From contig JAKSRW010000012.1 of NCBI GenBank assembly GCA_024403355.1, forward strand, positions 16,797 through 80,796: a stretch of DNA of 64,000 nucleotides, written 5' to 3'. Below, piece after piece: positions 1 through 64,000 of the stretch. Positions within the stretch are counted from its first letter, which is position 1. Each line of letters starts with the position of its first letter. The stretch comes from Lachnospiraceae bacterium. GTDB lineage: Bacteria; Bacillota; Clostridia; Lachnospirales; Lachnospiraceae. A program made the translations under genes and the position numbers. The notes beneath the pieces were generated by a model. The model did not search any database, was not told the origin of the DNA, and saw nothing but the letters and a program-made list of their open reading frames with translations.

Positions 1-21
1 TATCTTGAATCACTAAAGCTT

Positions 22-792
22 ATGCTGGTGGGCGGAGAAACCGCAGAGGGTGTTCACTATCCTTCCAAGACCCGCAATTTTGAATGCATATATAAGCTTT
101 CAGGGTTGAAAACACTGCAGCTTTACAGTGTTTCGGTCCCTAAGATAGATATTTCCCGCTTTGACAAGCTTACCACTCTGTACCTGTATGACAATCCCGA
201 ACTGACAGACCTTACGCTCAATAAAGCTCTTAAGAGCCTGAAGCTTGATGGTCTCGCCAAGCTTCAGCATTTTGATATTCCAGCCTTAAAGTATCTTAAA
301 AAATGCGAAATAAGCGGAGTATCTGCTGAGTATATTAAGTTTGGCAAATGTCCGAGGCTAAAGACTCTTACCTTGTGTGCAGTTACGGCAGACAAGCTGG
401 ATATATCAAAGCTTTCAAATCTTGAAAAAATCTATTTTGATGAGGGTTCAATCAGTAATCCTGATTTCAGCGCAAACAAAAAGCTTCAGCTGTTTTCAGC
501 TAACAGAACCGAAATCAATAAGCTTGATTTGTCGGAAAATTCCGCCCTTAAAGAGGTACTGCTGGACGGAAAAAAGATTAAAAACCTTGTTCTTCCCAAG
601 GATAACATTATTGCCGCCTTCAGGTGGGCAAATGCGGGCTTAAAGCAGATTTCCCTGGCAGATTTGGGACTGAATCCCGAATATCTTGAGGATATTATCC
701 TTTGGAACAATAAGCTGACCTCCCTGGATATAAGGGGCTATTACAAATTAAACGATCCCTGGATTGAGGATAGGGTTGAGATAATAAGATAA
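22..792 (+). CDS. leucine-rich-repeat (LRR) protein; the start is likely truncated or uncertain at the window edge
   Basis: Regular ~22-24-aa L-x-x-L-x-L periodicity (LKTLQLYSV, LTTLYLYDN, LKSLKLDG, LKTLTLCAV…). No clear start context is visible. Confidence 0.55.
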   Translation: MLVGGETAEGVHYPSKTRNFECIYKLSGLKTLQLYSVSVPKIDISRFDKLTTLYLYDNPELTDLTLNKALKSLKLDGLAKLQHFDIPALKYLKKCEISGVSAEYIKFGKCPRLKTLTLCAVTADKLDISKLSNLEKIYFDEGSISNPDFSANKKLQLFSANRTEINKLDLSENSALKEVLLDGKKIKNLVLPKDNIIAAFRWANAGLKQISLADLGLNPEYLEDIILWNNKLTSLDIRGYYKLNDPWIEDRVEIIR

Positions 793-1080
793 CGGAGATT
801 ATATGAATAATTCAAACCTGAACCTTCGGATGCTAAGAAGACCTTTGAAGTGCTTCCCTTTGATGAGATTCCTTATCTGGATGAAGAGACTGCAATTTAC
901 GGCTCCATTACCAGCCTTGAATATGAGAGAAATGACACAGTATATGCCATGATGCTGGAGGACTATGATTACTTCTTTGATGGCGGCTCGCTGACCTAAC
1001 AAACGTTTACAGCGTAATCTCGGTGTGGTAACACCGATGGAAAAATACAAATCTTATTTAGCAGCATAAAAACCGGGAGT

Positions 1081-1180
1081 GTGAAAGTTTGAAAATAAAT
1101 TTTCAAACTGAAAGATTGGTGCAAAAAATCGCACCAATCTACTCCATGAGCAACTCATTACATTCGTTGCATTAGGAGGA
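1081..1180. repeat. Compound-palindrome intergenic repeat (REP/MITE-like), one copy, inverted relative to the 18.5-kb copies
   Basis: Contains the hairpin GTTTGAAAAT-N2-ATTTTCAAAC and the hairpin AGATTGGTGC-N7-GCACCAATCT. It ends with CATTCGTTGCATTAGGAGGA. The same modules recur at 18531-18780, 29141-29170 and partially at ~32637. Confidence 0.6.
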
Positions 1181-1237
1181 AAAGTGATTTCTCATTTTTT
1201 CACACTCCCTATATTTTTGTCAAATTTAAAGCTGAAA

Positions 1238-2404
1238 TTACATAACTGCTACAGTTCTGACACCCTCGATAGCCTTAATAGCTGCAACAGCTGCGTCTGT
1301 AGCCTCCTTAGCATCAACCAAGCAGTAGCCTACATTTCCACGCTTGCCATCCTTTACAGCATTGATTACAAGACCAACACCGTTTACGGCAGTAACCATA
1401 TCAGCTACCTTGTCAGCCTCGTAACGAACTGCGATACGAGTGCCTGTCTTTGCGCCAAGATCAACTCTGGGATAGTTTACTGAATTAACGATATTGCCGT
1501 TCTCTACATAATCCATAAGCTGCTTAACAGCCATAACCGCACAGTTATCCTCAGCCTCTTCTGTAGAAGCACCAAGGTGAGGAGTAGCAATAGCGCCGGG
1601 CATATTTGCTGTCTTAGGATTAGGGAAATCTGTCATGTACTTACGTACCTTACCATCAGCAAGTGCCTTAGCGATAGCATCGTCATCAACCAGCTCGCCA
1701 CGTGCAAGGTTCATGATAACTACGCCATCCTTCATCATAGCAATCTTCTCTGCGTTGATCATCTTCTTTGTATTCTTCTCGGGATCGGGATCCTCGATAA
1801 GAGGTGTGTGAACAGTGATGAAATCTGACTTAACGTAAATCTCATCTCTGGTATTTACAATCTCAACAGCGGGATCAAGTGCAGCCTTTGCAGCCTCTGA
1901 AAGGAAAGGATCAAAGCCTACAACCTTCATGCCAAGACCGATTACAGCATTTGCTAAAGGTCCGCCGATAGCACCCATTCCGATGATACCGAGTGTCTTG
2001 CCCTTAATTTCTGTACCTGCGAACTGGCTCTTGCCTTTTTCAACAAGCTTTGCAATATTCTCGTCTTCCTTTACTGTCTGAACCCAGTTGATACCACCAA
2101 CGATATCACGTGATGCGAGAAGCATAGCTGCGATAGCAAGCTCCTTAACTGCGTTAGCATTTGCACCGGGAGTATTGAAAACTACGATATTCTCATCTGC
2201 ACAACGGTCAAGAGGGATGTTGTTTACGCCTGCGCCGGCACGTGCAATAGCCTTAAGTGATGCGGGGAACTGCATCTCATGCATAGCCGCACTTCTTACA
2301 AGTACCACATCAGCCTCATCAAAATTCTCAACTACTGTATAATTATCTGTAAGATTCGCCATACCAACAGCTGAAATCTTATTTAAGCAATTTACCTTAA
2401 ACAT
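1238..2404 (-). CDS. serA: D-3-phosphoglycerate dehydrogenase
   Basis: 388 aa. Rossmann 2-hydroxyacid dehydrogenase motifs (GxIGxGxIG, catalytic R/H region) and a C-terminal ACT-like domain. Adjacent to serC. Confidence 0.88.
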   Translation of the reverse strand: MFKVNCLNKISAVGMANLTDNYTVVENFDEADVVLVRSAAMHEMQFPASLKAIARAGAGVNNIPLDRCADENIVVFNTPGANANAVKELAIAAMLLASRDIVGGINWVQTVKEDENIAKLVEKGKSQFAGTEIKGKTLGIIGMGAIGGPLANAVIGLGMKVVGFDPFLSEAAKAALDPAVEIVNTRDEIYVKSDFITVHTPLIEDPDPEKNTKKMINAEKIAMMKDGVVIMNLARGELVDDDAIAKALADGKVRKYMTDFPNPKTANMPGAIATPHLGASTEEAEDNCAVMAVKQLMDYVENGNIVNSVNYPRVDLGAKTGTRIAVRYEADKVADMVTAVNGVGLVINAVKDGKRGNVGYCLVDAKEATDAAVAAIKAIEGVRTVAVM

Positions 2405-2435
2405 GTCAGTACTTCCTTTCGTATTATTATATAAA

Positions 2436-3518
2436 TTAAGCGTTCTTTGCTTCGTAATCCTTTAAGAAATCAACAAGTGCCTGAACACCCTCGATAGGCA
2501 TTGAATTGTAGATTGATGCACGAAGACCACCAACGCTTCTGTGACCCTTAAGGTTATCGAAGCCTGCTGCCTTTGTAGCTGCAACAACTGCTGCATCCTT
2601 ATCTGCATCGCCTGTAACGAAGGGAACATTCATAAGTGAACGGTACTCCTTCTCTACTGTTCCCTTGAAAAGCTTGCTGCTGTCAAGGTAATCATAGAGG
2701 ATAGCTGCCTTCTTCTTGTTAAGCTCGTTCATCGCCTCAAGTCCGCCAAGGCTCTTTAAATACTTGAATACCTTACCGCATACATAAATGCCCCAGCAGT
2801 TAGGTGTATTGTACATTGAGCCGTTGCCTGCATGAATATCAAATCTGCAGTAGGTGGGAACTGATGTGGGAAGATCCTCGCGGATAAGGTCCTCACGGAT
2901 GATAACAATTGCGAGACCTGCAGGTCCGATGTTCTTCTGAACACCGCCGTAGATTAAGCCGTAATCAGATACGTTGCAGGGCTTGCTTAAGAACATTGAT
3001 GACTGGTCTGATACAAGAATCTTGCCCTTTGTATTGGGAAGTGTCTGGTATGTTGTACCATGAATTGTCTCGTTCTCACAAATATATACATAATCTGCAT
3101 CATCATCGATGGGAAGATCTGAAAGATCGGGAATATAGCTGTAATTCTTGTCCTCGCTGCTTGCGATTACATTAACCTTACCGAACTTCTTAGCCTCTGA
3201 AGCAGCCTTCTTTGACCATGCACCTGTTACAATATAATCAGCTACACCGTTCTTCATAAGGTTCATGGGAATCATAGCAAACTCAAGTGTTGCACCGCCC
3301 TGAACGAAGAGAACCTTGTAATTGTCGGGAATACCCATTAAATCACGTAAATCAGCCTCAGCCTCATCAATAATCTGCTGGAAAACCTTTGAACGATGTG
3401 ACATCTCCATAACGCTCATTCCGCAGCCACGGTAGTCAACAACTTCCTTTGCGATTTCCTCAAGTACGGGCAGGGGCATCATAGCGGGACCTGCTGAAAA
3501 GTTATAAATTCTAGCCAT
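2436..3518 (-). CDS. serC: phosphoserine aminotransferase
   Basis: 360 aa. The N-terminal MARIYNFSAGPAMMP… stretch is typical of SerC class-V aminotransferases. Lies upstream of serA on the same strand. Confidence 0.88.
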   Translation of the reverse strand: MARIYNFSAGPAMMPLPVLEEIAKEVVDYRGCGMSVMEMSHRSKVFQQIIDEAEADLRDLMGIPDNYKVLFVQGGATLEFAMIPMNLMKNGVADYIVTGAWSKKAASEAKKFGKVNVIASSEDKNYSYIPDLSDLPIDDDADYVYICENETIHGTTYQTLPNTKGKILVSDQSSMFLSKPCNVSDYGLIYGGVQKNIGPAGLAIVIIREDLIREDLPTSVPTYCRFDIHAGNGSMYNTPNCWGIYVCGKVFKYLKSLGGLEAMNELNKKKAAILYDYLDSSKLFKGTVEKEYRSLMNVPFVTGDADKDAAVVAATKAAGFDNLKGHRSVGGLRASIYNSMPIEGVQALVDFLKDYEAKNA

Positions 3519-3640
3519 TTTTAAATCCTCCTTCTTATTTGGGGCAGCTTATTCTTACTCCTTAAGAGAACCTTACTCCTCTTCCGGAGTATCCCTCGGT
3601 GTGAATGCTGCAAAATATATAAAGTCATTATCAGGTCTGC

Positions 3641-3882
3641 ATTTACGAAATAAAAAAGCCCATGCAAACCAAACGGTTCACATGGGACGATAATTCAAAT
3701 CGTGGTGCCACCCAAATTCGTCATGCACTGCATGACCTCATAGCTCGATATAAAGGTCGAACCCTTCGACTCCTCGCCGACAGCTCCGAAAGTGGACGGT
3801 ATCAATTCCCCTACTGCCTCACACCTGCCGGCAGCTCTCTGAAAAGGTACTAATGAAACTTATTTTTCATCATTGCTGAACA
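3641..3882 (-). promoter_or_regulatory. T-box riboswitch leader of the serC-serA operon (probably Ser-specific)
   Basis: The minus strand contains AAUUUGGGUGGCACCACG, matching 15 of 18 positions of the T-box consensus AAUUAGGGUGGUACCGCG. It is followed by the terminator CCCAUG-N16-CAUGGG plus a U6 run. An AGAGAG / AGUA-containing stem I region lies upstream. Confidence 0.62.
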
Positions 3883-3888
3883 GTACAC

Positions 3889-3918
3889 ATTATACGCACG
3901 TTATGTTGAAAAAGTCAA
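3889..3918 (-). promoter_or_regulatory. sigma-A-type promoter driving the T-box leader and serC
   Basis: On the minus strand: TTGACT, an 18-nt spacer, then TATAAT. Confidence 0.5.
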
Positions 3919-4142
3919 TAGGGAAAATAAAAAAATGTTTTTCCCTCACAAACATTTGTCTTTTGGGATTGCGGTCGCTCTTTATCTGCCATTAATCAAC
4001 TCCTCCCTTTTATAAAGCTCACGTCTTACGCCCCCATCATCCTGAAGACCCAGAAGAAAGATAAGCTCAGTATAAAAGTGATTTATTGGCCTCAAATTAA
4101 TTCTCTATTGCATTTACACATATATGGTAGTATAATAATAAA

Positions 4143-4238
4143 CATAAAAGGTGTTGCCGATAGACGGCTAGCCCTTAAACAGATTCAAAACGACTTCCGT
4201 TCTTAAATCTTGTGAGGATCTAACGGCGGTCGTTTTTT
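4143..4238 (+). ncRNA. antisense sRNA (putative type I antitoxin), copy 1
   Basis: Promoter TTGCAT-17 nt-TATAAT at 4108-4136. The transcript ends in an intrinsic terminator (ACGACUUCCGUU…AACGGCGGUCGU followed by U6) that overlaps the 3' end of the convergent small ORF. Its 5' segment CCUUAAACAGA is perfectly complementary to UCUGUUUAAGG, which lies next to an SD-like AAGGAGGG in the toxin mRNA leader. Confidence 0.5.
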
Positions 4239-4384
4239 GTATGTTTATGTGATTTATGTTTTTTATGTGTATCGTCGTCATTTCTGCGAATAAATCCTTC
4301 GATTTTTTCCACAAATCTTCCGACAGATACACCGACTATAAGTACTGATATTATAAGACCTAATATCGATAAATAATCATTCAT
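4220..4384 (-). CDS. 54-aa membrane peptide, type I toxin-like (hydrophobic N-terminal helix plus a highly charged tail), copy 1
   Basis: Reads MNDYLSILGLIISVLIVGVSVGRFVEKIEGFIRRNDDDTHKKHKSHKHTKNDRR. GGGGG lies 8 nt upstream of the ATG. Own promoter TTGAAA-17-TATGAT at 4492-4520 on the minus strand, with a ~100-nt structured leader. Not in the ORF track because it is under 60 aa. Confidence 0.5.
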   Translation of the reverse strand: MNDYLSILGLIISVLIVGVSVGRFVEKIEGFIRRNDDDTHKKHKSHKHTKNDRR

Positions 4385-4846
4385 ATTCACACCCCCCTTC
4401 TAACTCGGAGGGCTCAACAACAATCCCTCCTTAAACAGAGGGCCAGCCGCCTACCGTTATGGCAACACCATATCTCTTTTGAGACAGTATTATCATAACA
4501 TATTTCAGCAAATTTTTCAAGAACATTTGTTCGGCTCATTATTGTTCTATTAGTTCCTCTTCTACGTAATGTGAATTTTTATGAAACCGCTGTCAATAGT
4601 TCGCTACGCGTCTCCAATTATCCCAGCGTTATATCCAGCATCATCATGCCGACGAAGCCCACCATAAAGGCAATTGTTGCGAAATTTGAATGCTGCCCCT
4701 CTGACATTTCGGGGATAAGCTCCTCCACTAAAAATTTTATGTCATAGTGCATCCTTATTGGCAATATCATCTGTAAGTTCTCTGTAGGCCTGTTTGAGTT
4801 GCCGCCTGATATTATTTATGATTCTCCCCATAAAAAGTTCGAAGAT

Positions 4847-6178
4847 TTATATAAACACTACCATATAGTGCGGCAAAGTCTCTTTAACACCAGCTTTCCC
4901 ATTTCTGTTGGCAATAAGTTTATATGCCGACGAAGGGCTAAAATCACTGATAAAGGAATTTAAAGATACCGAAGCAGTATTACCTGCTTTTACCTCTAAC
5001 GGCACAACAGAACCGTCCTTTTCCAGCAAAAATTCCAGTTCATGATTATCGTCCGGCTTATAATAATAGAGCTTATACCCACGTTTAACCAAGGATTCCG
5101 CAATAACATTCTCATATAAGCCACCCCTGGCATTTCCTTTGATAGTGTTATTAAGTATAGCCCTTTTGGTTTCGAATCCATAAAGGCAAGTTAACAAGCC
5201 CGTATCATTGATATACAATTTAAACTGATCCTCTTTCGCATTAGCCATAAGTGGAATAAACGGTTCAGATATATTATAACAGGGATTTACCATACCTGAA
5301 TCTATAAGCCATTGAACACTTCCGCCATACTTTCGACGTGTCTGTCCCTTTTCGACAGTAGAATACTGAAACTTCTTTAATTCCTTTGCCAATTGCTTCG
5401 GAACCGCGTCATAACACATCCGAACATATTGTTTTTCCCTGCCCTTTGCATGTTTGGAAATATCGTCCTGATATTCATTAATGATACTGTTCTGAATATC
5501 AAATACCCTATTAAAATCCTTATATTGCACAAAATCTTTTACTACTTCTGGCATTCCGCCAACCACCATGAATTCCCTGAAAAGCGACTCGTATTTATTA
5601 TGTACAGACTCATGAATCTGCTCATCCGCCCCCAGGTACCTTTTCAGTTCTAAAACAGAATCCTTTGAATAACCATTAGCCCATAAAAACTCTTCAAAAT
5701 CCAACGAGCACATTGTTAGCGTACTCTCATATCCGACCGGAATAGATTCAACTTCATCAACTTCCTTATCTGCGTCCATACCATATGCTAAGCCCAATAA
5801 GGAACCTGATGAAATAACATCAAAACGAAAATCTTCCGCAAGAAACTTTATAGCTGTACGGGCATTCCCGCAACGCTGTATTTCATCAAGAAAAATAAGA
5901 GTGTTCCCCGGAACCAGTCTAATCCCCGGTATATTGGCAGTGATTCTCTTATAAACAGCATCAGAAGTGATTTCGCCATCGAAAATAGCTTTTAATTCCG
6001 GATGTTCATAAAAATTAATCTCTATAAAAGAATCATATTCGTTTTCACCAAATCTTTTTATTATATATGATTTTCCTACCTGCCTTGCACCCTTAACTAT
6101 CAAACATTTACTCAGTTTCTCTTCTTTCCGTTTACGCTTCCACTCTATAAGCTCTGAATATATCTTTCTTTCAAGCAT
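4847..6178 (-). CDS. AAA+ ATPase of the DUF4143 / AAA_14 family
   Basis: Walker A motif GARQVGKS; Walker B motif LIFLDEIQ. The start is moved to MLERK (RBS AGGGGTG) because the first 17 codons of the tracked ORF lie inside a direct-repeat array. Confidence 0.7.
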   Translation of the reverse strand: MLERKIYSELIEWKRKRKEEKLSKCLIVKGARQVGKSYIIKRFGENEYDSFIEINFYEHPELKAIFDGEITSDAVYKRITANIPGIRLVPGNTLIFLDEIQRCGNARTAIKFLAEDFRFDVISSGSLLGLAYGMDADKEVDEVESIPVGYESTLTMCSLDFEEFLWANGYSKDSVLELKRYLGADEQIHESVHNKYESLFREFMVVGGMPEVVKDFVQYKDFNRVFDIQNSIINEYQDDISKHAKGREKQYVRMCYDAVPKQLAKELKKFQYSTVEKGQTRRKYGGSVQWLIDSGMVNPCYNISEPFIPLMANAKEDQFKLYINDTGLLTCLYGFETKRAILNNTIKGNARGGLYENVIAESLVKRGYKLYYYKPDDNHELEFLLEKDGSVVPLEVKAGNTASVSLNSFISDFSPSSAYKLIANRNGKAGVKETLPHYMVVFI

Positions 6179-6191
6179 TCCGACACCCCTA

Positions 6192-6310
6192 TGCATAAAA
6201 TCGTAATATGATTTTACACTAAAATGCACAAAATCGCAACATCAGTTTTTTTGATTTTTACATAAAATCGTAACATCATTTCTCCATTTTTTGCATAAAA
6301 TCGTAACATT
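6192..6310. repeat. Four direct 18-nt repeats (GCATAAAATCGTAACATN) spaced 33-34 bp apart, iteron- or operator-like
   Basis: Copies at 6192, 6226, 6260 and 6293, in the promoter region of the ATPase gene. Confidence 0.6.
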
Positions 6311-7399
6311 CATCTGTCCAAAGGCCTTGAAATTTTCCTGGTTCGAACAGGTAACTAAAATATACTTGCCGTCACTACTGTAATACGCCGGATACTCGCA
6401 GATTTCACCATCAGGACCGCTTCGGTCCACCCAGGCATAAGTCCCATCATGAACCTTTTCCGGCTGCCATATACAGGACCTGTAAAGCATAACATAATCA
6501 CCCCTTGAGCCAGTTGCGCCAAAGATAGTTCCGTCCTCAAGCTTCGAAAAGTTGTATACGTTCTCGTCCGTTGTCCCAAACACGGCGGTAAAATACTCCT
6601 CTACGAATTCCACGAACTCCGCTTCCTCCGACTCCACCATCTGTATCTCCCTGGCCAGATATTTATCAAGGAATTTCCCATCCAGCGCAGTAAACTTCGC
6701 CAGATATTGTGTAATCGGCAGCATCGGATTCCAGTTCTTTCCGCCAATAATATCCGCCATTCCCAGCTTCTGGCTTCGTATCATGTCCTCCAGACTTCCA
6801 TTTACAAAAACAGAATCATCGATTGCAAAGGTTTCACTATACCATTCCGAAGAAAATACCAGCAGCTCCGGATTGGCATCAAAAGCATCGACCTCAATAA
6901 TATCATTCACAATCGCAACAAATTCAGGCCAGCATTCCGGCAGGGCCTCGTATCCCCTGATTATCTTGCTCACATTTTTTCCCGACGAATCATTGCAGCC
7001 AAATCTTATCTTATATGTATAGTTCTCCTTGTCAAAAGATGTCCGGTTCCCCTCCGCGGAAGGATCCTGTTCAATCTTATCTACCAGTTCAACAAGCTTA
7101 TTTAACACATCCTTATCCACTTGCTTGTCACGAATGCTCCGCGCCAGCTCTTTACGACTGATTCCGCCATGGTCACCGGCGTCCCCATTTGCCTGCACCA
7201 GGCTATACGTGTAATAAGGATAATACACATGAACGATTCCACTGCTGTTATTCGCCGCCACCTCAACCTCCAGGGCGTACATCTCATCATATCCATCTTT
7301 ATTCGCAGTCTGCGTCCTGCAGCCGGCAAACACAGTCATTGCAAGAACCATAACAGCTATTATAATTATAAAAGGTTTCTTCTTAATCTTCAGACTCAT
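6242..7399 (-). CDS. lipoprotein of unknown function
   Basis: Signal peptide with lipobox (…VFAGC). The C-terminal codons run into the repeat array, so the true 3' end is uncertain. Confidence 0.55.
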   Translation of the reverse strand: MSLKIKKKPFIIIIAVMVLAMTVFAGCRTQTANKDGYDEMYALEVEVAANNSSGIVHVYYPYYTYSLVQANGDAGDHGGISRKELARSIRDKQVDKDVLNKLVELVDKIEQDPSAEGNRTSFDKENYTYKIRFGCNDSSGKNVSKIIRGYEALPECWPEFVAIVNDIIEVDAFDANPELLVFSSEWYSETFAIDDSVFVNGSLEDMIRSQKLGMADIIGGKNWNPMLPITQYLAKFTALDGKFLDKYLAREIQMVESEEAEFVEFVEEYFTAVFGTTDENVYNFSKLEDGTIFGATGSRGDYVMLYRSCIWQPEKVHDGTYAWVDRSGPDGEICEYPAYYSSDGKYILVTCSNQENFKAFGQMNVTILCKKWRNDVTILCKNQKN

Positions 7400-7584
7400 A
7401 GAAATCCTTTCTTATACTCAATATGCAAGCGCATAATCAACCAATCAAACACTTCTTACAAAAATGTAAGAACTTTGTAAGCAGAATCGATGGAGAATCC
7501 TCCCCGCCCCTGTTATTATTAATACATCAAATGAAAACCACTGATAAAAACAGCGAACAATAAATTCACAAAGAGGTATCCACC

Positions 7585-7791
7585 ATGAAAAATTTCATCA
7601 ACAAAATCTCAGGCAAGAAGGCACTCGTAATCGTAACAGTCCTCGCATGCATCTGCGAAGTACTCGAAATCATCACAGCCATCCGTCTCGGAAACAAAAT
7701 CAATTTCACCGCCATGTGCGTAATCTTCTCAGCCATCACAATATGGGCATGCGCAGTAGAGAAGAAGGAAAAGGAAGCTGGGGAGAGGTGA
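7585..7791 (+). CDS. small membrane protein (68 aa)
   Basis: Two predicted TM helices. RBS AGAGG upstream. Confidence 0.35.
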   Translation: MKNFINKISGKKALVIVTVLACICEVLEIITAIRLGNKINFTAMCVIFSAITIWACAVEKKEKEAGER

Positions 7792-7910
7792 GAGGGCACT
7801 CAGTATAGTAATTCAATGTAGTGCCCATAGGCCCTCCATTTCTCCAAAGTCTATTCGTAGATATTATAATTCATATTGCATTTACACAAATATGGTGTTA
7901 TTATTAATAT

Positions 7911-8006
7911 ATAAAAGGTGCTGCCGATAGACGGCTAGCCCTCGTGTTGATTCAAAACGACTTCCGTTCTTAATCTTGCTAGGGATCTAACGGCGGTCGT
8001 TTTTTG
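7911..8006 (+). ncRNA. antisense sRNA (putative type I antitoxin), copy 2
   Basis: Promoter TTGCAT-17-TATTAT at 7876-7904. Same terminator as copy 1; about 95% identical to it. Confidence 0.5.
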
Positions 8007-8151
8007 TATGTTTATGTGATTTATGTTTTTTATGTGTATCGTCGTCATTTCTGCGAATAAATCCTTCGATTTTTTCCACAAATCTTCCGACAGATACACC
8101 GACTATAAGTACTGATATTATAAGACCTAATATCGATAAATAATCATTCAT
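7987..8151 (-). CDS. 54-aa type I toxin-like membrane peptide, copy 2
   Basis: Identical peptide to copy 1. Promoter TTGATT-17-TATAAT at 8259-8287 on the minus strand. Confidence 0.5.
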   Translation of the reverse strand: MNDYLSILGLIISVLIVGVSVGRFVEKIEGFIRRNDDDTHKKHKSHKHTKNDRR

Positions 8152-8535
8152 ATTCACACCCCCCTTCTAACTCGGAGGGCTCAACAACAATCCCTCCTTA
8201 AACAGAGGGCCAGCCGCCTACCGTTATGGCAACACCTTATCTCTTACGAGACACTATTATTATATCACAAACCGAGCAAATAATCAAGAACACTTGTTCG
8301 GCATTTTATGACCAAATTGTTTACATTGTAAAAAGCATTTCATTCTTTAACTCTGATATCTTGCTCTCACCATTTCTATAATCGATATCAATCCCCGGTT
8401 GTACATTATATACATATACGCCAAAACGAATCCCTGCTCCATTATCTTCGACAGAATATGCCTCAATAAAAACACCACTTGCTACTAAATTACTACTTTC
8501 AAATATCGGAGTTTGGTTCCATAAAGTTCTCCAGT

Positions 8536-9993
8536 CTAATACTCTATAAATTTTAAATTACCCATTCCAAGAATTATTTTTTTTCCATCTAAAACAATAA
8601 TTTTAATCCCTTTTATTACTGCAGGTGATGATGCAATATTCCCCGATACCTTTAAAGCATTAATCATATTGCCAAACTCATTGTTCAAATGCCCTAAAAT
8701 GTTTCCATCCCTCTCTAGAATCATATAACCATTCTTTTCTTCTACAATAGAAACATAATATTCTCCATCTTTTATCACATCAAAATCAGCAATATCATTT
8801 TCATCTACGACCACGTGTGTAACACCATAAAGATTTCGGCAGCACCATCTTGACTTATTATCATACTTATACTCGTAATATTCTCTGTCAGGAATACTTA
8901 ATTCATACACTTCATCCATATTTGACAATAGTTTCCAAATTTGTAGATTATCTTTTTTACTTCCCCCTTTTAACACATTACTTGTAAGTACAATCTTTGC
9001 ATTTGTACTTGCAAATTTGTAATCATCCAAAACAACAATATTTACCCTATCATCATTCGAAAAGCCATGCTTTATTTCGCTCAAAAGCAACATACTTGAT
9101 ACATATGCTTTTTCAGCTAAATTATCTACCAATATTACATTTTTATCCGCAGAGAAATATTTTTCCTCCAGTTCTGTAAATTTATAGCAATTCCGTATGC
9201 GATTCCGTACACGTTCCTCATATAAATTCTTGTTTATGTCGTCAGTCTCCGTATTATTACCGGGAGTTTCTATGTTTTTTACAGCATGTCGAGATTCTTT
9301 TTTTTCTATCTTTTTTGTTTTTTTTCTTGCAATAGTTTTTCTATCAGCTACTTCATCAACATATCCCCAAATAGGCACCAATTCTTCATTTTGATAATCA
9401 TTGTTATCTGTAATTCTCCATTTATGACCGATAACAACCATTCTCCGTCCGTTTAACGGATTAATCATATAAGTATTGGTATCCTCTTTTGCATTATAAT
9501 CAGGTATTACCGGATTAGTATTGATTGGAAATTCTAATCCATCGTTCAATGGATTACATTCATACCTCATCATCTCCTCTTCCGATATCATATCGACTTT
9601 ATAATACAACGATAGCTTGCTTGGATTACCATATAGCAATCGCTCTTCGTCAGTCATACTCCACTCTTTAGCCATTTCATCTGAATAATCGGGATTACAC
9701 TCTAAAATATGACTACATTCTCTGTTAATACATGCACATACGACCTTATTCTTTTCTTTAGAATAACCAAAGCAAGGATCATTCTGGGCATAAATGCACC
9801 TACATTCTGTCTTTCTTATTCCATGTTGAACCTTTGATAAATTAGCAACTCTAAAGTCAACTTCTCTTCTTTTATATATAGCCCGAATGCACTTATACTC
9901 TACAACTTGGTCCACAAATGTTTGATCAAACATTGGATCTTCTTCTCTACTAAAGAACACATTGCTTCCAACAACAATATTGCTTTCAAACAT
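8536..9993 (-). CDS. hypothetical 485-aa protein; Cys-rich N-terminal region, no recognised domain
   Basis: RBS GAGGTGG. Third gene of a translationally coupled operon with an Hsp70-like ATPase. Contains a CRCIYAQNDPCFG…CACINRECSH cluster. Confidence 0.6.
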   Translation of the reverse strand: MFESNIVVGSNVFFSREEDPMFDQTFVDQVVEYKCIRAIYKRREVDFRVANLSKVQHGIRKTECRCIYAQNDPCFGYSKEKNKVVCACINRECSHILECNPDYSDEMAKEWSMTDEERLLYGNPSKLSLYYKVDMISEEEMMRYECNPLNDGLEFPINTNPVIPDYNAKEDTNTYMINPLNGRRMVVIGHKWRITDNNDYQNEELVPIWGYVDEVADRKTIARKKTKKIEKKESRHAVKNIETPGNNTETDDINKNLYEERVRNRIRNCYKFTELEEKYFSADKNVILVDNLAEKAYVSSMLLLSEIKHGFSNDDRVNIVVLDDYKFASTNAKIVLTSNVLKGGSKKDNLQIWKLLSNMDEVYELSIPDREYYEYKYDNKSRWCCRNLYGVTHVVVDENDIADFDVIKDGEYYVSIVEEKNGYMILERDGNILGHLNNEFGNMINALKVSGNIASSPAVIKGIKIIVLDGKKIILGMGNLKFIEY

Positions 9994-10004
9994 GAAACCA
10001 CCTC

Positions 10005-11477
10005 TTAATCAATCTCAGCATTCTTTTTAGGCGCTGGTGCGTCTAACTCATATGAAACTTTTAAATTTGAATATGTCCAAACTCTAAATACATCATCAGG
10101 CATACGATTAGAATGAATCTTTATCCTAAATACCATATCTGCATCTATATAACAGGATATCTGTAAATACTCATCACTGAACCCTCTTAATTTAACAGGA
10201 AAATATTCAACAAAAGACTTGTCCCCATCATCCTCACCATCAGAAAATACAAAACGTGCTTCCTTTGTTGCTTCAACAACACCAAATTTGATACACTTTT
10301 CTTCTGTCGGAACTCTTTGTCCTACTTTTAATAACGGATAAAATTTATTATTTGATTGAATAATTCCAATAGGTTTATTCAATGTATAACATCCTGGTCT
10401 ATAGGATATTTCAGCAGCTCCAGATCCTATATCCCACATCGCCGTACGCGGAAATAATAGTTTTTCTCTGTCAAAATATTCTAATAATTTAGACTGCAAT
10501 GGTCTAAGGCGGCTTGAACCGCCTTCGCAAATAATGCAATCTATGGACTCTCTATTCATTCCAGCTTCAGATAATGCTTTTAACAAGCAATCTATTGCCT
10601 GATCCACTTCATTCTCTATAATTTCATAGAAATAATCATAATCAATCTTTTCTAATGCTCTTCCAAATTTATCAAGCTTAGCTATTGAAATAGTTGCTAT
10701 ATCTTCGTCAGAAAGATTACACTTTGCTTGTTCACAAAGATTCAATAATCTAAGCTTAAATTCCGGGGCAAGATCATCATATGTAAAATTTTGATTTGTT
10801 TTTCTAGCCACTCTAGTACAGACTTTTTCTGCAATAATTCTATCAATATCGTTTCCTGCTAATGGCATACCCACTGTGGCAAGCTCATTAATGATATTGT
10901 TCTCGATTCGTAATACTACAACATCAAGAGTACCGCCACCCCAATCAAACACGGCTACGTTCTTATACTTTTTCATTTCGTTCAAACGACTACAGTATGC
11001 AGAAGTCGGCTCACTGATGAACATCTTAATCTTTATGCCAGCTTCTTTTGCAGCTCTACGAACACTATTCTTTTTCTTAGGAGAAAATCCTACTGGCACA
11101 GCAACTACAGCCTGGTCTAATTCCATCCCCCCCGCAGTCTTATCTTTAACATTTACCTTCAACGCTTTGAATAATTCAGTTGCTATATCTATCGGTGTCC
11201 ATTTTCTTCCAGCAATCTCCCATTCCTTATCTTCATCTATAACACTCTTAATAGATGAGAATACTCGGTAATCAGCAGAATCGGCAATTGTGTTTTTTGC
11301 ATCTAATCCAGTTTTAACCTCACCTGTTTTTTTGTTAATTGCCACAAAAGAAGGTAGTGGATTTCTTTCATCCTCACCTATTTTCCTTGCTTCACCTACA
11401 CGTTCGCCATTAATATCAGCAATGGCTACCACTGCGCTATTAGTTGTTCCAAAGTCAATTCCAAAATAATTTGCCAT
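10005..11477 (-). CDS. Hsp70/DnaK-superfamily ATPase (actin-like NBD) with a truncated or divergent C-terminal region
   Basis: N-terminal GIDFGTTNSAVV phosphate-1 motif. DWGGGTLDV phosphate-2 motif. A CEGGSSRLRP adenosine motif. Only 490 aa with no canonical substrate-binding domain or lid. Confidence 0.75.
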   Translation of the reverse strand: MANYFGIDFGTTNSAVVAIADINGERVGEARKIGEDERNPLPSFVAINKKTGEVKTGLDAKNTIADSADYRVFSSIKSVIDEDKEWEIAGRKWTPIDIATELFKALKVNVKDKTAGGMELDQAVVAVPVGFSPKKKNSVRRAAKEAGIKIKMFISEPTSAYCSRLNEMKKYKNVAVFDWGGGTLDVVVLRIENNIINELATVGMPLAGNDIDRIIAEKVCTRVARKTNQNFTYDDLAPEFKLRLLNLCEQAKCNLSDEDIATISIAKLDKFGRALEKIDYDYFYEIIENEVDQAIDCLLKALSEAGMNRESIDCIICEGGSSRLRPLQSKLLEYFDREKLLFPRTAMWDIGSGAAEISYRPGCYTLNKPIGIIQSNNKFYPLLKVGQRVPTEEKCIKFGVVEATKEARFVFSDGEDDGDKSFVEYFPVKLRGFSDEYLQISCYIDADMVFRIKIHSNRMPDDVFRVWTYSNLKVSYELDAPAPKKNAEID

Positions 11478-12574
11478 TATTCTACCTTAATTCCTTTTTT
11501 ATCTAATATCTTAAATATATTTTCTATTTTTACCCTGTATATCTCTCCTAATTGGATATCCATGTCATCTGCTTCCGATGCCTTAAAATCTCTATATTCA
11601 GCTTTTAATTCGTTAGCGATATCCTTTAAAAGAGCTCCCTCATCATTTTTCTTTAATGCATCAAAAGCGTCATTTATGGCCTTGCGCTCTTCAATTTCCT
11701 TTCCTGCTTCAACAAGACTCTTCTGTTGCTCTTGCATATTTCCATTCAATTCGCAAATTTGTCTTTCTAAATCATTCTTTTGTCTATTCAATTCTTCAAT
11801 TTGTAAATTGAGTTCAACTATATCTTTTTGGAGTTTATCCTCTCTGTAGACACCGTCTCTAAATTGCTTTTCGACTTTTGTATAATGTTCAAGAATAGAT
11901 TTTATATCATCTATCTTGCTCTTAGGTATTTGTTCTTCAATTCTCTCTCTTTCTATTGCATCTGCTGCTATTTTTTTCCCCTTATTCAACCACTTATTTA
12001 AATCATAATAATCTTTCAATGTGTCATTTTTATTAATAATATCTATGGCTATTTCAATAAAACTATTCACTATTTGGGGTGCAATTTTTAAATCTTCCCA
12101 TTCAGGAAACTTGTTATACTGTTTTTGCAATTCACTAAAACAATAATCTACTAATATAGGCCCATATACACTAGCAATTATAGGCTTTTTATCATCATTA
12201 ATTAAATTAATAAACGACCTAAAAACTCCTGGACAAATGACAATAACATTCTCATTTTTAATAAGCGTCATATATATCATTCCAACCAGTAATTTGACAG
12301 ACGCATTTTTTTTATTATCCTTAAACACAGTGTTTTTCTTTATTTTTTTCCAGCAATCCTGTATATCAGATTTTTGAGCTGACTCAAAATAATCAAAAAG
12401 CGCAGATGCCCTATCAATATCAATTCCATTAATTATAACTGATATAATTTCATCTGTTGTCTTTTCGTCATTTAAATACTTCTCTAATAATTCTGAATAC
12501 CTACGTGCAAGACTATAATCATCAAGATGATCTAAACATTCTTTCTGTAATTCTCTTATTTCATTTATTGACAT
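11477..12574 (-). CDS. hypothetical protein with a long C-terminal coiled coil (GrpE-like architecture?)
   Basis: 365 aa. Its stop overlaps the start of the Hsp70-like gene. Heptad-rich region between aa 200 and 330. Confidence 0.55.
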   Translation of the reverse strand: MSINEIRELQKECLDHLDDYSLARRYSELLEKYLNDEKTTDEIISVIINGIDIDRASALFDYFESAQKSDIQDCWKKIKKNTVFKDNKKNASVKLLVGMIYMTLIKNENVIVICPGVFRSFINLINDDKKPIIASVYGPILVDYCFSELQKQYNKFPEWEDLKIAPQIVNSFIEIAIDIINKNDTLKDYYDLNKWLNKGKKIAADAIERERIEEQIPKSKIDDIKSILEHYTKVEKQFRDGVYREDKLQKDIVELNLQIEELNRQKNDLERQICELNGNMQEQQKSLVEAGKEIEERKAINDAFDALKKNDEGALLKDIANELKAEYRDFKASEADDMDIQLGEIYRVKIENIFKILDKKGIKVE

Positions 12575-12810
12575 CTTACCAGTTCTCCTTTACAGTCATA
12601 AAAACATATCATTTTCAAAGTAACACATATTGCAAAAAACTATTATAATAATACCATAATTATATGATTTTTACAACTAAACAGACAAAAAACAGCCCAA
12701 ACAAAAACAAATCACATATATGCTCCTAACCAATTCAATATAAGAATTTTGTTCATTTCGTTGAATTGTTCTAACAATGCAACCATTTCCACTCAACGTC
12801 AAAAGCCTGC

Positions 12811-12845
12811 CGGCCACATTTGTCCCGCAGGCTTAAATACATATT
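12811..12845 (-). terminator. intrinsic terminator downstream of the acid-tail gene cluster
   Basis: Stem AAGCCTGC…GCAGGCTT followed by a T-rich tract on the minus strand. Confidence 0.45.
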
Positions 12846-12968
12846 TTCTCTTACCCCATATCCTCCACACATTTTTCAAAATGTGCACATCCAATACACA
12901 GCTTCCTGCACTGCCGCTCATTCCGTCGCAGGTTCCATAGCCAAAACAGCAGCCTGTTCATCATTTAC

Positions 12969-13412
12969 TCAGTAATTCTCCTCCCAGTAGTCATACGCAT
13001 CGTCCCAGTTGTCAAAATCATCCTCCCAGTCGTCGGCGAAATCATCGGCGTTGCTGTATTTATGTACATCGTAAATGTCACTGTAGTACACATGATAGTT
13101 TTTATCATTTGTGGAAGATGTATTTGTGTTCTTTTTCTTACCGTTTTTTTCCCATTCTTTTAGCTTTTGCATTCGCTCATAGCTTTCTTGACGTTTTTCT
13201 TCATCTTTCTTTATATGGTAATCACAGAATATTTCCTTCTCATCGCGGTAATTATCGCAGCCATCCTTAAGGCACTTTTTCGGAAGGTCCGAGAAAAACA
13301 TATGCCAAATATAAAACAGAATGGCTGCCAGAATCAGCCAGTCCGAAAGATCAAGCTTAGTTCCATTTTCCATGATTATGCTCTCCTCTTGCTGTAATAA
13401 ACCTCGTACCAA
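12969..13412 (-). CDS. single-TM protein with a C-x2-C…C-x2-H motif and a conserved aromatic-acidic C-terminal tail
   Basis: TM helix LILAAILFYIWHMFF. Tail IYDVHKYSNADDFADDWEDDFDNWDDAYDYWEENY. Paralogous to the 13585-14523 and 15889-16818 genes. Confidence 0.6.
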   Translation of the reverse strand: MVRGLLQQEESIIMENGTKLDLSDWLILAAILFYIWHMFFSDLPKKCLKDGCDNYRDEKEIFCDYHIKKDEEKRQESYERMQKLKEWEKNGKKKNTNTSSTNDKNYHVYYSDIYDVHKYSNADDFADDWEDDFDNWDDAYDYWEENY

Positions 13413-13588
13413 CGCGCCGTGCGTACGTAGGGCTTAGTCGGTGCATGCTCTGCGCAGCGCACCTCCTTCTGGAAGAAGGCGCAGGTCATATAACCCTCAC
13501 AATGCTCCCTGTCTGCCAGAAGCTTAGTGCATCGATTGATATCCGCATCCAAAGTGCAGATGTACTCTTCAGAATCTCCCATACTCAA
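13376..13588 (-). CDS. small Cys/His-rich protein (70 aa)
   Basis: Overlaps both neighbours (ATGA coupling at 13585-13588). Motifs CTKLLADREHCEGY and CAEH resemble the C-x2-H-x-C units of the upstream gene. Confidence 0.45.
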   Translation of the reverse strand: MSMGDSEEYICTLDADINRCTKLLADREHCEGYMTCAFFQKEVRCAEHAPTKPYVRTARWYEVYYSKRRA

Positions 13589-14523
13589 TAGTTATCCTCC
13601 CAGTAATCAAAGGCCTCATCCCAGTCATCAAAATCATCGCCCCACTCATCTGCGAAATCATCAGCATCGTAATAATTGTGTACATCATATGGATCCGAAG
13701 CCCCTGTCACTTGGCCCGAGCTGCTGCCGCTACTGCCTGTCGAAGACGAATATGTCGTATTCTTATAAGAATATGGCTTACTTTTATAAACGGTCGGTCT
13801 CTTCCAAGGATTATCACGGTAGTCGCTTATATGGAAAACCACACCCTCTACAACATTCACTGCAAATATTATGTCCCTGTCCTTGTAATAGTAATATATG
13901 TCAGAACTCTTATACCCTTTGCCTGTACCTATATGATTCCCTCCGTAGAAATACGCCGTGCCCAGGCCGGTACTTGAAAGATATCTCTCCGACATACCCA
14001 CATACGGCAATTCAACAGATTCTCCCTCGCATTTGTGGGTATAGCAATAATTGCTTGAACCGATTTTAACATTTTTACAGTTCGTGAAAACGCAGGTATG
14101 GTCCACACAATACTCGCCCCCTTGAATTTCCAATTTATCACAATCATATTCCGAACATTGTTTCTCTGCCTCAGCACGCCTAGCACTTATTTGTTTTTGA
14201 ACTCCATGATGATATTCACACAATTGAAAATACTCATCGTAAACTTCGTCACGGCAAGCAAACGCACCACAAGTATGAGCAAAACAATACTTTCTATTTG
14301 TCAGCTGCATTTTCATGCATAACTTTCCCCCGGAATATTTACATCTTAAGCCAAAAAAATATACAAGAAATCCCACTACAATAGCAACACCTATTACCAC
14401 AAGTATAACGATAGTCTTTTTGGCATTCTTTTTATTAAATTTTATATTGTCTACAGCTATCCAGATACCAAAGGACAAAGCCATAACACTCAGTATAATT
14501 ATATATATTTTTGTTTCCAACAT
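13585..14523 (-). CDS. two-TM protein with repeated C-x2-H-x-C-x4-5-C-x10-11-C-x2-H units and the conserved aromatic-acidic C-terminal tail
   Basis: Motifs YCFAHTC…CEYHH and YCVDHTC…YCYTHKC. Tail DPYDVHNYYDADDFADEWGDDFDDWDEAFDYWEDNY. Confidence 0.65.
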   Translation of the reverse strand: MLETKIYIIILSVMALSFGIWIAVDNIKFNKKNAKKTIVILVVIGVAIVVGFLVYFFGLRCKYSGGKLCMKMQLTNRKYCFAHTCGAFACRDEVYDEYFQLCEYHHGVQKQISARRAEAEKQCSEYDCDKLEIQGGEYCVDHTCVFTNCKNVKIGSSNYCYTHKCEGESVELPYVGMSERYLSSTGLGTAYFYGGNHIGTGKGYKSSDIYYYYKDRDIIFAVNVVEGVVFHISDYRDNPWKRPTVYKSKPYSYKNTTYSSSTGSSGSSSGQVTGASDPYDVHNYYDADDFADEWGDDFDDWDEAFDYWEDNY

Positions 14524-14690
14524 ATTAGTTGCACAATCCTTTCCAAATACGATATTTCATCATCCAACAGAACTCCGCAGCAACTTAAAAATCATAATCG
14601 TCAGAATCCTGACTCGCGTCCTCTACAGCAGAATATCCTCTTCCTACATCAGAGCTGTCCGGTCATCAGAATTTCCTCCTCATATTATTT

Positions 14691-14939
14691 TTATTTAGAC
14701 TCATAATTCTGATACTTATAACAATCCCAGCAATATATCACGTCACTTCTCCAACAGTTATCCCCACAGCAAATACATTTTTTCTCATCCTTACCATTCT
14801 GCTTCTTTTTCAGATCAACAAATACATTTTTACTTCTGTTAACAGTCATATTAATCATATTTTTCCTCCACAAATACATTTTCCAGTTTCTTAAACTATA
14901 CTCACCTAAGAATTCTCTTGTAATCCTCCCGATATTCAA
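14691..14939 (-). CDS. small Cys-rich protein; the true start may be an internal Met
   Basis: Motif CICCGDNCW…YCWDCY. Confidence 0.3.
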   Translation of the reverse strand: MNIGRITREFLGEYSLRNWKMYLWRKNMINMTVNRSKNVFVDLKKKQNGKDEKKCICCGDNCWRSDVIYCWDCYKYQNYESK

Positions 14940-15249
14940 ATGATAACATGATACAAGGGAGTTTTATCGGACTCTGAGAAACATTTAAAGAACATTTTAT
15001 AACTTCTATGTCGCCACTAAGCCGTCCTCCGCTGCGATGCCATTGTCATTATTACCACCAGCAGGTCATCTATCGGGCCCGGGCAGGCATCAATAGGTGA
15101 TATAACATATAAAATAGCTAATACAAGTAACATACCTTTCATTCCATTCTTCATAACGATTTCCTCCTGGTAAATAATTTTCTTTTTCGTTTTAGATTAT
15201 AGCGAATACTTCATAACCCTTTTTGCAAATAAACTGTAATAATTTTGAA

Positions 15250-15405
15250 TCAGTAGCCATAGCCACGTACTTGCTTACGCGTGTCAGCCTTTAACTCATT
15301 TCTGGACGGACGAGTGGCAAGCTTGTGATCCATAGTTCCCATTTTAATGTTAATCATAACTCTGTAGCGTTTAGCACACTGCTTCTTCATATTCTTCTCA
15401 AGCAT
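15250..15405 (-). CDS. 51-aa basic protein of unknown function
   Basis: Strong RBS GGAGGAAATTACA-ATG. Sequence MLEKNMKKQCAKRYRVMINIKMG… Not in the ORF track because it is under 60 aa. Confidence 0.3.
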   Translation of the reverse strand: MLEKNMKKQCAKRYRVMINIKMGTMDHKLATRPSRNELKADTRKQVRGYGY

Positions 15406-15888
15406 TGTAATTTCCTCCGTTTAGTTTGAACTTTTAACTTTGTCAACAAATAATGGTTTCATCGTTTCTTTTGTTGTTATGTAGCTATTATAAAGCAGAA
15501 TAAAAAAGCCTTTTCGTAAAAAAGTGTAAAAAAGAAAGCCTTTCCTAAAAACAGAAAAGGCTATTTTTCATAAAATATCAAATTGTGATTCGTTCAATGT
15601 CCTGGCGGGCTTCATCGGTTTTCTAGCCAAGCCCATCGCCTCCCAAACGGGCCTTTAGTAAACTTTTAAGCTCAGTAACGGCCTCTTCGCCGGAGTGATA
15701 CCTTCCGGTATCAACTAATCTATTCTCAAATTCATCAAACAAATCTGCCTGACTATCATAGTATAATTTCCTCAAAGCTGAACTACTTCTATAAAAGCCT
15801 GTAACAATCTACGTTTTTTTAACAGTTCCTGCCATTCTTTCATACGTAATGTCCTCCCTTTACTTGATCGATTTGCCACAATCCCCCC

Positions 15889-16818
15889 TCAATAATTATC
15901 CTCCCAGTAGTCAAAGGCATCATCCCAGCTGTCGAAATCGTCCTCCCATTCATCCGCGAAATCATCAGCACTGTAATAATTATGGACATCGTAAGGGTCC
16001 GCATAGAATGAATAACCCGAATAGCTATTTTTTTGTCCACCGGAGCTTCCGGATGAATTATTCTTATGCTTGTTATTATCTTCATCCAGCTTATATCTGT
16101 AGTCATTCGTAGAATAAACATAACCATACTTTGCATCCGCATGAAAAATCTGTTTTCCATCAACCACCCAGTCATAGGCCATATGCCTCCCGCCCCCTAT
16201 AATATCCATTTCTATCTTGGATTTGCTCGGTACTCCCAGTGAGCAAACATCAAAATATATCGTTTTCATACCAGCTCTGGGTAACTCGCCCGCATAGTGT
16301 TTTTCCTCACTGTAGAACCTGATATTCTCCGGATTCTTTTGTTTTAAAGCAATGACATGCGATTTAACTTCATAAAAAAAGTCCTGATACTTTCCTGAGT
16401 ATTCCCAGTTAAAATAGTGATCCACTATCTCAAATATGTCCCTGTAATTAACATTCTCTACAACTGTCTCGGAATATATAGAATCTAAAACTTTACTGTT
16501 ATCCTCCAAAAAGATATCCAACCAATAAAGGGCTTCGGCATCTTTATTCCCATATTTAGCCATTGTATCTAATTCTATTCTTTTATCGCACTCAAGATAT
16601 TCCCCTTTCTTAAGTGTATTATATGCTTCCTCGAGCTTATAATCGTCAGTGTTTATCCGGTAATAACGAACAGTTAATGCAATAATAACTATCAATACAA
16701 CCGCAGCAACCGCGATATAACACCTTATAATCTTACGCTTAGAAGCTGTTGTGCGTCCCTCTAAATTAAGCATTCCAAGCGAAATTACACCTATTATTCC
16801 CATTATTATTCCCGCCAT
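15889..16818 (-). CDS. two-TM membrane protein with the conserved aromatic-acidic C-terminal tail; third paralog
   Basis: Tail DPYDVHNYYSADDFADEWEDDFDSWDDAFDYWEDNY. The middle domain differs from the other two paralogs. Confidence 0.65.
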   Translation of the reverse strand: MAGIIMGIIGVISLGMLNLEGRTTASKRKIIRCYIAVAAVVLIVIIALTVRYYRINTDDYKLEEAYNTLKKGEYLECDKRIELDTMAKYGNKDAEALYWLDIFLEDNSKVLDSIYSETVVENVNYRDIFEIVDHYFNWEYSGKYQDFFYEVKSHVIALKQKNPENIRFYSEEKHYAGELPRAGMKTIYFDVCSLGVPSKSKIEMDIIGGGRHMAYDWVVDGKQIFHADAKYGYVYSTNDYRYKLDEDNNKHKNNSSGSSGGQKNSYSGYSFYADPYDVHNYYSADDFADEWEDDFDSWDDAFDYWEDNY

Positions 16819-16832
16819 TCAAGATAACCCCC

Positions 16833-17393
16833 TCAGATCCTCGACAGCACTGCAGGCATCGCCTCACCATTGATATAAAGCCTCGGTATCCCGTCATGTG
16901 TAACCCTGATGCGGTACTGGGCCAGGCTGTATTCAGTACCCTCCAGGGAAATAGTCTTCGTAGCCCTGCCCATATCGAAGCTGCTCGCGCCGAAGCAAAT
17001 CAGATATTTCGGGGCATTTCCCTGCATGATGATACAGTGACCTATGGGACGGCGGCTGATTCTCGGACCGGCGGCCGGAACCTCCGGCTCAGGCTGATAA
17101 CGATTAATAAAATCCTGCAGCTTTTCGCAGATTTCTGCTACTGTTCCTGCCCCGCAGCCGCGAATCGAATTAATCTCGCCAAGCCGCTTCGCCAGATCTC
17201 CTATTGTAAATATCCCGCCTCTTTTCAGGCAGTGTTCAGCCCTCGGCTGAAACTCCAGCGTATCTACCCCCTCCTTGCAATCATAAACCTTTCGAAGTTC
17301 GGACTCGTCCAGTCCCACAGCTTCATTTCCCTTTGCATCCGATGCTTTCTTATCAACCTTATTATTCAATCTGCTCTTCATGTGATTTCCCAT
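16833..17393 (-). CDS. standalone RNA polymerase alpha-subunit C-terminal-domain (alpha-CTD)-like protein
   Basis: The segment LEFQPRAEHCLKRGGIFTIGDLAKRLGEINSIRGCGAGTVAEICEKL matches the RpoA CTD helix-hairpin-helix signature (…SVRSANCLK…I…GDL…L…GKKSL.EI). Lies 15 nt upstream of the 15889-16818 gene. Confidence 0.6.
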   Translation of the reverse strand: MGNHMKSRLNNKVDKKASDAKGNEAVGLDESELRKVYDCKEGVDTLEFQPRAEHCLKRGGIFTIGDLAKRLGEINSIRGCGAGTVAEICEKLQDFINRYQPEPEVPAAGPRISRRPIGHCIIMQGNAPKYLICFGASSFDMGRATKTISLEGTEYSLAQYRIRVTHDGIPRLYINGEAMPAVLSRI

Positions 17394-17974
17394 ACCTTTC
17401 CACGATTTTCGCCTGCATAGCCTTCAAACAGTATCCATAGATAATCATCCTCATAGTCTGTCCGCAGAACCGTCCGCATAACTGCCGCGTGCGTGGCCCA
17501 TTCGTCATTTCCGGTCCCTCCGAAAGCCCCTTTCCCTAAAAAAGGGCGCAGTTAATAAAGCCGGGCAAAACCCGCGCTAATAAGCATAAAATCCTTGGGG
17601 TTACTTTCGAAATGAAAATGATTCTGTAAATTAGATCCTTTTGAAACGTTTTAACGATGTCGACTTCGTTGTGATAGTAATAATAACACCCTTTTAGAGT
17701 GAAATCAAGACCCATTCAGACAATACGTAAGCATATTCATTTCATATTGTCATTGAAATCCACCCCGTTTAATACAAATTGTAAGTATAACTTTCATATG
17801 CTCCTGCATACACTCCTACACCTTCCCTTCAAAACTCGTAACCACTTATGCCGGTCTCGGACTGCTTTTTATACATTCCCGGCTACCTGCAATCCACCTT
17901 ACCGGCTGCCCATGCAAAAAGCACCCTTCAGTCAGCCGGTGAGCCTACCCTCGGGGTGCTAATAAATCAACCTG

Positions 17975-18529
17975 TTATTTATTTGTATCTGCCGATTCTT
18001 TCTCTGCTTCAGGTGCTTTTCTTTCTTCAGGCTCTTTTCCTTCTTCTGCCTTCATATGCTCGTATCTGATACCTGCCGCCTCATCCTTCACTGTCGACAT
18101 GATAATATAGGTGGAAATACTTTTTATTACCTTTCCGTTTTGTCTGTAAAGCCTGTTTATCAGCTGATTGAAACTTGCATTATATAAATAGACGCCCTCT
18201 GCCATAATGAGGTCATTACCGCTTATAACGTGAACTTCCTTTATCATCCTTTCGCGGGATAAAATCTCAAGAACGCTCTCATAATTGTCCGGATATACAC
18301 CCAGCATCATCACAAACCTTGTCCCCATTTCAGGTACAGCCTTTTGGTTAATCACGGTCTTATATCCGCATATCACGCCCTTAGTTTCCAGGGCATCCAT
18401 CCGGGCCTTTACTGCCACTCGGGAAAGTCCTACCCGCTCTCCTATTTCAGAATAGGTCAGACGCGCATCGTTTTCTATTACATTCAGTATTTTATTATCC
18501 TTTTCATCAAGTTCAGAAATATCTATCAT
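17975..18529 (-). CDS. Lrp/AsnC-family transcriptional regulator
   Basis: N-terminal HTH (DNKILNVIENDARLTYSEIGERVGLSRVAVKARMDAL) plus a RAM domain. Confidence 0.85.
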   Translation of the reverse strand: MIDISELDEKDNKILNVIENDARLTYSEIGERVGLSRVAVKARMDALETKGVICGYKTVINQKAVPEMGTRFVMMLGVYPDNYESVLEILSRERMIKEVHVISGNDLIMAEGVYLYNASFNQLINRLYRQNGKVIKSISTYIIMSTVKDEAAGIRYEHMKAEEGKEPEERKAPEAEKESADTNK

Positions 18530-18530
18530 A

Positions 18531-18780
18531 ATTCCTCCTAATGCAACGAATGCAATGAGTTGCTCATGGAGTAGATTGGTGCGCTTTTTGCACCAATCTT
18601 GCAGTTTGAAAATTTATTTTCAAACTTAACCTCATGCTAAGAGCGTAGCGATTAGCTAATGGTTTAGATTGGTGCGCTTTTTGCACCAATCTCGCAGTTT
18701 GAAAATTCATTTTCAAACTTTAACCTCCGACTAAGAGCATAACAATTAGCTAATGCTTGATATTGGTGCTTTTTCATGCA
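18531..18780. repeat. Two tandem copies of the compound-palindrome repeat; it contains TGAAAAT-N-ATTTTCA, an Lrp/AsnC-operator-like palindrome
   Basis: GTTTGAAAATTTATTTTCAAAC at 18604-18625 and GTTTGAAAATTCATTTTCAAAC at 18705-18726. AGATTGGTGCGCTTTTTGCACCAATCT hairpins. A leading TCCTCCTAATGCAACGAATGCAATGA motif. Confidence 0.6.
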
Positions 18781-18818
18781 GATTTACCGGCCTACGCCCT
18801 CTTCTGTAAATCCGCTGA

Positions 18819-20114
18819 TTAATAAAGCCTTGCCAGCGCAGCATCGAATTCCTTCTTTGCGGCTTCAACATCGATAGTTGTATAAATTCCGTTATCATAG
18901 AGAATATTTCCGTCTACCATTGTCATGATGACATCCGAACCCTGCGCCGAATATACCAGCAGATTCAGAATATCAAATGCAGGATACATATGGGGCGCAT
19001 CCATTGAGACTGCGATAATATCTGCCTTTTTGCCAACCTTCAGCTCTCCCGTATCCTTTCTTCCGAGCGCCTTTGCACCATTGACGGTAGCCATTTTCAG
19101 GATGGTTTCTGCAGGGGTAACGGTAGGATCAAGTACCGTAGGCTTTGAAATCATTGCGGCCATATGAAGCTCTTCAAACATATTCAGGTTATTATTGCTT
19201 GCCACACCGTCTGTACCGATAGCCAGATTCACACCCTTTGAAAGCATCAGGGGTACGCGTGCAAAGCCGGATGCCAGCTTACAGTTGCTGGCGGGATTAT
19301 GTACTGCAGTGGTTTTTTTTGCAGCCATTATTTCCATATCTTCATCAGTTACCCATACACAGTGCGCCGCATAAACCTGCTCATCCAAAAGTCCGCATTT
19401 ATCCAGATACTGAATCGGTGTGAGCCCGCCATGGCGCTCCATGCACTCCTCATGCTCCTTTTTAGTCTCGGAAACATGAATGTTTACAGTCTTGTGAAGA
19501 GAGGAATTTGCCTCTGCGATTCTTCTGACAAAGGCCTCATTTGTGAGATATTCCGAATGCAGACAGAACTCTGCCTGTACTCGTCCGCTCTCATCCTTCC
19601 AGTTGTTTACGAATTCCACGCACTCATCAAATCTGTGAGGCGGAATCTCAGCCTTATCGGAAAATGCCAGACCCACACGGCAGATATTTGCCTTCATGCC
19701 CGCTGCCTTCAGCACCCCGCCGCTCGCATAAGGGAAATCATACATCTCCGAAACAAGTGTTGTACCGCTTCGAAGCATTTCTATAACAGCCCATTTCTCG
19801 CCCGCTGCGATGTCCTCAGGCTTCATTTTGTCTTCCACAGGGAAAATGGCCTTATTCAGCCAGTCCTGAAGCGCAAGTCCGCTGCCTGCACCTCTCAGAA
19901 GTGTCATCGGTCCGTGGCCGTGCGCATTTACCAGTCCGGGCATCAGAATTGCGCCCTTCATATCACGCACCTCGTCATAAGTGCTTTCATCAGCCTCGCA
20001 GCCGATATAGTCTATAATATCATCATTTATGCCAACCGCGCCGTTCTTAATTACCTCAAAAGCTCCGTTATCATCAGTCGACACTACCATTGCATTCTTT
20101 AACAGTCTCTTCAT
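18819..20114 (-). CDS. amidohydrolase, 5-methylthioadenosine/S-adenosylhomocysteine deaminase-like (MtaD / chlorohydrolase family)
   Basis: Metal-binding HGH motif near the N-terminus (GLVNAHGHGPM), plus downstream H and D ligands typical of the family. Confidence 0.75.
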   Translation of the reverse strand: MKRLLKNAMVVSTDDNGAFEVIKNGAVGINDDIIDYIGCEADESTYDEVRDMKGAILMPGLVNAHGHGPMTLLRGAGSGLALQDWLNKAIFPVEDKMKPEDIAAGEKWAVIEMLRSGTTLVSEMYDFPYASGGVLKAAGMKANICRVGLAFSDKAEIPPHRFDECVEFVNNWKDESGRVQAEFCLHSEYLTNEAFVRRIAEANSSLHKTVNIHVSETKKEHEECMERHGGLTPIQYLDKCGLLDEQVYAAHCVWVTDEDMEIMAAKKTTAVHNPASNCKLASGFARVPLMLSKGVNLAIGTDGVASNNNLNMFEELHMAAMISKPTVLDPTVTPAETILKMATVNGAKALGRKDTGELKVGKKADIIAVSMDAPHMYPAFDILNLLVYSAQGSDVIMTMVDGNILYDNGIYTTIDVEAAKKEFDAALARLY

Positions 20115-20420
20115 ACTAATAAACCATGCCTTTCTTCCTGCACCGCAAACTTTGAAGCATCAGCCGCAAATTTGCGTGTATAAAATCAGGGGCAAATACT
20201 TTTGTCCCTTACATCATATGATATATTAAAAGCCCCTGCCAGTCAATAGCGTGCAGGCACCAGCGGCCTCCCCATTCCCTTCAGACCCTTCCGCTCAAAG
20301 CGTTCCGTAAAACCTTCACAAACATTTCATCATTTGTTCTATTGAAATAAAACCGTAGTCGGTGTAAGATAAATACTGCATATACTATTAATATTTTCAG
20401 AAAGGTCTGTTGGTAAATAT

Positions 20421-20840
20421 ATGTCTGAATTATTCTCAAGGAAAATGACTTTTACATTAAACGAGAAGGATCAGCGAAATGTACGAATCCTCTTCATATG
20501 CAGAATCATACTCTGGTGCATAGCCTTTGCAGGCTTTGTTTACTGGGCATACTGGTCCTTTGAATTATACCATGAGGGTATCTGGGATGAGCATGATTAC
20601 GCCACTATCCTGCGCCCCATTCTGGCAAAGGGTATGCTGATTTCGATAGTATCAATCGTTATCAGCTTTATTCTTCGCAAAATCAGTGATATGATCAAAT
20701 ACCGCGCCGAGCAGGAAATTCTGGCCGGCGAGACTGTTCTCGTGAATCCCGAGCTTCTGGCAAAGGAAGAGAACCGCACGGCAACAGGCGCTAAGCCTAA
20801 CAAATATTCAAAAACAAAAAAATTGCAGATGAAGGACTAA
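20421..20840 (+). CDS. small membrane protein
   Basis: Two TM helices. Confidence 0.45.
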   Translation: MSELFSRKMTFTLNEKDQRNVRILFICRIILWCIAFAGFVYWAYWSFELYHEGIWDEHDYATILRPILAKGMLISIVSIVISFILRKISDMIKYRAEQEILAGETVLVNPELLAKEENRTATGAKPNKYSKTKKLQMKD

Positions 20841-20842
20841 TC

Positions 20843-21550
20843 ATGGACGATAACGAAAAAAAGAAGCAGCGTATCATTACCCTCATTTGTATAGGAATCG
20901 CAGTAATTCTGATAGGTCTGGCATGCTGGTTTATAGGTATTCCTTTGCTGAAAATGGCCAGGGAGCCCGAAGAGTTTCGTGCCTGGATAGAAGGTCTGGG
21001 CTTCTGGGGTCCCATTGCTTATATCGGACTGGTGGTATCGCAGATACTTATCGCATTCATGCCGGGTGAACCCTTTGAACTGGTGGCCGGCTACGCTTTC
21101 GGTGCCTTGCAGGGTACGGTACTGTGCTTTATAGGAGAAGCCCTCGGAAGCATCATCGTACTGCTTCTGGTAAGAAAATACGGTATTAAGCTGCTCGAAA
21201 TATTCTTCCAAAAGGAAAAGATTGAGAGCCTGAAAATTCTTCAGACCTCAGAAAAGCGCACCATGCTGTTTACCATTCTTTTCCTGGTCCCCGGCACTCC
21301 CAAGGACCTGCTTTGTTACTTCGCAGGACTTACGGACATCCCCATGCCCCTGTTAATGTTCATCTGCATAGTATGCCGTTTTCCTTCCATCATTACCTCC
21401 ACCGCAGGCGGAAGTGCTATAAATGAAGGTAAATATCTGCAGGCGCTGATAATTTTCCTGGTAACTTTGGCTGTCAGCATCGGCGGCGTGCTGCTCTATA
21501 ATAAATTTACCCAAAAACGAAATTCTGAAAAGACACAAAATAATGACTGA
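20843..21550 (+). CDS. TVP38/TMEM64 (DedA-related) family membrane protein
   Basis: Multi-TM protein with a conserved …LVPGTPKDLLCYFAGLT… segment. Confidence 0.7.
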   Translation: MDDNEKKKQRIITLICIGIAVILIGLACWFIGIPLLKMAREPEEFRAWIEGLGFWGPIAYIGLVVSQILIAFMPGEPFELVAGYAFGALQGTVLCFIGEALGSIIVLLLVRKYGIKLLEIFFQKEKIESLKILQTSEKRTMLFTILFLVPGTPKDLLCYFAGLTDIPMPLLMFICIVCRFPSIITSTAGGSAINEGKYLQALIIFLVTLAVSIGGVLLYNKFTQKRNSEKTQNND

Positions 21551-21652
21551 TAAGCTAAGCGGTTACGAGTTTTGAAGCTAAAAAAAGGCCGGGTTAATAC
21601 CCGGCCTCAATTAACTCATATTCAATTATCAGTGACCTCTGTCAGCGGCATA

Positions 21653-22954
21653 TTAGCCTGCGAATGACATCTTACGGGCCACTCTGTCCTCGTCCTCATC
21701 ATCGCTTACCTTTTCAATCTGAGCACCGAGACTCTTAAGCTTAACCTCGAATTCCTCATAACCACGCTCGATATACTCTACCTGCTCAACTGTACTGAAG
21801 CCCTCAGCCACAAGTCCCGCGATAACAAGCGCAGCACCGGCTCTGAGGTCGGGTGAACAGATTGTAGCTCCCGTAAGCTTGCTTACACCGGTGATAATGG
21901 CGATATTGCCTTCAACCTTGATGCTTGCGCCCATTCTGGTGAGCTCATCCACGTACTTGAAACGATTATCGAAAATATTCTCCGTAACGGTACTTGTACC
22001 ATTGCTTAATGCCAGAAGTGTAGTCATCTGAGGCTGCATATCTGTAGGGAAACCGGGATATGCAAAGGTCTTAATCTGAGCACTTGTAAGTCTCTCTGTA
22101 GCAACTACTCTTACCGAATCATCGTTCTCTATAACCTCGGCACCAATCTCTGTAAGCTTGGCTGTAATAGCCTCAAGGTGCTTGGGAATTACATTTTTGA
22201 TAAGTAAATCGCCCTTTGTGGCAGCTGCTGCCATCATAAAGGTGCCCGCCTCAATCTGGTCGGGAATAACTGCGTAGGTGCTTCCGTGAAGCTTCTCTAC
22301 ACCGCGAATTTTGATAACGTCTGTACCTGCACCCTTGATATTTGCGCCCATGCTGTTAAGGAAGTTCGCAACATCAACGATATGGGGCTCCTTAGCGACA
22401 TTCTCAAGAATAGTCATACCGGGTGTGAGTGAAGCTGCCAGCATAACATTAATTGTAGCACCGACAGATACAATATCGAAGAAGATATGGCTTCCCTTAA
22501 GCTCTGTAGCCTCTGCGGTAAAAATTCCGCCGTAGGTAATCTCTACCTTTGCACCAAGCTGTCTGAAGCCCTTAATATGCTGCTCTACAGGACGGCTTCC
22601 GATATTACATCCACCGGGAAGCGGAACCTGTGCCTGCTTATATTTTCCAAGAAGTGCTCCGAGAAGATAGTATGAACCTCTCATTCTTCTCATGTTCTCA
22701 TCCTCAACGATGGAACGGCACATCGAACCAACAATTCTTACTGTATGTTTGTCAATTCTGTCAACAATGGCACCCATATTCCTGATAGCATCCAGCATTA
22801 CATTGATATCCCACACATCAGGCAGGTTTTCAATGGTTACAGGCTCATCTGTCATAATGGCTGCAGCTACGATACCGAGTGCTGCATTCTTCGCACCATT
22901 TATTATAACATCTCCGGCGAGAGGCTTCCCGCCTTTAATAACATACTTGCTCAT
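21653..22954 (-). CDS. murA: UDP-N-acetylglucosamine 1-carboxyvinyltransferase
   Basis: 433 aa. N-terminal MSKYVIKGGKPLAGDVIINGAKNAAL… is canonical for MurA. Confidence 0.88.
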   Translation of the reverse strand: MSKYVIKGGKPLAGDVIINGAKNAALGIVAAAIMTDEPVTIENLPDVWDINVMLDAIRNMGAIVDRIDKHTVRIVGSMCRSIVEDENMRRMRGSYYLLGALLGKYKQAQVPLPGGCNIGSRPVEQHIKGFRQLGAKVEITYGGIFTAEATELKGSHIFFDIVSVGATINVMLAASLTPGMTILENVAKEPHIVDVANFLNSMGANIKGAGTDVIKIRGVEKLHGSTYAVIPDQIEAGTFMMAAAATKGDLLIKNVIPKHLEAITAKLTEIGAEVIENDDSVRVVATERLTSAQIKTFAYPGFPTDMQPQMTTLLALSNGTSTVTENIFDNRFKYVDELTRMGASIKVEGNIAIITGVSKLTGATICSPDLRAGAALVIAGLVAEGFSTVEQVEYIERGYEEFEVKLKSLGAQIEKVSDDEDEDRVARKMSFAG

Positions 22955-23110
22955 TTATAATCTCCATCCTCTGTACAACAAACAGTTCGCAGAGTACTGT
23001 TCTTTTTTAGGGTATAGTTCGCCTAAAGGCGCACTTCAATAAATTGCATTATAGCATTTTGTGAACTTTTTGTAAACCCCTATTTTGAACAGGCTTTTAT
23101 GGCCATTCTT

Positions 23111-23449
23111 TTATACCGAAAATGAAATATCTATCTCATTCTTCAGACGCTGTCCGCCCTTTGATTCTACCGCTCTTGTAACATGAAGCGTATAGGTTTC
23201 ACCCTGAACATAAGCCTCCGTGGGCTCGATTTCTATGGTATGCGCTTCCGCATCGTAGGATATTCTGGTGTTCAGCTTCTTTCCGTTTGCCCCGATCACC
23301 GAAAGATTCTGGTTATTAACGGTCGCGGGATTCAGGGCTATATTGAACATTACCTTCCATACAAACACGCCTGTCCTAAACTTCAAATCCTGCTTTACCT
23401 TATTCGAGTATCCCTCCGATACTGATTTTATATCAAGATATTCGCTCAA
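23111..23449 (-). CDS. hypothetical Ig-like (Big-type) domain protein
   Basis: 112 aa, beta-rich. Lies 15 nt downstream of the 841-aa gene. Confidence 0.4.
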   Translation of the reverse strand: MSEYLDIKSVSEGYSNKVKQDLKFRTGVFVWKVMFNIALNPATVNNQNLSVIGANGKKLNTRISYDAEAHTIEIEPTEAYVQGETYTLHVTRAVESKGGQRLKNEIDISFSV

Positions 23450-23464
23450 CTTTTTACTTCTCCT

Positions 23465-25990
23465 TTAGATGTCCTCCGAAATATCCTCCGCCAGAACAAC
23501 ATTATCCTGCTTATGCTCGCCGCCCTCCATGGTCATCTTTATAAAGGCCTTGGCATTACGCTGTTCAACACTGTCAATTACCTTTGCAATATACTTCTCG
23601 GTTCTTGCAAGTCCGCCTTCTTCCGTTGCCCTGCAAATGCATCTGATTCTCTTGGTAAGGAGCTCATAGGCTGCATTTTCCATCTGAAGTCCGGCCTTCT
23701 CAAGCTTGTATTCAGCAAGTCTTAACAAATCATCCTGTCCGAAATTCGGGATGGTAATTCTAAGCGTGAAGGCTTCATTAAGGCTTGTATTGCCCTTGAA
23801 AATTTCAGAAAGATTTCTTCTGTAATCCATCAGTACAATGGATGCCGAATCGCCGTACTTCTTACAGATATCAGTTATTTCAGCGGTGGCCTTGGCCGAA
23901 AGATTTCCTGCTCTGTCTACCGCAAAGCAGCGGCTTACAAGCTTGGGCGCTCGGTCTGTAATGCTGATTTCGTTTACCTTTGCGGCATCTGTCCAGATAA
24001 TGGGTGTATTTCCCAGAATACCGGCGGTCTTCATAATGCCCGAAAGTCCGTTAACAATTACCTTCTTGCCGGCGCCTCTTTCTCCGAATACGCAGTAGCT
24101 GATGCTGCCGCCCTTTGGATTAAGGATTGCCTCAAGCACGCCAAGCAGCTGTCCCGCAATTTCAGGCTGATATGCAAAGAAACCGAAATAGCGCTCCATG
24201 GTGGTTCTGGTTTCGTTAAAGAAGGCTGCTACGCAGCTGTTCGGTCTGGGTTCAATCGGCGCAAGCTTTTCCGACCTGTGAATTTCATGCTCTGAATTCG
24301 CTGTGCGCGGTCTGTTATCCTCGTCAAAAATCGCACCGACCAGGGATGCGAGATATTCCTCTTCGCTGCTTTTGGGCTGTTCAGGCGCTGCCTTTTGGCG
24401 CTCTTCCGCCTCCGTCTCTGCTTCAGCACGCTTTTCAGCCTCTGTCTGCGCACGCTCTTCTTCCTTACGGCGCTCTTCAGCCTCAATCTCAGCTCGCTTT
24501 TCTGCCTCTGTCTGTGCACGCTCTTCTTCGGCTCTTCGGCGCTCCTCTGCCTCAATCTCAGCTCGCTTCTCTGCCTCTGTCTGTGCACGCTCTTCTTCGG
24601 CTCTTCGGCGCTCTTCTGCCTCTCTTTCGGTGCGGTGCTGCTCTACCTCAAGCTGGCGCTGGCGCTGCTTCTCGCGCTTACGCTCACGGCGGCTCTTTTT
24701 ATCATTCTTATTATGCGCTGCGGGCTCATTCAATGAACCAAGCTCACGTTCAACCACCTCAAGCAAGGCTGAATTGTGGCTCTCCTCCGCAGGCTCTTCG
24801 GCCACAGCATCTAAAACTCCGGTCCATATCTTAATGTCATCATCAGCAGCCTTTTTATTATCGTCTGCGGCTCCGGCTAAAGCGCTTTTTTCATTATCCT
24901 TTACGCCGGCCTCAGCCTGATTCTGCTGCCTGCTTCTATCCCTGTCATTGACCGTAACGGGTCTGTTAGCCAGCTCATTTTCTTCTCTGAGCGCAGCCTC
25001 TACAGCCTTTGCTATATCATCGTCTGTCAGCTCACCGCTAACGCTTCCAAGCATCTCCTCAACAGTAGCCGCAGATTTGGGCTCTGCCGCTTTCTCAGTG
25101 GGCTCAGGCTGCTTTGTGTCTGCTGCAGCCACAGCCGCATTTTGCTCTGCCCCGGCATTCTTCATTTCCTCTGCCTGCTCCTTAGCTTCTATCTCAGCCA
25201 GCGCCTCCTTGGTGATCCAGCCGCCCGCAGCAAGCTTTGTCTCGCCCATATTCTGCTCAGGTCCGGCCTCTGCCTGCATTGCCTCCCTGCGCTCACGGCG
25301 TCTTGCGCGGCGTTCCTCCTCGGCAGCCTTCTTTGCCGCCTCCTCATCATTATTTTCCTGAGGAACAGGCTTTACAAGCTTGTCCGCAACAGTCTTTTCA
25401 GACATTTCCTTAAAGGTCAGCTCACCCTTATAATATGCCTTAAGAGCCTTCGCACGCTCCACAAATTCACCGTCGCCAAACCAGAGAATAACCTCATCAC
25501 AGATGCTTACACACTTATCAACCTCACCCATCTTGTGATATACCTTCGCAAGCTCATAGCCCCAGTTATCAAAAAACTCGGCATCCTTCAAAGCCTCAAG
25601 GCTGGCCGCAAGCTCCTCAAGAGGCTTATTCTTCAGACGGTCAATCTTGTATCTGAAAATATAATTGTAATAGTCCCCGGCAGCAAGCTCCTTATACTCC
25701 TTATAGTATTCTTCAGCCTCATCTGCCTGCTTAAGTCTGATGGAAAGATTTACAAGCTCCATAACAACACGGCGGCTCTTCTGACGCTCATACATAATTT
25801 CAAAGCATTCCTTGGCCTTGCTCAGCATACCGTTATGAAGATAGACCTGTGCCAGAACGCTGCAGTCAAAATTTCCCTTGATTTTTCTGGGATCCATTCC
25901 GTCAGTCAGTTCAAGAGCCTCCTCATTTCTGCCCTGACGCAGCATCTCCCTGATTTCCTCGATTTTTACGTAGTTCTTATACTTGTCCAT
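23465..25990 (-). CDS. TPR-repeat protein with a central charged tandem-repeat region and a C-terminal domain bearing a degenerate P-loop (SpoVK/CbbX-like?)
   Basis: N-terminal TPRs. 23-aa repeats RAEIEAEERRRAEEERAQTEAEK. GERGAGKKV in place of a Walker A motif. Confidence 0.6.
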   Translation of the reverse strand: MDKYKNYVKIEEIREMLRQGRNEEALELTDGMDPRKIKGNFDCSVLAQVYLHNGMLSKAKECFEIMYERQKSRRVVMELVNLSIRLKQADEAEEYYKEYKELAAGDYYNYIFRYKIDRLKNKPLEELAASLEALKDAEFFDNWGYELAKVYHKMGEVDKCVSICDEVILWFGDGEFVERAKALKAYYKGELTFKEMSEKTVADKLVKPVPQENNDEEAAKKAAEEERRARRRERREAMQAEAGPEQNMGETKLAAGGWITKEALAEIEAKEQAEEMKNAGAEQNAAVAAADTKQPEPTEKAAEPKSAATVEEMLGSVSGELTDDDIAKAVEAALREENELANRPVTVNDRDRSRQQNQAEAGVKDNEKSALAGAADDNKKAADDDIKIWTGVLDAVAEEPAEESHNSALLEVVERELGSLNEPAAHNKNDKKSRRERKREKQRQRQLEVEQHRTEREAEERRRAEEERAQTEAEKRAEIEAEERRRAEEERAQTEAEKRAEIEAEERRKEEERAQTEAEKRAEAETEAEERQKAAPEQPKSSEEEYLASLVGAIFDEDNRPRTANSEHEIHRSEKLAPIEPRPNSCVAAFFNETRTTMERYFGFFAYQPEIAGQLLGVLEAILNPKGGSISYCVFGERGAGKKVIVNGLSGIMKTAGILGNTPIIWTDAAKVNEISITDRAPKLVSRCFAVDRAGNLSAKATAEITDICKKYGDSASIVLMDYRRNLSEIFKGNTSLNEAFTLRITIPNFGQDDLLRLAEYKLEKAGLQMENAAYELLTKRIRCICRATEEGGLARTEKYIAKVIDSVEQRNAKAFIKMTMEGGEHKQDNVVLAEDISEDI
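24400..24640. repeat. ~3.5 tandem copies of a 69-nt coding repeat inside the 23465-25990 gene
   Basis: Direct DNA repeat encoding the 23-aa EAE/RRA-rich unit. Confidence 0.7.
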
Positions 25991-26023
25991 TAAATCATGC
26001 CTTTCCTTTTATCAACCTCTTAA

Positions 26024-26734
26024 TCATTTCTGCAAATACAGCTCACTGAGTGTTTTGCAGCCTCTTTCCGCAAGCAGCGCATTCTTCTCTCCGTAGGCTG
26101 TGCAGCGTCCCTGCTCCATAATGCAGATATGGGTGCTGATTCGCTCAACCTCTTCCATATAGTGGCCTACGTAGATAATGGCTGTACCGGCCGCACGCAG
26201 TCCCTCGATTGCCGAAAGAATCTGATTTCCGGACTGGATATCAATACCTGTCGTGGGCTCATCCAGCACCACAAGTCCGGGACGGTGCAGAAGGGCAACG
26301 CCTATATTGAGTCTTCGCTTCATACCGCCCGAATACTCGCTGACGCGCTTTTTAAGCATTTTCTCATCGAAGGAAATAATCCCGCATACTCTCTTAATTT
26401 CATCCTTGAGACTGTCTGCGGGAACTCCGTAGCTTTTGCCCCAGAACTTCAGATTATCAAGTCCGTTCAAGGTTTCGTAGAGGGCAATATCCTGCGGAAC
26501 CAGACCCAGTCTTTTTCTAATTGCGGAAGGATTTTCAACGATATCGCTGCCCTCAAAAAGAATTTTTCCCGAATCAGGCTTAATAAGTGTGGATATCATA
26601 CTGATGGTTGTCGATTTTCCGGCACCGTTTGCACCGATTATACCCAGAGTCTGCCCTGCCTCCAGCTTAAATGACAGGTTCGATACAACCTCTGTATTCT
26701 TATATTTTTTTGTAACATTTATTAATTCAAGCAT
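26024..26734 (-). CDS. ABC transporter ATP-binding protein
   Basis: Walker A motif GANGAGKST, ABC signature YSGGMKRRL, Walker B motif VVLDEPT. Confidence 0.85.
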   Translation of the reverse strand: MLELINVTKKYKNTEVVSNLSFKLEAGQTLGIIGANGAGKSTTISMISTLIKPDSGKILFEGSDIVENPSAIRKRLGLVPQDIALYETLNGLDNLKFWGKSYGVPADSLKDEIKRVCGIISFDEKMLKKRVSEYSGGMKRRLNIGVALLHRPGLVVLDEPTTGIDIQSGNQILSAIEGLRAAGTAIIYVGHYMEEVERISTHICIMEQGRCTAYGEKNALLAERGCKTLSELYLQK

Positions 26735-26805
26735 ATTTACTTACCATGCCTCCCGTTTGTATTGCTTAGCAGCCCCTCCTGAGGCCGCATTTTTGCCCGG
26801 CTTTA

Positions 26806-29178
26806 TTACAATTCCCGGTAAAAGCTCATTGTAGTCCTAAGCTCTGCCGGCAGCTCTGCACCGTTTTTCTCGATTGCCCGGTAACGAAGCTCCAGCTCAT
26901 GGATTTTCTTTACACGCTCGCGGCCGTTTTTCGAGAAAGCCTCCTCGTAAAGAGGCTGTCTTTGCAGCTGCTTTCTTACCTCACTCTTAAAAGGGCAATA
27001 GGTCGCCAGAATCTCACGGGCAACCTTATTCAGACGTATCGAGCCGGCCGACTCCGCCTTCATCCAAAGCTCGTAATCCATCGTAAATATTCTGCCGAGC
27101 GAATTTCTTCCGCGCTGAATCTGAAGCTTCAGCTTCTCCTTTTTCTCCTCGGAAAGAGCCTTATTTTTACGGAAAAACTGTATATAATCAGAATACTCCG
27201 CCGTAAGCGACTGGTACTGGATATTGTTCCAGTTTGCACCCTGTACGGTTTTGCAAAGCGCCCAGCGGAACTCTCCCATAGCCTTTATCAGCATGTCACG
27301 AAGCGAGGAATAGGTTAACATCGAGCTCATAAAACGGGCCTGACTGTCTCTTTTTCTTCCTGTAATCTCCTGCCACATGATTACATTCGAGCCTACCGTC
27401 GGACAGAGAATGATATCGGGGAATACCTCCTTCTGGATAATTTCCCTCTCGATTCCAAGCTCCGGCTTCACATAAAGTGCCTCACGGTAGAATATCGAAT
27501 AATCAAGCTCAGACAGCTCCAAAATCATGTTATTTATGCGCTTCGGAGAATTGTACGCATCCAGAATATCACCTATCAGCTGCTCCGAATGAAGTATCGG
27601 AACAAACACTGAAAGCTGTCCGTTTACGATACGGTTCACCTTGCTGAACACATTTTTTATCTCATAATCGAGCTTCATCGCCCCGTTGGTCTGAAGCTCC
27701 TTTTCCTTTGCATCATCTATTCTGCCCTGCTTTTTCAGTTCACGCAAAACCTCTGCATAATCCTGGCCGAGCTCATTTCTCGAGGGCTCCTTTTCACCCT
27801 TGCAGATGGCCATCAGCCACTGGCGCATAGTGTAAATATGGCAGGGACTGTTGAAGGTAACGGGCGTAATCCTCAGAAACTGCTCCAGCTCCTCTTTTTC
27901 CAAAAGCCTCTCGCTGAGATAGCCGTAGTCAAGAAAAAGCTCCACCGCCTTAGGAAGTCTTTTCTGACCGAAGGAAGCACCGAAGGCCATCGCATAAAGC
28001 TGGTAAAAATGCTCGCTAAGCCCCTTCCTGAGGGACTTTAAGCGGTCATCCTGTACCGACCTGTCTGGCAGTGCGATAAACTGCTCCAGCATAGGTCTGA
28101 GCTCTGCCACAGCCGCCTCCGGATATCTTGCGAACTTAACAATCTGGTCAAAGGACCCTCGAAGTGACGCCAGCTCCGAAGCAATGTCTGCGGGCTCATC
28201 GCTTTTTTCCCTTTTATTTGTTCTTATGTCTATTCCCTTTGCGGCCTTTTCACGCAGCTGAGCTATTCTGACCTCATCCGTCTCCACCATAAGCTCACGT
28301 CCCGTGCGCGCCGCAAAAAAGCTTTTAACCTCTTCGCCCAGCTCATAACAGCCTTCCGCAAGAGCCATGGCATTCGGTGCCGCAAGCCCGTTTCTTTTCG
28401 CATCCGAGCAAAGCACCAGAAGATTTTTATAAAAACAATCGGATGATTTTCCATACAGAAGATTGAACAGATACTGTATGTTGTCCGCCCTCTCATTGCA
28501 GGCATCGGTCAGAATTTCCTGTACACGGTAAAGCTCCTTAAGCAGTCTGGCTGTGATAAGTACACTTGAAGAATAGAAGTTTTTTATTGTCTCATAGGGC
28601 AGCCTGTCATATTCATGAAGAAGCTCCGGGGTGAAATCAGAATACTCACAAGACCGGTCCGAATTCTCCGCATTCTCATCCAGACGGCTGATGTCAGGCA
28701 TCGGTTCAGGCACGCAGCCTGTGCTTTTTGCCTCAGCCAGATACTCCGCATAGCTTTCCTTAAGAAAGCCCTCCAGCCTGTTCTCAAGCGCTGTCAGAGC
28801 CTTAAGCTGCCTTTCAAGCTCATTTACGAATTTTATCTCAACATATGCCGCAGGACCGCTATATTCCCTGCGCTGGCTCAGAAATTCCTCTAAAAAATCC
28901 GGATTATCAAAAGCGAAGGCATAAATCACGGAGGCTTCCTCGGTTATGGCACAGTAGGAATAGGCCCCGCTTGCAAAATCGCTCACGAAAAGAAGCGCCC
29001 CTGCGCCTACAACAGTTGAAAAGCTGTTATTGTAGACACGGACCTTACCCTTCAGAACAAGATATACCGCTTCTGCCTTTTCCCCTTCTATTGCCAGCAG
29101 TTCTCCTGCCGCCGGCTGATTGTTAGCGTTTAAAATCATCCTTCCTCCTAATGCAACGAATGCAATGATTTCTGCCAA
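26806..29178 (-). CDS. large cyclic-nucleotide-binding (cNMP/Crp-like) domain protein with a ~600-aa uncharacterised C-terminal region
   Basis: N-terminal beta-barrel cNMP-binding signature. The likely true start is the Met at 29139, 14 codons in (MILNANNQ…), which sits just downstream of the repeat-borne SD motif GCATTAGGAGGAAGG. Confidence 0.6.
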   Translation of the reverse strand: MAEIIAFVALGGRMILNANNQPAAGELLAIEGEKAEAVYLVLKGKVRVYNNSFSTVVGAGALLFVSDFASGAYSYCAITEEASVIYAFAFDNPDFLEEFLSQRREYSGPAAYVEIKFVNELERQLKALTALENRLEGFLKESYAEYLAEAKSTGCVPEPMPDISRLDENAENSDRSCEYSDFTPELLHEYDRLPYETIKNFYSSSVLITARLLKELYRVQEILTDACNERADNIQYLFNLLYGKSSDCFYKNLLVLCSDAKRNGLAAPNAMALAEGCYELGEEVKSFFAARTGRELMVETDEVRIAQLREKAAKGIDIRTNKREKSDEPADIASELASLRGSFDQIVKFARYPEAAVAELRPMLEQFIALPDRSVQDDRLKSLRKGLSEHFYQLYAMAFGASFGQKRLPKAVELFLDYGYLSERLLEKEELEQFLRITPVTFNSPCHIYTMRQWLMAICKGEKEPSRNELGQDYAEVLRELKKQGRIDDAKEKELQTNGAMKLDYEIKNVFSKVNRIVNGQLSVFVPILHSEQLIGDILDAYNSPKRINNMILELSELDYSIFYREALYVKPELGIEREIIQKEVFPDIILCPTVGSNVIMWQEITGRKRDSQARFMSSMLTYSSLRDMLIKAMGEFRWALCKTVQGANWNNIQYQSLTAEYSDYIQFFRKNKALSEEKKEKLKLQIQRGRNSLGRIFTMDYELWMKAESAGSIRLNKVAREILATYCPFKSEVRKQLQRQPLYEEAFSKNGRERVKKIHELELRYRAIEKNGAELPAELRTTMSFYREL

Positions 29179-29320
29179 ATGCCCGTCAAATGTGAATAGT
29201 ACACTTACTCAAATTACAGTATACTATAATAGTATACATAATTGCAACAAAAGAAAATGCACCACTGCCGTTTTCACGGCACATGGTGCACTGTAAGGAG
29301 AGTGTTTGTTAAAACCTAAT

Positions 29321-30127
29321 TCATTTCTTTGCGTCAGATACCTGCATTGACTTCTGGTAGCTTGCTGCTGCCGCCTCAGTTCTGGTATATGATGCCGATA
29401 CCTTGATGCTTGTGGTAGTCTGCTTTGCAGCCACAGCAGTAACCGAATTACTGCCTGATGAGCTGTCCTGTGCGGGCGCGCTGCTGCCGCCGAGTGACTC
29501 AATCCACTTATTCATCTTTTCCTCCGTAGCCTTCATGGTATCCTGTGAAAGCTGGGGAAGCTTCTCGCCCCAGGCCTTTTCAGCCTCTTCAAAGCCCTGC
29601 TTGATAGCCTCAAGCATCTTCTTTGCGGCTTCGGGATCGTCCCCTGCGAGAGCCTTTGCAAAATCAACCATTCTGTCAGAGGTCTGTTCTACGCCCCAGT
29701 ATCCATCCTCAGCAATATCCTTCTGAGCCTGGAGTCTGGTTTCTTCATCAACCTCAAGTCCGCGATAAAAGTCTGCGAGCTTTTCTGTGGGAAGCTTTCC
29801 GTCAGCTAAAAGGCTTGTTCCGCCCTGCTTTAAAAGAAGCTTCTCAACGATGCCCCGAAGCGATTCATTTCTCTTCTCCGCATCAGCCTTCAGCCTGTTA
29901 ATCGTATCCATATCTACTTTTCTTTCGGCAGTCTTTGCAGGCTGTTCCTCATTTGCGCTCTTCTCGTAAACTGCTGCCGCACCGTTTGAATCAGCCTTTT
30001 TTGCACTGACCATAGCGACGCTGGTCTCAGTTTTTGTAATTTCTGCAGAAAAACTTACCGACTCATATGAGCCTGCTGCCACCGTAAGATTCGAATTTAC
30101 ACTGTTTACTGCCATATTTACGACCAT
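29321..30127 (-). CDS. hypothetical soluble protein
   Basis: 268 aa. Ala/Ser-rich ends. No recognised motif. Confidence 0.45.
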   Translation of the reverse strand: MVVNMAVNSVNSNLTVAAGSYESVSFSAEITKTETSVAMVSAKKADSNGAAAVYEKSANEEQPAKTAERKVDMDTINRLKADAEKRNESLRGIVEKLLLKQGGTSLLADGKLPTEKLADFYRGLEVDEETRLQAQKDIAEDGYWGVEQTSDRMVDFAKALAGDDPEAAKKMLEAIKQGFEEAEKAWGEKLPQLSQDTMKATEEKMNKWIESLGGSSAPAQDSSSGSNSVTAVAAKQTTTSIKVSASYTRTEAAAASYQKSMQVSDAKK

Positions 30128-30335
30128 CCTTCCTTGAAAGTCAATCCATGAAAAATCCGTTTTTCATCAATCCGATAGGGAATATTTCGAACAGAAAGAA
30201 CCACAATCTGTCTACTCATAAATTATATCGGACAGATCCCCGAAAAACTTTATAGGCATTTTTGAAAAAAAGCAAAAAGAAAAACAGCCATGTAATCATA
30301 GCTGCCCTTCCGCTGTTTATTTCACTTAGACATAA

Positions 30336-30575
30336 TCAGAATACAAGCTCTACATCACGAATAAGTACGTCTGTATAGCTATAGGAAACTGTTTTAATCT
30401 GCTCATCTGCGTCTGAATCAAGTCTTACACAGAAAACGTAGGGATGCATTTCTTCGATAACGCCCTCTGCCTCATCAAAGCGATTACGACCCTGGTTTGT
30501 TCTAACAAGAACTCTCTTGCCCATGTTGTGCTGAATCATGTTGTATACGGTACACATATTAGCCGGTTGTCTCAT
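30336..30575 (-). CDS. veg: Veg-family protein
   Basis: The 79-aa product aligns with B. subtilis Veg (…GKRVLVRTNQGRNRF…VSYSYTDVLIRDVELVF). RBS GAGGAG. The tracked ORF is over-extended at the 5' end. Confidence 0.75.
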   Translation of the reverse strand: MRQPANMCTVYNMIQHNMGKRVLVRTNQGRNRFDEAEGVIEEMHPYVFCVRLDSDADEQIKTVSYSYTDVLIRDVELVF

Positions 30576-31142
30576 TTCGTCTCCTCTTTCCCACTGCCAT
30601 GTTAATATTTGGGGGACTCCCGTATAAGGTCTGCTACCCGACAGCGGGAGCATACAGCCTATCACAACGGATTGTGTCCGGGAAATCCTCATACCACAAG
30701 TACTTGCACATTTTACCATAACGCATAAATAAAGTCAAAACTATGGGGAGCTTTGTTGACGCAAATTTCCGTGTTTTTCAAAAAATATGCACAATTTTAT
30801 CGCCGTCAATTATGCACTTTTACTATCTTAAAATGTATTCCTGCTACAATATATCGTATTTTCTCTGTTAATATTGCACAATTACTTGTGCCTCTTTTTG
30901 TTCATAATTCACAGACTTTTAAAAAATCTCCATATTTTTCACCCAATATCTAGTTAATGGCGCTTTTTTATAATACTACATCTTGTTTTTAAATTTTCGG
31001 ACATTTTAACTAAAGATTTCTTTGATTATATACCTATTATAGTGTATACTGTATCTTGGAAATTAATATTTTAGAATATTTACGATTTTCTGCAACCTTT
31101 TACGGAATGCAGAGTGTTATATATGAAAGGTTAGGTATAAAA

Positions 31143-32642
31143 ATGCAGCTTGCTGATCTTCTTGGCTTTGACCACATTACAATTCAGTGCCACGACAATC
31201 CCGATGCGGATGCACTCGCATCAGGCTATGCCCTCTACACATATTTTAAATCGCTGGAAAAGGACGTGCATTTTATCTACAGCGGCAAGTTCCCGATTCA
31301 GAAGTCGAATCTGAAGCTTATGCTGGAGCATATCAACATTCCCATAGAGTATATTTCTCCGGTGGTAAGTCCCCGCAAGGGTCTGTTAATCACCGTTGAC
31401 TGCTGCTACGGTGAAGGAAATGTGACTCACTTTGATGCTGATGAAATCGCGGTCATCGACCATCATCAGACCTACTGGCCCGGCCCCTATTCAGAGATTA
31501 ATCCCCTGCTTGGCAGCTGTTCCACACTCGTATGGAAGCTGCTTACGGATGCCGGCTTTGATGTAAATACCGACAAAAAGCTCTGTACTGCGCTCTACTA
31601 CGGACTCATGACCGATACCGGCAATTTTGCCGATATTCATTATCCTGTGGACCGTGATATGCAGGACGCTCTTTATTATGACAAGGCATTAATCAGTCTT
31701 TTTGTGAACAGCAATATTTCCATCGACGATATGGTTATCGCAGGAAAGGCAATGATTAATTACACCTTTTATTCGAACTATAAGTGCAGCGTTATTCATG
31801 CGGATGCCTGTGACCCCAATATTCTCGGTCTTATAAGCGATCTGACCCTGCAGGTAGACAAGTTTGATATCTGTCTTGTTTACAACGAGCTTAATGACGG
31901 CTTCAAAATTTCCGTAAGAAGCTGTGTAAAGCACATCCGTGCCAACGAATTTGCAGGCTATATCTGCCGCGGTGTAGGTTCAGGCGGCGGACATTCCGAC
32001 AAGGCCGGCGGCTTTATTTCAAAGACTAAGCTGCAGGAGCTGACAGGCGATCTCATTATCGACAATTTCCTGTCGGAGAGAATTAAAACCTATTACGAGC
32101 AAAGTGAAATCATAGATGTGCGCAACTACACACCCAATACCGACGGCATGCGCCTCTATGCAAAAAAGCGCTTCCAGCTCGGCTATGTGGACCCCACAGA
32201 GTTCCTTCCCATCGGTGCAAGAGTTACGGTTCGTACCATCGAAGGCGATGTGGACCTGCTTGTTGACGGCAGCTATTATATCATGATCAATATCAAGGGC
32301 GAGATTTATCCTCAGAGAATTGACCGCTTCCAGAAATCCTACGAATTCTCCGATGAGCCCTACAACCTTGATACTGAGTACATACCTACCCTTCATTGTC
32401 ATTCAAACGGCTCCGTATACAAGCTCAACCAGTATGCGCACAGCTGCTATGCACATGCAGGAGCAAAAATTCTTGCACGCCCCTGCAATAAGATTGTTAA
32501 AATTTTCACTCTTTGGGATGATGAAAACTATTACCTCGGCAATCCCGATGACTATTTTGCCTGCAGAGTGGATGCCCCCGAGGACATTTACATCATTGCA
32601 AACGATATCTTCAATCTTACATATGATGAGGTAAAAGTTTGA
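31143..32642 (+). CDS. DHH/DHHA1-family phosphoesterase (NrnA-like) with a ~200-aa uncharacterised C-terminal extension
   Basis: DHH motifs (DHITIQCHDNPDADALAS, ITVDCC, IDHHQ) and DHHA1 GGGH (GSGGGHSDKAGG). The tracked ORF starts at a TTG; an ATG at 31143 is preferred. Confidence 0.7.
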   Translation: MQLADLLGFDHITIQCHDNPDADALASGYALYTYFKSLEKDVHFIYSGKFPIQKSNLKLMLEHINIPIEYISPVVSPRKGLLITVDCCYGEGNVTHFDADEIAVIDHHQTYWPGPYSEINPLLGSCSTLVWKLLTDAGFDVNTDKKLCTALYYGLMTDTGNFADIHYPVDRDMQDALYYDKALISLFVNSNISIDDMVIAGKAMINYTFYSNYKCSVIHADACDPNILGLISDLTLQVDKFDICLVYNELNDGFKISVRSCVKHIRANEFAGYICRGVGSGGGHSDKAGGFISKTKLQELTGDLIIDNFLSERIKTYYEQSEIIDVRNYTPNTDGMRLYAKKRFQLGYVDPTEFLPIGARVTVRTIEGDVDLLVDGSYYIMINIKGEIYPQRIDRFQKSYEFSDEPYNLDTEYIPTLHCHSNGSVYKLNQYAHSCYAHAGAKILARPCNKIVKIFTLWDDENYYLGNPDDYFACRVDAPEDIYIIANDIFNLTYDEVKV

Positions 32643-32702
32643 AAATAAATTTCCGGACTGAGTGATTATTTCACCCTGTATTTTTAGAGAAAGGCATAAC
32701 AA

Positions 32703-35700
32703 ATGAGTTTAGAAAATGTACATTATGATGCTTTTATAAGCTACAGACATTCAGAGCATGATATGTTTGTCGCAACAAATCTGCAGAAGAAGCTGGAGGC
32801 CTTCAAGCTTCCCAAGCCCCTGGCGGCAAATGCAAACGGCAAGACACGTATCGAGCGTGTATTCCGTGACCAGGACGAGCTTCCTCTGGCAAGCAATCTG
32901 AGCGACCCTATCGAGGAGGCACTTAAGAATTCCGACTTTCTTATCGTAATCTGCAGTCCCCGTCTTCCCGAGTCTATGTGGTGTAAAAAGGAAATTGAGA
33001 CCTTCGCAGCCCTCCACGGCCGTGACCGCATTCTTGCGGTACTCTGCGAGGGCGAGCCTGCCGAGTCATTTCCTCCCTTCCTGCAGAGTGAAACCGTGGA
33101 AACGGTGAACGAACAGGGCGAGAAAATCCTCGTTACACGTGCCATAGAGCCTCTTGCGGCAGAAGCAAGAGCAAAAACCCAGAAGGAAACCAAAAAGCTT
33201 CTGGATGATGCGGTGCTTCGTATCGCGGCTCCCATTTTCAATCTCAATTATGATGACCTCAAGCAGCGCCATAAGGAGCAGCGTTTTAAAAAGCTCGCGG
33301 CCATCTGGGGCTCCATCAGTGCGGCTGTGCTTATTTTCGCGCTTGTATGTATCATTATGCTTTTCAGAATAAGCGCACAGAACAAAACCATCGAGCAGCG
33401 TAACGCCGAAATTGAGACTCAGAATGCAGAGATTACAAAACAAAATGAAGAAATAACACTGAAGAGTCAGGAAATCCTTAAGCAGAACGAGGAAATATCC
33501 AATAAAAACAATGAGATTTCCAAGCAGAATGATGAGATTACCAGACAGCGTGACGAAATAGCCGCACAGTATATCGCAGCGGCAAAAAACTATGCGGTTT
33601 CAATGGTTTCTGTTTCGGACAGACTTATTTCCGGCGGCCGCAGAATTGATGCAATTGCCGCACTCAGAAATGCAATGCCGGCAAGCATCGACGGGGACGA
33701 GCTTCCCTACAGTGCCGAGGCCCACAGCGCATTGGCAAATCTTACAGAGGCCTACAATGACGGCAGCACATTCATTCCCTCACGCGTAATAGAGACACCT
33801 TTTACAATTTCAAGCTATTCCGTAAGCCCTTCGGGAAAAACCGTTGCCATCTATGATATCGAATTCGGCGTTCAGGTTTTCGACACCACCACAGGCAGGC
33901 TTATTTATGAGAACACCAATGCCAGCGGCGACTACAGCTATTCGGCAACTCTTGTAAATGACAAGAGTCTGATTTTAGACAATAACGGACTTTGCAAAAC
34001 AGACCTCGAAACAGGCGAAGAAAGCAGTTATACAGACAACTATGACTGCTTCAGTTCAATCTTTTCGGTATGGGATTGTATAAGCATGCCTAATTGCGGA
34101 CGCTACATCATTACAGACAATAAAAACATCCTTGTTTTTGATGCTGCAGACGATTCTCTTAAGGCTCAGTTAAATCTTAACGCCGACTTTGAAAACAGTA
34201 CAAGATCTCTTAATTCTGTGGGAATCACAGATGACGGAAAATACCTTTATGCACTGGTTCTGACCAATTATTCGGACAGTCAGGAGCTTTCAATCTATGA
34301 CCTGACAGACGGAAGTCTCTGCAACAGCACACCTCTCGACATTCCGCTTTCAGCTTCAATTGCCAGTGACGGCAAGAGAGTTTTTGTATCCTACCCTTAT
34401 ACCGATCCCAATGTAAAGTATCTTTTCTCGGATGCAAAAATCGAAGCCTACAGTATAAAAACCGGTAAGCTTCTTTGGGAAAACACCTATAAGCAGTATG
34501 GAATTGATTATATAGGTGAAATAACCTACTGCTCTGACGGTGATTATCTGCTCGGCTGCAGTTCTTCAAATTTCGAGTCGATTGACGTCAAAACAGGTGA
34601 AATAATAGAGCATATCAGCCTTGATTCAATGAAAATGAACTACAGTATCCGCAATAACGGACGACTGGTTCTCATTTTCTGCAACGATGAATCAGTATTG
34701 TTATGGTCTCCTCTGACCAACAGATATTATGAGTATACGGACACACTTTATAAGTTTGCGCCCAAAGAAACTATGCTCAGCTGCGGAATGTATGGTTCCA
34801 CAATTATTGTCTGCCCGTCAAACGAGAACTATCTTGCTATCTACGAGCAGTCAAAGGTTGAGCAATTTCCTCTTCTGGGCAATGCACGCAGCTCCGACAG
34901 GCTTTCTGCAAACGGCAAATACGCCGTGCATCAGGCCGGTGACGGTTACTCGGTTTATTCTACGGAAAACGGTCAGGATTTATTTGCAATAGGTGAAACC
35001 GGATACCTGGCACATTTTACGGATGACGGTAAATATCTTGTGAATACAGAAGATGATGTTGTAAATATTTTTGATATCGCAGAGGCTAAGCTTTCACACA
35101 GCATATATCTTCCCGACCTCACAAGCATTAATGCCGAAACCTGCATGTCACCTACCGGCAAATATGTTGAAATAACAGAGCGCGGAAGCGACTATTCAAT
35201 TATCGGAAAAGATATTTTCTTAACAGAAAGCGGTGATTTTGTTACATCAGCCCCCGCAAACAGGGATACAATTCTTACCTTTGCGGATGGCCGCGATATT
35301 TACGCAAGCACCTATTCAGCAGCCGCCAACAGCAATACTTCTTCTGTTAAGCTTTATAATTTCGGTGCTGACGAGCCCTACGCAGAGAAGGAGCTTGATA
35401 TCAGATTCCTTTCCGATATGTTTTTCACCGATGATGCGAAATACCTCTTTGCAGAGTATAATAACAGTACAATTGAGATATATGACACAGATTCGCTTCA
35501 GCTTGTAAATACCCATTATGGTATTTCAAAGAAGCCTATGTCCGCACACTATATCAAAGAACATGATATATACGGCTTATTCTTCGGCGATGAAATGTAT
35601 CTTCTCAACAGCAGCATGGAAGTAATTTCCAAAATCACCGGTGCACACAAATATGATGCGGAGCATGATGCCTTCGTTATCTTCGTTGATGACGAAATCA

Positions 35701-35807
35701 GCTATGCACCTTATATGAGCTATGAGGATATTATTGCCAAAGCGGATGCAATTCTTGACGGATATGAAATCCCTGCCCGCATCAAGGCTGAAAACGGTAT
35801 AAAATAA
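32703..35807 (+). CDS. TIR-domain protein with a TM helix, a heptad coiled coil and a large C-terminal beta-propeller (WD40/PQQ-like)
   Basis: N-terminal TIR (YDAFISYRHSEHD…FRDQDELPLASN…WCKKEIE). TM AAIWGSISAAVLIFALVCIIMLF. Repeats QNAEITKQNEEIT…QNDEIT. About eight xS/TxDGKY beta-strand repeat signatures. Confidence 0.75.
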   Translation: MSLENVHYDAFISYRHSEHDMFVATNLQKKLEAFKLPKPLAANANGKTRIERVFRDQDELPLASNLSDPIEEALKNSDFLIVICSPRLPESMWCKKEIETFAALHGRDRILAVLCEGEPAESFPPFLQSETVETVNEQGEKILVTRAIEPLAAEARAKTQKETKKLLDDAVLRIAAPIFNLNYDDLKQRHKEQRFKKLAAIWGSISAAVLIFALVCIIMLFRISAQNKTIEQRNAEIETQNAEITKQNEEITLKSQEILKQNEEISNKNNEISKQNDEITRQRDEIAAQYIAAAKNYAVSMVSVSDRLISGGRRIDAIAALRNAMPASIDGDELPYSAEAHSALANLTEAYNDGSTFIPSRVIETPFTISSYSVSPSGKTVAIYDIEFGVQVFDTTTGRLIYENTNASGDYSYSATLVNDKSLILDNNGLCKTDLETGEESSYTDNYDCFSSIFSVWDCISMPNCGRYIITDNKNILVFDAADDSLKAQLNLNADFENSTRSLNSVGITDDGKYLYALVLTNYSDSQELSIYDLTDGSLCNSTPLDIPLSASIASDGKRVFVSYPYTDPNVKYLFSDAKIEAYSIKTGKLLWENTYKQYGIDYIGEITYCSDGDYLLGCSSSNFESIDVKTGEIIEHISLDSMKMNYSIRNNGRLVLIFCNDESVLLWSPLTNRYYEYTDTLYKFAPKETMLSCGMYGSTIIVCPSNENYLAIYEQSKVEQFPLLGNARSSDRLSANGKYAVHQAGDGYSVYSTENGQDLFAIGETGYLAHFTDDGKYLVNTEDDVVNIFDIAEAKLSHSIYLPDLTSINAETCMSPTGKYVEITERGSDYSIIGKDIFLTESGDFVTSAPANRDTILTFADGRDIYASTYSAAANSNTSSVKLYNFGADEPYAEKELDIRFLSDMFFTDDAKYLFAEYNNSTIEIYDTDSLQLVNTHYGISKKPMSAHYIKEHDIYGLFFGDEMYLLNSSMEVISKITGAHKYDAEHDAFVIFVDDEISYAPYMSYEDIIAKADAILDGYEIPARIKAENGIK

Positions 35808-36496
35808 TGAATCTCAGATATGAAACAAAAAGACTCATCCTGGCGGCCGGCAATGATAGTATGGCCGGCGCCGTGGCTGATTATCTTACGAGAAACCGTG
35901 AGGATTTTTCGAGATACGATGTCGAAATGTCAGATGAGTATTACACCGCCGACTATCAGGCCAGAGCCCTGAAGGCTGAGCTGCATCTTTTACTGCGCTC
36001 GGCGGGCTGCCGCTTCTACCTCTTTTTGAAGAAGCCCTCGGACGATATCAGGCTTTCAGAGCTTCGTGCAAGCGCCGGTATCGACTCATTTTCCGGAACC
36101 GATACCTTCGGGGCCTCCCGACAAAAGGAGGAGCTTTATAATAAATACGCCTCCGAGCTGAGCAGGATTTCGTTAGATAAACGCAGAATTATCGGTAATA
36201 TCAGCTTTGCTTACCTTAACGGTGAGGACGGTCACCAATGCACTCTCGGCTACAAAATAGACAGTGACTACCGCCGCAGGGGCTACGCCTACGAGGCTGC
36301 CTCATTTTTACTTGATATCGTAACAAGCGAATTTTCAGGCATAAATCTGATAGAGGCGGATATCCTTCCCGAAAACAGGGCCTCCCTGGCACTTATTAAA
36401 AAGCTGAAATTTGAATACACCGGTCTTAAAAGAAGCGGCCACAATATAGCCGGCATGGACCGTGACAATTTAAAATTCGCATGGATACGCAGCTGA
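35807..36496 (+). CDS. GNAT-family N-acetyltransferase
   Basis: Start overlaps the stop of the TIR gene (ATGA). Acetyl-CoA-binding-type motif (…RRRGYAYEAA…). Confidence 0.65.
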   Translation: MNLRYETKRLILAAGNDSMAGAVADYLTRNREDFSRYDVEMSDEYYTADYQARALKAELHLLLRSAGCRFYLFLKKPSDDIRLSELRASAGIDSFSGTDTFGASRQKEELYNKYASELSRISLDKRRIIGNISFAYLNGEDGHQCTLGYKIDSDYRRRGYAYEAASFLLDIVTSEFSGINLIEADILPENRASLALIKKLKFEYTGLKRSGHNIAGMDRDNLKFAWIRS

Positions 36497-36548
36497 TTTT
36501 TCAGTCTCTGTATCCAAAAGACAACTATATTTAGTAAATGGAATTATT

Positions 36549-37130
36549 ATGACTGCAAAAAATAATAGCGCATCAAAGAAAACTATTGAAGATAGGGCAA
36601 AAGAAGATATAAAATATATGAAAAAGGCACTGGCACAGGCCAAATGTGCCATAAAGCTCGGTGAGGTTCCCATCGGCTGCGTAATAGTCTGCGACGGCAA
36701 AATCGTAGGCCGCGGCTTTAATAAGCGCAATACCAGAAAAACCACCCTTGCCCATGCGGAAATTACCGCGATAGATAAGGCCAGCAGAAAGCTTGGTGAC
36801 TGGCGACTCGAGGGATGCACGATGTATGTCACGCTTGAGCCCTGCCAGATGTGCTCAGGTGCCATCGTCCAGTCCAGAATCGACCGCGTGGTAATCGGTG
36901 CCATGAATCCGAAAGCGGGCTGCGCAGGCTCTATTCTGAACCTTCTGAACCGCCCCGAATTCAATCATCAGGTGGAAATCACCTACGATGTATGTGCCGA
37001 ATTAAGCTGTGAAATTCTGCAGCTTTTCTTCACTGACCTGCGTAAACGCAACAAGGCAGAAAAGGAAGCCCGAAAAAAGGCCGAGCAGGCAGCCGCCGAA
37101 GCTGCCGGGGAGTCAGAAGTTCAGTCCTGA
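36549..37130 (+). CDS. tadA: tRNA-specific adenosine deaminase
   Basis: HAE…PCxMC zinc-deaminase signature (LAHAEITAI…TLEPCQMCSGAI). Confidence 0.85.
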   Translation: MTAKNNSASKKTIEDRAKEDIKYMKKALAQAKCAIKLGEVPIGCVIVCDGKIVGRGFNKRNTRKTTLAHAEITAIDKASRKLGDWRLEGCTMYVTLEPCQMCSGAIVQSRIDRVVIGAMNPKAGCAGSILNLLNRPEFNHQVEITYDVCAELSCEILQLFFTDLRKRNKAEKEARKKAEQAAAEAAGESEVQS

Positions 37131-37157
37131 AGCAAATGAGAAAGGATTCCGTTTGAT

Positions 37158-39134
37158 ATGATAATTCAGATTGATATTAATTTTTCACCTAATTTCATAT
37201 TGAAGCATCAGTTCGACCGGGTGCTTCCCGTAGACCTGGCAGTAGCCTCATTAAAGGCTCTGAAGCTCGAGCAGTTTGAAGCCCTCTCAAGCGACCTCAC
37301 AAAGGCCAGCTGCAGGGCTAATTACAAAAGCTGCAGTGAGCTTCTGTCTCTTGTGATTCCGGCTCTTTCAAATACCTCCAGACTCAGTTCTGAGGACTTT
37401 ATAATCGAGGACAACGGGAATTTTATAAAGGCCTTCGCCCCCGAATGTCTGACAATCACACTTAATGAACCTGCATCAAATAATCCCGCATCAAAGCAGT
37501 CAATGCATGATATCAATAACAAGGTGGGCTGGGATGATTTCAAGGAGCTCTGTGCCGAAATTATGACCGTGGCTCCCCAGATTAAGCGAAACGGTACCTT
37601 TAAAAGCTTCATGTTCCAGAATTACCTTATCTCGGTAAATGAGGGCTACGGTCTTTCTACCGCTCTGGACGAATTCGCGGATCTGATTGAAAAGCTCGAG
37701 CTCTTTCAGTTTCTTGGTGACCAGCATGTACTCGAGGTTCACCTTACGACAAAATCCGGCGGAAGCGATACAATGACCCTCGACGAGGCCAGCGATGCCC
37801 TCTACAATACAGACGGCCGCGGCAAGCTTATCTGCTTCGATATTAGTGAATTTATCGAAAAATCAAAGCATACCGAGTTCAAACAGTTTATCCAGAAAAT
37901 GGTGGACCTTCAGGAATATTATCTCTTTGTATTCCGCGTGCCCTTCCTCGAACCGGATGCATTAAAAACCATTCAGAGACTGCTGGCAGACGTGCTTTAT
38001 ACCCGTGTCATCACGGTTCAGCCCTTCAACAATGAGCAGCTGAAGGAATGCGCAATCCGCGCACTTTCGGAGTTTGGCTACGCAGCCGATGAACAGGTCT
38101 GGGATGTATTCTTCTCGCGTCTGAGTGAGGAAAAGAGTGACGGCCGCTTCTACGGAATCCAGTCCGTCCGCAAGGTAATTTACGAAATGCTCTGGCTTAA
38201 GGCCAAGGCAGCCGCAGCCAATCCGGATGTTGACGAAAAGCTCATACACCGTGAGGAAATACTTGAGCTTTCAGCCAGCTACCTTAAGAAGGCAAAGGAC
38301 GGCTTTGATTCACTTGCAGAGATGGTCGGCATGGAAAAAATTGCCGAACGCATACGTGAAATTGTGGCTCAGGTTCGCCTCGCCATTGAAAATAAAACCA
38401 TGGAGCGTCCCTGTCTGCACATGCGCTTCGTAGGTGCTCCCGGTACAGGAAAAACCACCGTTGCCCGAATACTCGGTCAGATTTTCCGCGAGAACGGAAT
38501 CCTTCGAAACGGATATTTCTTCGAATTTTCAGCCCGGGACCTGTGCGGCGAATATGTAGGTCAGACAGCACCAAAGACCTCCGCAATCTGCCGTGACGCA
38601 TACGGCTCGGTACTCTTTATAGATGAGGCCTACGCCCTTTATCAGGGTGACGACCGAGGCAATGACTACGGCCGCGAGGCCCTTACTACCCTTGTTTCAG
38701 AAATGGAGAATCACCGAGATGATATGGTGGTGGTAATGGCCGGCTATAAGGATGATATGAACAAGCTGATGGAGGGAAATGCGGGACTTCGAAGCAGAAT
38801 GCCCTTCCTTCTGGAATTTGAGAGCTATTCAAAGGCACAGCTTTTAGAGATTTTTATGTCCTTTGTAAGCAGGCATTTCAAATACGAGGAGGACTTCACA
38901 GAGGCCGCCCGTCAGTATTTTGATTCACTCTCGGACGATTACATGAAATCCGCAGAATTTGCAAATGCCCGTTTTGCCCGAAATCTTTATGAGCGCTGCT
39001 GGTCAAAGGCCGCAATGCGTACCTCTCTTTCGGGAGTAAAGGATATCATACTGAACCGTGAGGACTTTACAGCCGCCTCAAGCGAAAAGGAATTTTCGGA
39101 AAAGCTCGCTATTCACAGTAAAATCGGATTCTGA
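37158..39134 (+). CDS. SpoVK/CbbX-type AAA+ ATPase with a ~400-aa N-terminal domain of unknown function
   Basis: Walker A GAPGTGKTT, Walker B LFIDEAY, and an AGYKDDMNKLMEGNAGLRSR region characteristic of the SpoVK/CbbX/EccA clade. Confidence 0.75.
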   Translation: MIIQIDINFSPNFILKHQFDRVLPVDLAVASLKALKLEQFEALSSDLTKASCRANYKSCSELLSLVIPALSNTSRLSSEDFIIEDNGNFIKAFAPECLTITLNEPASNNPASKQSMHDINNKVGWDDFKELCAEIMTVAPQIKRNGTFKSFMFQNYLISVNEGYGLSTALDEFADLIEKLELFQFLGDQHVLEVHLTTKSGGSDTMTLDEASDALYNTDGRGKLICFDISEFIEKSKHTEFKQFIQKMVDLQEYYLFVFRVPFLEPDALKTIQRLLADVLYTRVITVQPFNNEQLKECAIRALSEFGYAADEQVWDVFFSRLSEEKSDGRFYGIQSVRKVIYEMLWLKAKAAAANPDVDEKLIHREEILELSASYLKKAKDGFDSLAEMVGMEKIAERIREIVAQVRLAIENKTMERPCLHMRFVGAPGTGKTTVARILGQIFRENGILRNGYFFEFSARDLCGEYVGQTAPKTSAICRDAYGSVLFIDEAYALYQGDDRGNDYGREALTTLVSEMENHRDDMVVVMAGYKDDMNKLMEGNAGLRSRMPFLLEFESYSKAQLLEIFMSFVSRHFKYEEDFTEAARQYFDSLSDDYMKSAEFANARFARNLYERCWSKAAMRTSLSGVKDIILNREDFTAASSEKEFSEKLAIHSKIGF

Positions 39135-39171
39135 CGCCTTACTCATTTTACAGAAAGGAACGAAGTGTATA

Positions 39172-39618
39172 ATGACTGAACAGGAAGCAAAAAATGCAGC
39201 CGACAGGCTCTTTGAAATATCCAAGGACATTATGTACCGGATCTGTCCTAAGGACAGCATCAGTATCACAGAAGAGAAATATCTTATAGAAGGTGATGTA
39301 ACCGCAGACCCCTTTACCGTACATCTCAAGGTCACCGTATACAGTGAAAACGGCCTTCTGACCATCTTCTCGGTCCTGCCCTACGATGTACCCGTAAATA
39401 AGGCTCTGGAGTTTTCAAAAATGATATGTCTTACAAATTATAACGACTTTTATGCAGGCAACTTTGATTATCATCCAGACCGCGGAAAGATAGTTTTTCG
39501 AATGACCATTCCCTACAGGAACAGCCTTATCTCCGAGGAGCTCGTGGATGAATGCTTAAATTACACAATTAATACAGTATCAAAATACAATCAGAAATTT
39601 TTTGAGGCGACACGTTAG
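39172..39618 (+). CDS. YbjN-like (T3SS-chaperone-fold) protein
   Basis: 148 aa starting at MTEQEAK. Overlaps the 3' end of the AAA gene. Duplicated alpha/beta halves typical of the YbjN family. Confidence 0.5.
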   Translation: MTEQEAKNAADRLFEISKDIMYRICPKDSISITEEKYLIEGDVTADPFTVHLKVTVYSENGLLTIFSVLPYDVPVNKALEFSKMICLTNYNDFYAGNFDYHPDRGKIVFRMTIPYRNSLISEELVDECLNYTINTVSKYNQKFFEATR

Positions 39619-39681
39619 GTGCCGCCTCTCTTTTATTTTTTATTTAATTTTATAAACGATTTACTGCTCTTATTTAATTAA

Positions 39682-41583
39682 TTATTCGGCACGATCAAAG
39701 AGAATATCATAGCCATAGGATTCACCCTCATGCTCAACAACGATAAGAAGCTCAGAAAAATCATTGTTACTCTCATCTACATACACATAAATGAAAGCAC
39801 CGTCTTCCTCGCTTACCTCATCACAGATTTCGCCCCTCCAGGAAAGGTCTCCGTCTGAGTTTGAATTCACAGCATTGAAGATAAGAATCGGAGCCTTCAC
39901 AATATCGAAGGAATCCTCCCCATAGCTGAAGCTGAAGTTTGCATTTCCGCCAACCACCGAAAAATCTACCGTACATGCAGAATTATCAAGAAGTATACCG
40001 TCAGAATCTGCAGTATCATCATTAAAATCCAGGAGATATGCGCTGTTCAGGCTCCAGGTGCCCTCTAAAATCTCCATGCATGCATTATAGCTCTCGTCGT
40101 CCTCATAATAGGATTCGGGCCAATCAATGGAAGCTGCCATATTATAGGCTGCTGTACCCACAGATCCAAATTCTGTCGCCGAATAGTAGGAATACATTTC
40201 GCTGTAGTCCTCATTAGACCCTGCATAATAATCCTCCAGCATAGCCTGAGCCTCATCCTCGAGGTAGGACTTACCATTAATCAGGAAGCTGCCATTTTCT
40301 TCGTCATAGATGAATACTGCCTCGACTTCAGTAGAAACACCGTTATACTTAAGTATCTCGAGAACCTCATTCTCGTTCTCATCATAATAGCCGTAAGCAA
40401 TATAATCATTCATGCCGATTGCACAGAACATGCAGTTATCAACAAAGGCGTAGCGGCCTACTTCAGCAACCTCACCCTCATCGGTCAGTCTCAGTAAAAT
40501 AACCTCGGAATCCTCGTCGGTCTGAACCACAAGCTCAGGAATATCATCTCCATCTACAAACATTGCCTCGTAGCTGAGAGTTTCCGCACAATTCTTCTCT
40601 GCTGCAAGCAGGGAAAGATAGCTTGAATAACTATCACAGATTGTCTTTGCAGCAGAATTAGGGAAGGGGTTATAGATAAGTCCGTCATTATCAGAGCCGG
40701 TAACGTCCGGAGTCTTCTGGCCTCCGTCACCCGGTTCTGTACCTGCACTCTCGCTGCTTCCGTCTCCAAATAAGCCGGACCAGAAATCTACATATTCAAA
40801 GTTCGCAGGCGTATCATCAATTCTGATAGAGGCAAGGATTGTAAGCAGGTCCTCATCTTCAAAGGAAAGCTCCTCACCGGTCTCACTGTTTGTCATAGTT
40901 ACCGAAACACTGATGTCTCCGCGTCCGTCGGGATTAAGAGTTGCGGTCTTGTAGTTTCCGTCCTCATCGGTTCCGATAAAGCCCGTCCACTGATAGCTTC
41001 CGGCAGTGAAATCAAGCTCCTCAATATTGTAATAATAGGATCTTGTATCCCAGATGCCATAATCATTTTCACTATAATCAATCTTGATACCTGCGCAGGT
41101 CCAGCTGTCGCTGGTATCCTTCGCACCCTTTAAAAAGCTGAGTGAGCAGGGATCAACCTGACCGCTTGCTTCAAGGTCATCCTCGGTCCAGATAAAGGAC
41201 TGAATGGGATTGTTCAGCCATCCTGTAGGCAGGAAGGCTGCAATTTTGCCGGCATACATATACTCACCATCAATGGCAGGCTTGTAATCGCCTCCGTTTA
41301 GAGTCACTGAGTCAAGCTTTTTCTGCTCCAGGATTTCATCCTCGGTTAATGCAGGTGTTACCAGCTCGTTCTTGCCCTGCTCCTCAGGAGCAGCTGTCAC
41401 TGCAGGCTCATTTGTGGGCTTCATTGTCAGAATCTGAGCCTGTGTCGGTACAGGAGTTGTATCTATTTTCTGCTCTGTCGGTGTGGGCACAGGCGCATCG
41501 TTATTTTCCTTGCTCGAGCATGCCGCAAGAGAAAACATTAAAACAACCGCCATTAATACTGCCACAATCTTCTTTTTCTTCAT
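39682..41583 (-). CDS. large secreted lipoprotein of unknown function
   Basis: Signal peptide with lipobox (…SLAAC). 633 aa. Confidence 0.6.
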   Translation of the reverse strand: MKKKKIVAVLMAVVLMFSLAACSSKENNDAPVPTPTEQKIDTTPVPTQAQILTMKPTNEPAVTAAPEEQGKNELVTPALTEDEILEQKKLDSVTLNGGDYKPAIDGEYMYAGKIAAFLPTGWLNNPIQSFIWTEDDLEASGQVDPCSLSFLKGAKDTSDSWTCAGIKIDYSENDYGIWDTRSYYYNIEELDFTAGSYQWTGFIGTDEDGNYKTATLNPDGRGDISVSVTMTNSETGEELSFEDEDLLTILASIRIDDTPANFEYVDFWSGLFGDGSSESAGTEPGDGGQKTPDVTGSDNDGLIYNPFPNSAAKTICDSYSSYLSLLAAEKNCAETLSYEAMFVDGDDIPELVVQTDEDSEVILLRLTDEGEVAEVGRYAFVDNCMFCAIGMNDYIAYGYYDENENEVLEILKYNGVSTEVEAVFIYDEENGSFLINGKSYLEDEAQAMLEDYYAGSNEDYSEMYSYYSATEFGSVGTAAYNMAASIDWPESYYEDDESYNACMEILEGTWSLNSAYLLDFNDDTADSDGILLDNSACTVDFSVVGGNANFSFSYGEDSFDIVKAPILIFNAVNSNSDGDLSWRGEICDEVSEEDGAFIYVYVDESNNDFSELLIVVEHEGESYGYDILFDRAE

Positions 41584-41652
41584 TTCTACATACCTTTCTT
41601 CGTAGGGCCCACGCGAATAATCCAGCCAATCCTATCGGCTTATCCGCGCGTA

Positions 41653-42315
41653 TTATGCCCAGGGGTCAGCCTCTACGGCTGTTCTGATGCCTGACACCAG
41701 AGAAGCGAAGTCCCAAAGGAACCACTGTCCTGATGAGGGCTTATTTCTGAGGGTAACAGGACGGGGGGAATCCGCTCCGCCCGACTTAAGATAAAGTGTA
41801 AGATAGCCCTGTGCAAACTGGTCACGGCTGTAGGGATTCTCACTTACACTGATAGTGTAGGGTGTTGAAGGAGTATAGTTATTCTGAGGTGTTGCACCCT
41901 CAAAATATGACATGGGAAGATGAGAGGTTCCGTCGAATCTGTCGTGAAGGAAGCTCTTATCTCTCTCTGAAAGAGGAGCAGGTCCCTTGAGTGCGTTAAG
42001 CATCTCAACACCTGTTGCCTCATTTTTTGAAAACTGGATAAGCGCAAGCACTGCAAGTGCCGCAACCGCATTTGCGTCTGTAAGTGCTGCCTCGGGTAAA
42101 GCCATAAGCTCTGCCGCATTCTGAGGAAGCTCATTGAATTTATAAGTCTTTGTCTTTGAATTTGCCACTGCATTTGAAACAGCCTTTGTCGCTGCGTTGG
42201 TTGCCGCATTTACTGCCTCATGCTCTGCTTTTCTTACAGTCTGATTAACTGCATTCTGTGCTGAACTCTTTACGCTTCTTCCGAGTGAATTAGCTAATGA
42301 ATCAAAAAATCCCAT
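41653..42315 (-). CDS. hypothetical protein
   Basis: 220 aa. Ala-rich N-terminal helix. Confidence 0.45.
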   Translation of the reverse strand: MGFFDSLANSLGRSVKSSAQNAVNQTVRKAEHEAVNAATNAATKAVSNAVANSKTKTYKFNELPQNAAELMALPEAALTDANAVAALAVLALIQFSKNEATGVEMLNALKGPAPLSERDKSFLHDRFDGTSHLPMSYFEGATPQNNYTPSTPYTISVSENPYSRDQFAQGYLTLYLKSGGADSPRPVTLRNKPSSGQWFLWDFASLVSGIRTAVEADPWA

Positions 42316-42512
42316 ATTTTACCTGCCTTTCTATAATCAGTATGAGCTGTCTTCATACATTTTCCGCTCTGTCTAAAACCCATCTTCAGCCCATACTGTC
42401 TATCCCTTTGCGGCATACCCGCATATTTTGTGGATTTCTGTCCACGTCAGTTAGTATTATAAAGGCATTTAAAAATAACTCATTATACTAAAGTATTAGA
42501 TTTACAAAAGAT

Positions 42513-43169
42513 TTACTCAGGTATTACAATTCCGCGCACTCTCGCCTCAATGGCAAGCTCAGTTCTGTTACGGCAGCCTGTTTTCTGAATCATATGCATG
42601 ATGTGCTGCTTTACGGTATTAACGGAAATATTCATATGCTCGGCAATTTCCACATTCGTTGCACCGGTAGTCATTTCACGAAGTACCAGAAGCTCCGTAT
42701 CGGTAAATTCCACGCTTTTGGCCTCGCCGATTTCCTGCACGGGAGTACTGTCCGGGAAAATATGCTCGCCCGCCATGGTTCTGTCCATTACCTCAAGCAA
42801 AGGCTTGCCCTCTACCTCCTTATACCAGAAGCTGTCCACACCTATCTGTCTGGCACGCTCGATATAAGACACCTCCGGCATCGAAGTTACAATAATGATT
42901 TTAATATTCGGGGTCTGCTTCTTAATTCTTTTTGCCGCATCAAGTCCGTTTGAACCGTCGTTCATTACAACATCCATAATAATAAGGTCCACGGGATATT
43001 TCAGGCAGTAAACATCCACCGCCTTTGCGGTTTTAAGTGAATACAGCAGATTATAATTCTTCGAGGAATTTACGAAGGTCTCAAAAAGCTGCCGGGGCAT
43101 ATTCTGATCATCAACAATAATTACGTTATAGGGTACCATATCAGTCCTTTCCGCAGATATTCTGCACAA
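42513..43169 (-). CDS. two-component response regulator, NarL/LuxR family
   Basis: REC domain (VIIVDD…) plus a C-terminal LuxR HTH (…EIAEHMNISVNTVKQHI…). Confidence 0.8.
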   Translation of the reverse strand: MCRISAERTDMVPYNVIIVDDQNMPRQLFETFVNSSKNYNLLYSLKTAKAVDVYCLKYPVDLIIMDVVMNDGSNGLDAAKRIKKQTPNIKIIIVTSMPEVSYIERARQIGVDSFWYKEVEGKPLLEVMDRTMAGEHIFPDSTPVQEIGEAKSVEFTDTELLVLREMTTGATNVEIAEHMNISVNTVKQHIMHMIQKTGCRNRTELAIEARVRGIVIPE

Positions 43170-43189
43170 TTTTCAAAGCCTGTAACCGC

Positions 43190-44473
43190 CTAACGGCTCG
43201 GGCATTCCAGCCTCAGCAGAAATTCAGGTTTGCCTTCCACCGTCATTTTTGCTCCGCATTCATCCGCAAGCTTACGCAAGGAGCCAAGTCCGCCGCTCTC
43301 CGAAATCTCCTTTTCGGGCGCTCTTCCGTTATTTCTTATATTAACAATACAGCCTTCTCCTGCCTCCTGCACGCTGATAAAAAGCCTGTCCCCGTTCGCG
43401 TGCCGGATGGTGTTCGTCATACATTCATGCATTGCGGTCGATACAAGCTTTTTCACCGCAGGCTCCTGCGGCAGCTCACCCTCCAGTTCAAGGGTCATGC
43501 CCACATCCTCCGCAGTTTCATAAAGAAGCTCGTAATCATCCGCCTCAGTCTCCGCACGCTCATGTCTCAGCAAATCGACATTCTGCGTCCATGCGGCAAT
43601 GATTTCCTGCCTGTCCCCGGGAGCGGGATTAGCCAGGTAACGTCTCGATGCCAGAAGCATCGCACCCAGATTATCATGGATTCTGATTTTTGCCTCCAGA
43701 ACCTCCTTGTCGATAACCATGCGGTTGATACCCTCACCCATCGCACGCAGACGCTTATTCATCTCCGTAAGTCGGGCATTACTTTCGCGGTATGACTTGG
43801 TAATATCGTAAAGAGAAGTAATTTCGGTCGCAAAAATCTGGTACATGCCCTCGTCAATTTCGAGCTTCGTCTTCACAAAGCTGTAAACCATTCCGTCAGA
43901 AAGCATAACCATCGGCGTATCACCGCCCCTGATGCTCAGATTACCGTCCTCAAGACGCCCGTAGTAGAGCCTGTCCCAGAACTCGCACGCATCATTCATA
44001 TAAGACCCCGTCAGAGCCATACTCAGCTGCTCCATCCTTCTGTTCACCTGATAGGCCAGTCCGTTCTCACTGTAATAGCAGATTCCGTCCTGCATCAAAT
44101 CCGTTGCCTCCTTCAGCGAACGGGGCGTAATATGCTTTCTCTCCCAGTCATTTACATGCTTTACAGTATATCCGATGACAGTAAACATCGCAATAAGCTC
44201 TGCCACAATCATCCACACGGGAAGTCCGCCGAACCACTCCGCAAAGCGCACGCCGCGGATATTCCTATTCACCAGATAATCCTCAACGACTGCGAAAAAC
44301 TGGACCATTGCCAGGCTGACACAAAGCACCAGAACACATTCAACTACCTTCATGCCCCCGCGCTTTTGGCCCGTTACACGCACTAAAAGGTATAAGGATA
44401 ATATAACCTGCACCATTGCAAACAGTGCAAAAACCGTTCGCCAGGCCGGCGCAAGCTCAAATATATTCGTCAC
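43190..44473 (-). CDS. membrane sensor histidine kinase (HisKA_3 / NarX-DesK type)
   Basis: N-terminal TM helices, an H-box (IHDNLGAML) and HATPase N/G boxes. Confidence 0.78.
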   Translation of the reverse strand: MTNIFELAPAWRTVFALFAMVQVILSLYLLVRVTGQKRGGMKVVECVLVLCVSLAMVQFFAVVEDYLVNRNIRGVRFAEWFGGLPVWMIVAELIAMFTVIGYTVKHVNDWERKHITPRSLKEATDLMQDGICYYSENGLAYQVNRRMEQLSMALTGSYMNDACEFWDRLYYGRLEDGNLSIRGGDTPMVMLSDGMVYSFVKTKLEIDEGMYQIFATEITSLYDITKSYRESNARLTEMNKRLRAMGEGINRMVIDKEVLEAKIRIHDNLGAMLLASRRYLANPAPGDRQEIIAAWTQNVDLLRHERAETEADDYELLYETAEDVGMTLELEGELPQEPAVKKLVSTAMHECMTNTIRHANGDRLFISVQEAGEGCIVNIRNNGRAPEKEISESGGLGSLRKLADECGAKMTVEGKPEFLLRLECPSR

Positions 44474-44513
44474 CGGTATACTCCTTTCCCGCAGATAATT
44501 CTACCTCTGATAA

Positions 44514-46250
44514 TCATCGTTTTACAAATCTCAGACGGATAAGCAGCCCCTCTTCATCGCCCTGCTTTGTAATAACACCGCCCATGTCACTTATCTGCTC
44601 CACGAAAAAGTCCGTGATTACAGGCAGTGTCAGGAAGTAATCGGGCTGCACGTCATTTGCTTCAATATCAAGCATCATTCGCAGCTCAAAGCCCTCACCG
44701 CTCTCCAAAAGACTCACCATAAGCGAGCAGCCGCTGTCTGTCAGCTCCTCAATATAAGCCTCAAAAAATTCATAAGCCGCTATGACCTTATCTGCGGAGC
44801 AAATGCCCTCCACCTGCTTTACCGAAGTACAGTTCACGCCGCAGTTTTTCAGATTATCAAGCGATTCGCTAATAGAAAGGTAAAGCTCACCCAGCTCCAG
44901 CTCCCCTGTCGAATCCGAAAGCAGACACATATTTGAAAAACGCTTCACATAGGCTCCGATTACACATACTTTGGCCAGATTCCTGTCAAAATCCTCGTCT
45001 CCGGACTCCTTCAGAAGCTCATTGATATAATCAAGGCGCGGCCTTAGACAGAGCGCAATATGGTCATAAAGGCGGTTCTGCGTCTCAAAGCTTATACGCT
45101 GCGCACGAAGCTCATTCTCCTGATGGATAAGCTCACGTTCCTCGGAAAGCTGCTCATTAACATCCTGAAGCAGGTTATTAAGTCTGGTAATCTCCGAAAT
45201 ATCATCCACCCAGTAGATGCTTCCGCCGGAGATAAAATAATGATGCAGACGTCTGTTATCATCCAGAAAAACCAGGCCCTTTTTTGCCTCCTCACGATGC
45301 TTTGCCGTGATATCCCGTGCATTATTCGATTCATATCTGACCGTACCGTTTGCATCCGTCAGCTGGGCCGGAATAGGTGAATTTATAAAAAAGAGGTCGT
45401 AATTAACATTACTTCTTATAAGACCGATCTGCAGCAGAACCTCCCACTCGCCGATAATGGTAAATGAATAAAGCTCCTGAAAATCCAGCAAAAACACACC
45501 GTAATAATTCATTCTGAAAACAAATATCACGAAAACGGCGCCAATCAGAATACCATAGGTAATAGGCACCCAGATAAAACGCTTTATAGCGGAAAGACGG
45601 CATTTATCGAAGGCAACGTATATCGCTCCCAGCAGAATCGACACTACCCAGAATACAAAAAACCAGTAAATCGGGCCTCCCGAGAACCTGTCCTTAGTCT
45701 CATCCTCCACTATCAGCATCAGCTGATGCATATCGTTTGTCATCGTGATGATACTCATCACGGTTCCGCCCAGATAGAGGATAGTCATAAATTTTCTCTT
45801 CCTGATACCCTCCGGCCGGTTGATTGAAAGAGCAGCATGAAGCGAGCAGACCGGCACAATAATCATGGGAACATAGGCCCCGTAGGTCATAAGTCTGTCC
45901 GTCACGGAATGCTTCACCACAAAACCGTTCTGAAGCATTTTCAGAACCATAAGCACAATAAGAAACGACGCGACACACATCAGTAGGCGGCGGGTATTAT
46001 CCTGAATCGCCCTGCGCCGTACCGAAAGTCCCCAGCCGATTATTATTCCTATAAATATGAAATTTGAAGCCTGGTAAATAATAAAGCGCTCCGGTATCAG
46101 GCCCACGCCTATTCCCAGAACGAACATACCCAGAAAAAGAAGTATGTTTCTTACCGATCCTTTCGCTAATTTCATATAAAACCATACCCTTCTGCCTGCA
46201 GGATTATAATGGGCTCTAACCTCCCCTGACGCAGGCATAAATAAACTCAT
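44514..46250 (-). CDS. polytopic membrane sensor-like protein with a degenerate histidine-kinase-like C-terminus
   Basis: About seven TM helices, then a GHKL-like region that lacks clear G1/G2 boxes. Confidence 0.5.
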   Translation of the reverse strand: MSLFMPASGEVRAHYNPAGRRVWFYMKLAKGSVRNILLFLGMFVLGIGVGLIPERFIIYQASNFIFIGIIIGWGLSVRRRAIQDNTRRLLMCVASFLIVLMVLKMLQNGFVVKHSVTDRLMTYGAYVPMIIVPVCSLHAALSINRPEGIRKRKFMTILYLGGTVMSIITMTNDMHQLMLIVEDETKDRFSGGPIYWFFVFWVVSILLGAIYVAFDKCRLSAIKRFIWVPITYGILIGAVFVIFVFRMNYYGVFLLDFQELYSFTIIGEWEVLLQIGLIRSNVNYDLFFINSPIPAQLTDANGTVRYESNNARDITAKHREEAKKGLVFLDDNRRLHHYFISGGSIYWVDDISEITRLNNLLQDVNEQLSEERELIHQENELRAQRISFETQNRLYDHIALCLRPRLDYINELLKESGDEDFDRNLAKVCVIGAYVKRFSNMCLLSDSTGELELGELYLSISESLDNLKNCGVNCTSVKQVEGICSADKVIAAYEFFEAYIEELTDSGCSLMVSLLESGEGFELRMMLDIEANDVQPDYFLTLPVITDFFVEQISDMGGVITKQGDEEGLLIRLRFVKR

Positions 46251-46529
46251 TAGTTATTATTCTAACACTTGTTAAAGATATTGGCAATCCGCTTCGCCGC
46301 CTGCTCATATAAAAGCTGCACCTCGCTCTTTACAAGCTGTCAATCATAATTACCTCAAAAGCCGTATCAGTATTAGAAATCTAATTTGCCGTTTTCGAGG
46401 AATAAATACGCTTATTTTTGCTGCAAACCGCTATACAATCGTCATTTTATAGGCTATAATCTAATCACAGGCAGCAAAGAAAAGCCTGTCACACACAGTG
46501 CGTTAAGCACGGAAGGAGAGGTTATTTTT

Positions 46530-48023
46530 ATGAGTACGGGACAGATTATTTTAATCGCCGCAATCGTGGTAGCGGTACTAATCATCTTATTAACAGGTTA
46601 TGTTAAGGCACCGCCGGATGTTGCTTATATCATTTCAGGTATGAAGAAGAACCCCAAGATTCTCATTGGTCGTTCAGGCATCAAGGTTCCATTCTTTGAG
46701 CGAAAGGATAACCTGATTGTTAAGCAGATAAGTGTAGACATTAAAACAAACGGTTATGTACCTACTCTCGACTTCATCGGTGTAGATATCGATGCAGTTG
46801 CAAAAATCAGAGTGAAGACAGATCCCGACGGAATCAAGCTTGCTATGAAGAACTTCCTTAATATGAAGGAGGAGCAGATTATCACAGCTCTCACAGATTC
46901 CCTTCAGGGTAACATGCGTGAAATTATCGGTACTGTTAAGCTCAAGGAATTATGTACAGACCGTAAGAAGTTCGGTGATGAGGTTCAGGAGAAGGCCCAG
47001 AAGGATATGAACGCCCTGGGTATTGAAATCATCTCATGTAACATTCAGAGAATCGATGACGAGAAGGGTCTTATCGTTGCCCTCGGTCAGGACAATATGT
47101 CACAGATTCAGAAGGATGCTTCTATCGCAAAGGCTCAGGCTGAGCGAGATGTTGCAATCGCAGAGGCAGAGGCTAGCAAGGCCGCAAATGAGGCCAGAGT
47201 TTTAGCCAACACCGATATCGCTATTAAGCAGAACGAATTAAAGATCAAGCAGGCTGAATTAAAGAAGGAATCAGACTTAAAGCAGGCTGAGGCCGATGCA
47301 GCCTACAAGATTCAGGAAGAGTCACAGCGTAAGATTATCGAGGCTACAGCCGTTGAGGCTGATATCGCCCGTCAGCAGAAGTCAGTTGAGCTCCGTAAGC
47401 AGGAAGCAGAGGTTAAGGAGCAGGAGCTTGCCGCTTCAATCAAGAAGCAGGCAGATGCCGACAGATACCGTCAGCAGCAGATGGCCGATGTAGAGCTTTA
47501 CCGTCGTCAGAAGGACGCTGAGGCCCGCAAGTTCGAGATGGAACGTGAGGCAGAGGCTATGCGTATCAAGGCCGATGCCGTTAAGTATCAGGCTGAGCAG
47601 GATGCAGAAGCTATCCGTGCAAGAGGTGTCGCTGAGGCAGAGGCTATCCGTGCAAAGGGTATCGCTGAAGCAGAAGCTACCGAAAAGAAGGCAGAGGCTA
47701 TGTCAAAGATGAAGGAAGCCGCAGTCCTTGAAATGTTCTTCAAGGTACTTCCCGAAATCGCTGCAAACGTTGCAAAGCCTCTCGAGAACATCGACAAGAT
47801 TACAATGTACGGCGAAGGCAATACAGCAAAGCTTATTGAGGATATCACAAAGTCCACAACCCAGATTTCTACCGGTCTTACCGAGGGTCTCGGCTTCGAC
47901 TTAAAGAGCATGCTCGCAGGTGCACTCGGCGGAAAGGTAGTCGGTGATGCAGTTAAGAATGCAGTAAAGTCTGAGGATAAGGATACTTTCACAGAGACTG
48001 CTGCCACAGAAGCTGCAGAATAA
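46530..48023 (+). CDS. flotillin-like SPFH protein (FloT/YuaG family)
   Basis: N-terminal TM, SPFH domain and an EA-rich coiled coil (AEAEAIRAKGIAEAEA). Start moved to MSTGQ, where RBS GGAAGGAGAGG is present. Confidence 0.78.
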   Translation: MSTGQIILIAAIVVAVLIILLTGYVKAPPDVAYIISGMKKNPKILIGRSGIKVPFFERKDNLIVKQISVDIKTNGYVPTLDFIGVDIDAVAKIRVKTDPDGIKLAMKNFLNMKEEQIITALTDSLQGNMREIIGTVKLKELCTDRKKFGDEVQEKAQKDMNALGIEIISCNIQRIDDEKGLIVALGQDNMSQIQKDASIAKAQAERDVAIAEAEASKAANEARVLANTDIAIKQNELKIKQAELKKESDLKQAEADAAYKIQEESQRKIIEATAVEADIARQQKSVELRKQEAEVKEQELAASIKKQADADRYRQQQMADVELYRRQKDAEARKFEMEREAEAMRIKADAVKYQAEQDAEAIRARGVAEAEAIRAKGIAEAEATEKKAEAMSKMKEAAVLEMFFKVLPEIAANVAKPLENIDKITMYGEGNTAKLIEDITKSTTQISTGLTEGLGFDLKSMLAGALGGKVVGDAVKNAVKSEDKDTFTETAATEAAE

Positions 48024-48166
48024 AATAAGCTAATCAAAAGCCCCGGGATTTATCAGACTAATGGAATGATTAATTCCGGGGCTTTTATACCCTATCCTCC
48101 AAGATAATAAAAAGCGATCTGACTCACGCCAAATCGCTTTTAGAATTCCTCTGTCAAATTTTCTTT

Positions 48167-49081
48167 TTAGTTGATTTTAGTCGATTCGACCTGATGTGCC
48201 AGCAGCTTATCAGCCAATGCTTCAAACTTCTCCTGATCTGCTGCCGCAGACGCATTAATAATCAATTGCGACAAAATGTTTTCATCATTAACTGACTTAA
48301 TACGTTCTGTCAGACTGTCTGATATGGTAAAACGGGTGTTAATCACCTGTAATGCAAGATTGTTTTGTCCAATCTGCACACCCTTCTGTATACCTTCCTG
48401 CATGCCATTATTAAATTCTTTTTTCATCATTTCCTCGAACAGCATGTACCTCTCCTCCATATCACGACTGGTTTTCACCTTTTTCACAGAATTCTGCAGC
48501 TGCCTTACAAAACTGTCACCATAGTCTTCCTCGCTGGCTTCAGGTCCTGCAGCTACATACCTTAAGAATTTAACAAGTGCCTCTGGCACCTCGTTTTCAT
48601 TGGTTCCTACCGTACTCAGAAACACCGTATGCCTTCCGTCAGAGTAGGAAATTTTCTCGTCTTCCGCGACATACTGGCTGATGGTGTATCTGTACTTTTT
48701 CAGTTTTAACGGATCATAATCACAAATAAAGAGAACATAACTGTCCGGAAGCTTCTCATAGTCTTGTCCGGAAAGAAGCATTTCCATGTCCATATGGCTG
48801 TGATAATACCTGGCTCGCTTACTAACAGGCTGTGCATCCGCCTGCATCTCCACATTGAAGTGTGTTCCCGCCGTATCCTTAAGAAATACATCAAGCCTTA
48901 CACCCTTGTACTCCGGGTTATAGACAATGCTTTTCTCATACGAGATATCAACGTGATCCACCTTTACTCCAAGTGCAAGCTCAAGCAGGCCCTTGGCATT
49001 CTCCGGTTCAAGCATCACCGCTGCGAACATGAAATTGTTCTTTATCGTGAGATCCTTAAGTCTTTTTCTATGGTATTCCAA
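48167..49081 (-). CDS. Rpn/YhgA-like PD-(D/E)XK recombination-promoting nuclease / putative transposase
   Basis: N-terminal …DLTIKNNFMFAAVM… and …DVFLKD…NVEMQ… motifs typical of the family. Confidence 0.65.
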   Translation of the reverse strand: MEYHRKRLKDLTIKNNFMFAAVMLEPENAKGLLELALGVKVDHVDISYEKSIVYNPEYKGVRLDVFLKDTAGTHFNVEMQADAQPVSKRARYYHSHMDMEMLLSGQDYEKLPDSYVLFICDYDPLKLKKYRYTISQYVAEDEKISYSDGRHTVFLSTVGTNENEVPEALVKFLRYVAAGPEASEEDYGDSFVRQLQNSVKKVKTSRDMEERYMLFEEMMKKEFNNGMQEGIQKGVQIGQNNLALQVINTRFTISDSLTERIKSVNDENILSQLIINASAAADQEKFEALADKLLAHQVESTKIN

Positions 49082-49360
49082 TAAATCCCTCCTTTTTGCA
49101 GAGGAATTCTAAAATTATTATACACTTAGGAATACTATTCAGTCAAGCGTAAATGAAAACATTTTCGTTTTTACGTAATCTTTATAAATTCAAGAAAAAA
49201 TCACAACCACCCTTCCAAAGGGTGGTTTGTACTTGGGCTATAAGCCCTTGCTACTAGGCCAGCGTCTCAAGGCGCTGGCTTTTGATTCGTCGCTACTCCT
49301 GAAGGGGTATTATTACTACTTCACATTAACCCTTAAAAGGGTCTTCATATTCTTTAACAC

Positions 49361-49564
49361 TCAATATTCCATAACAAGTTCAAAATCAGAATCTTCAAGA
49401 ACACAATCAAAAGAGGATCGGTGGCATGTGGGTATTTTTTTTGCAGAAACCGGATCATCAACATATTCGATACCATATTTGCAAAGGACTAGGCCCCAAT
49501 ATGCTTCTGCTTCTTCCGGAAAATCTGTAACAATGTTCTCATAAACACCAAATGCTTTGTCAAA
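49361..49564 (-). pseudogene. decayed fragment of a Zn-ribbon-TPR-TIR-LRR family gene (paralog of 54387-56810)
   Basis: Translation …EAEAYWGLVLCKYGIEYVDDPVSAKKIPTCHRSSFDCVLEDSDFE aligns with aa ~63-125 of the 807-aa protein. No start codon; upstream stop codons are present. Confidence 0.55.
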
Positions 49565-49783
49565 TTCACATGGTCAATTACTGTTCTTGGAGAACTTTAT
49601 ATTTATTGAAGATTAAGAAAAATATTAAACAAAGCAGCTAAGTTTTTACATCAATAAAAACCCTTACGAAAATACGCAGTGGCTTCATTAACAGTATTCC
49701 GTTGCCTAACATAATGTATAATCTGGTAAACGTCAAATTTCCTTTAAACTTCAGATAACAACTACAAACGCCAGTTTTTGTTC

Positions 49784-50320
49784 TCACTTTACCAGTAGCT
49801 TTCTCAGGTTATTTAAATCTGTTTGAGATAAAAGAACCCTTGCAGTTAAGTTTTTATTACTATTATAATCATCAAAAATCACATACTTTCGAGTTTTATC
49901 CAACAAGTACACATTGCTATGGGCTATTGAATTTCTTATATGGCGCAACAGACATACCAGTTCATCTTTTTCATCATTTTTGTAACAACAAACAAATCCC
50001 TTACTTTTTCGATTAACTGTATGATTAGCTTTTAATCTATATATATCTAACTGCTTTTCATTGATATTACCTGACTTATATATATAATAATTACCTTGTT
50101 TTATGGCAATCTTTGCTATAAATTCTTTCCATATTGTACTCACACCCCTTGCAGGAATAGACTTTGCACTCTTACTGTCCACTGTAGGAGCTAAATGTAA
50201 ATAAAAACTAAACAAAGATTTCATTTTTTCATCTACTATTTCGAAAGGAGCTATTCGATTTTTTAAAATATCACTAATTTCCATTTTTCTCATTTCTTGT
50301 TTGTAAATAATAGACCACAA
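49784..50320 (-). CDS. HEPN-like protein (putative RNase or Abi component)
   Basis: R-x4-H motif (LRHIRNSIAHSNVY) near the C-terminus. The true start may be MRKMEISD or MEISD. Confidence 0.45.
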   Translation of the reverse strand: MWSIIYKQEMRKMEISDILKNRIAPFEIVDEKMKSLFSFYLHLAPTVDSKSAKSIPARGVSTIWKEFIAKIAIKQGNYYIYKSGNINEKQLDIYRLKANHTVNRKSKGFVCCYKNDEKDELVCLLRHIRNSIAHSNVYLLDKTRKYVIFDDYNSNKNLTARVLLSQTDLNNLRKLLVK

Positions 50321-50347
50321 GTTTCAACTGCTTAATTAAAATACGCC

Positions 50348-50500
50348 TTATTGTTTCAGCATTTTCTCTACACCCTTCTTCCTTTGATGATGTAACTTAT
50401 GAAATGTCATTGTACAGCCGCAATATTCACAGATTCCAAGAGTTTTATCTTCAAATAACTCTATACCTCCACCAAACATTTTGCATTTTAAGATTGCCAT
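50348..50500 (-). CDS. 50-aa zinc-ribbon peptide; N-terminal gene fragment of the Zn-ribbon-TPR-TIR family
   Basis: MAILKCKMFGGGIELFEDKTLGICEYCGCTMTF…; compare MAILKCKMCGGTLEINSDETISTCEYCG in the 807-aa protein. Weak RBS. Confidence 0.35.
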   Translation of the reverse strand: MAILKCKMFGGGIELFEDKTLGICEYCGCTMTFHKLHHQRKKGVEKMLKQ

Positions 50501-50612
50501 TGTATCATACTTCACAATTACAGTATCATTCCAATACAGATTGTTTTATTTTTTTAATCGCAAGCATTCGTAATATTATTAAAAATCATAATTTATCCTT
50601 TTCCCAATCAGT

Positions 50613-50747
50613 CTCACACCTTCAAATATCCCTTCGGATTACGGCTTGTAAATGTCATTGTACAGCCACAATATTCACAGGTCCCAAGAGTTTTATCTTC
50701 AGATAACTCTATATCTCCACCACACATTTTGCATTTTAAGATTGCCA
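50613..50747 (-). CDS. 44-aa zinc-ribbon peptide; second N-terminal fragment of the same family
   Basis: MAILKCKMCGGDIELSEDKTLGTCEYCGCTMTF… RBS GGGAGA. Confidence 0.35.
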
Positions 50748-50792
50748 TTTTTTTATTCTCCCTGTATAATCTGTATTCCCCTTACTCCAAAG

Positions 50793-51563
50793 CTAAATAT
50801 CCCAAATAACGTTTTTATTCAACTCACTTAATCTTCCGGTTTCGACACCCTCTGTATACAACGGAGAGCGAATCAATCTATCTTTTCGCATTCTATTTAA
50901 ATATTTGTCAGGTAATGTTATTCTAATACTTGTTAGTTTTTCATTTTGGGCTATTTTATTTATTTCGTCTGATAATCTAAGCACTAATCTGGATTCGACC
51001 TCGTATGACCATGCATAATTTTTACAAAAAATATCATCATGGACCAGTATTGGGGGATTCACAGTAGCATGATCATTTCTAACAGTTATTTTTGCTTTAT
51101 TTTTACATAAATCAACATATAGTACATCTGTCATAAACAAATCAAACGAACCATCTGTTTTTTTTAACTTATATTTTTTATCAAACTGACCATTCCCATC
51201 AAATAGCCCCAGTTCAACTGTATCTATATCCAGAATACTTTTTATCACAGAAGGTAAAAAATCAATTACAGCGCCCTTTTTACCATGTTCTCCGCTATAA
51301 AGCATCCACATAGCAATATTCTCTTTAGTTGAACATGAAAAGCTATGACCATAGACCTTTTTTTCATTCATACTAATTCGGTCCTCTTTATCATTCCATT
51401 TTTGCCCATCACTTAAATAGATTTTTCCTGTAAGCAAGAATGCAAGAGCCCTTTCCATAGAGGTATACACTTTATAGTTTTGATGAAGTCCTCCATTAAA
51501 ACGTAATGCTTTAGCTAAACTATTACTATCAGAAATATTATTTTTCAGTAATTTTATTCCCAT
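50793..51563 (-). CDS. DUF2971-like protein
   Basis: Motif …GHSFSCSTKENIAMWMLYSGEHGKKGAVIDF matches the SFS…N..MW..Y…HKG hallmark recalled for DUF2971. Confidence 0.5.
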   Translation of the reverse strand: MGIKLLKNNISDSNSLAKALRFNGGLHQNYKVYTSMERALAFLLTGKIYLSDGQKWNDKEDRISMNEKKVYGHSFSCSTKENIAMWMLYSGEHGKKGAVIDFLPSVIKSILDIDTVELGLFDGNGQFDKKYKLKKTDGSFDLFMTDVLYVDLCKNKAKITVRNDHATVNPPILVHDDIFCKNYAWSYEVESRLVLRLSDEINKIAQNEKLTSIRITLPDKYLNRMRKDRLIRSPLYTEGVETGRLSELNKNVIWDI

Positions 51564-51626
51564 ATAACCAAACTATTTCCTAACACTAATTTAATCATTT
51601 TAAACACTTAATTCCCTAATCAAACT

Positions 51627-52322
51627 CTACTTACTCACCTTACAAACTCGATTTCTCTCAGCAAGCATTCCCTTAAGGTCCCTGCACAGAGCAGTTATTT
51701 TTTCCGGATGTCCAGCCGCAACTGCTGCCTGCATTTCATTTGCAACCGCCATCATATCTCGTTCAATTTCTTCTGTTGCTTCATTTGATACAGGATCGCT
51801 GTATCTGAATTCCTCTGCAAGAGCATCCAAATTCTTTTTAACCGCTGAATCCTCGCACGTGCTTGCAACTGATGAAATAACAGACCGCAGATCTCTCATT
51901 ACTGATACATCTTTCTTAAGTTTTATGTCCTGTTTTTCTACCTCATCGCGCATAGTTTCCGCCGTAATACATCCAATAGCCGCCGCACCGAGAATAATAA
52001 TATTTAATACTATAATTATCCAATTAGGAAATGCTGATACAAAAGTTGAAAGAAGCATTCCTGCAAGACTGACCGCAAGCTGTACTACCAGATAAATAAA
52101 TCCTATTTTCGCAATCGGAAATCCATAGAATCTGCTTTTGGCATCCTCGTCTCTGAAAGCAACCCTGAATACATAAAGCTGCATCAAAACAGCTATCACT
52201 CCGAATATATATGAGCACCAAAATCCCGAATTTTTGCTAAATGGTACCACAAATGCTATTACAGAAAAAATCACAATAATTATTGCCAGAATCGCAAATC
52301 CCCTATTTCTGTTTTTGTTCAT
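51627..52322 (-). CDS. four-TM membrane protein with a cytoplasmic helical C-terminal domain; partner of the SPFH protein
   Basis: Start lies 4 nt from the stop of the upstream SPFH gene. Confidence 0.6.
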   Translation of the reverse strand: MNKNRNRGFAILAIIIVIFSVIAFVVPFSKNSGFWCSYIFGVIAVLMQLYVFRVAFRDEDAKSRFYGFPIAKIGFIYLVVQLAVSLAGMLLSTFVSAFPNWIIIVLNIIILGAAAIGCITAETMRDEVEKQDIKLKKDVSVMRDLRSVISSVASTCEDSAVKKNLDALAEEFRYSDPVSNEATEEIERDMMAVANEMQAAVAAGHPEKITALCRDLKGMLAERNRVCKVSK

Positions 52323-52326
52323 AGGC

Positions 52327-54201
52327 TTATTCTCCTCTCTTTGCTCCGCAATTACTGCAGAAATTGCCTGTTATACCACTTTGTCCGCATGCACAATTCC
52401 AGGTATCAGATACAACCGGCATCGGTCTTTTCGCCCCACAGTTATTACAGAAATTTCCGATTACACCGGTCTGTCCACAACTACAATCCCAGGTATCCGT
52501 CTGTACAAGCATTGGTTTCTTTGCCCCGCAATTATTACAGAAATTACCAATTATTCCTTTATGACCGCAGGCACAATCCCAAGCTTCTGCCATATTTTGT
52601 GGCTGAACCGGATTTGTAATATACGCAGGTACACTCATCTGCTGATTATTTCCCTGCCCCATATTTCCAAAATTATTCATCATCTGACCAATCTGAGGTG
52701 AAATAGCAGATGCTGCTGCCAGTCCGACTCCAAGGCCCATCATATCTCCAACAATACTGCTTCCACCGCCAGCAGAAATAGCAGGCCCCATATTTCCTAT
52801 ACCCTCTGCATAAGCCTTCTGAACCTCTGCAGTGAGTACATCCTTCTGGCTATATCCTTTCGCAGCCATGATTTCAGCTTCGGTAAGTCCCTGCATACGT
52901 GCTGCCTGCGCTTCTGCCTGTGCCTCAATTACACGGCGTTCCGCTTCTCTTTTTGCAATCTCGGTTTCTGTAGTCTGCTGTTCAAGAACGGCTGCACGAT
53001 GTGCTGCTTCAATCGCTGCTTTGCTCTGTTCTTCTGCAGTTCTGTAGATAGTCTCCGACTGAGCCTTTGCAGTTCTGACTGTAGCCTCAGCCTGCAGCAT
53101 TCTTGTTTGAAGTGTAATTGTATGTAATTCCTTAATCCTCTTAAAGTTAGGGTCATCTTCAGGAAGAACTATATTTGTAACATAGAATTGCGGTATAGTA
53201 AGTCCGTATTCCTCAAAACCGGGAATCAACTTCTCACGAAGATTTGTGGATATTATGTCCAGTTTTGAATCTATCTCTAATAAATCGATAGCTTCATTTG
53301 TTATCACTGATGAAAGATTAGTTTTTAATGTACTTGATATTAATGGTCTAAAAGAGTTCTGAATTGATTTTGTTAACCCCGGGCCTTCTTCCCAGGCTAT
53401 TCCCTTTGTTGTACCAACAAGCTTTATTAATAATTTTCTCGAATTACTTACTTGAAGATTCAATTCTCCTGAAGCGCCTATTTGAAGAGGCGTTCCCGTC
53501 AGAGGATCTATGAATCTGACCTTGTCCGGTGTTCCCCACTTAATCGCCATCTGAACAGTTTTATTGATGAAATATACTTCAGAATGGAAGGTCCCTTCTG
53601 TGTCCGTAGGAAGCTGATACGTCTTTTCTAATAAAGGCAACTGCTGTGTTTCGAGAGTATAACGACCCGGGCCGAATAAATCGAGAGCCTGTCCGTCCTT
53701 AAAGAAAATCGCTTCCTGACTCTCATGAACAATAAGCTGAGACCCATAGTTGAAATCTTCAATAGGATGCTTCCAAATAAATGTATTATTATCACCCTCA
53801 TATTTTATGACACTCGCCAGTCCATCCCTTTTAATCTTTTCAGATGTAAGTCTTTCCTGTACATCATTCATATAATCACACACCGGGCAAACATAGGTAG
53901 ACGCACTTCTTGTAGTCATTAATCTAACGCCGCACTGTGCACATGAAAATTCTTCAACTTTCTGTTGTTCAGCCATTGTATTTATCTTTCCATTACAAAT
54001 GGGACATACGGCATCAGCACCTTTTGTCTGATCAAACACAACCTGATTTCCACAATGTGGACATTCTCTTGATGCCAATTTATCTGTACGGATATTAATT
54101 ACATTTCCGCAGGAACAATCAATTTTTTTCTTTGCAAAAAAACCTGTTTTTGCCTCTGCATATTTTCCACAAACAGGGCATTCAATAGCAAACTTAGCCA
54201 T
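52327..54201 (-). CDS. SPFH/band-7-like protein flanked by multiple zinc ribbons
   Basis: Three to four N-terminal CxxC…CxxC ribbons, a central SPFH-like domain, and three tandem C-terminal W-x-C-x-CG…GNFC-x-NCGAK ribbons. Confidence 0.65.
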   Translation of the reverse strand: MAKFAIECPVCGKYAEAKTGFFAKKKIDCSCGNVINIRTDKLASRECPHCGNQVVFDQTKGADAVCPICNGKINTMAEQQKVEEFSCAQCGVRLMTTRSASTYVCPVCDYMNDVQERLTSEKIKRDGLASVIKYEGDNNTFIWKHPIEDFNYGSQLIVHESQEAIFFKDGQALDLFGPGRYTLETQQLPLLEKTYQLPTDTEGTFHSEVYFINKTVQMAIKWGTPDKVRFIDPLTGTPLQIGASGELNLQVSNSRKLLIKLVGTTKGIAWEEGPGLTKSIQNSFRPLISSTLKTNLSSVITNEAIDLLEIDSKLDIISTNLREKLIPGFEEYGLTIPQFYVTNIVLPEDDPNFKRIKELHTITLQTRMLQAEATVRTAKAQSETIYRTAEEQSKAAIEAAHRAAVLEQQTTETEIAKREAERRVIEAQAEAQAARMQGLTEAEIMAAKGYSQKDVLTAEVQKAYAEGIGNMGPAISAGGGSSIVGDMMGLGVGLAAASAISPQIGQMMNNFGNMGQGNNQQMSVPAYITNPVQPQNMAEAWDCACGHKGIIGNFCNNCGAKKPMLVQTDTWDCSCGQTGVIGNFCNNCGAKRPMPVVSDTWNCACGQSGITGNFCSNCGAKRGE

Positions 54202-54386
54202 ACCGTAGGCCTCCCTTATATTTTAGTAATTTCCATATGCTCAAATACAAATTCTATACTCATCACTAGAATTTCATTTCGTGTTCTTTCTGTTTTTTTA
54301 TTCACAACATCAATGTCTGCCAGCATATTCTTTTGCATTCTCATTTTCTTTATATGGTAACAGCATACTTAAAATTTTAACCATAA

Positions 54387-56810
54387 TTAATAGTCTTTTT
54401 TTACTCTACAAAACGAACATTTTTTAATTATTAACCCCTTAAATGCAGCCCCACAATACTGGCAACGACCATTATTTCGATACTCTTTCATACGATCCAA
54501 TTTATTTTGTTGCTCTTGAAATCTTTTTTCTTCTTCTTTCTGTTGCTCTTGACGTATTTTTTCTTCTTCTTTCTGTTGCTCTTGACGTATTTTTTCTTCT
54601 TTTTTTCTTTGTTCTATAATCGACTTTTCCGACCAGGTAATTATCTCAGCTTTTTCAACACCCATATCTTTCTTTGCTATATTTTTTAACTTGTCAGGAA
54701 TAATAATTTGCGTCAAACTGCTACAGCCGCTAAATGCCCATCTGCCAATACTTGTTACACTATTCGGTATTTCGATTTGCGTCAAATTACTACACCTGCT
54801 AAATGCACTTTCTCCAATACTAGTTACACTATTCGGTATTTCAATTTGTGTCAGACTGCTGCAATCTGAAAATGCACTATCACCAATACTTATGACACTG
54901 TTGGGTATTTCAATTTGTGTCAAATTACTGCAGTTATAAAATGCACTATCACCAATACTTGTGACACTGTTGGGTATTTTTATTTGTGTCAAATTACTGC
55001 AGTTATAAAATGCACTATCACCAATACTTGTGACACTGTTGGGTATTGCAAATTCACTTATATCTCCATTAAAAGGAAAAAATGTATGTAGAATAGTTAA
55101 ATCATCGTTATATAATACTCCCCTATCTAACTTATAATATTTGTTTCCATCAGGAATTATAATCTGTGTCAAATTACTGCAGTTACTAAATGCACCTTCG
55201 CCAATAAATGTAACACTATTCGGTATTTCTATTTGTGTCAGACCGCTGCATTCTAAAAATGCCCAATCACCAATACTTGTAATACTGTTTGGTATTTCTA
55301 TTTGTCTCAAGCTACTGCATTCCGAAAATGCCCAACCACCAATACTTGTGACACTGTTTGGTATTTCTATTTGTGTCAGACTACTGCATTCTGTAAATGC
55401 ACAATCACCAATACTTGTGACACTGTTGGGTATTTTTATTTGTATCAAATTACTGCATTTATAAAATGCATATTCTCCAATACTTGTAACACTATTCGGA
55501 ATCTTGAATACAGATAACTCTGAGGCATCTGAATGAATATCAATTCTTTGCAATTTACCATTTACAATCCTAAAAATATCAGCAAAATCCCGTCGAAAAT
55601 TATTATTTATTTTAGTTTGAACATCTTTGTGCGCATATTTCATTACCTTACTGTAATTTTTAGTTTTAGTAATATCTTCCTTAAGTCCAAACTCAACATC
55701 AAAACTTTTAATTTTACATTCGACCATCAATTTAGCTACATACGCATCCCCACATTCCGGATTAATATCAAGAACACGCTCTGCATATTCCTCTGCAGAA
55801 TCCCATTCTTCATCCTCAATGAACATGAACGCACGTTTTAAAAGTGGTGCAACATTTGAGACAGACATATTATTCTGCTGTACATCATTTCCATTATCTG
55901 CTGTTTTACCCTCATCCTTTTTTATAACCTTTTTAATTCCCCGTAAAATATCATTAATAAATCCTATTTTCGACATATCCTGCGCCTGCAAATGCGCAAA
56001 TTCTTCCGGGAGTTCATATGCGTCCATATCCTTATAGCAAGGGATTAGCAGTTTACTGCGATCATTCTTCATAAGTTTCATAAAGCGTGACCATTCGTTC
56101 TTTACCCATACAGCACTAAAGTATTCCGGCTTTGAACCGATAGAAATCATTACCTTTGAACTATTGATTGCAGCGAATATATAGGGCTCATACTCCTGAC
56201 CAAGCTTGTCCTCCAAAGTAATCGCAGCATAGAAAACCTTAAAGCCTTCCTGTGTGAGCTGATGATATATGTCATTAGCTAAAACACTGTCAAATGTACG
56301 ATTACCATTTTCATCAGTTTCCTTGTAACTGATGAAAACATCATAAGGTTCTTCATTCTGGGAAATAGCAAGGATTCCCTTTTGTATCTCATCTATGGCC
56401 TTTGCTTCTGTCTCATAAATAGTTTTCTGTCCGATATCCGCATATTTTATCGCAAACCTATAATCCTCATCAGCAGTTATCGCATCAAAAGAAGACCTAT
56501 GGCAGGTTGGAACACGCTTGAGTGTTTTAGGGTCTTCAACATATTCAATACCATATTTACAGAGAATTATTCCCCAATATGCTTCTGCCTGTGTATTGTC
56601 AATTTCAATTATTTTGCTATAAATTTCTTCAGCTTTGTCAAACTCCGACTTCATACGAAGTGTATTTGCACGATTGAAAAGATTCCCGAGGATATCGTCT
56701 GTAATTTTCGGAATCGTCTGTTCTGTACCACAGTACTCACATGTCGAAATAGTTTCGTCTGAATTAATTTCTAATGTACCGCCACACATTTTACATTTTA
56801 ATATTGCCAT
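54387..56810 (-). CDS. Zn-ribbon-TPR-TIR-LRR(BspA-type) protein with a C-terminal coiled coil and zinc ribbon
   Basis: TIR signature YDVFISYKETDENG…KVMISIGSKPEYFSAVWVKNEWSRF. About twelve 23-aa IPNSVTSIGxxAFxxCSxLTQIE repeats. Tandem repeats EEKIRQEQQKE. Terminal CQYCG…CSFC. Confidence 0.8.
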   Translation of the reverse strand: MAILKCKMCGGTLEINSDETISTCEYCGTEQTIPKITDDILGNLFNRANTLRMKSEFDKAEEIYSKIIEIDNTQAEAYWGIILCKYGIEYVEDPKTLKRVPTCHRSSFDAITADEDYRFAIKYADIGQKTIYETEAKAIDEIQKGILAISQNEEPYDVFISYKETDENGNRTFDSVLANDIYHQLTQEGFKVFYAAITLEDKLGQEYEPYIFAAINSSKVMISIGSKPEYFSAVWVKNEWSRFMKLMKNDRSKLLIPCYKDMDAYELPEEFAHLQAQDMSKIGFINDILRGIKKVIKKDEGKTADNGNDVQQNNMSVSNVAPLLKRAFMFIEDEEWDSAEEYAERVLDINPECGDAYVAKLMVECKIKSFDVEFGLKEDITKTKNYSKVMKYAHKDVQTKINNNFRRDFADIFRIVNGKLQRIDIHSDASELSVFKIPNSVTSIGEYAFYKCSNLIQIKIPNSVTSIGDCAFTECSSLTQIEIPNSVTSIGGWAFSECSSLRQIEIPNSITSIGDWAFLECSGLTQIEIPNSVTFIGEGAFSNCSNLTQIIIPDGNKYYKLDRGVLYNDDLTILHTFFPFNGDISEFAIPNSVTSIGDSAFYNCSNLTQIKIPNSVTSIGDSAFYNCSNLTQIEIPNSVISIGDSAFSDCSSLTQIEIPNSVTSIGESAFSRCSNLTQIEIPNSVTSIGRWAFSGCSSLTQIIIPDKLKNIAKKDMGVEKAEIITWSEKSIIEQRKKEEKIRQEQQKEEEKIRQEQQKEEEKRFQEQQNKLDRMKEYRNNGRCQYCGAAFKGLIIKKCSFCRVKKDY

Positions 56811-57019
56811 TGAATCACATCCTCCATTTATTTTGTAACAACAGACTGCTAATTTCTCATTTCAATTGCTCTAAATCCCCATTTTTACCTATGTACGGGT
56901 AATATATTATAATAATACTTTATTTTTTCTTCCAAATCAACCATGTGTGGGTAATTTTTGCTTTTTCATCTGTTATCATTAGTGTATGATTTACTACTAT
57001 TTCATCCAGAGGTGACAGA

Positions 57020-57271
57020 GTGAAATATTCTGAATTATATGCCTTCAGAATTAAGCAATTATGCACGAAGAAGGGCATTACGATAAACCGATTAGCAACA
57101 TATTCGAATGTTAAACAATCTACCATAGACAATATAGTTCACGGGGCGAGCAAAAATCCAAAAGTTCGTACCTTACATAAAATAGCAACCGTTTTTGATA
57201 TGACATTAAGTGAATTCCTTGATTTTCAGGAGTTGAATGACTATTCCATTGATGACGAGGAAGAAGATTAA
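57020..57271 (+). CDS. XRE-family HTH transcriptional regulator
   Basis: …GITINRLATYSNVKQSTIDNIV… HTH. Terminator hairpin at 57277-57325. Confidence 0.75.
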   Translation: MKYSELYAFRIKQLCTKKGITINRLATYSNVKQSTIDNIVHGASKNPKVRTLHKIATVFDMTLSEFLDFQELNDYSIDDEEED

Positions 57272-57471
57272 CAGGGTATATGAAAATGAACCGAACATTT
57301 TCATATACCCTGTTTTTTTTATTCTCTTTTTCAAAAAATTAACAATCTATTTACAAATTTGGAACGCATTTGGAACGCTTTGGGGCCCGTGAGGGAACAG
57401 AGAACGAGTATATTTATTGCAGCAGGCAGACAAATAGCGCCTGAAAAAATATCATTTTGGAGGCATTTATT

Positions 57472-57798
57472 ATGTACTTTGATTCAATCGCAAAAATCGT
57501 TTCTGAACGTACAGGCTGTGACGTTTCTTCTATAAAGCCCGAGAGCAAGTTCTCAGAGCTTGGCATCGATTCACTCGACACCGTAGAGCTTCTTATGAAC
57601 CTCGAGGACGAAATCGGCATCGAAATCGAGCTGGAGGAAGAGCCTGTAAACACTCTTACTCTCTCCCGCTACCGCAAGGTCGCTCTTCGATTAAAGAGTA
57701 CCCTCGAGGAATACTCCCAGCTCTTCCAGGGCAGTTACCTGACAAATTACAGCTGGGGCGAGACCACTCTGGGCGGACTGCTCAGCAACCAGAAATAA
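57472..57798 (+). CDS. acyl-carrier-protein-like protein with an atypical C-terminal extension
   Basis: Phosphopantetheine-site context LGIDSLDTVELLMNLEDEIGIEIE. RBS GGAGG. Confidence 0.4.
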   Translation: MYFDSIAKIVSERTGCDVSSIKPESKFSELGIDSLDTVELLMNLEDEIGIEIELEEEPVNTLTLSRYRKVALRLKSTLEEYSQLFQGSYLTNYSWGETTLGGLLSNQK

Positions 57799-57896
57799 AT
57801 GGTCTCTTGGGGACGGGGTTGTTGGTGGTCCCCAAGAGACCACCAACAGCCCCCGCCCCCCAAGAGACCACCAACAACCCAATAAAGGAAAAGAAA

Positions 57897-57950
57897 AAAC
57901 AAGCCGATTGAAGCTTGCCGTTAATGGCAGACCTCAATCGGCCTTTATTT
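57897..57950. terminator. bidirectional intrinsic terminator between the ACP-like gene (+) and rsmA (-)
   Basis: Stem GCCGATTGA…TCAATCGGC flanked by A-runs and T-runs on both sides. Confidence 0.55.
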
Positions 57951-57955
57951 ATGAG

Positions 57956-58891
57956 CTACTGACCCCGTCCCCAAGAGTCCAAAAGGTAGTCGGCGAGCTT
58001 CGCGAATTCCTCGAGTCCGAGGGCCTCGCCGCGCACGGTTGCGCTGAGTCCAACATCTACGATGGCCTGCCCCACCAGCTCCTTAGGAAAGCTCAGCTCA
58101 GCTGAGTTCGAAATGCCGTTCTGAAGCGTTTTTCTGCGCTGGTTAAAGGCGGCACGGATAAGCTTAAACATCAGCTCCGGTGACTTGACCTGCACAGGCG
58201 GCTCAGGGCGCCTTGTAAGGCGGATAACGCATGAACCCACATTAGGACGCGGCATAAAGCAGTTAGGGGGCACATTGGCCGCAATATAGGCCTCAGAGTA
58301 GTACTGCACCGCCATAGACAGGGCACCGTAATCCTTCGTGCCGGGGCCCGCCTGCATACGCTCGGCCACCTCCTTCTGCACCATCACCGTGATACTGTCC
58401 ACCGGCAGCTGCTTCTCCAACAGTGCCATAACAATCGGAGTAGTTATATAGTAAGGCAGATTCGCCACGACCTTTATGGGCCGGCCGCCGTTCTTCTCCT
58501 CCACAATTTTTTTAATATCAACCTTCAGAATGTCCTCATTGATAATCTCGACATTATCGTAATCCTTCAGCGTGTCCTCGCGAAGAATCGGGATAAGTGC
58601 CTTGTCGATTTCCACCGCCACAACCTGACGTGCGTTTTCGCAAAGATACTGGGTAAGCGTACCTATTCCGGGGCCTATTTCCAGTACTAAATCATCCTTC
58701 GTAATACCCGCAGAATGAATTATTTTCTCCAGAACGTGCGTATCAATCAGGAAATTCTGGCCGAACTTCTTCTGAAATGTAAAATCATATTTATTTAAAA
58801 TTGCAATCGTATTTTTAGGATCTCCAAGTGTCGCCATTCGTATTTCCTTATCTTCTGTATAAATCTTTTTTTGCCGCTTCCAAGTCTTCAT
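57956..58891 (-). CDS. rsmA: 16S rRNA (adenine1518/1519-N6)-dimethyltransferase
   Basis: KsgA motifs QNFLID…EIGPGIGTLT. The start may be the internal Met 17 codons in (MATLGD…). Confidence 0.85.
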   Translation of the reverse strand: MKTWKRQKKIYTEDKEIRMATLGDPKNTIAILNKYDFTFQKKFGQNFLIDTHVLEKIIHSAGITKDDLVLEIGPGIGTLTQYLCENARQVVAVEIDKALIPILREDTLKDYDNVEIINEDILKVDIKKIVEEKNGGRPIKVVANLPYYITTPIVMALLEKQLPVDSITVMVQKEVAERMQAGPGTKDYGALSMAVQYYSEAYIAANVPPNCFMPRPNVGSCVIRLTRRPEPPVQVKSPELMFKLIRAAFNQRRKTLQNGISNSAELSFPKELVGQAIVDVGLSATVRGEALGLEEFAKLADYLLDSWGRGQ

Positions 58892-58999
58892 GCGGGCTTA
58901 TCTGTCTTCAAAAAGCCCAGCATAATTCCCCGCATCTGCCATCACTCTGCGAAGGCTTGTCTGCCTTCTAAGCCCATCATAACTCCCCCGCATCTGCCA

Positions 59000-60031
59000 T
59001 CACTCTGCAAGCCCGAAAAATCTGCAGGCATTCGCATAGCTTGCCTCGTAGACCTCAGCCACGGAAATGCCCTTTATTTCGGCTATCTTCTCTGCCACAT
59101 ATGTCAGATAACCCGAATTGTTTCTTGAACCCCTGAAGGGCTCAGGTGCGAGATAAGGACAGTCTGTCTCGAGTAAAATCTTATCGAGAGGCAGCTCAGC
59201 CACAGTCTCCTTAAGCTTCTTCGAATTCTTAAAAGTAATCACGCCCCCTATGCCGAAATACATACCCATTTTCAGGTACTCCCTCGCCTGCTCGGGGCTG
59301 TAGGAATAGCAGTGCATAACCGCACGGAATTCCCTATTCTCACGCTGCGCCTGCTGATATATTTCACGAACCATTTCCAGCGTATCCTCAGCCGCATCAC
59401 GACTGTGGATAATAACAGGCTTATTCAGCTCAAAAGCCAGCTCCCACTGCTTTTTGAAGGCCTCCTGCTGGACCTCCTTCGGCCAGACATTCCAGTGATA
59501 ATCAAGTCCGATTTCACCTATCGCCAGGCATTTATCATCCTGTGCGAGAGCAGCCAAAAGACTGAAATTATTAGCACAGACCGCAGGAGTCAGACGCGCA
59601 AATTTGGGATTTACGGCAGAATCCTCAGGCCGGCCTGCATCGGACCCTGCGTTTTGCTCACAGTAGCAGACCTCTCCCGCCTCATCGGGATGCACGCCTA
59701 CTGCCGCATATACAAAATCATAACGATGCGCCAATGCCACGCTCTCAAGCGAGCCATGCACGCTTGCACCGACATTGACTATGCGGGCCACCCTCGCCTT
59801 AGGACTGCTTTCGGGCATAATTCCATCGCTGTCCTCTGCGTCTGCTGCCGCTTTGGGCCGTCCTTCAGCCGCTGCCTGACAGTCAGCCGGTGTAACAAAA
59901 TTCTTCGTGCCGACCGAAGCAAATCCCGCAAACAGCTCATCCCTGTCCGCATCAAACTGCTCATCATCATAATGAGCATGTGAATCAAATATTTTAAAAT
60001 CTTCCATGTCTGCGACGCCTTCCCCTGACAA
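59000..60031 (-). CDS. tatD: TatD-family metal-dependent hydrolase
   Basis: N-terminal FDSHAHYD metal-binding motif. The start is probably MEDFKIFDSHAH. Confidence 0.78.
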   Translation of the reverse strand: MSGEGVADMEDFKIFDSHAHYDDEQFDADRDELFAGFASVGTKNFVTPADCQAAAEGRPKAAADAEDSDGIMPESSPKARVARIVNVGASVHGSLESVALAHRYDFVYAAVGVHPDEAGEVCYCEQNAGSDAGRPEDSAVNPKFARLTPAVCANNFSLLAALAQDDKCLAIGEIGLDYHWNVWPKEVQQEAFKKQWELAFELNKPVIIHSRDAAEDTLEMVREIYQQAQRENREFRAVMHCYSYSPEQAREYLKMGMYFGIGGVITFKNSKKLKETVAELPLDKILLETDCPYLAPEPFRGSRNNSGYLTYVAEKIAEIKGISVAEVYEASYANACRFFGLAE

Positions 60032-61517
60032 TTAACAAACCGCCGATTACAAAAATCAGCACACCGATTCCTATACCTATGGCGATGGCATTACGCTCCT
60101 CCGCCTCACTCTTTTCCTTCGCAAGCTCCTTATTTCCGGGCTTGCCGAGCATATCCGGGGTCACATCCTTAAATGCCACCTCGACCGGAATCATATAGCC
60201 GGGCCACTCCTTCTTAAAGACCTTCTCCGTAATCGGATAATCATTATTATAATAAATAATATCCGTCGAGCCTATCACGCGGTCACCGTAGGTATAAGCC
60301 ACATTTCCGATGATATTCTCGCCGTGCTCAATCTCCCTGCTCTGGATATTAACCTCGCGCTTTGCATTGCTTACATCAAAGCCCTCGGGAATCATCAGCG
60401 TCCCCGCACCCGAAATCTCCAGAATCTGCGGCGTCTGACGCTCAAACTTTTCGATATCTCCAAACGGGGACTGGAATTCAAAATGCACGTCCTTTTTGCC
60501 CAAATCAGACATCTTATAGACCTGATAATTATTAAAGCAGTACTCAAGGAGCTTACGCGAATCAGAATAAACCGCCTCCCAGGTAGGCGCATGCATAACA
60601 ACGCTTATCAAAGTCTTGCCATCCTTACGCGCATAAGTCACCAGCGCATAGCCTGCCTGCGTGGTCGCACCGGTCTTGCCGCCGATACAGTAATCATAAG
60701 GCTGCGTACCGTTCAAAAACCAGTGGTGATTCGTCAGAATCTTCTCCGGATTCTTATTCGTGGCAGGCATATCAAAGAATGCCGTGCCTGTAATTTTCAT
60801 AAAATAATCGTTTTTATAGGCCGCCCTCGCAATCAGCGAAAGGTCATAAGGACAGGTATAATGGTCATCATCATGAAGACCGTGCGAATTCGCAAAATGT
60901 GAACGCTCGCAGCCTAACTGCTGGGCCTTCCTGTTCATCAGCTTAATAAAGCCCGCAATAGAGCCGCCCGCATGCTCACCTACCGCATAGGTCGCCTCAT
61001 TTGCCGACTCCAGCATAATTCCGTAGAGAGCCTGCTCCATGGTCAGCTGCTCACCCTCCACCAGACCCATTCGGCTACTGGTCTTCGAAACATAATTATC
61101 AGCCGCATAGGACACGGTCACTATCTCGTCCGGTGTACTGTTCTCGATTGCCACCAGAGTGGTCAGAACCTTAGTCGTGCTCGCCGGATAAAACTGCTGA
61201 TAAATATTCTTCTCATAGAGAATATTGCCGGTCTCTGCATCCACCACTATCGCGCCATCGCCCTCTATCGCCGGCCCCGCAGGCCAGCCGTCGTCCGTAG
61301 CTGCAGAATTCCCCGCATTCTCTGCGGCCAAAGCCTGAACAGTGTTCGAAAAAAACTTATTTACAGAATCCGCATTTCGGACATTTTGCGAAATATCAGT
61401 AGGAATCAGCACAAAAATCATAGCAAAAAGAACTACAAAAACAAGAGGCACACGGAAGCTCTTCCTTCCACGTCCCATTATCCTGCCCTCTGTATTTTTA
61501 AAGCTTCGTTTCTGCAT
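59994..61517 (-). CDS. D-alanyl-D-alanine carboxypeptidase (peptidase S11, PBP5-like) with a C-terminal membrane anchor
   Basis: Active-site SxxK (ASTTK), SxN and KTG motifs. C-terminal TM helix. Confidence 0.78.
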   Translation of the reverse strand: MQKRSFKNTEGRIMGRGRKSFRVPLVFVVLFAMIFVLIPTDISQNVRNADSVNKFFSNTVQALAAENAGNSAATDDGWPAGPAIEGDGAIVVDAETGNILYEKNIYQQFYPASTTKVLTTLVAIENSTPDEIVTVSYAADNYVSKTSSRMGLVEGEQLTMEQALYGIMLESANEATYAVGEHAGGSIAGFIKLMNRKAQQLGCERSHFANSHGLHDDDHYTCPYDLSLIARAAYKNDYFMKITGTAFFDMPATNKNPEKILTNHHWFLNGTQPYDYCIGGKTGATTQAGYALVTYARKDGKTLISVVMHAPTWEAVYSDSRKLLEYCFNNYQVYKMSDLGKKDVHFEFQSPFGDIEKFERQTPQILEISGAGTLMIPEGFDVSNAKREVNIQSREIEHGENIIGNVAYTYGDRVIGSTDIIYYNNDYPITEKVFKKEWPGYMIPVEVAFKDVTPDMLGKPGNKELAKEKSEAEERNAIAIGIGIGVLIFVIGGLLIVRGRRRRHGRF

Positions 61518-61596
61518 CTGATTTCACCACCCGTAACCGCTAATCCGGTCAAACTCATTTCTATCATATTATCACAAAAATATGAAAAAAGCGAGA

Positions 61597-61700
61597 AAAT
61601 TCAAAATTTATCCTATTGCATTTTGAATATTTTAATGTATAATAACTATCAACAGGAGCCCCCACACCTCTCACTGAAGTGTCAAATGGGGGCACATTTT
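61597..61700 (+). promoter_or_regulatory. consensus promoter followed immediately by a GC hairpin and a U-tract (a ~50-nt transcript or attenuator?)
   Basis: TTGCAT-16-TATAAT, then GGAGCCCCCAC…GTGGGGGC, then ACATTTTTT. Confidence 0.35.
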
Positions 61701-61757
61701 TTACAGAAAGGAGCAATATAATTATCAAGAAACCCCAAACATTTGACCAGTTAGTCA

Positions 61758-61884
61758 GTCAAACTCGTGACCGCTTCGCTTGTCACTCGTTATAAAATCG
61801 CTGCTACCGCAGCTTACGAGGTACGGGGCTTGAACCCCGCACCTCGCGAAAGCTTCACCCACCGCCTAAAGGCAGTGGGTTATC
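61758..61884 (-). ncRNA. structured RNA-like repeat element, copy 1 (T-loop-capped 12-bp helix plus two further hairpins)
   Basis: On the minus strand: CCCACUGCC-UUUA-GGCGGUGGG, then CGAGGUGCGGGG-UUCAAGC-CCCGUACCUCG, then CGUGAC/GUCACG. Near-identical to 63919-64000. Confidence 0.4.
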
Positions 61885-62098
61885 TTTCTATTTTATATAC
61901 TAAAAGAAAAAAATATACTCATTCCCAACGAAACCACTAATTAATCTTGTAAATACTTATAAGCCCTATATTTCTATGAATCATCTTGATTTTCCGTATC
62001 GTTGGAAATCGATGATAAAACAATAGTTAAAAAAACAGCATAGTCAACAATGACTATGCCGTTTTGCTTTTAATCAATAATTCACAGCAATTATTCAA

Positions 62099-62476
62099 TT
62101 AAGAATTAAGCTTGATAAGTCTGAGCTGACCAACGATAGGAAGGTCCTTAACTCTGCCCTGTGCACTGAATACAATACCCATAATAGCGATTGCTAAAAG
62201 GCCTAAATCCAGAAGATAGAAAATGATACCGAATACTAAACCTACTACAGGGATGAAGCCAAAGATTACTGAAAGAACTGAAATGATAGCCTCAAAGATA
62301 AAAAGCATAATACCCTGCTCAGCGTTTGACTGTGCAAATTTTGACTGCTTGCATGCAAACATGGGAATGAACACAAGGGGTCCGATGTATGCGAGAATAC
62401 CCATAGCCTTGTTAGCCTGAATATCAGCAGGATCAAACTCGTTTGTGCGATCTACGATTGAAAATAAATTGCCCAT
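62099..62476 (-). CDS. small polytopic membrane protein
   Basis: 125 aa, three to four TM helices. Confidence 0.55.
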   Translation of the reverse strand: MGNLFSIVDRTNEFDPADIQANKAMGILAYIGPLVFIPMFACKQSKFAQSNAEQGIMLFIFEAIISVLSVIFGFIPVVGLVFGIIFYLLDLGLLAIAIMGIVFSAQGRVKDLPIVGQLRLIKLNS

Positions 62477-62599
62477 AATGTCCTCCTATAATAAAATTTA
62501 TGAATGCGGTTCCCTGGCAGGTCCGCTCATTTGACTAAATTATATCGCAAAATAAACCTAATGTAAAGTGCAGAAATAGGGAAATAAACCGTGTTTTTC

Positions 62600-63259
62600 T
62601 CAAAACTCCTCCAAAAGCATTTCAACTTCACAATTTAAGACCTTCGCCATTCTGACCAGATAATCCACATTGGCCTTATTAATATCCTTCGCTCTCTGCT
62701 CGTACTGCTGGATGGTTCTCAGAGGAACCCCGCTCCTTTCCGCCAGCTGACGCTGAGAAATCCCTGCGTAGCAGCGAAAGCGCTTCAGTCTGCTCTCAGT
62801 CTGTGCCCGCCTGCGGATTTCATCGACACCGTCAACAAACTGCGTAATATCCATCTCATGATACTTATCATACATATTCCAGTAAGTATTGATATCCACC
62901 CCATCAGTAATCTTAGAAAAAGGAATTCCCTTAACCCACTGATAATATGCCAGCACCCATCCCAGCCAATAGGATTGGCTTCTGTCAAGCGTGTAATACT
63001 CCGGCTTACACAGGTCCTGATAGCCATTCGCTTCCAATATATCAAAAGCCAGTTCACGTCCCGAGCGTCCCTCAATTACAGAAGAGCTTCCCACCTCAAT
63101 TTTTTTTGAAACTGACGAATTTAAAAACATATGATAAAAATGCTTGAGCTCAACACCGTAAAAATTCATGCCGGTATCAAACATCCAGCCCATCACTCTT
63201 TGTGCACGCGGCAGCAAATCATAATCGTAAGCGTTCATCCTCCGGTCCGACCTCCTCAT
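62600..63259 (-). CDS. protein with an N-terminal uncharacterised domain and a C-terminal XRE-type HTH
   Basis: …YAGISQRQLAERSGVPLRTIQQYEQRAKDI… HTH. Overlaps the upstream gene. Confidence 0.55.
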   Translation of the reverse strand: MRRSDRRMNAYDYDLLPRAQRVMGWMFDTGMNFYGVELKHFYHMFLNSSVSKKIEVGSSSVIEGRSGRELAFDILEANGYQDLCKPEYYTLDRSQSYWLGWVLAYYQWVKGIPFSKITDGVDINTYWNMYDKYHEMDITQFVDGVDEIRRRAQTESRLKRFRCYAGISQRQLAERSGVPLRTIQQYEQRAKDINKANVDYLVRMAKVLNCEVEMLLEEF

Positions 63260-63893
63260 TCATTAAAGACATCATGTACAGATTTCCTTTTGTCCATGAT
63301 TCTTTTCTCATTTCTCTATAGCGGCTTCTCGCTGATGTATCCCGCTCCTTCTTTGCATTGTACCAGACAGCCGACTCTGCTTCCTCTGCTCCGATAAACT
63401 CGATTTTTGAAAAAGCTCGTTCGCTCTTCAGCACAACCTGTTCACCCAGACATCCCAATTTCATTGCCTTTGATAACGTCTGCAACGAAATACTATTATT
63501 GATAAAATCCGAAGCATATGAAAAGTAACTGTCATCCGCTCTGTATCCTATTATAATATCAGCCTCCATATAAGGCAGTTGAAAATTAGTTTTCAGATAT
63601 TCAACCGCTTCCCGCGCGAAATCGCTTTGGACATCAAAAGTCCGATTTTCCAGCAATACCGTAATCCAATGAAGAATCGAATACCTTGAATCATTTAGCC
63701 GAAGTATGTTCATATTATCTAAATCAATGCTATATTCGTTACAATAACCATTCCTGTTTTGATCGACGGCCCATTCAAAGGCAAGCGGCTTATGTTCAGT
63801 ACAATAGAATCCTCTTCCATAATCATTATGCAATTTGCCTTTGCCCAAAATCGGCCTCTCAATAATAAATTCCGAGCCATGATATAAAGTCAT
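63219..63893 (-). CDS. hypothetical protein (DUF3990-like, N-terminal LYHGS motif)
   Basis: Sequence MTLYHGSEF…GFYCT… The family assignment is from memory only. Confidence 0.45.
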   Translation of the reverse strand: MTLYHGSEFIIERPILGKGKLHNDYGRGFYCTEHKPLAFEWAVDQNRNGYCNEYSIDLDNMNILRLNDSRYSILHWITVLLENRTFDVQSDFAREAVEYLKTNFQLPYMEADIIIGYRADDSYFSYASDFINNSISLQTLSKAMKLGCLGEQVVLKSERAFSKIEFIGAEEAESAVWYNAKKERDTSARSRYREMRKESWTKGNLYMMSLMNEEVGPEDERLRL

Positions 63894-63918
63894 AGAAATT
63901 CCTCATAATAGTTTTGTT

Positions 63919-64000
63919 GTCAAACTCGCAAACGCTTCGCTTTTTGCTCGTTATAAAATCGCTGCTACCGCAGCTTACGAGGTACGGGGCTTGAACCCCG
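63919..64000 (-). ncRNA. structured RNA-like repeat element, copy 2; truncated by the window end, directly 5' of the 63219-63893 gene
   Basis: Identical T-loop helix and 3' segment. The distal hairpin carries compensatory changes (GCAAA/UUUGC instead of GUGAC/GUCAC). Confidence 0.4.

Follow-up and report, generated by a model that had tools for sequence, protein, structure and literature searches.

[quoted passage not shown] The sequence analysed (the window) comprised 64,000 nucleotides of a Lachnospiraceae bacterium (GenBank assembly GCA_024403355.1, contig JAKSRW010000012.1, forward-strand positions 16,797 to 80,796), and all coordinates given below are those of the window. A module of ~430 bp was present twice, at 4107-4535 (copy 1) and 7874-8302 (copy 2), and the flanks beyond the two modules were unrelated to each other.

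Anatomy of the two copies

The peptide of copy 1 and its mRNA are encoded on the minus strand and the small RNA (sRNA) on the plus strand, the reverse of what one might assume at first sight. The peptide ORF with its stop (4220..4384; ATG at 4384 and coding down to 4223, stop TAG at 4222-4220) specifies 54 aa beginning MNDYLSILGL (MNDYLSILGLIISVLIVGVSVGRFVEKIEGFIRRNDDDTHKKHKSHKHTKNDRR). Its promoter (4492..4520, minus strand) consists of TTGAAA (4520-4515), a 17-nt spacer and the extended -10 element TGtTATGAT (4497-4492); it scored 10/12 with the TG present, and its position was conserved in relatives. Transcription would start near 4485, yielding a leader of ~101 nt (4385..4485, minus strand) that folded with z scores of -2.6 and -4.9 and had consensus structures in 19 and 13 relatives. 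The near-consensus promoter and structured leader of ~100 nt proposed in a preliminary description of this DNA were both borne out.

On the plus strand, a predicted antisense sRNA of ~95 nt (4144..4238; fold z = -3.1; consensus of 24 relatives) is preceded by a promoter (4108..4136) made up of TTGCAT (4108-4113), a 17-nt spacer and TATAAT (4131-4136). The sequence parts of the convergent ~95-nt RNA named in the preliminary description were recovered; calling its promoter as strong as that of the peptide was generous, as the -10 is perfect and the -35 has only 3/6 matches. Within the sRNA, a conserved hairpin near the 5' end (4150-4174) is joined by an AU-rich linker (4175-4186) to a bidirectional intrinsic terminator common to both RNAs (4187..4238, both strands). 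The expected overlap of this terminator with the 3' end of the ORF was found: it covers the last five codons and the stop, and its arm at 4222-4236 encodes the final codons KNDRR and the stop.

The leader of copy 1 (all parts minus strand) comprises a 5'-terminal hairpin (4485-4472), a conserved 5' domain, GGUGUUGCCAUAACGGUAGGCGGCUGGCCC (4469-4440), and two further hairpins. The first of these, HP1 (4442-4425), carries a decoy Shine-Dalgarno (SD) sequence. In the second, HP2, the true SD GGGGGG (4397-4392), which is the ribosome-binding site 7 nt ahead of the ATG, is held in a stem by the anti-SD CCCUCC (4412-4407). The SD-like AAGGAGGG, considered as the ribosome-binding site of the ORF, was rejected; it is the 3' arm of HP1 and thus the decoy. 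A tiny upstream ORF (AUG UAA) that follows the decoy SD in many loci was also dropped, its SD spacing being 0-2 nt and its AUG being absent from the window copies and from Coprococcus-type leaders.

The 11-mer CCTTAAACAGA occurs twice on the plus strand (4173-4183 and 4429-4439), so the sRNA and the peptide mRNA are complementary there. The sRNA stretch involved, CCUUAAACAGA (4173..4183, plus strand, copy 1 only), faces the loop and 3' arm of HP1, and its leader target, UCUGUUUAAGG (4429..4439, minus strand), is identical in copy 2 at 8196-8206. Complementarity of this length was reached by 1/5000 shuffles of the copy 1 sRNA linker. Copy 2 reads CCCTCGTGTTGA at the corresponding sRNA position and the complementarity is missing; the contact was found only in copy 1 and a near-identical relative (L001), and in the other 21 of 22 unique modules, copy 2 included, the longest cognate complementarity was 4-6 nt, equal to the non-cognate background. 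Duplex energies of the whole sRNA 5' part showed no specificity (cognate -27.3 vs non-cognate -28.0 kcal/mol), and since they are dominated by the common inverted repeat described below, the complementarity test was redone on the linker alone. The 11-nt complementarity noted in the preliminary description therefore stands for copy 1, and the SD claimed at its target does not, that SD being the decoy in HP1. The dual arrangement of 3' overlap and 5' target that had been likened to Fst/RNAII loci was not upheld for the family as a whole, the 5' part being absent in 21/22 unique modules and the target lying outside the initiation region.

The two copies are 92% identical over 429 nt, with a core of 254 nt (4216-4469, corresponding to 7983-8236) that is 100% identical; a second copy had been reported at 7869-8296 with ~95% identity, and these figures are here corrected. 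In copy 2 the peptide ORF (7987..8151, minus strand) is identical to that of copy 1, and the leader (8152..8252, minus strand) is the same from 8236 downwards. The toxin-side promoter (8259..8287, minus strand) reads TTGATT-17-TGaTATAAT and the sRNA promoter (7876..7904, plus strand) TTGCAT-17-TGtTATTAT. The predicted sRNA (7911..8005, plus strand) has the linker CGUGUUGA, without the 11-nt complementarity, and ends in a bidirectional terminator (7954..8005, both strands) whose apical loop is unlike that of copy 1.

Extent and conservation of the family

A search of genome contigs with the single peptide gave no match, and a profile search succeeded, with 394 homologous peptide clusters at E <= 0.01, none of them annotated. 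The genome search for further copies suggested in the preliminary description retrieved 49 loci, of which 23 were genome loci from about ten Lachnospiraceae genera and 26 came from gut metagenomes. Loci with a complete module keep the same architecture, and some loci are truncated remnants; several are multi-copy, and truncated toxins still retain the sRNA gene. Contexts were heterogeneous, with no conserved neighbouring gene. Scans of the peptide and 11 relatives against Pfam, NCBIfam and PADLOC gave no meaningful match, and Rfam cmscan of 3500-9000 at E <= 10 returned nothing at the modules, only a T-box (3680-3882) and three chance matches outside them. No match was found by blastn (module) or tblastn (family consensus) in 50,697 phage and 72,556 plasmid records, or in viral contigs scanned with the peptide and two RNA patterns; three viral-contig matches to the sRNA-hairpin pattern fell inside unrelated coding sequence and were discarded as chance.

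Family members are ~50 aa long; a predicted transmembrane helix occupies the N-terminal part, the motif G..VG(K/R)xVEKIER is conserved and the tail is charged. Kyte-Doolittle hydropathy (19-residue window) of the peptide peaked at 2.4 over the N-terminal half, and AlphaFold predicted one helix spanning residues 3-44 (block-mean pLDDT 84-94 for residues 1-30). The hydrophobic helix and charged tail ascribed to the 54-aa peptide at the outset thus agree with the ORF, its hydropathy and the predicted helix. Variable alignment columns numbered 19, 16 and 34 at codon positions 1, 2 and 3, and pN/pS was 0.45. By these measures the ORF is under protein-level selection, with the ratio indicating moderate constraint only. 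The last codons, encoded within the terminator, were invariant at all three positions.

The hairpin in which the anti-SD CCCUCC pairs with the SD GGAGGG was present in 19/19 diverse leaders and was also seen in the window folds; a hairpin upstream of it was likewise kept in these 19 leaders, which differ in the length of their loops and in two cases contain additional stem-loops as insertions. Covariation was weak in the leader hairpins and in the 5' hairpins because both arms are nearly invariant, and the case for these structures therefore rests on conservation and on the variability of the loops instead of on compensatory changes. Conserved, near-invariant inverted repeats make up the 5' domains of the two RNAs.

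The sRNA promoter, 5' hairpin and terminator were kept across genera. The promoter pattern TTGNNN-17-TANNNT was correctly placed in 24/26 unique loci, 23 of these with the TG (3.3% in shuffles). The 5' hairpin and the terminator were conserved in the consensus of 24 relatives, with a compensatory change in one locus (L020), and T-runs follow the terminator in both directions (26 loci). The canonical sRNA 5' hairpin was lost or replaced despite an intact toxin ORF in L028, L029 and the L034 group, which fits poorly with strong lethality of the toxin, unless antisense transcription starts elsewhere at these loci.

A predicted LexA (Cheo)-type operator, GAACAAATGTTC (4521..4532; flanks CGAACAAATGTTCT), abuts the -35 of the copy 1 toxin promoter, and copy 2 carries GAACAAGTGTTC on the toxin strand (8288..8299), which differs from it only in the spacer. 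Window-wide, such boxes occur only at the two modules and once more at 42952. Among 32 unique modules elsewhere, 28 carried GAAC-N4-GTTC at the toxin promoter and 4 did not (criterion: at most one mismatch within 120 nt upstream; background 0.04 per 100 nt); the set includes many close relatives and amounts to nearer 12-16 effective independent lineages. The half-sites are kept and the 4-nt spacer is variable, and the box occurs in two promoter layouts, either abutting the -35 or between the -35 and -10. No LexA box was found at the sRNA promoter. GAAC-N4-GTTC matches the published LexA consensus of B. subtilis and Clostridium (PMC4234289); none of lexA, recA or uvrB was present in the 264 kb of sequence examined, and the Cheo consensus applied is that of B. 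subtilis/Clostridium. Neither the LexA box nor the conserved inverted-repeat 5' domains figured in the preliminary description. Placement of the box at the toxin promoter predicts SOS induction.

Proposed function and alternative readings

Each copy is best explained, with a probability of about 0.65, as a free-standing chromosomal type I TA module belonging to a Lachnospiraceae-specific family for which no prior description was found. This reading is favoured because the module is multi-copy and free-standing, leaves decayed remnants and gives a weak profile match to the toxin Fst. ORF selection, SD sequestration and the conserved sRNA gene at related loci strongly support the type I interpretation offered in the preliminary description. 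Judged from sequence, the family is probably a new SOS-controlled type I TA family.

In such a module LexA would, we infer, repress the toxin promoter by binding the GAAC-N4-GTTC box abutting or inside it, and DNA damage would induce the toxin, by analogy with tisB and dinQ in E. coli. The primary transcript would be kept translationally inert by the hairpin that pairs its ribosome-binding site with the conserved anti-SD. The ~95-nt sRNA would be expressed convergently to the toxin mRNA from a strong extended -10 promoter without a LexA box. Across the common bidirectional terminator its sequence is complementary, without a mismatch, to the final five codons of the mRNA, the stop codon and at least ~50 nt of 3' UTR. 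Duplex formation probably begins at the complementary terminator loops and would lead to mRNA decay, such that leaky expression of the putative toxin is buffered. In copy 1 only, the additional 11-nt contact between the sRNA and the leader hairpin may act as a second grip.

A different account of repression, which we consider rather unlikely, makes the inverted-repeat 5' domains the central element: it supposes that transcription of the toxin gene often continues past the first terminator (about 4176-4186) to a hairpin antisense to the sRNA 5' hairpin (about 4145), that the two mRNA ends then pair over ~25 bp to give a closed, inert molecule as in hok or aapA1, and that the sRNA acts by helix invasion and not by terminator overlap alone. 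With the longer 3' end, both ends are joined in the MFE fold of each module. Of the cells, 96.4% are paired (24-48% in slid controls), and 12 cells carry double changes against 4.5 +/- 1.5 in shuffles (0/500 reach 12). The discordant cells of the outer 9-bp arm comprise 11 wobble pairs and 2 mismatches; the inner 9 bp, on the other hand, hold 13 mismatched cells. The U-tract of the second terminator would come from the AAAAGG that is conserved at the 5' end of the sRNA, and the large insertion in Coprococcus-type modules lies exactly at the predicted bulge. An equal covariation signal would nevertheless arise from gene conversion between the arms or from a common protein partner, and the local hairpins (P1 and the sRNA hairpin) account for the same variation. 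In most loci, moreover, the first terminator has, in the mRNA direction, a run of at least four T, and transcription may therefore seldom pass it.

An improbable alternative concerns the peptide itself, which could be a non-toxic SOS effector, either a membrane-anchored division inhibitor resembling SosA, YneA or SidA or a membrane stress factor, with the antisense RNA only fine-tuning its level. SOS-induced division inhibitors are known in Gram-positive bacteria and Caulobacter, and the LexA box together with a single transmembrane helix and cytoplasmic tail would fit such a protein; the loci with an intact ORF and an altered sRNA gene likewise suggest that lethality is not a constant property of the peptide. 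The SOS division inhibitors described so far, however, occur as single copies and usually adjoin lexA, whereas this module is multi-copy, stands in variable contexts and leaves decayed remnants. SD sequestration and a dedicated strong antisense gene are the hallmark of type I toxins, and the weak but specific sequence similarity of the peptide is to the toxin Fst.

That the module is a miniature mobile element, with the inverted repeats of ~25-30 nt as termini and the ORF and sRNA incidental, was rejected as highly improbable: the repeats do flank the module internally and copies do occur in varied contexts, but the duplicated unit extends ~40 nt past both repeats to both promoters, its ends show no target-site duplication, the ORF is under codon-position selection, one repeat arm tolerates a 40-nt structured insertion, and the phage, plasmid and viral-contig searches gave no match.

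Returning to the type I TA reading, it is possible, and we put it forward tentatively, that these loci represent the first SOS (LexA)-controlled type I TA family in Firmicutes, common in dominant gut Lachnospiraceae, in which the toxin mRNA is additionally closed by pairing of its conserved 5' domain with a 3' extension mirroring the sRNA 5' hairpin; for this partner the 5' end of the mRNA would compete with the sRNA. We know of no Gram-positive type I TA system with a hok-like fold-back built from an inverted repeat. If this holds, production of a membrane toxin in gut commensals would be triggered by DNA-damaging drugs, bile or phage-inducing stress. The conserved and abundant family (Roseburia, Agathobacter, Coprococcus, Acetatifactor and related genera) would then extend SOS-triggered membrane toxins to major commensals and bear on their survival under fluoroquinolones and other DNA-damaging agents. 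It would also supply a part usable for counter-selection or as a kill switch in organisms of poor genetic tractability. Annotators gain ~400 peptide clusters together with an sRNA and a leader motif missed by current pipelines, and the near-invariant inverted-repeat 5' domains and the coding terminator are clean test cases for RNA-level constraint on genes.

Relation to known systems

Fst was the best PDB match of the peptide profile, at a weak E value of 0.25. In hhalign comparisons Fst gave a probability of 56% and a score of 21.5 (z ~4.4 above shuffles). Segment-preserving shuffles (200) scored 10.1 +/- 2.6, and six other type I toxins, entered as approximate sequences, scored 8-12. The peptide did not match Pfam Fst_toxin at E <= 10. 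The profile resembles Fst weakly but specifically, and the family is possibly a distant relative of it. An Fst-like sequence of C. bolteae was reportedly described by Fozo et al. in 2010.

Like the par locus (Fst/RNA I-RNA II) of Enterococcus faecalis pAD1 and the chromosomal Fst-like loci, the modules have convergent RNAs that end at a common bidirectional terminator, a peptide whose one transmembrane helix leads into an acidic, charged tail, and a sequestered SD in the toxin mRNA. They differ in peptide length (~50 aa, and 33 aa for Fst) and in lacking a Pfam Fst_toxin match. The family lacks the DRa/DRb direct repeats that give par its 5' complementarity at the initiation region; a contact of 11 nt is seen in copy 1 only, made to the decoy SD hairpin, and the inverted-repeat 5' domains are found instead. 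A LexA box is present and Rfam gave no match, again unlike par.

The modules CD2517.1-RCd8, CD2907.1-RCd9 and CD0956.2-RCd10 of C. difficile, also of the class Clostridia, have a convergent overlapping antisense RNA, and their toxins (50-53 aa) resemble the family peptide in small size, in a hydrophobic N-terminal part and in a charged C-terminal part (PMC6563280). Those modules are linked to CRISPR arrays and prophages and are sigma-B dependent, whereas the present family is chromosomal, without phage or plasmid matches, and carries a LexA box; no homology between the family and the C. difficile convergent type I modules was detected.

As in bsrG/SR4 and txpA/RatA of B. subtilis, the overlap between the two RNAs lies at the 3' end of the toxin mRNA, and degradation would be expected to follow. 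Those systems differ in sitting in prophage-like elements, and BsrG was at the hhalign background; to our knowledge neither is under LexA control. The toxin mRNA could also close by 5'-3' end pairing like those of hok/sok and aapA1/IsoA1, a prediction that needs terminator read-through, and the family differs from these systems in that their antisense RNA targets the 5' region.

A further comparison is with tisB/istR-1 and dinQ/agrB of E. coli, SOS-induced type I toxins with a LexA operator at the toxin promoter; E. coli is the only species for which type I toxins under LexA control are listed (PMC8309996, PMC11951105). The family shares with them a predicted LexA operator at the toxin promoter and none at the antitoxin RNA promoter, as well as a small membrane helix and a ribosome-binding site occluded in the primary transcript (PMC8309996, PMC11951105). 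It differs in its Gram-positive host, in its Cheo box in place of CTGT-N8-ACAG, and in sequence, no similarity being seen; TisB and DinQ scored 11.1 and 11.2 in hhalign, the level of the shuffle background, with approximate query sequences. The family has its antisense RNA gene in cis, overlapping the toxin gene at the 3' end, whereas those of tisB and dinQ are divergent at the 5' end.

Anatomy of the module and of its second copy

Copy 1 reads as a compact two-gene module within 4100-4540. The promoter of the putative toxin gene on the minus strand comprises a -35 element TTGAAA (4520-4515), a 17-nt spacer and an extended -10 element TGtTATGAT (-10 at 4497-4492), and from its position the mRNA is predicted to start near 4485. 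The minus-strand leader of ~101 nt is made up of four successive elements, namely a 5'-terminal hairpin (4485-4472), a 30-nt domain GGUGUUGCCAUAACGGUAGGCGGCUGGCCC (4469-4440), hairpin HP1 CCCUCUGUUUAAGGAGGG (4442-4425) and hairpin HP2, in which CCCUCC (4412-4407) is paired with the ribosome-binding site GGGGGG (4397-4392), and is followed by the 54-codon toxin ORF (ATG 4384 to TAG 4222-4220). The sRNA gene is on the plus strand: from its promoter, TTGCAT-17-TATAAT (4108-4136), a predicted transcript of ~95 nt would begin near 4144 and comprise a hairpin at its 5' end (4150-4174), a linker rich in A and U, and a long terminator (4187-4238). This terminator is flanked by T-runs on both sides, is therefore common to both convergent transcripts, and overlaps the last five codons of the toxin ORF. 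Relative to shuffled sequence, predicted folding was more stable for the sRNA (z = -3.1), the leader (z = -2.6) and the toxin mRNA taken from the start site to a point slightly beyond the shared terminator (z = -4.9). The module occupies the intergenic space just past an operon whose T-box leader (3680-3882, minus strand; Rfam RF00230, 100.6 bits, E 4.6e-22) lies upstream of ORFs of 360 aa (2436-3518, minus strand) and 388 aa (1238-2404, minus strand) that, judged by sequence, appear to be serC and serA.

Copy 2 (7874-8302) has the same orientation as copy 1 and 92% identity to it over 429 nt. Positions 4216-4469, from the ORF stop through the entire ORF and both leader hairpins to the mRNA 5' domain, are identical to 7983-8236. 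Differences are concentrated in the two promoters, in the linker of the sRNA (4176-4181) and in the terminator apical loop (4205-4215); 11 positions distinguish the two sRNAs, the linker difference resembles a local inversion, and the flanks beyond the two promoters are unrelated. The 3.3-kb segment bracketed by the copies (coding features 4847-7791) encodes an AAA_14 and DUF4143 ATPase (4847-6229, minus strand), a protein of 385 aa whose N-terminus resembles that of a lipoprotein and which has no Pfam match (6242-7399, minus strand) and, on the plus strand, a 68-aa ORF (7585-7791) that contains two hydrophobic stretches. An ATPase (ATPase_2/DUF234) also adjoins the module of one related locus (L003). 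Past copy 2, three co-oriented minus-strand genes (8536-12574), the middle one an HSP70/MreB-like ATPase (10005-11477) flanked by proteins of 485 and 365 aa with no Pfam match, may form an accessory or defence-type cluster.

Peptide family, coding selection and possible relationship to Fst

A word-indexed search returned only one near-identical peptide; an exhaustive phmmer search returned ten distant relatives (43-52% identity), and a profile built from these retrieved 394 clusters at E <= 0.01, of which the named ones were 'hypothetical protein' bar one evident misannotation. The family consensus is MMMDYITLAGFILAVFxxGVAVGKLVEKIERLxRxKEDEEHxNTxKNDRR. Profile-guided scans located 23 loci in species-representative genomes (Acetatifactor, Coprococcus, Oliverpabstia, Roseburia, Marvinbryantia, Muricoprocola, Agathobacter, Eubacterium and other Lachnospiraceae) and 26 further loci in human-gut metagenomes. 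Searches of phage, plasmid and viral collections for the module or peptide returned zero matches.

Neighbouring genes vary between loci, and several contigs carry two modules. Two loci (L005 and L021) lie ~5.7 kb apart on one Roseburia contig (CALZGM010000032), an arrangement that echoes the pairing in the window; the first of these has lost its leader, and direct repeats of ~70 nt, corresponding to the 3' end of a neighbouring gene, lie on both sides of it, which hints at a route of module insertion or duplication. Decay variants were also found (L015, L021, L022, L023; L028, L029, L049-L051; L034, L036, L038, L039), several being remnants with a truncated or internally deleted toxin ORF and a retained sRNA gene, and others having an intact toxin but either unrelated sequence in place of the sRNA 5' hairpin or a 30-nt deletion in it.

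A comparison of 21 homologues of equal length gave 19, 16 and 34 variable columns at the first, second and third codon positions and a mean pN/pS of 0.45, with the third-position excess strongest in the transmembrane and EKIER segments; on this comparison the toxin ORF is a real gene. A membrane helix was predicted at residues ~4-24 by hydropathy, and AlphaFold (66-sequence alignment) predicted a single helix (3-44) and a disordered tail. Across related loci the KNDRR codons and stop scarcely vary at any of the three positions, the third included, because they double as an arm of the bidirectional terminator (AAAAACGACCGCCGUUAG; window 4222-4236), and the tail is thus under RNA-level constraint at least as strong as that on the protein. 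A frameshifted relative (P0007) translates the same terminator-arm nucleotides as ...KKTTAVRKS. The duplicated small-peptide and antisense module is real, and its support is better than could be known from the window alone.

The Pfam Fst model gave no match to the peptide. The best PDB match of the family profile (177,635 PDB sequences) was the Fst NMR structure 2KV5 (E 0.25), aligned as LavfvaGvavGkfvEkiERfirrkdde with MSLVIAPIFVGLVLEMISRVLDEEDDS. Comparison of the family profile with Fst by hhalign gave a probability of 56% and a score of 21.5, against 10.1 +/- 2.6 (maximum 18.9) for 200 shuffles preserving hydrophobic and charged segments and 8-12 for six other type I toxins. These values suggest that the peptide is distantly related to Fst, as a putative member of its family, or has strongly converged on it.

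Conserved RNA elements and predicted antisense contacts

HP1 and the anti-SD:SD hairpin HP2 were kept in the consensus fold of 19 diverse leaders, in which loops differ in length and whole extra stem-loops are inserted in the HP2 loop at two loci; occlusion of the SD is predicted from this conserved pairing. In many related leaders (e.g. L006, L009, L016, L018) AUG UAA, or AUG UGA in L010, directly follows the decoy SD of HP1 with almost no spacing, a start-stop pair that neither the window copies nor the Coprococcus-type leaders have. Across 24 sRNAs the 5' hairpin and terminator were kept and the linker was free to vary, and one terminator (L020) carries a compensatory GAC-to-AAC / GUC-to-GUU change. 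The sRNA promoter occurs at a fixed place in 24/26 unique loci; the spacer is 17 nt in all of these, and 23 have an extended -10 TG. Only 3.3% of shuffled upstream regions matched this. Comparative evidence that the predicted antisense RNA is made is good.

The preliminary description had proposed an Fst-like dual contact, in which 3' overlap is joined by an 11-nt sRNA match at an SD-like leader sequence. In copy 1, CCUUAAACAGA of the sRNA (4173-4183) is indeed perfectly complementary to HP1 UCUGUUUAAGG (4439-4429), and since only 1/5000 linker shuffles reached 11 nt this is not chance; but copy 2 reads CGUGUUGA at the same site, and the longest linker-leader complementarity in copy 2 and 20 other unique modules from relatives is 4-6 nt (mean 5.1 cognate vs 4.9 non-cognate). 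The AAGGAGGG contacted by the 11-mer is the HP1 3' arm, which copies the SD sequence but is distinct from the ORF's own ribosome-binding site. HP1 is complementary to the sRNA in copy 1; in copy 2 it is complementary to the putative read-through mRNA and not to the sRNA. The dual contact is therefore a peculiarity of copy 1 and not a family trait.

In each RNA, the 25-30 nt that follow the start region (mRNA GGUGYURYC-AUAAC-GGUAGGC-GGCUGGCCC; sRNA GGUGYURCC-GAUAGAC-GGCUAGCCC) are near-invariant across genera; the two stretches are mutual inverted repeats, and each folds locally into a hairpin. One alternative is that transcription of the toxin gene continues past the shared terminator and that the mRNA ends pair in a hok-like fold-back. 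In every module such a read-through mRNA could pair its two ends over ~25 bp if its 3' end lies at the hairpin antisense to that of the sRNA 5' end; after this hairpin comes a UUUU complementary to the conserved AAAAGG, and the predicted bulge coincides with the site of the Coprococcus-type 40-nt insertion. Within the arms, 96.4% of cells are paired (18 distinct modules) vs 24-48% in slid controls, and double-change cells number 12 vs 4.5 +/- 1.5 in shuffles (0/500 reach the observed value). However, most loci have an mRNA-direction T-run of 4 or more at the shared terminator, 13 mismatched cells fall within the inner 9 bp of the helix, and the same signal would be expected from gene conversion or from a shared protein partner. 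We regard the modelled fold-back as unlikely.

Candidate LexA control and proposed mechanism

CGAAC-N4-GTTCT lies directly upstream of the toxin -35 element in both copies (4520-4533 and 8287-8300), the only two sites in the 64-kb window that match CGAACNNNNGTTCG with one mismatch; exact GAAC-N4-GTTC occurs three times, the third at 42952-42963 (GAACCGTCGTTC). The LexA operator is GAAC-N4-GTTC in B. subtilis, with a Clostridium consensus GAACnnnnGTT(T/C) (PMC4234289). Neither lexA nor recA of this clade was found in the sequence examined. A box with at most one mismatch was found within 120 nt upstream of the leader in 28/32 unique modules of relatives (background 0.04 per 100 nt), with half-sites conserved and the 4-nt spacer variable. 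It abuts the -35 element in the window type (GTTC|TTG...) and lies between -35 and -10 in the Coprococcus type and in L017 (TTGCAC-GACAA-GAACATTTGTTC-TATAAT). No GAAC-N4-GTTC-type box was found at the sRNA promoters. On this basis the toxin gene would be part of the SOS regulon and the sRNA gene, lacking a box, is probably expressed independently of LexA; control of the module by LexA is, on these sequence grounds, likely.

The analysis shows the anatomy, conservation, coding selection, conserved anti-SD:SD pairing, antisense promoter placement and operator enrichment. In the proposed mechanism LexA would repress the toxin promoter and DNA damage would allow toxin mRNA to accumulate. The sRNA, from its strong extended -10 promoter, would base-pair with the 3' end of the mRNA over the terminator that both share. 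Pairing would probably begin at the complementary apical loops, which vary from copy 1 to copy 2 and from subtype to subtype, and the duplex would be directed to decay; mRNA in excess of sRNA would yield peptide that inserts into the membrane and arrests growth. That the module is type I toxin-antitoxin-like is quite likely, and for a module that is both of this type and LexA-controlled we estimate a probability of about 0.65. The module would then represent a family-level, probably SOS-controlled type I toxin-antitoxin system of gut Lachnospiraceae with unusual conserved RNA domains. No Gram-positive example of such SOS logic was found in the literature searched; the same logic, an SOS-regulated toxin with a LexA-independent antitoxin RNA, is that of tisB/istR-1 and dinQ/agrB in E. 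coli.

Follow-up and report, generated by a model that had tools for sequence, protein, structure and literature searches.

DISARM systems consist of the helicase DrmA, the DUF1998 protein DrmB, the PLD protein DrmC, a methyltransferase and DrmD/DrmE, and to our knowledge they have not been described with an Hsp70. Hsp70-like proteins are found in several other conflict systems. CnuD/CnuCD of Type III CoCoNuT is a predicted defence component that, like the locus described here, combines an Hsp70-like nucleotide-binding domain (NBD) and substrate-binding domain (SBD) with HEAT-like repeats and coiled coils. The defining proteins of CoCoNuTs are the McrB-type NxD GTPase CnuB and the McrC DUF2357 protein CnuC, usually accompanied by HEPN RNases; CnuD, whose Walker A-like motifs are degenerate, is predicted to bind RNA, and CnuD/CnuCD units share superoperons with BREX and further restriction systems (PMC11090510). 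The DnaK-like domains of EACC1-protease modules, which are ~50% identical to canonical DnaK and fused to a protease and a pore-forming effector, have been proposed to be sensors and not client refolders (PMC12642450). A role as NTP-dependent switches has also been predicted for the HSP70s of GTPase-centric conflict systems, among them DO-GTPase/tubulin/HSP70 systems and GAP1-N2 systems in which HSP70 occurs with GrpE and DnaJ-fused partners (PMC7159879).

Here we describe a three-gene operon, A-B-C, from a gut Lachnospiraceae genome, lying within the 64-kb stretch of DNA that we analysed (the window). We found no published description of such a module in the literature. Three minus-strand ORFs lie exactly where an earlier note, made from the sequence alone, had placed an operon: gene A (11477-12574) encodes a 365-aa predicted scaffold protein with a HEAT-like repeat domain, a coiled coil and a conserved C-terminal segment, gene B (10005-11477) a 490-aa lidless Hsp70, and gene C (8536-9993) a 485-aa, two-module protein that appears to be a motor-less relative of UvrD-type helicases carrying a Cys-N domain. 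Read from the sequence, the 1-nt overlap that the note had described between the genes holds for A and B, whose stop and start codons share base 11477 (TAATG), but not for B and C, which are separated by an 11-nt gap with a GAGGTGG ribosome-binding site. An AAGGAG at 12590-12585 precedes gene A. Since each ORF has full-length homologues (E from 1e-38 to 0) and the A-B-C order, whose conservation the note had proposed to check, is repeated in >20 independent loci on separate contigs, the ORFs are not chance occurrences. GC content is 0.328 within the operon and 0.439 over the remainder of the window, which places the operon in an accessory island, as had been supposed. The suggested toxin-antitoxin-like neighbour, in contrast, was not borne out: the neighbouring genes encode an AAA_14/DUF4143 ATPase and a 385-aa protein without a family, and ~1.1 kb without long ORFs lies downstream of C. 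Neither the operon nor any other part of the 64-kb window encodes a nuclease, toxin or other recognisable effector, and the window also contains no UvrD and no tblastn match to DrmA or DrmB (queries from locus L019) or to PglZ, BrxL or PglX (queries from locus L005).

Protein B belongs to the Hsp70 superfamily, scoring 126.6 bits against PF00012 (cut-off 20.6; E 1.2e-36) and matching DnaK in the PDB at E 8e-28. It scores 4-8 times below the cut-offs of the individual families, with 129-145 bits for the DnaK and HscA models (DnaK equivalogs NF001413, 136 vs a cut-off of 648, and TIGR02350, 129 vs 823; HscA, TIGR01991, 145 vs 709) and 43 bits for YegD (NF008673, cut-off 331). Profile alignment with hhalign placed residues 1-453 of B onto residues 1-487 of E. 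coli DnaK with 99.7% probability and ~29% identity. Because this alignment spans the NBD and the beta-sandwich SBD (SBD-beta), only the alpha-helical lid is missing. The earlier view of B as a truncated Hsp70 was therefore right about superfamily membership and the non-canonical C-terminus, but not about the loss of the SBD; SBD-beta goes undetected in a single-sequence phmmer search and emerges only by profile alignment. The NBD (residues 1-345; 10443-11477, minus strand) retains an intact catalytic set: D8, K77, E156, D178, T183 and D185 align with D8, K70, E171, D194, T199 and D201 of DnaK and are invariant in 22 family members, and the GIDFGTTNS and DWGGGTLD motifs are likewise invariant in the family. 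SBD-beta (residues 346-455; 10113-10442, minus strand) follows a shortened interdomain linker, and no lid comes after it: B stops at residue 490, ~35 residues past the aligned SBD-beta, and the lid (about 508-605 in DnaK) has no counterpart. Mean pairwise identity is 0.73 in SBD-beta and 0.70 in the NBD, and conservation of the former to the same degree as the latter argues for a constant ligand. From its sequence, B is predicted to be a lidless Hsp70 that retains both the NBD and the beta-sandwich SBD and is competent for catalysis.

Protein A has 43 homologues and matched no Pfam, NCBIfam or PADLOC family. Its AlphaFold model (mean pLDDT 85) is entirely helical and lacks a beta domain. Residues 1-215 (11930-12574, minus strand) form a fast-evolving helical-repeat (HEAT/ARM-like) domain, and residues 218-331 (11582-11923, minus strand) a single unbroken helix of ~110 residues that is predicted to be a coiled coil. 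The long coiled coil anticipated by the note was thus recovered, and a PDB profile search with A returned only generic coiled coils (leucine zippers; GCN4, Lpp, keratin). The likeness to a GrpE-type exchange factor that the note had drawn from it does not stand, as A matches no GrpE family and is built from HEAT-like repeats with no beta domain, whereas a GrpE-type factor combines a long helix with a four-helix bundle and a C-terminal beta domain. The best conserved part, residues 291-365 (11480-11704, minus strand; ERKAINDAF..LGEIYR..IFKIL.KKGI), has a mean pairwise identity of 0.65, compared to 0.37 for the N-terminal domain, and is the part that aligns with A', the 402-aa counterpart in the DrmAB-linked variant described below (hhalign 97.4%). 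We suggest that A would act as a dimerising scaffold, with its N-terminal HEAT-like domain as a candidate specificity or sensor surface and its C-terminal 75 residues probably contacting the Hsp70.

Protein C matched no Pfam (including UvrD and AAA_19), NCBIfam or PADLOC family, contains no Walker A motif, and has no relatives in the phage, plasmid or viral-contig sets. Neither A nor C has a characterised homologue; well-characterised homologues of the partner genes would have counted against the note's proposal. The description of C as Cys-rich applies to its N-terminus only and not to the rest of the protein, 8 of its 12 cysteines falling within residues 35-99. They belong to an unclassified N-terminal module, Cys-N (residues 1-212; 9358-9993, minus strand), whose cluster (9697-9804, minus strand) includes the invariant C66, C88, C93 and C99 as well as C74 and C86. 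Cys-N has no PDB or Pfam relative and AlphaFold confidence is low over it; the invariant cysteines suggest that this poorly modelled domain may bind metal. In every relative, Cys-N is encoded right after the Hsp70, whether on its own, in fusion with a UvrD-type SF1 helicase or beside DrmB; the helicases that it heads are 773-910 aa long (hhalign 98.9%). A variable Lys-rich linker follows (residues 213-264; 9202-9357, minus strand), which is probably disordered (pLDDT <50; mean identity 0.27), with an RKKTKKIEKK core whose K/R-rich pattern recurs as KKAKRIEKK. The C-terminal domain (residues 265-485; 8539-9201, minus strand) comprises a RecA-like alpha/beta subdomain and a beta-rich subdomain and resembles the last third of UvrD-type helicases, with the motor absent. 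Cys-N and this C-terminal third are all that C has in common with UvrD-type SF1 helicases, and by these profile comparisons C is built from two modules that elsewhere are attached to SF1 helicases.

The cassette has a sparse and patchy distribution: among 185,579 species genomes, 4 loci were found, in Lachnospiraceae, Anaerovibrio and other Bacillota. Across the syntenic A-B-C loci, identity is 67-87% for B, 29-57% for A and 30-56% for C; B evolves two to three times slower than its partners. The genomic contexts are varied. In loci L005-L008 the cassette lies between PglZ and BrxL of a BREX system, on the same strand and with intergenic gaps of 23-55 nt, PglX being present as well; the BREX-embedded cassette protein occurs on 141 contigs. 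Another cassette adjoins a degraded BREX locus, and another a SNF2/NOV_C helicase and DUF1156 methyltransferases. In a long form, the cassette heads an eight-gene operon, A-B-C-UvrD(~825 aa)-X(~880 aa)-small ORF-UvrD2-Y. In a variant locus, the order is A'-B'-C'-DrmA-DrmB, where B' is 46% identical to B and C' consists of Cys-N and a UvrD helicase; the same arrangement was found in 8 further metagenome loci, and the DrmA and DrmB next to variant cassettes were identified by PADLOC at E 4e-231 and 1e-89. Hsp70-DrmB fusions exist, and a Cys-N domain that follows the Hsp70 and stands by itself was also seen. Several unrelated contexts (the window, L026/27, L030-32) contain an intact three-gene form that has neither a helicase nor a BREX gene next to it. 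In the closest relatives (L001-L004), whose B is 87% identical, what comes directly after C is an N-terminal piece of a UvrD helicase, 181 aa long, so this lineage may descend from a decayed long form.

These features set the operon apart from the systems introduced above. PADLOC returned a single weak match (PDC-M61B, E 8e-5) and no Pfam or NCBIfam system matched, in keeping with the earlier statement that the operon does not resemble well-known defence operons. Unlike CoCoNuTs, the A-B-C operon lacks CnuB, CnuC and HEPN RNases, and no match to AAA_5/McrB or DUF2357 was found in A, B, C, the island neighbours or the related loci; the obligatory partner of A-B is instead a Cys-N domain or a helicase. 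The catalytic residues of B are all invariant and its phosphate-binding motif is not degenerate, in contrast to CnuD as it has been described, and the parts that CnuD combines are divided, with the HEAT-like and coiled-coil parts on A and the NBD/SBD on B. The module resembles DISARM in that its relatives lie directly upstream of DrmA-DrmB, some being fused to DrmB, but DrmA and DrmB are absent from the window. In the DrmAB-linked loci, a simple motif check of flanking ORFs of at least 200 aa found no DrmC-like HxKx4D and no methyltransferase (D/N/S)PP(Y/F/W) motif. Similarly, the PglZ, BrxL and PglX proteins of BREX type 1 surround the cassettes of L005-L008 but are absent from the window. 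B shares with the lidless EACC1-linked DnaK-like domains the lack of C-terminal lid helices and an antiviral gene context, but it is a separate protein with only ~29% identity to DnaK, paired with the A scaffold and a Cys-N protein. Compared to the GTPase-centric systems, A-B-C has no GTPase, tubulin, GrpE, DnaJ or effector-associated domains, and its partners are helicase-related.

We consider it about an even chance (roughly 50%) that the operon is a minimal "short", helicase-less form of an undescribed defence-island module that protects against phages or other mobile DNA. We infer this defence role by guilt by association, and the contexts inside BREX, beside DrmA/DrmB and beside or fused to UvrD helicases strongly suggest a conflict role, one of the candidate roles that the note had named. 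A, B and C are one operon, and their products may form a physical complex in which the A-B pair would act as an ATP-driven switch, holding or remodelling the Cys-N protein via the conserved SBD-beta. A trigger sensed by A, or an infection-altered client load of B, would change the grip on the Cys-N protein and thereby release or activate a DNA-directed effector, giving a presumed defence phenotype. In the relatives this effector may be the fused UvrD helicase with DrmA/DrmB, a set of UvrD/AddA-like helicases encoded separately, or the BREX machinery around the cassette. Since the window contains no helicase, C itself would have to act here; it could bind DNA or forks, or bring in a helicase of the host. 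Generalising further, it is possible, though we propose it only tentatively, that the A-like coiled-coil protein, lidless Hsp70 and Cys-N adaptor constitute a widespread, unrecognised immune control module that uses the Hsp70 ATPase cycle as the on/off switch of helicase-based defence and can be coupled interchangeably to DrmA/DrmB, UvrD/AddA-like helicases and BREX; the version in the window would then be autonomous, with C, a motor-less helicase relic, as its effector. If so, the combination with DrmA/DrmB would represent a DISARM relative lacking the methyltransferase and PLD signature motifs covered by the simple motif check.

Among other explanations, A-B-C could be an accessory regulator or sensor with no effector of its own, which modulates a partner such as BREX, DrmAB or UvrD/AddA-like helicases and which in the window does little or needs an unlinked partner. 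The tight, same-strand embedding between PglZ and BrxL, the leading position in operons whose later genes are helicases, the Hsp70-DrmB fusions and the lack of any motor or catalytic motif in C are all consistent with this, but intact three-gene forms recur with no adjacent helicase or BREX gene and the invariant residues of the family are kept in all three ORFs, which makes it doubtful as an account of this operon. It is unlikely that the eight-gene long form has lost its helicase half here and left the operon as a decaying, non-functional remnant. The UvrD fragment right after C in the closest relatives, replaced in the window by the ~1.1 kb without long ORFs, points in that direction; however, none of the three proteins is shortened (coverage against homologues is 100%) or lacks an invariant residue, the translational coupling and the ribosome-binding sites are preserved, and the short form is recurrent and abundant elsewhere.

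The fold of B raises two further explanations. B shares its NBD fold, catalytic residues and beta-sandwich SBD with canonical DnaK and with HscA, HscC and YegD, and the intact ATPase site, the conserved SBD-beta and the lack of an identifiable effector in the operon would suit a housekeeping or stress chaperone that is specialised and has co-chaperones of its own, similar to HscC or YegD and unrelated to genetic conflict. Such a role is nonetheless very unlikely. B differs from the DnaK of the DnaK-DnaJ-GrpE system in being lidless and in having a shortened linker without the VLLL motif, and its genes are accessory, not core. As the earlier note had observed, the operon has no DnaJ: no DnaJ family matched A or C, no HPD tripeptide occurs in A, B or C, and no GrpE-type exchange factor matched the operon proteins at E up to 1. 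The YegD, HscA and DnaK scores far under their cut-offs, the fast evolution of B's partners, the low-GC island, the handful of loci and the variable neighbourhoods of mostly defence and mobile-element genes also argue against a ubiquitous HscC/YegD-like module, the outcome that the note had set against its own proposal. We regard it as exceedingly improbable that the operon provides a mobile element with segregation or a cytoskeleton in the manner of actin-like ParM/MreB-type systems, A being the coiled-coil adaptor. MreB_Mbl (E 1e-7, 31.7 bits) and a PHROG family annotated as "partition protein" (E 2e-9) do match B weakly, but Hsp70 models fit far better (E 1e-36 to 1e-42; 126.6 bits), SBD-beta is specific to Hsp70, ParM matches B only at E 0.02, and none of the plasmid, phage and viral-contig sets contains a relative of C.

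Two putative transcription signals flank the operon. The nearest terminator-like hairpin downstream of C (8192-8209, minus strand) is tentative, such sites not exceeding the shuffle expectation. Upstream of A, a promoter-like TTGTCT-18-TATAAT (12659-12688, minus strand) is a consensus match only, in a region where the count of such sites equals the shuffle expectation; it lies ~85 nt from the A start codon, a location that fits an operon promoter.

The operon comprises three long head-to-tail ORFs on the minus strand, at the coordinates first proposed for it: A (11477–12574, 365 aa), a scaffold protein; B (10005–11477, 490 aa), a lidless Hsp70; and C (8536–9993, 485 aa), which has an N-terminal cysteine-cluster domain (Cys-N). 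An AAGGAG ribosome-binding site precedes A. Read directly from the sequence, the stop codon of A and the start codon of B share one base (TAATG), while an 11-nt spacer including GAGGTGG lies between B and C, so that the 1-nt overlap described previously holds for the A/B junction but not for B/C. A promoter-like TTGTCT-18-TATAAT is found ~85 nt upstream of A, though matches of this kind do not outnumber those in shuffled sequence; counts from the promoter and terminator scans did not exceed shuffle expectation and are indicative only. The operon has a GC content of 32.8%, compared to 43.9% for the part of the window that lies beyond the island, and sits inside a low-GC stretch of ~12 kb flanked by housekeeping genes, in agreement with the accessory setting claimed for it. 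Exact copies of A, B, and C are on record for one Lachnospiraceae metagenome-assembled genome.

Protein B matched the Hsp70 family PF00012 (E 1.2e-36). The DnaK and HscA models scored 129–145 bits against cut-offs of 620–820 bits, and the YegD model 43 bits against a cut-off of 331. The YegD score, along with the rarity of the cassette in reference genomes (only 4 loci in 185,579 species), argues against the conserved YegD-like module that the earlier note had named as the alternative. A profile built from 22 family members could be aligned to residues 1–487 of E. coli DnaK (99.7% probability), indicating that B contains both the nucleotide-binding domain (NBD) and the beta-sandwich substrate-binding domain (SBD-beta) and lacks only the alpha-helical lid. 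The earlier description of a truncated Hsp70 is thus correct as to the lid, but not as to a missing substrate-binding domain, and an NBD-only protein was ruled out by this alignment. A single-sequence search with the C-terminal 140 residues of B gave no match. In the profile alignment, the interdomain linker is shortened and the DnaK VLLL segment is absent. The catalytic residues D8, K77, E156, D178, T183, and D185, equivalent to DnaK D8, K70, E171, D194, T199, and D201, are invariant across the 22 members. Since SBD-beta is conserved as much as the NBD (mean pairwise identity 0.73 and 0.70, respectively), it probably grips a constant partner (the conserved terminal segment of A or else the Cys-N protein) rather than diverse phage proteins. 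B also has seven family-invariant cysteines (C162, C220, C248, C253, C314, C317, and C442), among them those of a CEQAKC motif and of a CIIC motif beside the GG adenosine-binding motif, while canonical DnaK has only one cysteine. These residues may mark a site within the NBD for metal binding or redox chemistry.

No Pfam, NCBIfam, PADLOC, or PHROGs family accounts for protein A. The AlphaFold model of A (mean pLDDT 85) shows a helical-repeat domain at residues 1–215, one continuous helix at 218–331, and a short terminal helix. Given this all-helical model, the lack of a family match, and a PDB profile search that returned only generic coiled coils, the suggested analogy to GrpE was abandoned and A was ruled out as GrpE-like. 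Among 30 homologues, conservation is lowest in the N-terminal domain (mean pairwise identity 0.37) and highest over the final 75 residues (0.65). As a specificity surface, the variable HEAT-like domain is a better candidate than SBD-beta.

For protein C, no meaningful match was obtained in PADLOC, PHROGs, NCBIfam, or Pfam. The Cys-N profile found nothing in PDB or Pfam, the whole-protein profile found nothing in PDB, and a Foldseek fold search against PDB gave nothing significant, with HIRAN and a helicase C-terminal domain as low-probability leads. Relatives of C were absent from phage, plasmid, and viral-contig collections. Searching 1.8 billion representative proteins by profile showed that Cys-N also forms the N terminus of UvrD-type helicases of ~770–910 aa (hhalign 98.9%). 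The C-terminal domain (CTD) of C also terminates a 1021-aa UvrD-like helicase (hhalign 98.9%) and, in one protein, follows Sel1 repeats, with a UvrD helicase encoded by the next gene; at this last locus (L022), the ORF upstream was tested as an Hsp70 and is not one. The CTD HMM matched the last third of Cys-N helicases collinearly but weakly. As C shares both Cys-N and CTD with UvrD-type helicases and has no Walker A motif, it resembles a Cys-N helicase minus its motor, and judged from sequence it looks like one that has lost it.

All loci retrieved by searching for close relatives of B (at least 67% identity to B) kept the order A-B-C; in matched loci, identities were 67–87% for B, 29–57% for A, and 30–56% for C. 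In BREX loci the cassette is co-oriented with PglZ and BrxL and lies between them, separated by gaps of 23–55 nt, and the Hsp70 of this BREX-embedded form is recorded on 141 contigs. Another copy adjoins a degraded BREX locus, and yet another an SNF2/NOV_C helicase and DUF1156 methyltransferases. A recurrent eight-gene operon (loci L012 8001–17470, L024 8909–21485, L028 8885–21455, and L017 4391–15252) has the order A-B-C-UvrD(~825 aa, AddA/RecB-like)-X(~880 aa)-small ORF(~60 aa)-UvrD2(~615 aa, UvrD/HelD-like)-Y(at least 440 aa), with several overlapping junctions; a related arrangement occurs in Anaerovibrio. The long-form UvrD and X might form an AddAB-like heterodimer. X (855–886 aa) was tested for the N-terminal domain of C and does not share it; neither an NCBIfam family nor a PDB relative was found for X, nor, for the L012 and L017 copies, a PADLOC family. 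In four contexts that otherwise differ (window 4847–6229, minus strand; L001 12028–13260; L012 1177–2388; L017 2404–4023), a gene for an AAA_14/DUF4143 ATPase is located no more than a few kb from the cassette; it may represent a linked component or else mark the same type of mobile island. Conjugative-element-type Firmicutes genes (topoisomerase, LPD16, YodL/DUF4316, TTRAP, and Maff2) beside some relatives (L003 13438–17473; L012 921–1130) suggest that some cassettes are carried as ICE cargo.

A further variant is linked to DrmA and DrmB. The gene for P0246, a Cys-N helicase, is preceded by those for a 402-aa A-like protein (hhalign 97.4%) and a 484-aa Hsp70 46% identical to B, and is followed by DrmA and DrmB (PADLOC E 4e-231 and 1e-89). 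Scanning metagenomes with the B profile and labelling neighbours by local HMMs revealed four types of arrangement. The five-gene order A'-Hsp70-(Cys-N + UvrD helicase)-DrmA-DrmB was found on eight further contigs from diverse samples; in all, the loci with this arrangement are L034, L035, L038, L041, L043, L052, L053, L109, L019, and L020. Some loci encode a standalone Cys-N protein of 183–217 aa directly after the Hsp70, and in others DrmA-like giants of 1600–1750 aa come after an A-like-Hsp70 pair. Lastly, single ORFs matching both Hsp70 and DrmB (DUF1998) encode fusion proteins (L048 7832–10765; L058 2365–5073; L056, L067, and L068), each followed by a protein of 1000–1170 aa. A simple motif check of flanking ORFs of at least 200 aa in the five-gene loci detected no PLD (DrmC-like) or methyltransferase signature. 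A ~1000-aa protein is sometimes encoded upstream and a ~580-aa Walker-A protein sometimes downstream. The five-gene arrangement looks like an undescribed DrmAB-containing system.

Hsp70 is the archetypal machine for protein folding; to our knowledge, a dedicated role for it in prokaryotic immunity exists so far only as a prediction, for CoCoNuTs, GTPase-centric systems, and EACC1 fusions, where the ATPase sites are mostly degenerate. Among described systems, the closest analogue is CnuD of the Type III CoCoNuT, which combines an Hsp70-like NBD/SBD with HEAT-like repeats and coiled coils in a system defined by McrB/McrC homologues and with degenerate ATPase motifs (PMC11090510), both of which are absent here. 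Hsp70 use has also been predicted in GTPase-centric conflict systems (PMC7159879), and a conflict role is likewise predicted for DnaK-like domains that have no lid and are fused to EACC1-protease modules (PMC12642450). In contrast to these predicted uses, the module described here has a fully conserved ATPase site, fixed partners in the scaffold and the Cys-N adaptor, and modular attachment to three types of machinery for DNA-directed defence, namely the core helicases of DISARM, UvrD/AddA-like helicases, and BREX. The module is not modelled in PADLOC 2.0, where its sole match is a weak one of B to PDC-M61B, and the variant cassette had no match, consistent with the original impression that known defence operons do not fit. 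In the open full-text literature, with coverage of few subscription-journal papers, we found no description of the cassette and no link between Hsp70 and DrmA/DrmB.

An ATPase that evolves slowly and is catalytically intact, a translationally coupled scaffold whose repeat domain evolves fast, an adaptor domain that is always encoded downstream (alone, fused to, or beside helicases), and repeated insertion into BREX and DISARM-type loci together make up a pattern typical of defence-system modules. The BREX, DISARM-type, and helicase neighbourhoods support the earlier note's proposal of a conflict system, and we rate the module as belonging to an emerging class of Hsp70-containing conflict systems. 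In the mechanism we propose, the Hsp70 ATPase switch would gate a helicase-type, DNA-directed effector, and the version in the window would be minimal, its effector reduced to the motor-less C; whatever in this mechanism goes further than domain identity and genomic association is inferred.

DISARM and BREX adjoin relatives of the cassette but not the window copy, and no DrmA/B, PglZ, BrxL, PglX, or UvrD gene is present anywhere in the 64 kb. A-B-C stands alone at other loci as well, and this short form may work only together with a partner system. Alternatively, the operon may be what is left of a long form in decay. A search of the window for UvrD remnants and other partner genes detected none. 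In the closest relatives, C is followed by a 181-aa fragment of the long-form UvrD; the same position in the window (7400–8535), a ~1.1-kb stretch 3' of C without a long ORF and with only 68–77-aa ORFs on both strands at 7566–7799, is possibly a deletion or replacement scar. As a third alternative, it could be a specialised chaperone. The module is of substantial interest because its relatives connect a catalytically intact Hsp70, in a modular and unreported way, to defence machinery based on helicases. Should the defence role be confirmed, the module would offer a tractable system in which to ask how infection is sensed, or a helicase licensed, by a chaperone cycle; it would also define a new system containing DrmAB, and might explain why BREX loci in abundant Firmicutes of the human gut and the rumen carry accessory genes.

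Several other genes were observed in the window. Just upstream of the operon are three minus-strand paralogues without a Pfam family (12969–13412, 13585–14523, and 15889–16818), which have a common, very acidic and aromatic C-terminal tail (DPYDVHNYY.ADDFADEW.DDFD.WD.AFDYWEDNY) and, in some, an N-terminal hydrophobic segment and Cys-rich repeats. Further conflict-type genes lie at 32703–35807 (plus), 37158–39134 (plus), and 54387–56810 (minus); they include a 1034-aa TIR + beta-propeller protein, with an AAA ATPase gene ~1.3 kb downstream, and an 807-aa TPR-TIR-LRR (BspA-type) protein. A T-box leader (3680–3882, minus strand; Rfam RF00230, 100.6 bits) upstream of genes for a class-V aminotransferase (2436–3518) and a 2-hydroxyacid dehydrogenase (1238–2404) is ordinary amino-acid regulation.

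Follow-up and report, generated by a model that had tools for sequence, protein, structure and literature searches.

Dockerins (PF00404) are small, acidic, helix-loop-helix modules that fold only with Ca2+ and are carried, behind a flexible Ser/Thr-rich linker, at the C terminus of unrelated exported proteins of Clostridia, following a logic of variable cargo and constant handle. WxL, SLH, CWB2, choline-binding repeats, and LysM domains are terminal modules, with prominent aromatic residues, which retain varied exported proteins at the envelope noncovalently; they are larger, repeated, and usually basic or neutral. Other comparable systems include the BamE/SmpA_OmlA/BLIP-like lipoprotein domains; the eukaryotic CCCH knuckles zf-C3Hc3H (PF13891), zf-TRM13_CCCH, and WRC, which follow a C-x4-C-x~10-C-x2-H-x-C... 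pattern in head-to-tail pairs; and the membrane-anchored anti-sigma factors, i.e., small membrane proteins encoded beside a transcription-machinery-like gene, often with a regulator.

Here, we analyzed a 64-kb window (the whole stretch of DNA studied, to which all coordinates refer) from a gut or rumen Lachnospiraceae bacterium, in which three neighboring minus-strand genes encode proteins ending in an acidic-aromatic tail. The tail resembles dockerins in all of the features listed above except the demonstrated Ca2+ dependence. However, it has no sequence match to them and is half their size, with one hairpin instead of a duplicated 22-residue F-hand. Moreover, the window tails lack the D-x-N-x-D-G loop, the proteins are also anchored N-terminally, and we know of no cohesin-like partner. 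Unlike the WxL-type and related retention modules, none of which was detected in the tail proteins by domain searches, the tail is strongly anionic and single-copy.

Three neighboring genes with a common tail

All three proteins end in the same 36-residue tail (DIYDVHKYSNADDFADDWEDDFDNWDDAYDYWEENY, DPYDVHNYYDADDFADEWGDDFDDWDEAFDYWEDNY, and DPYDVHNYYSADDFADEWEDDFDSWDDAFDYWEDNY; consensus DPYDVHNYYxADDFADEWxDDFDxWDxAFDYWEDNY), as the initial annotation had claimed and as alignment and profile scanning bear out, with the start of the smallest protein revised from 147 to 134 aa. A six-frame profile scan recovered exactly these three copies in the window, each carrying 10-11 aromatic residues and a net charge of -14 to -16. 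At the DNA level, the tails share 74-83% identity, and pairwise comparison gave a saturated pS of 0.78-1.07 vs. a pN of 0.07-0.13. Because synonymous sites are saturated while pN reaches only these values, the three tails are old paralogues under purifying selection; their similarity reflects selection acting at the protein level rather than chance or recent copying.

The gene for the 134-aa protein (MJ131_05315, minus strand, 12969-13373) was called as an ORF and as a PGAP product of that length. Its ATG at 13373 is the better-supported start, also chosen by PGAP, and an alternative TTG at 13412 would give 147 aa (ORF 12969-13412). The protein consists of one N-terminal transmembrane (TM) segment (residues 12-28), one CCCH unit, a K/N/S/T-rich linker, and the tail (residues 99-134; 12972-13079; profile scan and alignment). 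The 312-aa protein (MJ131_05325, minus strand, 13585-14523; 100% identical to family member P0001) runs from two N-terminal hydrophobic segments flanking a K-rich loop through four CCCH units, an alpha+beta "ELPYVGM..." domain of BamE/BLIP-like fold (approximately residues 171-242; 13798-14013), and a low-complexity Ser/Thr/Gly/Tyr/Lys linker (13696-13797; approximately residues 251-274 predicted disordered, pLDDT <50), to the tail (residues 277-312; 13588-13695). In the 309-aa protein (MJ131_05345, minus strand, 15889-16818), two N-terminal hydrophobic segments are followed by a helical region, a BamE/BLIP-like domain (ELPRAGM at residue 179), a linker, and the tail (residues 274-309; 15892-15999; profile scan and alignment). 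Hydrophobicity is the only basis for the predicted membrane anchors of all three. The regions upstream of the tails, earlier described as divergent, are mostly so, but the 312- and 309-aa proteins have the "ELP-x-x-GM" alpha+beta domain in common.

A small Cys-rich ORF (MJ131_05320, minus strand, 13376-13588; also called by PGAP) encodes 68 aa from an ATG at 13582 or 70 aa from a TTG at 13588, the latter overlapping the stop of the 312-aa gene. It has neither a TM segment nor a tail, forms a singleton cluster, and lies in a region of locally high G+C (59% at 13400-13499). The genes had been thought to be chained by overlapping starts and stops; this holds for the 312/68-70/134 trio, which is packed with a TTGA overlap or 2-nt spacers, but not for the 309-aa gene, located 1.37 kb upstream beyond a terminator-like hairpin and T-run (minus strand, 15537-15562) that splits the alpha-CTD/309 unit from the 312/68/134 unit.

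A 7.76-kb strain-specific segment (8132-15890) is absent from the corresponding locus (L002) of a sister strain. It starts directly past the stop codon of the 309-aa gene and holds small ORFs, the 312/68/134 trio, a 37-aa Cys ORF, a coiled-coil protein, an Hsp70-like protein, and a 485-aa protein. The 309-aa orthologue (P0003) is kept in the sister strain, and its tail is 87% DNA-identical to the window's 312 tail but only 74% to that of its own orthologue; hence, tail cassettes recombine.

An undescribed tail family of the Lachnospiraceae

When the tail profile was run against 1.84 billion protein representatives, a search that the initial annotation had called for, it matched 242 clusters (50% identity) at E<=1e-3. 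Carriers belong to 18 GTDB species, of which 16 fall in Lachnospiraceae or Lachnospiraceae-type genera and the other two are MAGs labeled Oscillospiraceae and Bacillota; Eubacterium xylanophilum and Dorea longicatena (WP_028087353.1) are among the cultured carriers. Given that no match was found among the viral contigs of IMG/VR, the tail is not mobile or phage-borne. Neither Pfam, NCBIfam, PHROGs, PADLOC, nor PDB sequences contained a match, and a Foldseek search of the tail model against the PDB returned none, in keeping with the earlier remark that the tail is unlike described domains. It is read as an undescribed, Lachnospiraceae-restricted domain family, its named sources being almost all Lachnospiraceae.

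Five columns of the tail are invariant (F, A, F, A, Y) and two near-invariant (Y, W). Family-wide, Asp and Glu make up ~43% of the tail residues, net charge has a median of -17, and many tails end in HH, NH, or NY. The commoner subtype carries a loop insert, GDGxYDDG, which the window tails do not have; a canonical Ca2+-binding loop was absent within the tail. Basic residues (KK, RR, or K-x) often stand just before "DPYDV," although the basic pair is missing from the window's three, and Ser accounts for 25% of the 30 residues ahead of the tail. In 180 of 201 proteins (~90%), no more than 3 residues separate the end of the match from the C terminus; P0126, P0137, and P0195 have the module in an internal or N-terminal position, lying in P0126 right behind a signal peptide and ahead of a C-terminal TM segment. 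Mediterraneibacter faecis has a 65-aa stand-alone tail ORF without a signal sequence that is conserved on hundreds of contigs. Most of the 108 loci carry a single tail gene, with tandem copies only in the window, L034, and L063. The tail is joined to unrelated kinds of cargo, with CCCH units in 34/112 members (0-5 knuckles per protein) and the LPxGM domain, i.e., the BamE/BLIP-like domain of the 312- and 309-aa proteins, in 19/112.

Modeled by AF2, the tail of the 312-aa protein is a confident two-helix mini-domain (pLDDT about 90 alone, from a 67-sequence alignment, and 93-96 within the ectodomain), with helices at DDFADEWG and DEAFDYWEDN, behind a Ser-rich linker predicted to be disordered. 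Such high pLDDT may overstate the order of the tail; because it carries a net charge of -15 over 36 residues, a stable monomeric fold without counter-ions is doubtful.

Topology, Cys/His units, and gene neighborhood

Charge-bias and lipobox heuristics class 66 of the family N termini as signal anchors whose N-flank is the more positive and 12 as lipoboxes, vs. 5 in which the charge bias is reversed; a slight reversal is seen in the window's 134-aa protein. P0009, P0083, P0126, and P0188, as well as L007, L015, and L082, have clear signal peptides or lipoboxes. In addition, the cargo domain shared by the 312- and 309-aa proteins adopts a BamE/BLIP/OsmE-like fold, of a kind usual in extracytoplasmic proteins. 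Because the N termini are signal anchors, lipoboxes, or signal peptides and the cargo is BamE/BLIP-like, the tail is predicted to lie almost certainly outside the cell, which argues against both the DNA-mimic role and the docking onto the adjacent cytoplasmic alpha-CTD-like protein that the initial annotation had suggested.

The CCCH units, like the tail, are predicted to lie outside the membrane. By pattern count, the 312-aa protein has four C-x4-8-C-x10-11-C-x2-H units arranged as two C3H-x-C3H pairs (residues 61-83, 85-105, 123-142, and 144-163; 14035-14343), the second pair modeled at a pLDDT of about 80-90; 2,000 shuffles of this protein gave a mean of 0.0085 units, and none reached four. 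The 134-aa protein has a single C-x4-C-x10-C-x2-H unit (residues 34-53, CLKDGCDNYRDEKEIFCDYH; 13215-13274), the 68/70-aa ORF one looser C-x5-C-x8-C-x2-H unit, and the 309-aa protein none on pattern search, so that the units reported earlier are real but repeated only in the 312-aa protein. Their CCCH-knuckle-like character stands as a resemblance in pattern: zf-C3Hc3H scored 16.3 bits against the 312-aa protein, under the 27-bit gathering cut-off (best E-value across the family, 6.7e-6), and the units here occur in predicted exported bacterial regions rather than in nuclear DNA-/RNA-binding proteins.

The 309-aa gene is preceded, 14 nt upstream, by the end of a gene for a 186-aa stand-alone RNA polymerase alpha-CTD-like protein (MJ131_05350, minus strand, 16833-17393; PF03118, 35.7 bits vs. 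a 23.8-bit cut-off), itself downstream of an AsnC/Lrp-type regulator (minus strand, 17975-18529; domain match). This neighbor had rightly been singled out: stand-alone RNA_pol_A_CTD genes, often with an AsnC regulator, adjoin tail genes with differing cargo in seven independent loci, within about 1.5 kb (Pfam E-values 1e-14 to 1e-17 for the three scanned). The adjacency is not accidental, and the link is genomic and probably regulatory. The arrangement recalls the anti-sigma factors, but these bind their partner via a cytoplasmic N-terminal domain, while the tail proteins have few cytoplasmic residues and a conserved module predicted outside. In 14/93 loci, the tail gene has beside it a small ORF that lacks export signals and combines a canonical EF-hand loop with a polyacidic C terminus, in most cases 15-83 nt away on the same strand. 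The recurrent neighbors (alpha-CTD-like, AsnC, and EF-hand ORF) are all predicted to be cytoplasmic, and a docking model would account for them only as regulation. No conserved protease or sortase was found next to tail genes in the neighborhood survey. The CCCH units and adjacent EF-hand ORFs hint at a metal theme.

Possible roles of the tail

Several other readings were weighed. The tail and CCCH knuckles might simply capture or buffer Ca2+/Mg2+/Zn2+ on the outside of the membrane, without a specific protein partner, as the acidic composition, the His- or Asn-containing ends, the CCCH units, and the adjacent EF-hand/polyacidic ORFs would fit. We consider this rather unlikely, since the strict aromatic/Ala positions and helix register exceed the needs of a charge reservoir, the module never appears in expanded form but always as one terminal copy, and the EF-hand ORFs would belong to a different compartment given their lack of export signals. 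Self-association of the hairpin, possibly cation-bridged, could cluster tail proteins into homo- or hetero-oligomers at the membrane surface; each helix presents one aromatic face (F-x3-W-x3-F; A-x2-Y-W), as small bundle-forming units typically do, and the window encodes three near-identical tails together. Like-charge repulsion of about -15 per chain, the single tail protein in most loci, and a hairpin already confident as a monomer make this distinctly unlikely.

It also appears improbable that a dedicated protease, transferase, or secretion step recognizes the tail and then removes or modifies it. The extreme C-terminal position in ~90% of members, the flexible linker, and the frequent basic residues ahead of "DPYDV" would suit such a signal, but direct inspection revealed neither a hydrophobic segment nor a motif of the LPXTG/PEP/GlyGly type, the basic pair is missing in the window, the neighborhoods lack a conserved protease or sortase, and three members carry the module elsewhere than at the C terminus. 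A membrane-tethered anti-factor whose tail sequesters the alpha-CTD-like protein or mimics DNA in the cytoplasm would fit the recurrent alpha-CTD-like neighbors, whatever the cargo, the usually intracellular nature of CCCH fingers and EF-hands, and the signal-less M. faecis ORF. It is nevertheless highly improbable in view of the N-in/C-out charge bias (66 members vs. 5), the lipoboxes or cleavable signal peptides even on members beside alpha-CTD-like genes (L082 and L032), the extracytoplasmic cargo fold, and Ser-rich linkers typical of exported Firmicute proteins. Finally, recombining cassettes (87% vs. 74%) might suggest a functionless recent duplication or gene conversion of a low-complexity fragment, a reading the initial annotation had raised against its own claim. 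Its probability is negligible: it is refuted by saturated pS with low pN and by 242 clusters in other genomes with invariant aromatic and Ala positions.

Judged from sequence, docking or targeting appears the most plausible role, and we tentatively propose, with less than even confidence, that the tail is an extracytoplasmic docking or retention module, specific to this lineage and probably dependent on cations. It would form a C-terminal mini-domain of about 36-45 residues in a layout that leads from a signal anchor, lipoprotein signal, or signal peptide through variable cargo (0-5 CCCH knuckles, a BamE/BLIP-like domain, or other unannotated domains) and a disordered Ser/Thr/Gly/Asn/Lys-rich tether to the tail. 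A "DPYDV-x2-Y" clasp and two short helices would make up the fold, with the invariant Y, F-A, W, F, A, and Y-W packing as a small aromatic core and leaving an almost purely acidic surface with a net charge of about -15. Folding or binding would probably need divalent cations (e.g., Ca2+), which are plentiful in the extracellular space. Expression of at least some tail genes may be controlled by the AsnC-type regulator and the alpha-CTD-like protein. Scaffold-type docking would predict many cargo proteins per genome, whereas most loci carry a single tail gene. Also speaking against the proposal are the signal-less M. faecis ORF, the missing Ca2+-binding loop, the missing GDGxYDDG insert of the window tails, and the slight opposite charge bias of the 134-aa protein. 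Under the docking proposal, a single envelope partner, either a protein or a wall polymer that is positively charged or bridged by cations, would be shared by varied membrane-tethered ectodomains, each linked to it through the tail.

The tail genes and the wider tail family

Three genes of the window, all on the minus strand, end in a 36-residue acidic-aromatic C-terminal module (the tail): MJ131_05315 (12969-13373, 134 aa), MJ131_05325 (13585-14523, 312 aa) and MJ131_05345 (15889-16818, 309 aa). The 134-aa protein, which is the PGAP product, has an ATG start codon preceded at 9 nt by a GAGGAG site; an alternative TTG at 13412 would give the 147 aa of the initial annotation. All three are named "hypothetical protein" by PGAP in this Lachnospiraceae MAG. 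Over the last 36 residues, the copies share 69-82% identity; each has 15-16 Asp/Glu and 10-11 Phe/Trp/Tyr and a net charge of -14 to -16. A six-frame profile scan found these three copies only within the 64 kb. Together, the ORFs, the identity and the scan bear out the claim that three genes end in near-identical tails. The same annotation had described the genes as chained and their upstream regions as divergent. Chaining holds for the 312-, 68-70- and 134-aa genes (a TTGA overlap or 2-nt spacers) but not for the 309-aa gene, which lies 1.37 kb upstream of this trio, with several small ORFs and a terminator-like hairpin (15537-15562) in between. Divergence is incomplete, since the 312- and 309-aa proteins have in common an "ELP-x-x-GM" domain (LPxGM; cargo with a putative alpha+beta fold of BamE/SmpA_OmlA/BLIP type) before the linker.

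Between the 309- and 312-aa genes, a 45-aa ORF (15017-15154, minus strand) has a weak DUF1232/YkvA likeness (PF06803, E=7e-4, below threshold). Small Cys-rich ORFs, also on the minus strand, flank the tail genes: one of 37 aa (12851-12964; C-x4-C-x2-C-x5-C), one of 68 aa (13376-13582; five Cys, a singleton cluster) and one of 56 aa (14691-14861; C-x-C-C-x3-C-x8-C-x2-C). None of them has a family match, and the 37- and 68-aa ORFs lie in local G+C peaks of 43-59%, compared to ~35% nearby. Rfam gave no match over window positions 8000-19000.

At the DNA level, the window tails are 74-83% identical, and their synonymous differences are saturated (pS 0.78-1.07), while pN is 0.07-0.13. Saturated pS with low pN indicates that the similarity has been kept by protein-level selection and does not reflect a fresh duplication. 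Recent duplication or gene conversion as sole origin of the tails is therefore rejected, and the idea that they are a duplication artefact is refuted, its probability being next to nil.

A 9-sequence profile, run against 1.84 billion cluster representatives to gauge the spread of the tail, matched 242 proteins at E<=1e-3, among them 17 at E<=1e-10; an alignment-based search returned short fragments only. The profile search of genome and databases suggested at the outset thus recovered the three window copies and 242 clusters, and no named family. Of 201 retrieved proteins, 180 have a match that stops no more than 3 residues short of the C-terminus. Two subtypes occur, the short-loop form of the window (...EWxDDFDxWDxAFDYWE...) and a commoner long-loop form (...EWAEEFGDGxYDDGYDDAYDYWE...), and across 67 diverse tails the columns F, A, F, A and Y are invariant and Y and W near-invariant. 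Carriers comprise 18 GTDB species, 16 of them Lachnospiraceae or Lachnospiraceae-type genera (including Eubacterium xylanophilum ATCC 35991, strain NC2008, Agathobacter, Cuneatibacter and Choladocola) and the remaining two MAGs labelled Oscillospiraceae and Bacillota. Cluster look-up added Dorea longicatena (WP_028087353.1) and Mediterraneibacter faecis, all "hypothetical protein", and the tail was found in 80 more metagenome loci, among which human-gut assemblies predominate.

An ORF of 65 aa in M. faecis (protein P0036; 3001-3198 of locus L026) consists of little beyond the tail and has no signal sequence, TM segment or in-frame upstream extension. Its exact sequence is indexed in 554 assembly-collection blocks and was seen on 278 contigs, and pieces of a WYL-domain regulator lie next to it. 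This ORF represents either a remnant or a soluble form of the tail that stands on its own.

No family for the tail was found in Pfam, NCBIfam, PHROGs or PADLOC, using the window proteins and 117 family members, and these results, together with PDB sequence and Foldseek-PDB searches, agree with the initial view that the tail is not a described domain. Weak matches in the PDB-sequence profile search, such as L3MBTL (E of 0.05 or more), were put down to composition and discarded. PADLOC matched none of the three tail proteins, and the sole PHROG match, to the 312-aa protein, was marginal (E=0.0053, residues 111-273, unknown function) and did not cover the tail. Since neither the tail nor the 68-aa ORF was found in viral contigs (IMG/VR for the tail), a phage origin is rejected; on the evidence of PADLOC, PHROGs and IMG/VR, the tail proteins do not belong to defence or phage protein families. 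Literature string searches with tail peptides and on Lachnospiraceae surface proteins found nothing relevant. Overall, the tail represents an undescribed domain family that is real and under selection; its architecture is coherent, its taxonomic spread is limited, and its genes show some noteworthy linkages.

Architecture, predicted fold and cellular location

Family proteins typically consist of an anchor or signal, a variable cargo, a low-complexity tether and the tail. Among 112 reasonably complete members, the cargo includes Cys/His (CCCH) units, C-x4-8-C-x10-11-C-x2-H, in 34 (1-5 units) and the LPxGM domain in 19; the remaining cargo carries no annotation. Ser makes up 25%, Lys 11% and Gly 10% of the 30 residues that precede the tail. 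AlphaFold2 prediction of the tail alone (67-sequence alignment; mean pLDDT 84, ~90 over the module) gave two helices, spanning DDFADEWG and DEAFDYWEDN, together with a short turn, and Foldseek found no match to this mini-domain in the PDB. The 312-aa ectodomain model (pTM 0.40) has pLDDT 93-96 in the tail and <50 in the preceding 24 residues, so that, as modelled, the ectodomain is a string of independent beads. The invariant F-A...W...F (i, i+4, i+8) and A..Y-W pattern appears to fit two amphipathic helices with aromatic/Ala packing, an arrangement that would leave the tail surface almost wholly carboxylate.

Repeated Cys/His units had been reported for two tail proteins and an overlapping 70-aa ORF. 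Repetition was confirmed for the 312-aa protein, which has four CCCH units as two head-to-tail C3H-x-C3H pairs (2000 shuffles gave a mean of 0.0085 units, and none reached four), but the 134-aa protein contains a single unit and the 68/70-aa ORF (13376-13588) a single looser one, C-x5-C-x8-C-x2-H. The 309-aa protein and the rest of the window contain no such unit. The paired spacing (residues 61-83/85-105 and 123-142/144-163 of the 312-aa protein) is like that of zf-C3Hc3H (PF13891), whereas the score of 16.3 bits (E=0.012) does not reach that family's gathering threshold of 27 bits; 5 of 117 family members match at E<=0.01, the best at 6.7e-6. A literature string search on zf-C3Hc3H found nothing relevant. 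When AlphaFold2 was run without ligands on the 312-aa protein, the first pair had pLDDT 40-52 and the second 80-90.

Topology was assessed by heuristics, i.e., flank charge bias, lipobox and signal peptide. A single N-terminal hydrophobic segment with the more positive N-flank (N-in, C-out) was present in 66 of the 112 members; a further 12 have a lipobox, 9 are neutral, 5 show the opposite bias and 20, mostly fragments, have no N-terminal segment. Lipoprotein or secretory signals include LLAVLTG/C (P0188, a family protein) and SVQVG/C, VTAYA/GSG and SGAGA/T (loci L007, L082 and L015, respectively), and in another member, P0126, the signal peptide leads into the tail, after which come a linker and, at the C-terminus, a TM segment that has a basic end. 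In the 312- and 309-aa proteins, two hydrophobic segments flank a Lys/Arg-rich loop, which places their C-terminal part outside. The membrane anchoring initially proposed is thus upheld by heuristic prediction, with the tail on the outer side, and on this basis both tail and CCCH units are very probably extracytoplasmic. The predicted extracellular position of the CCCH knuckles would be unusual for bacteria.

Genomic neighbours and strain differences

Other than the window, only 2 of about 105 loci contain more than one tail gene: L034 (59-490 and 1646-2137) and L063 (881-1735 and 1732-2583), where two 283-284-aa paralogues overlap by 4 nt. No single operon partner common to every tail gene was found; contexts are diverse, and neighbours are common to subsets only. 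The stand-alone RNA polymerase alpha-CTD-like gene of the window (16833-17393, minus strand) matches PF03118 at 35.7 bits (E=7.4e-9), above the gathering threshold of 23.8 bits. Such an RNA_pol_A_CTD gene lies beside tail genes in seven independent loci with differing cargo: window/L002 (the sister strain's locus), L028/L030 (L028 6688-7053), L032 (2526-2894), L062 (12-284), L082 (872-1240), L010 (1208-1660) and L068 (3-206). Three of these neighbours, scanned against Pfam, scored 54-61 bits, and in tail loci the gene often directly follows an AsnC/Lrp gene. Over the HhH region, the proteins of the other loci share just 37-41% identity with that of the window, and the linkage to tail genes is therefore no simple synteny. 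Across 712 kb of fetched tail loci, an alpha-CTD profile matched ten ORFs, nine of them at most ~1.5 kb from a tail gene (window, L002, L028, L030, L032, L062, L082, L010 and L068); the tenth, a weak match (E=1.7e-7), is a 591-aa ORF of L006, ~1.5 kb from the tail gene. A literature string search on stand-alone alpha-CTD proteins found nothing relevant.

Two other kinds of neighbour recur. Of 93 loci, 14 have EF-hand ORFs of ~75-100 aa with one canonical loop (D-x-N-R-D-G-x-L-D-x-x-E), without exception on the tail gene's strand and in most cases 15-83 nt away (e.g., L019 2213-2488, L049 6144-6425, L053 6117-6398, L015 5012-5236 and L082 1362-1670). Their loop reads F-D-x-N-R-D-G-x-L-D-x-x-E and their C-terminus is extremely acidic (...EDAGYDPDDFDDDF); they have no signal peptide and no Pfam match. 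In five tail-protein groups, basic YD/RHS-like proteins of ~105 aa with 4-5 repeats of G-x-x-G-G-M-N-H-Y-D-x-N-G-x-K-T-G-x-S lie immediately beside tail genes (L003 7030-7347, L015 4632-4991, L022 4551-4868 and L006 6292-6918), the repeats in L006 being fused to a C-terminal "GCYIATCVYGS...LRRFRD" domain. No export signal was found in the alpha-CTD/AsnC, EF-hand or YD-like neighbours. The window has the alpha-CTD type of neighbour only, and no EF-hand ORF.

The flanks are 91-99.8% identical to those of the sister strain, in which AsnC regulator, alpha-CTD-like gene and 309-aa tail gene are all conserved, the last as a 306-aa version in L002. Window positions 8132-15890 (7.76 kb) are missing from L002 (at L002 6137-6141); this segment holds small ORFs, the 312/68/134 trio, the 37-aa Cys ORF, and coiled-coil, Hsp70-like and 485-aa proteins. 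Its junction lies directly past the stop codon of the 309/306-aa tail gene, with the shared microhomology ATTAGG-CTTATAATATC, and in the window the far junction is located within the start of a small TM ORF (7987-8157, minus strand). A degraded fourth tail copy near 8131 was rejected, the sequence being the start of that ORF. The L002 tail DNA (6031-6141) is 87% identical to the window 312 tail (13585-13695) but only 74% to that of the orthologous 309-aa gene (15889-15999), and the linker of the 306-aa gene is also unlike that of the 309-aa gene. This suggests that tail cassettes have been swapped between paralogues; the sequences are consistent with 3' cassettes that are mosaic between strains through recombination between paralogous tails.

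In the strain-specific segment, the 485-aa protein (8536-9993) is Cys-rich and without a family match, the Hsp70-like protein (10005-11477; PF00012, E=1e-36) is an Hsp70-family ATPase that has no recognisable substrate-binding domain and a weak PADLOC match to PDC-M61B, and the coiled-coil protein has 365 aa (11477-12574), the stop of its gene overlapping the start of the Hsp70-like gene; all three lie on the minus strand. This gene set (8536-12574) could be a candidate conflict or defence cassette. Outside the segment, an AAA_14/DUF4143 ATPase (4847-6229, minus strand) with a very strong match to the PADLOC candidate defence family PDC-S01 (E=2e-142) is kept in the sister strain. Using blastn against L002, a ~100-bp intergenic repeat was seen in at least three copies (window 1076-1181, 18525-18627 and 18630-18720), of which two in tandem between the AsnC and amidohydrolase genes give a spurious 50-aa ORF with an internal repeat.

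Possible roles of the tail

By analogy, the tail is dockerin-like in being an acidic, C-terminal helix-loop-helix that follows a Ser-rich linker and variable cargo in Clostridia. It nevertheless departs from dockerins in each feature examined: the PF00404 profile matched neither the three window proteins at E<=1 nor the 117 family members at E<=0.01, the duplicated 22-residue segment (F-hand) is missing from an alignment and model that describe a single hairpin, and no canonical Ca2+ loop, D-x-[DN]-x-D-G-x-[IV]-x-x-x-[DE], turned up when the window's six-frame ORFs were all searched with an EF-hand regex. The GDGNYDDGYDD of the long-loop subtype bears only an approximate likeness to that loop. 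Assignment to WxL, SLH, CWB2 or LysM domains was also rejected.

Tentatively, and at somewhat less than an even chance, we read the tail as a lineage-specific handle for docking or retention that is carried, outside the cytoplasm, on a flexible tether. Arguments for this reading are its conserved terminal position, a module-plus-linker design that recurs with unrelated cargo, the confidently predicted mini-fold and the presence of export signals. Through such a handle, diverse ectodomains tethered to the membrane would meet a single partner in the envelope, either basic or bridged by cations, and extracellular divalent cations would neutralise the handle's extreme negative charge and so permit folding. 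Against docking stand the lack of a canonical Ca2+ loop in the window tails and the occurrence of mostly one tail gene per locus, and the signal-less M. faecis ORF and the neighbours, all predicted to be cytoplasmic, are left unexplained.

A cation sink formed together with the CCCH units, which would need no partner, is conceivable though unlikely, and a handle for oligomerisation appears quite improbable. We are slightly more doubtful of a processed sorting signal; the LPXTG type is rejected, as the tail has no LPXTG and no hydrophobic stretch, and its end is acidic or aromatic. The initial annotation had raised a DNA mimic and named the adjacent alpha-CTD-like protein as a candidate partner; the corresponding reading is a cytoplasmic decoy or DNA mimic for that protein. 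Gene linkage leaves some room for such a pairing, but the predicted topology puts the C-terminus outside, and export, as the heuristics predict it, likewise sets the tail apart from cytoplasmic acidic tails such as SSB C-terminal tips and anti-restriction mimics; we therefore consider this very improbable.

In the human gut and in the rumen, Lachnospiraceae rank among the most abundant bacteria. Cellulosomes and many sets of wall-anchored proteins were first recognised by a constant C-terminal handle on unrelated exported proteins. The docking or retention handle might mark a so far unrecognised Lachnospiraceae envelope system in which an AsnC-type regulator and a stand-alone alpha-CTD-like protein would govern a group of exported proteins tethered to the membrane. 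The constant, cation-dependent handle on these proteins would bind a common receptor in a cohesin-dockerin-like manner, and extracellular CCCH knuckles and companion EF-hand/polyacidic proteins would link the system to the sensing or use of divalent cations; taken as a whole, this scheme is speculative and rather improbable. The repeated linkage to alpha-CTD-like genes may point to an uncharacterised regulatory pairing. As a sequence signature, the tail marks out a class of surface proteins now all labelled "hypothetical", and defining the module could expose a shared docking principle or partner.
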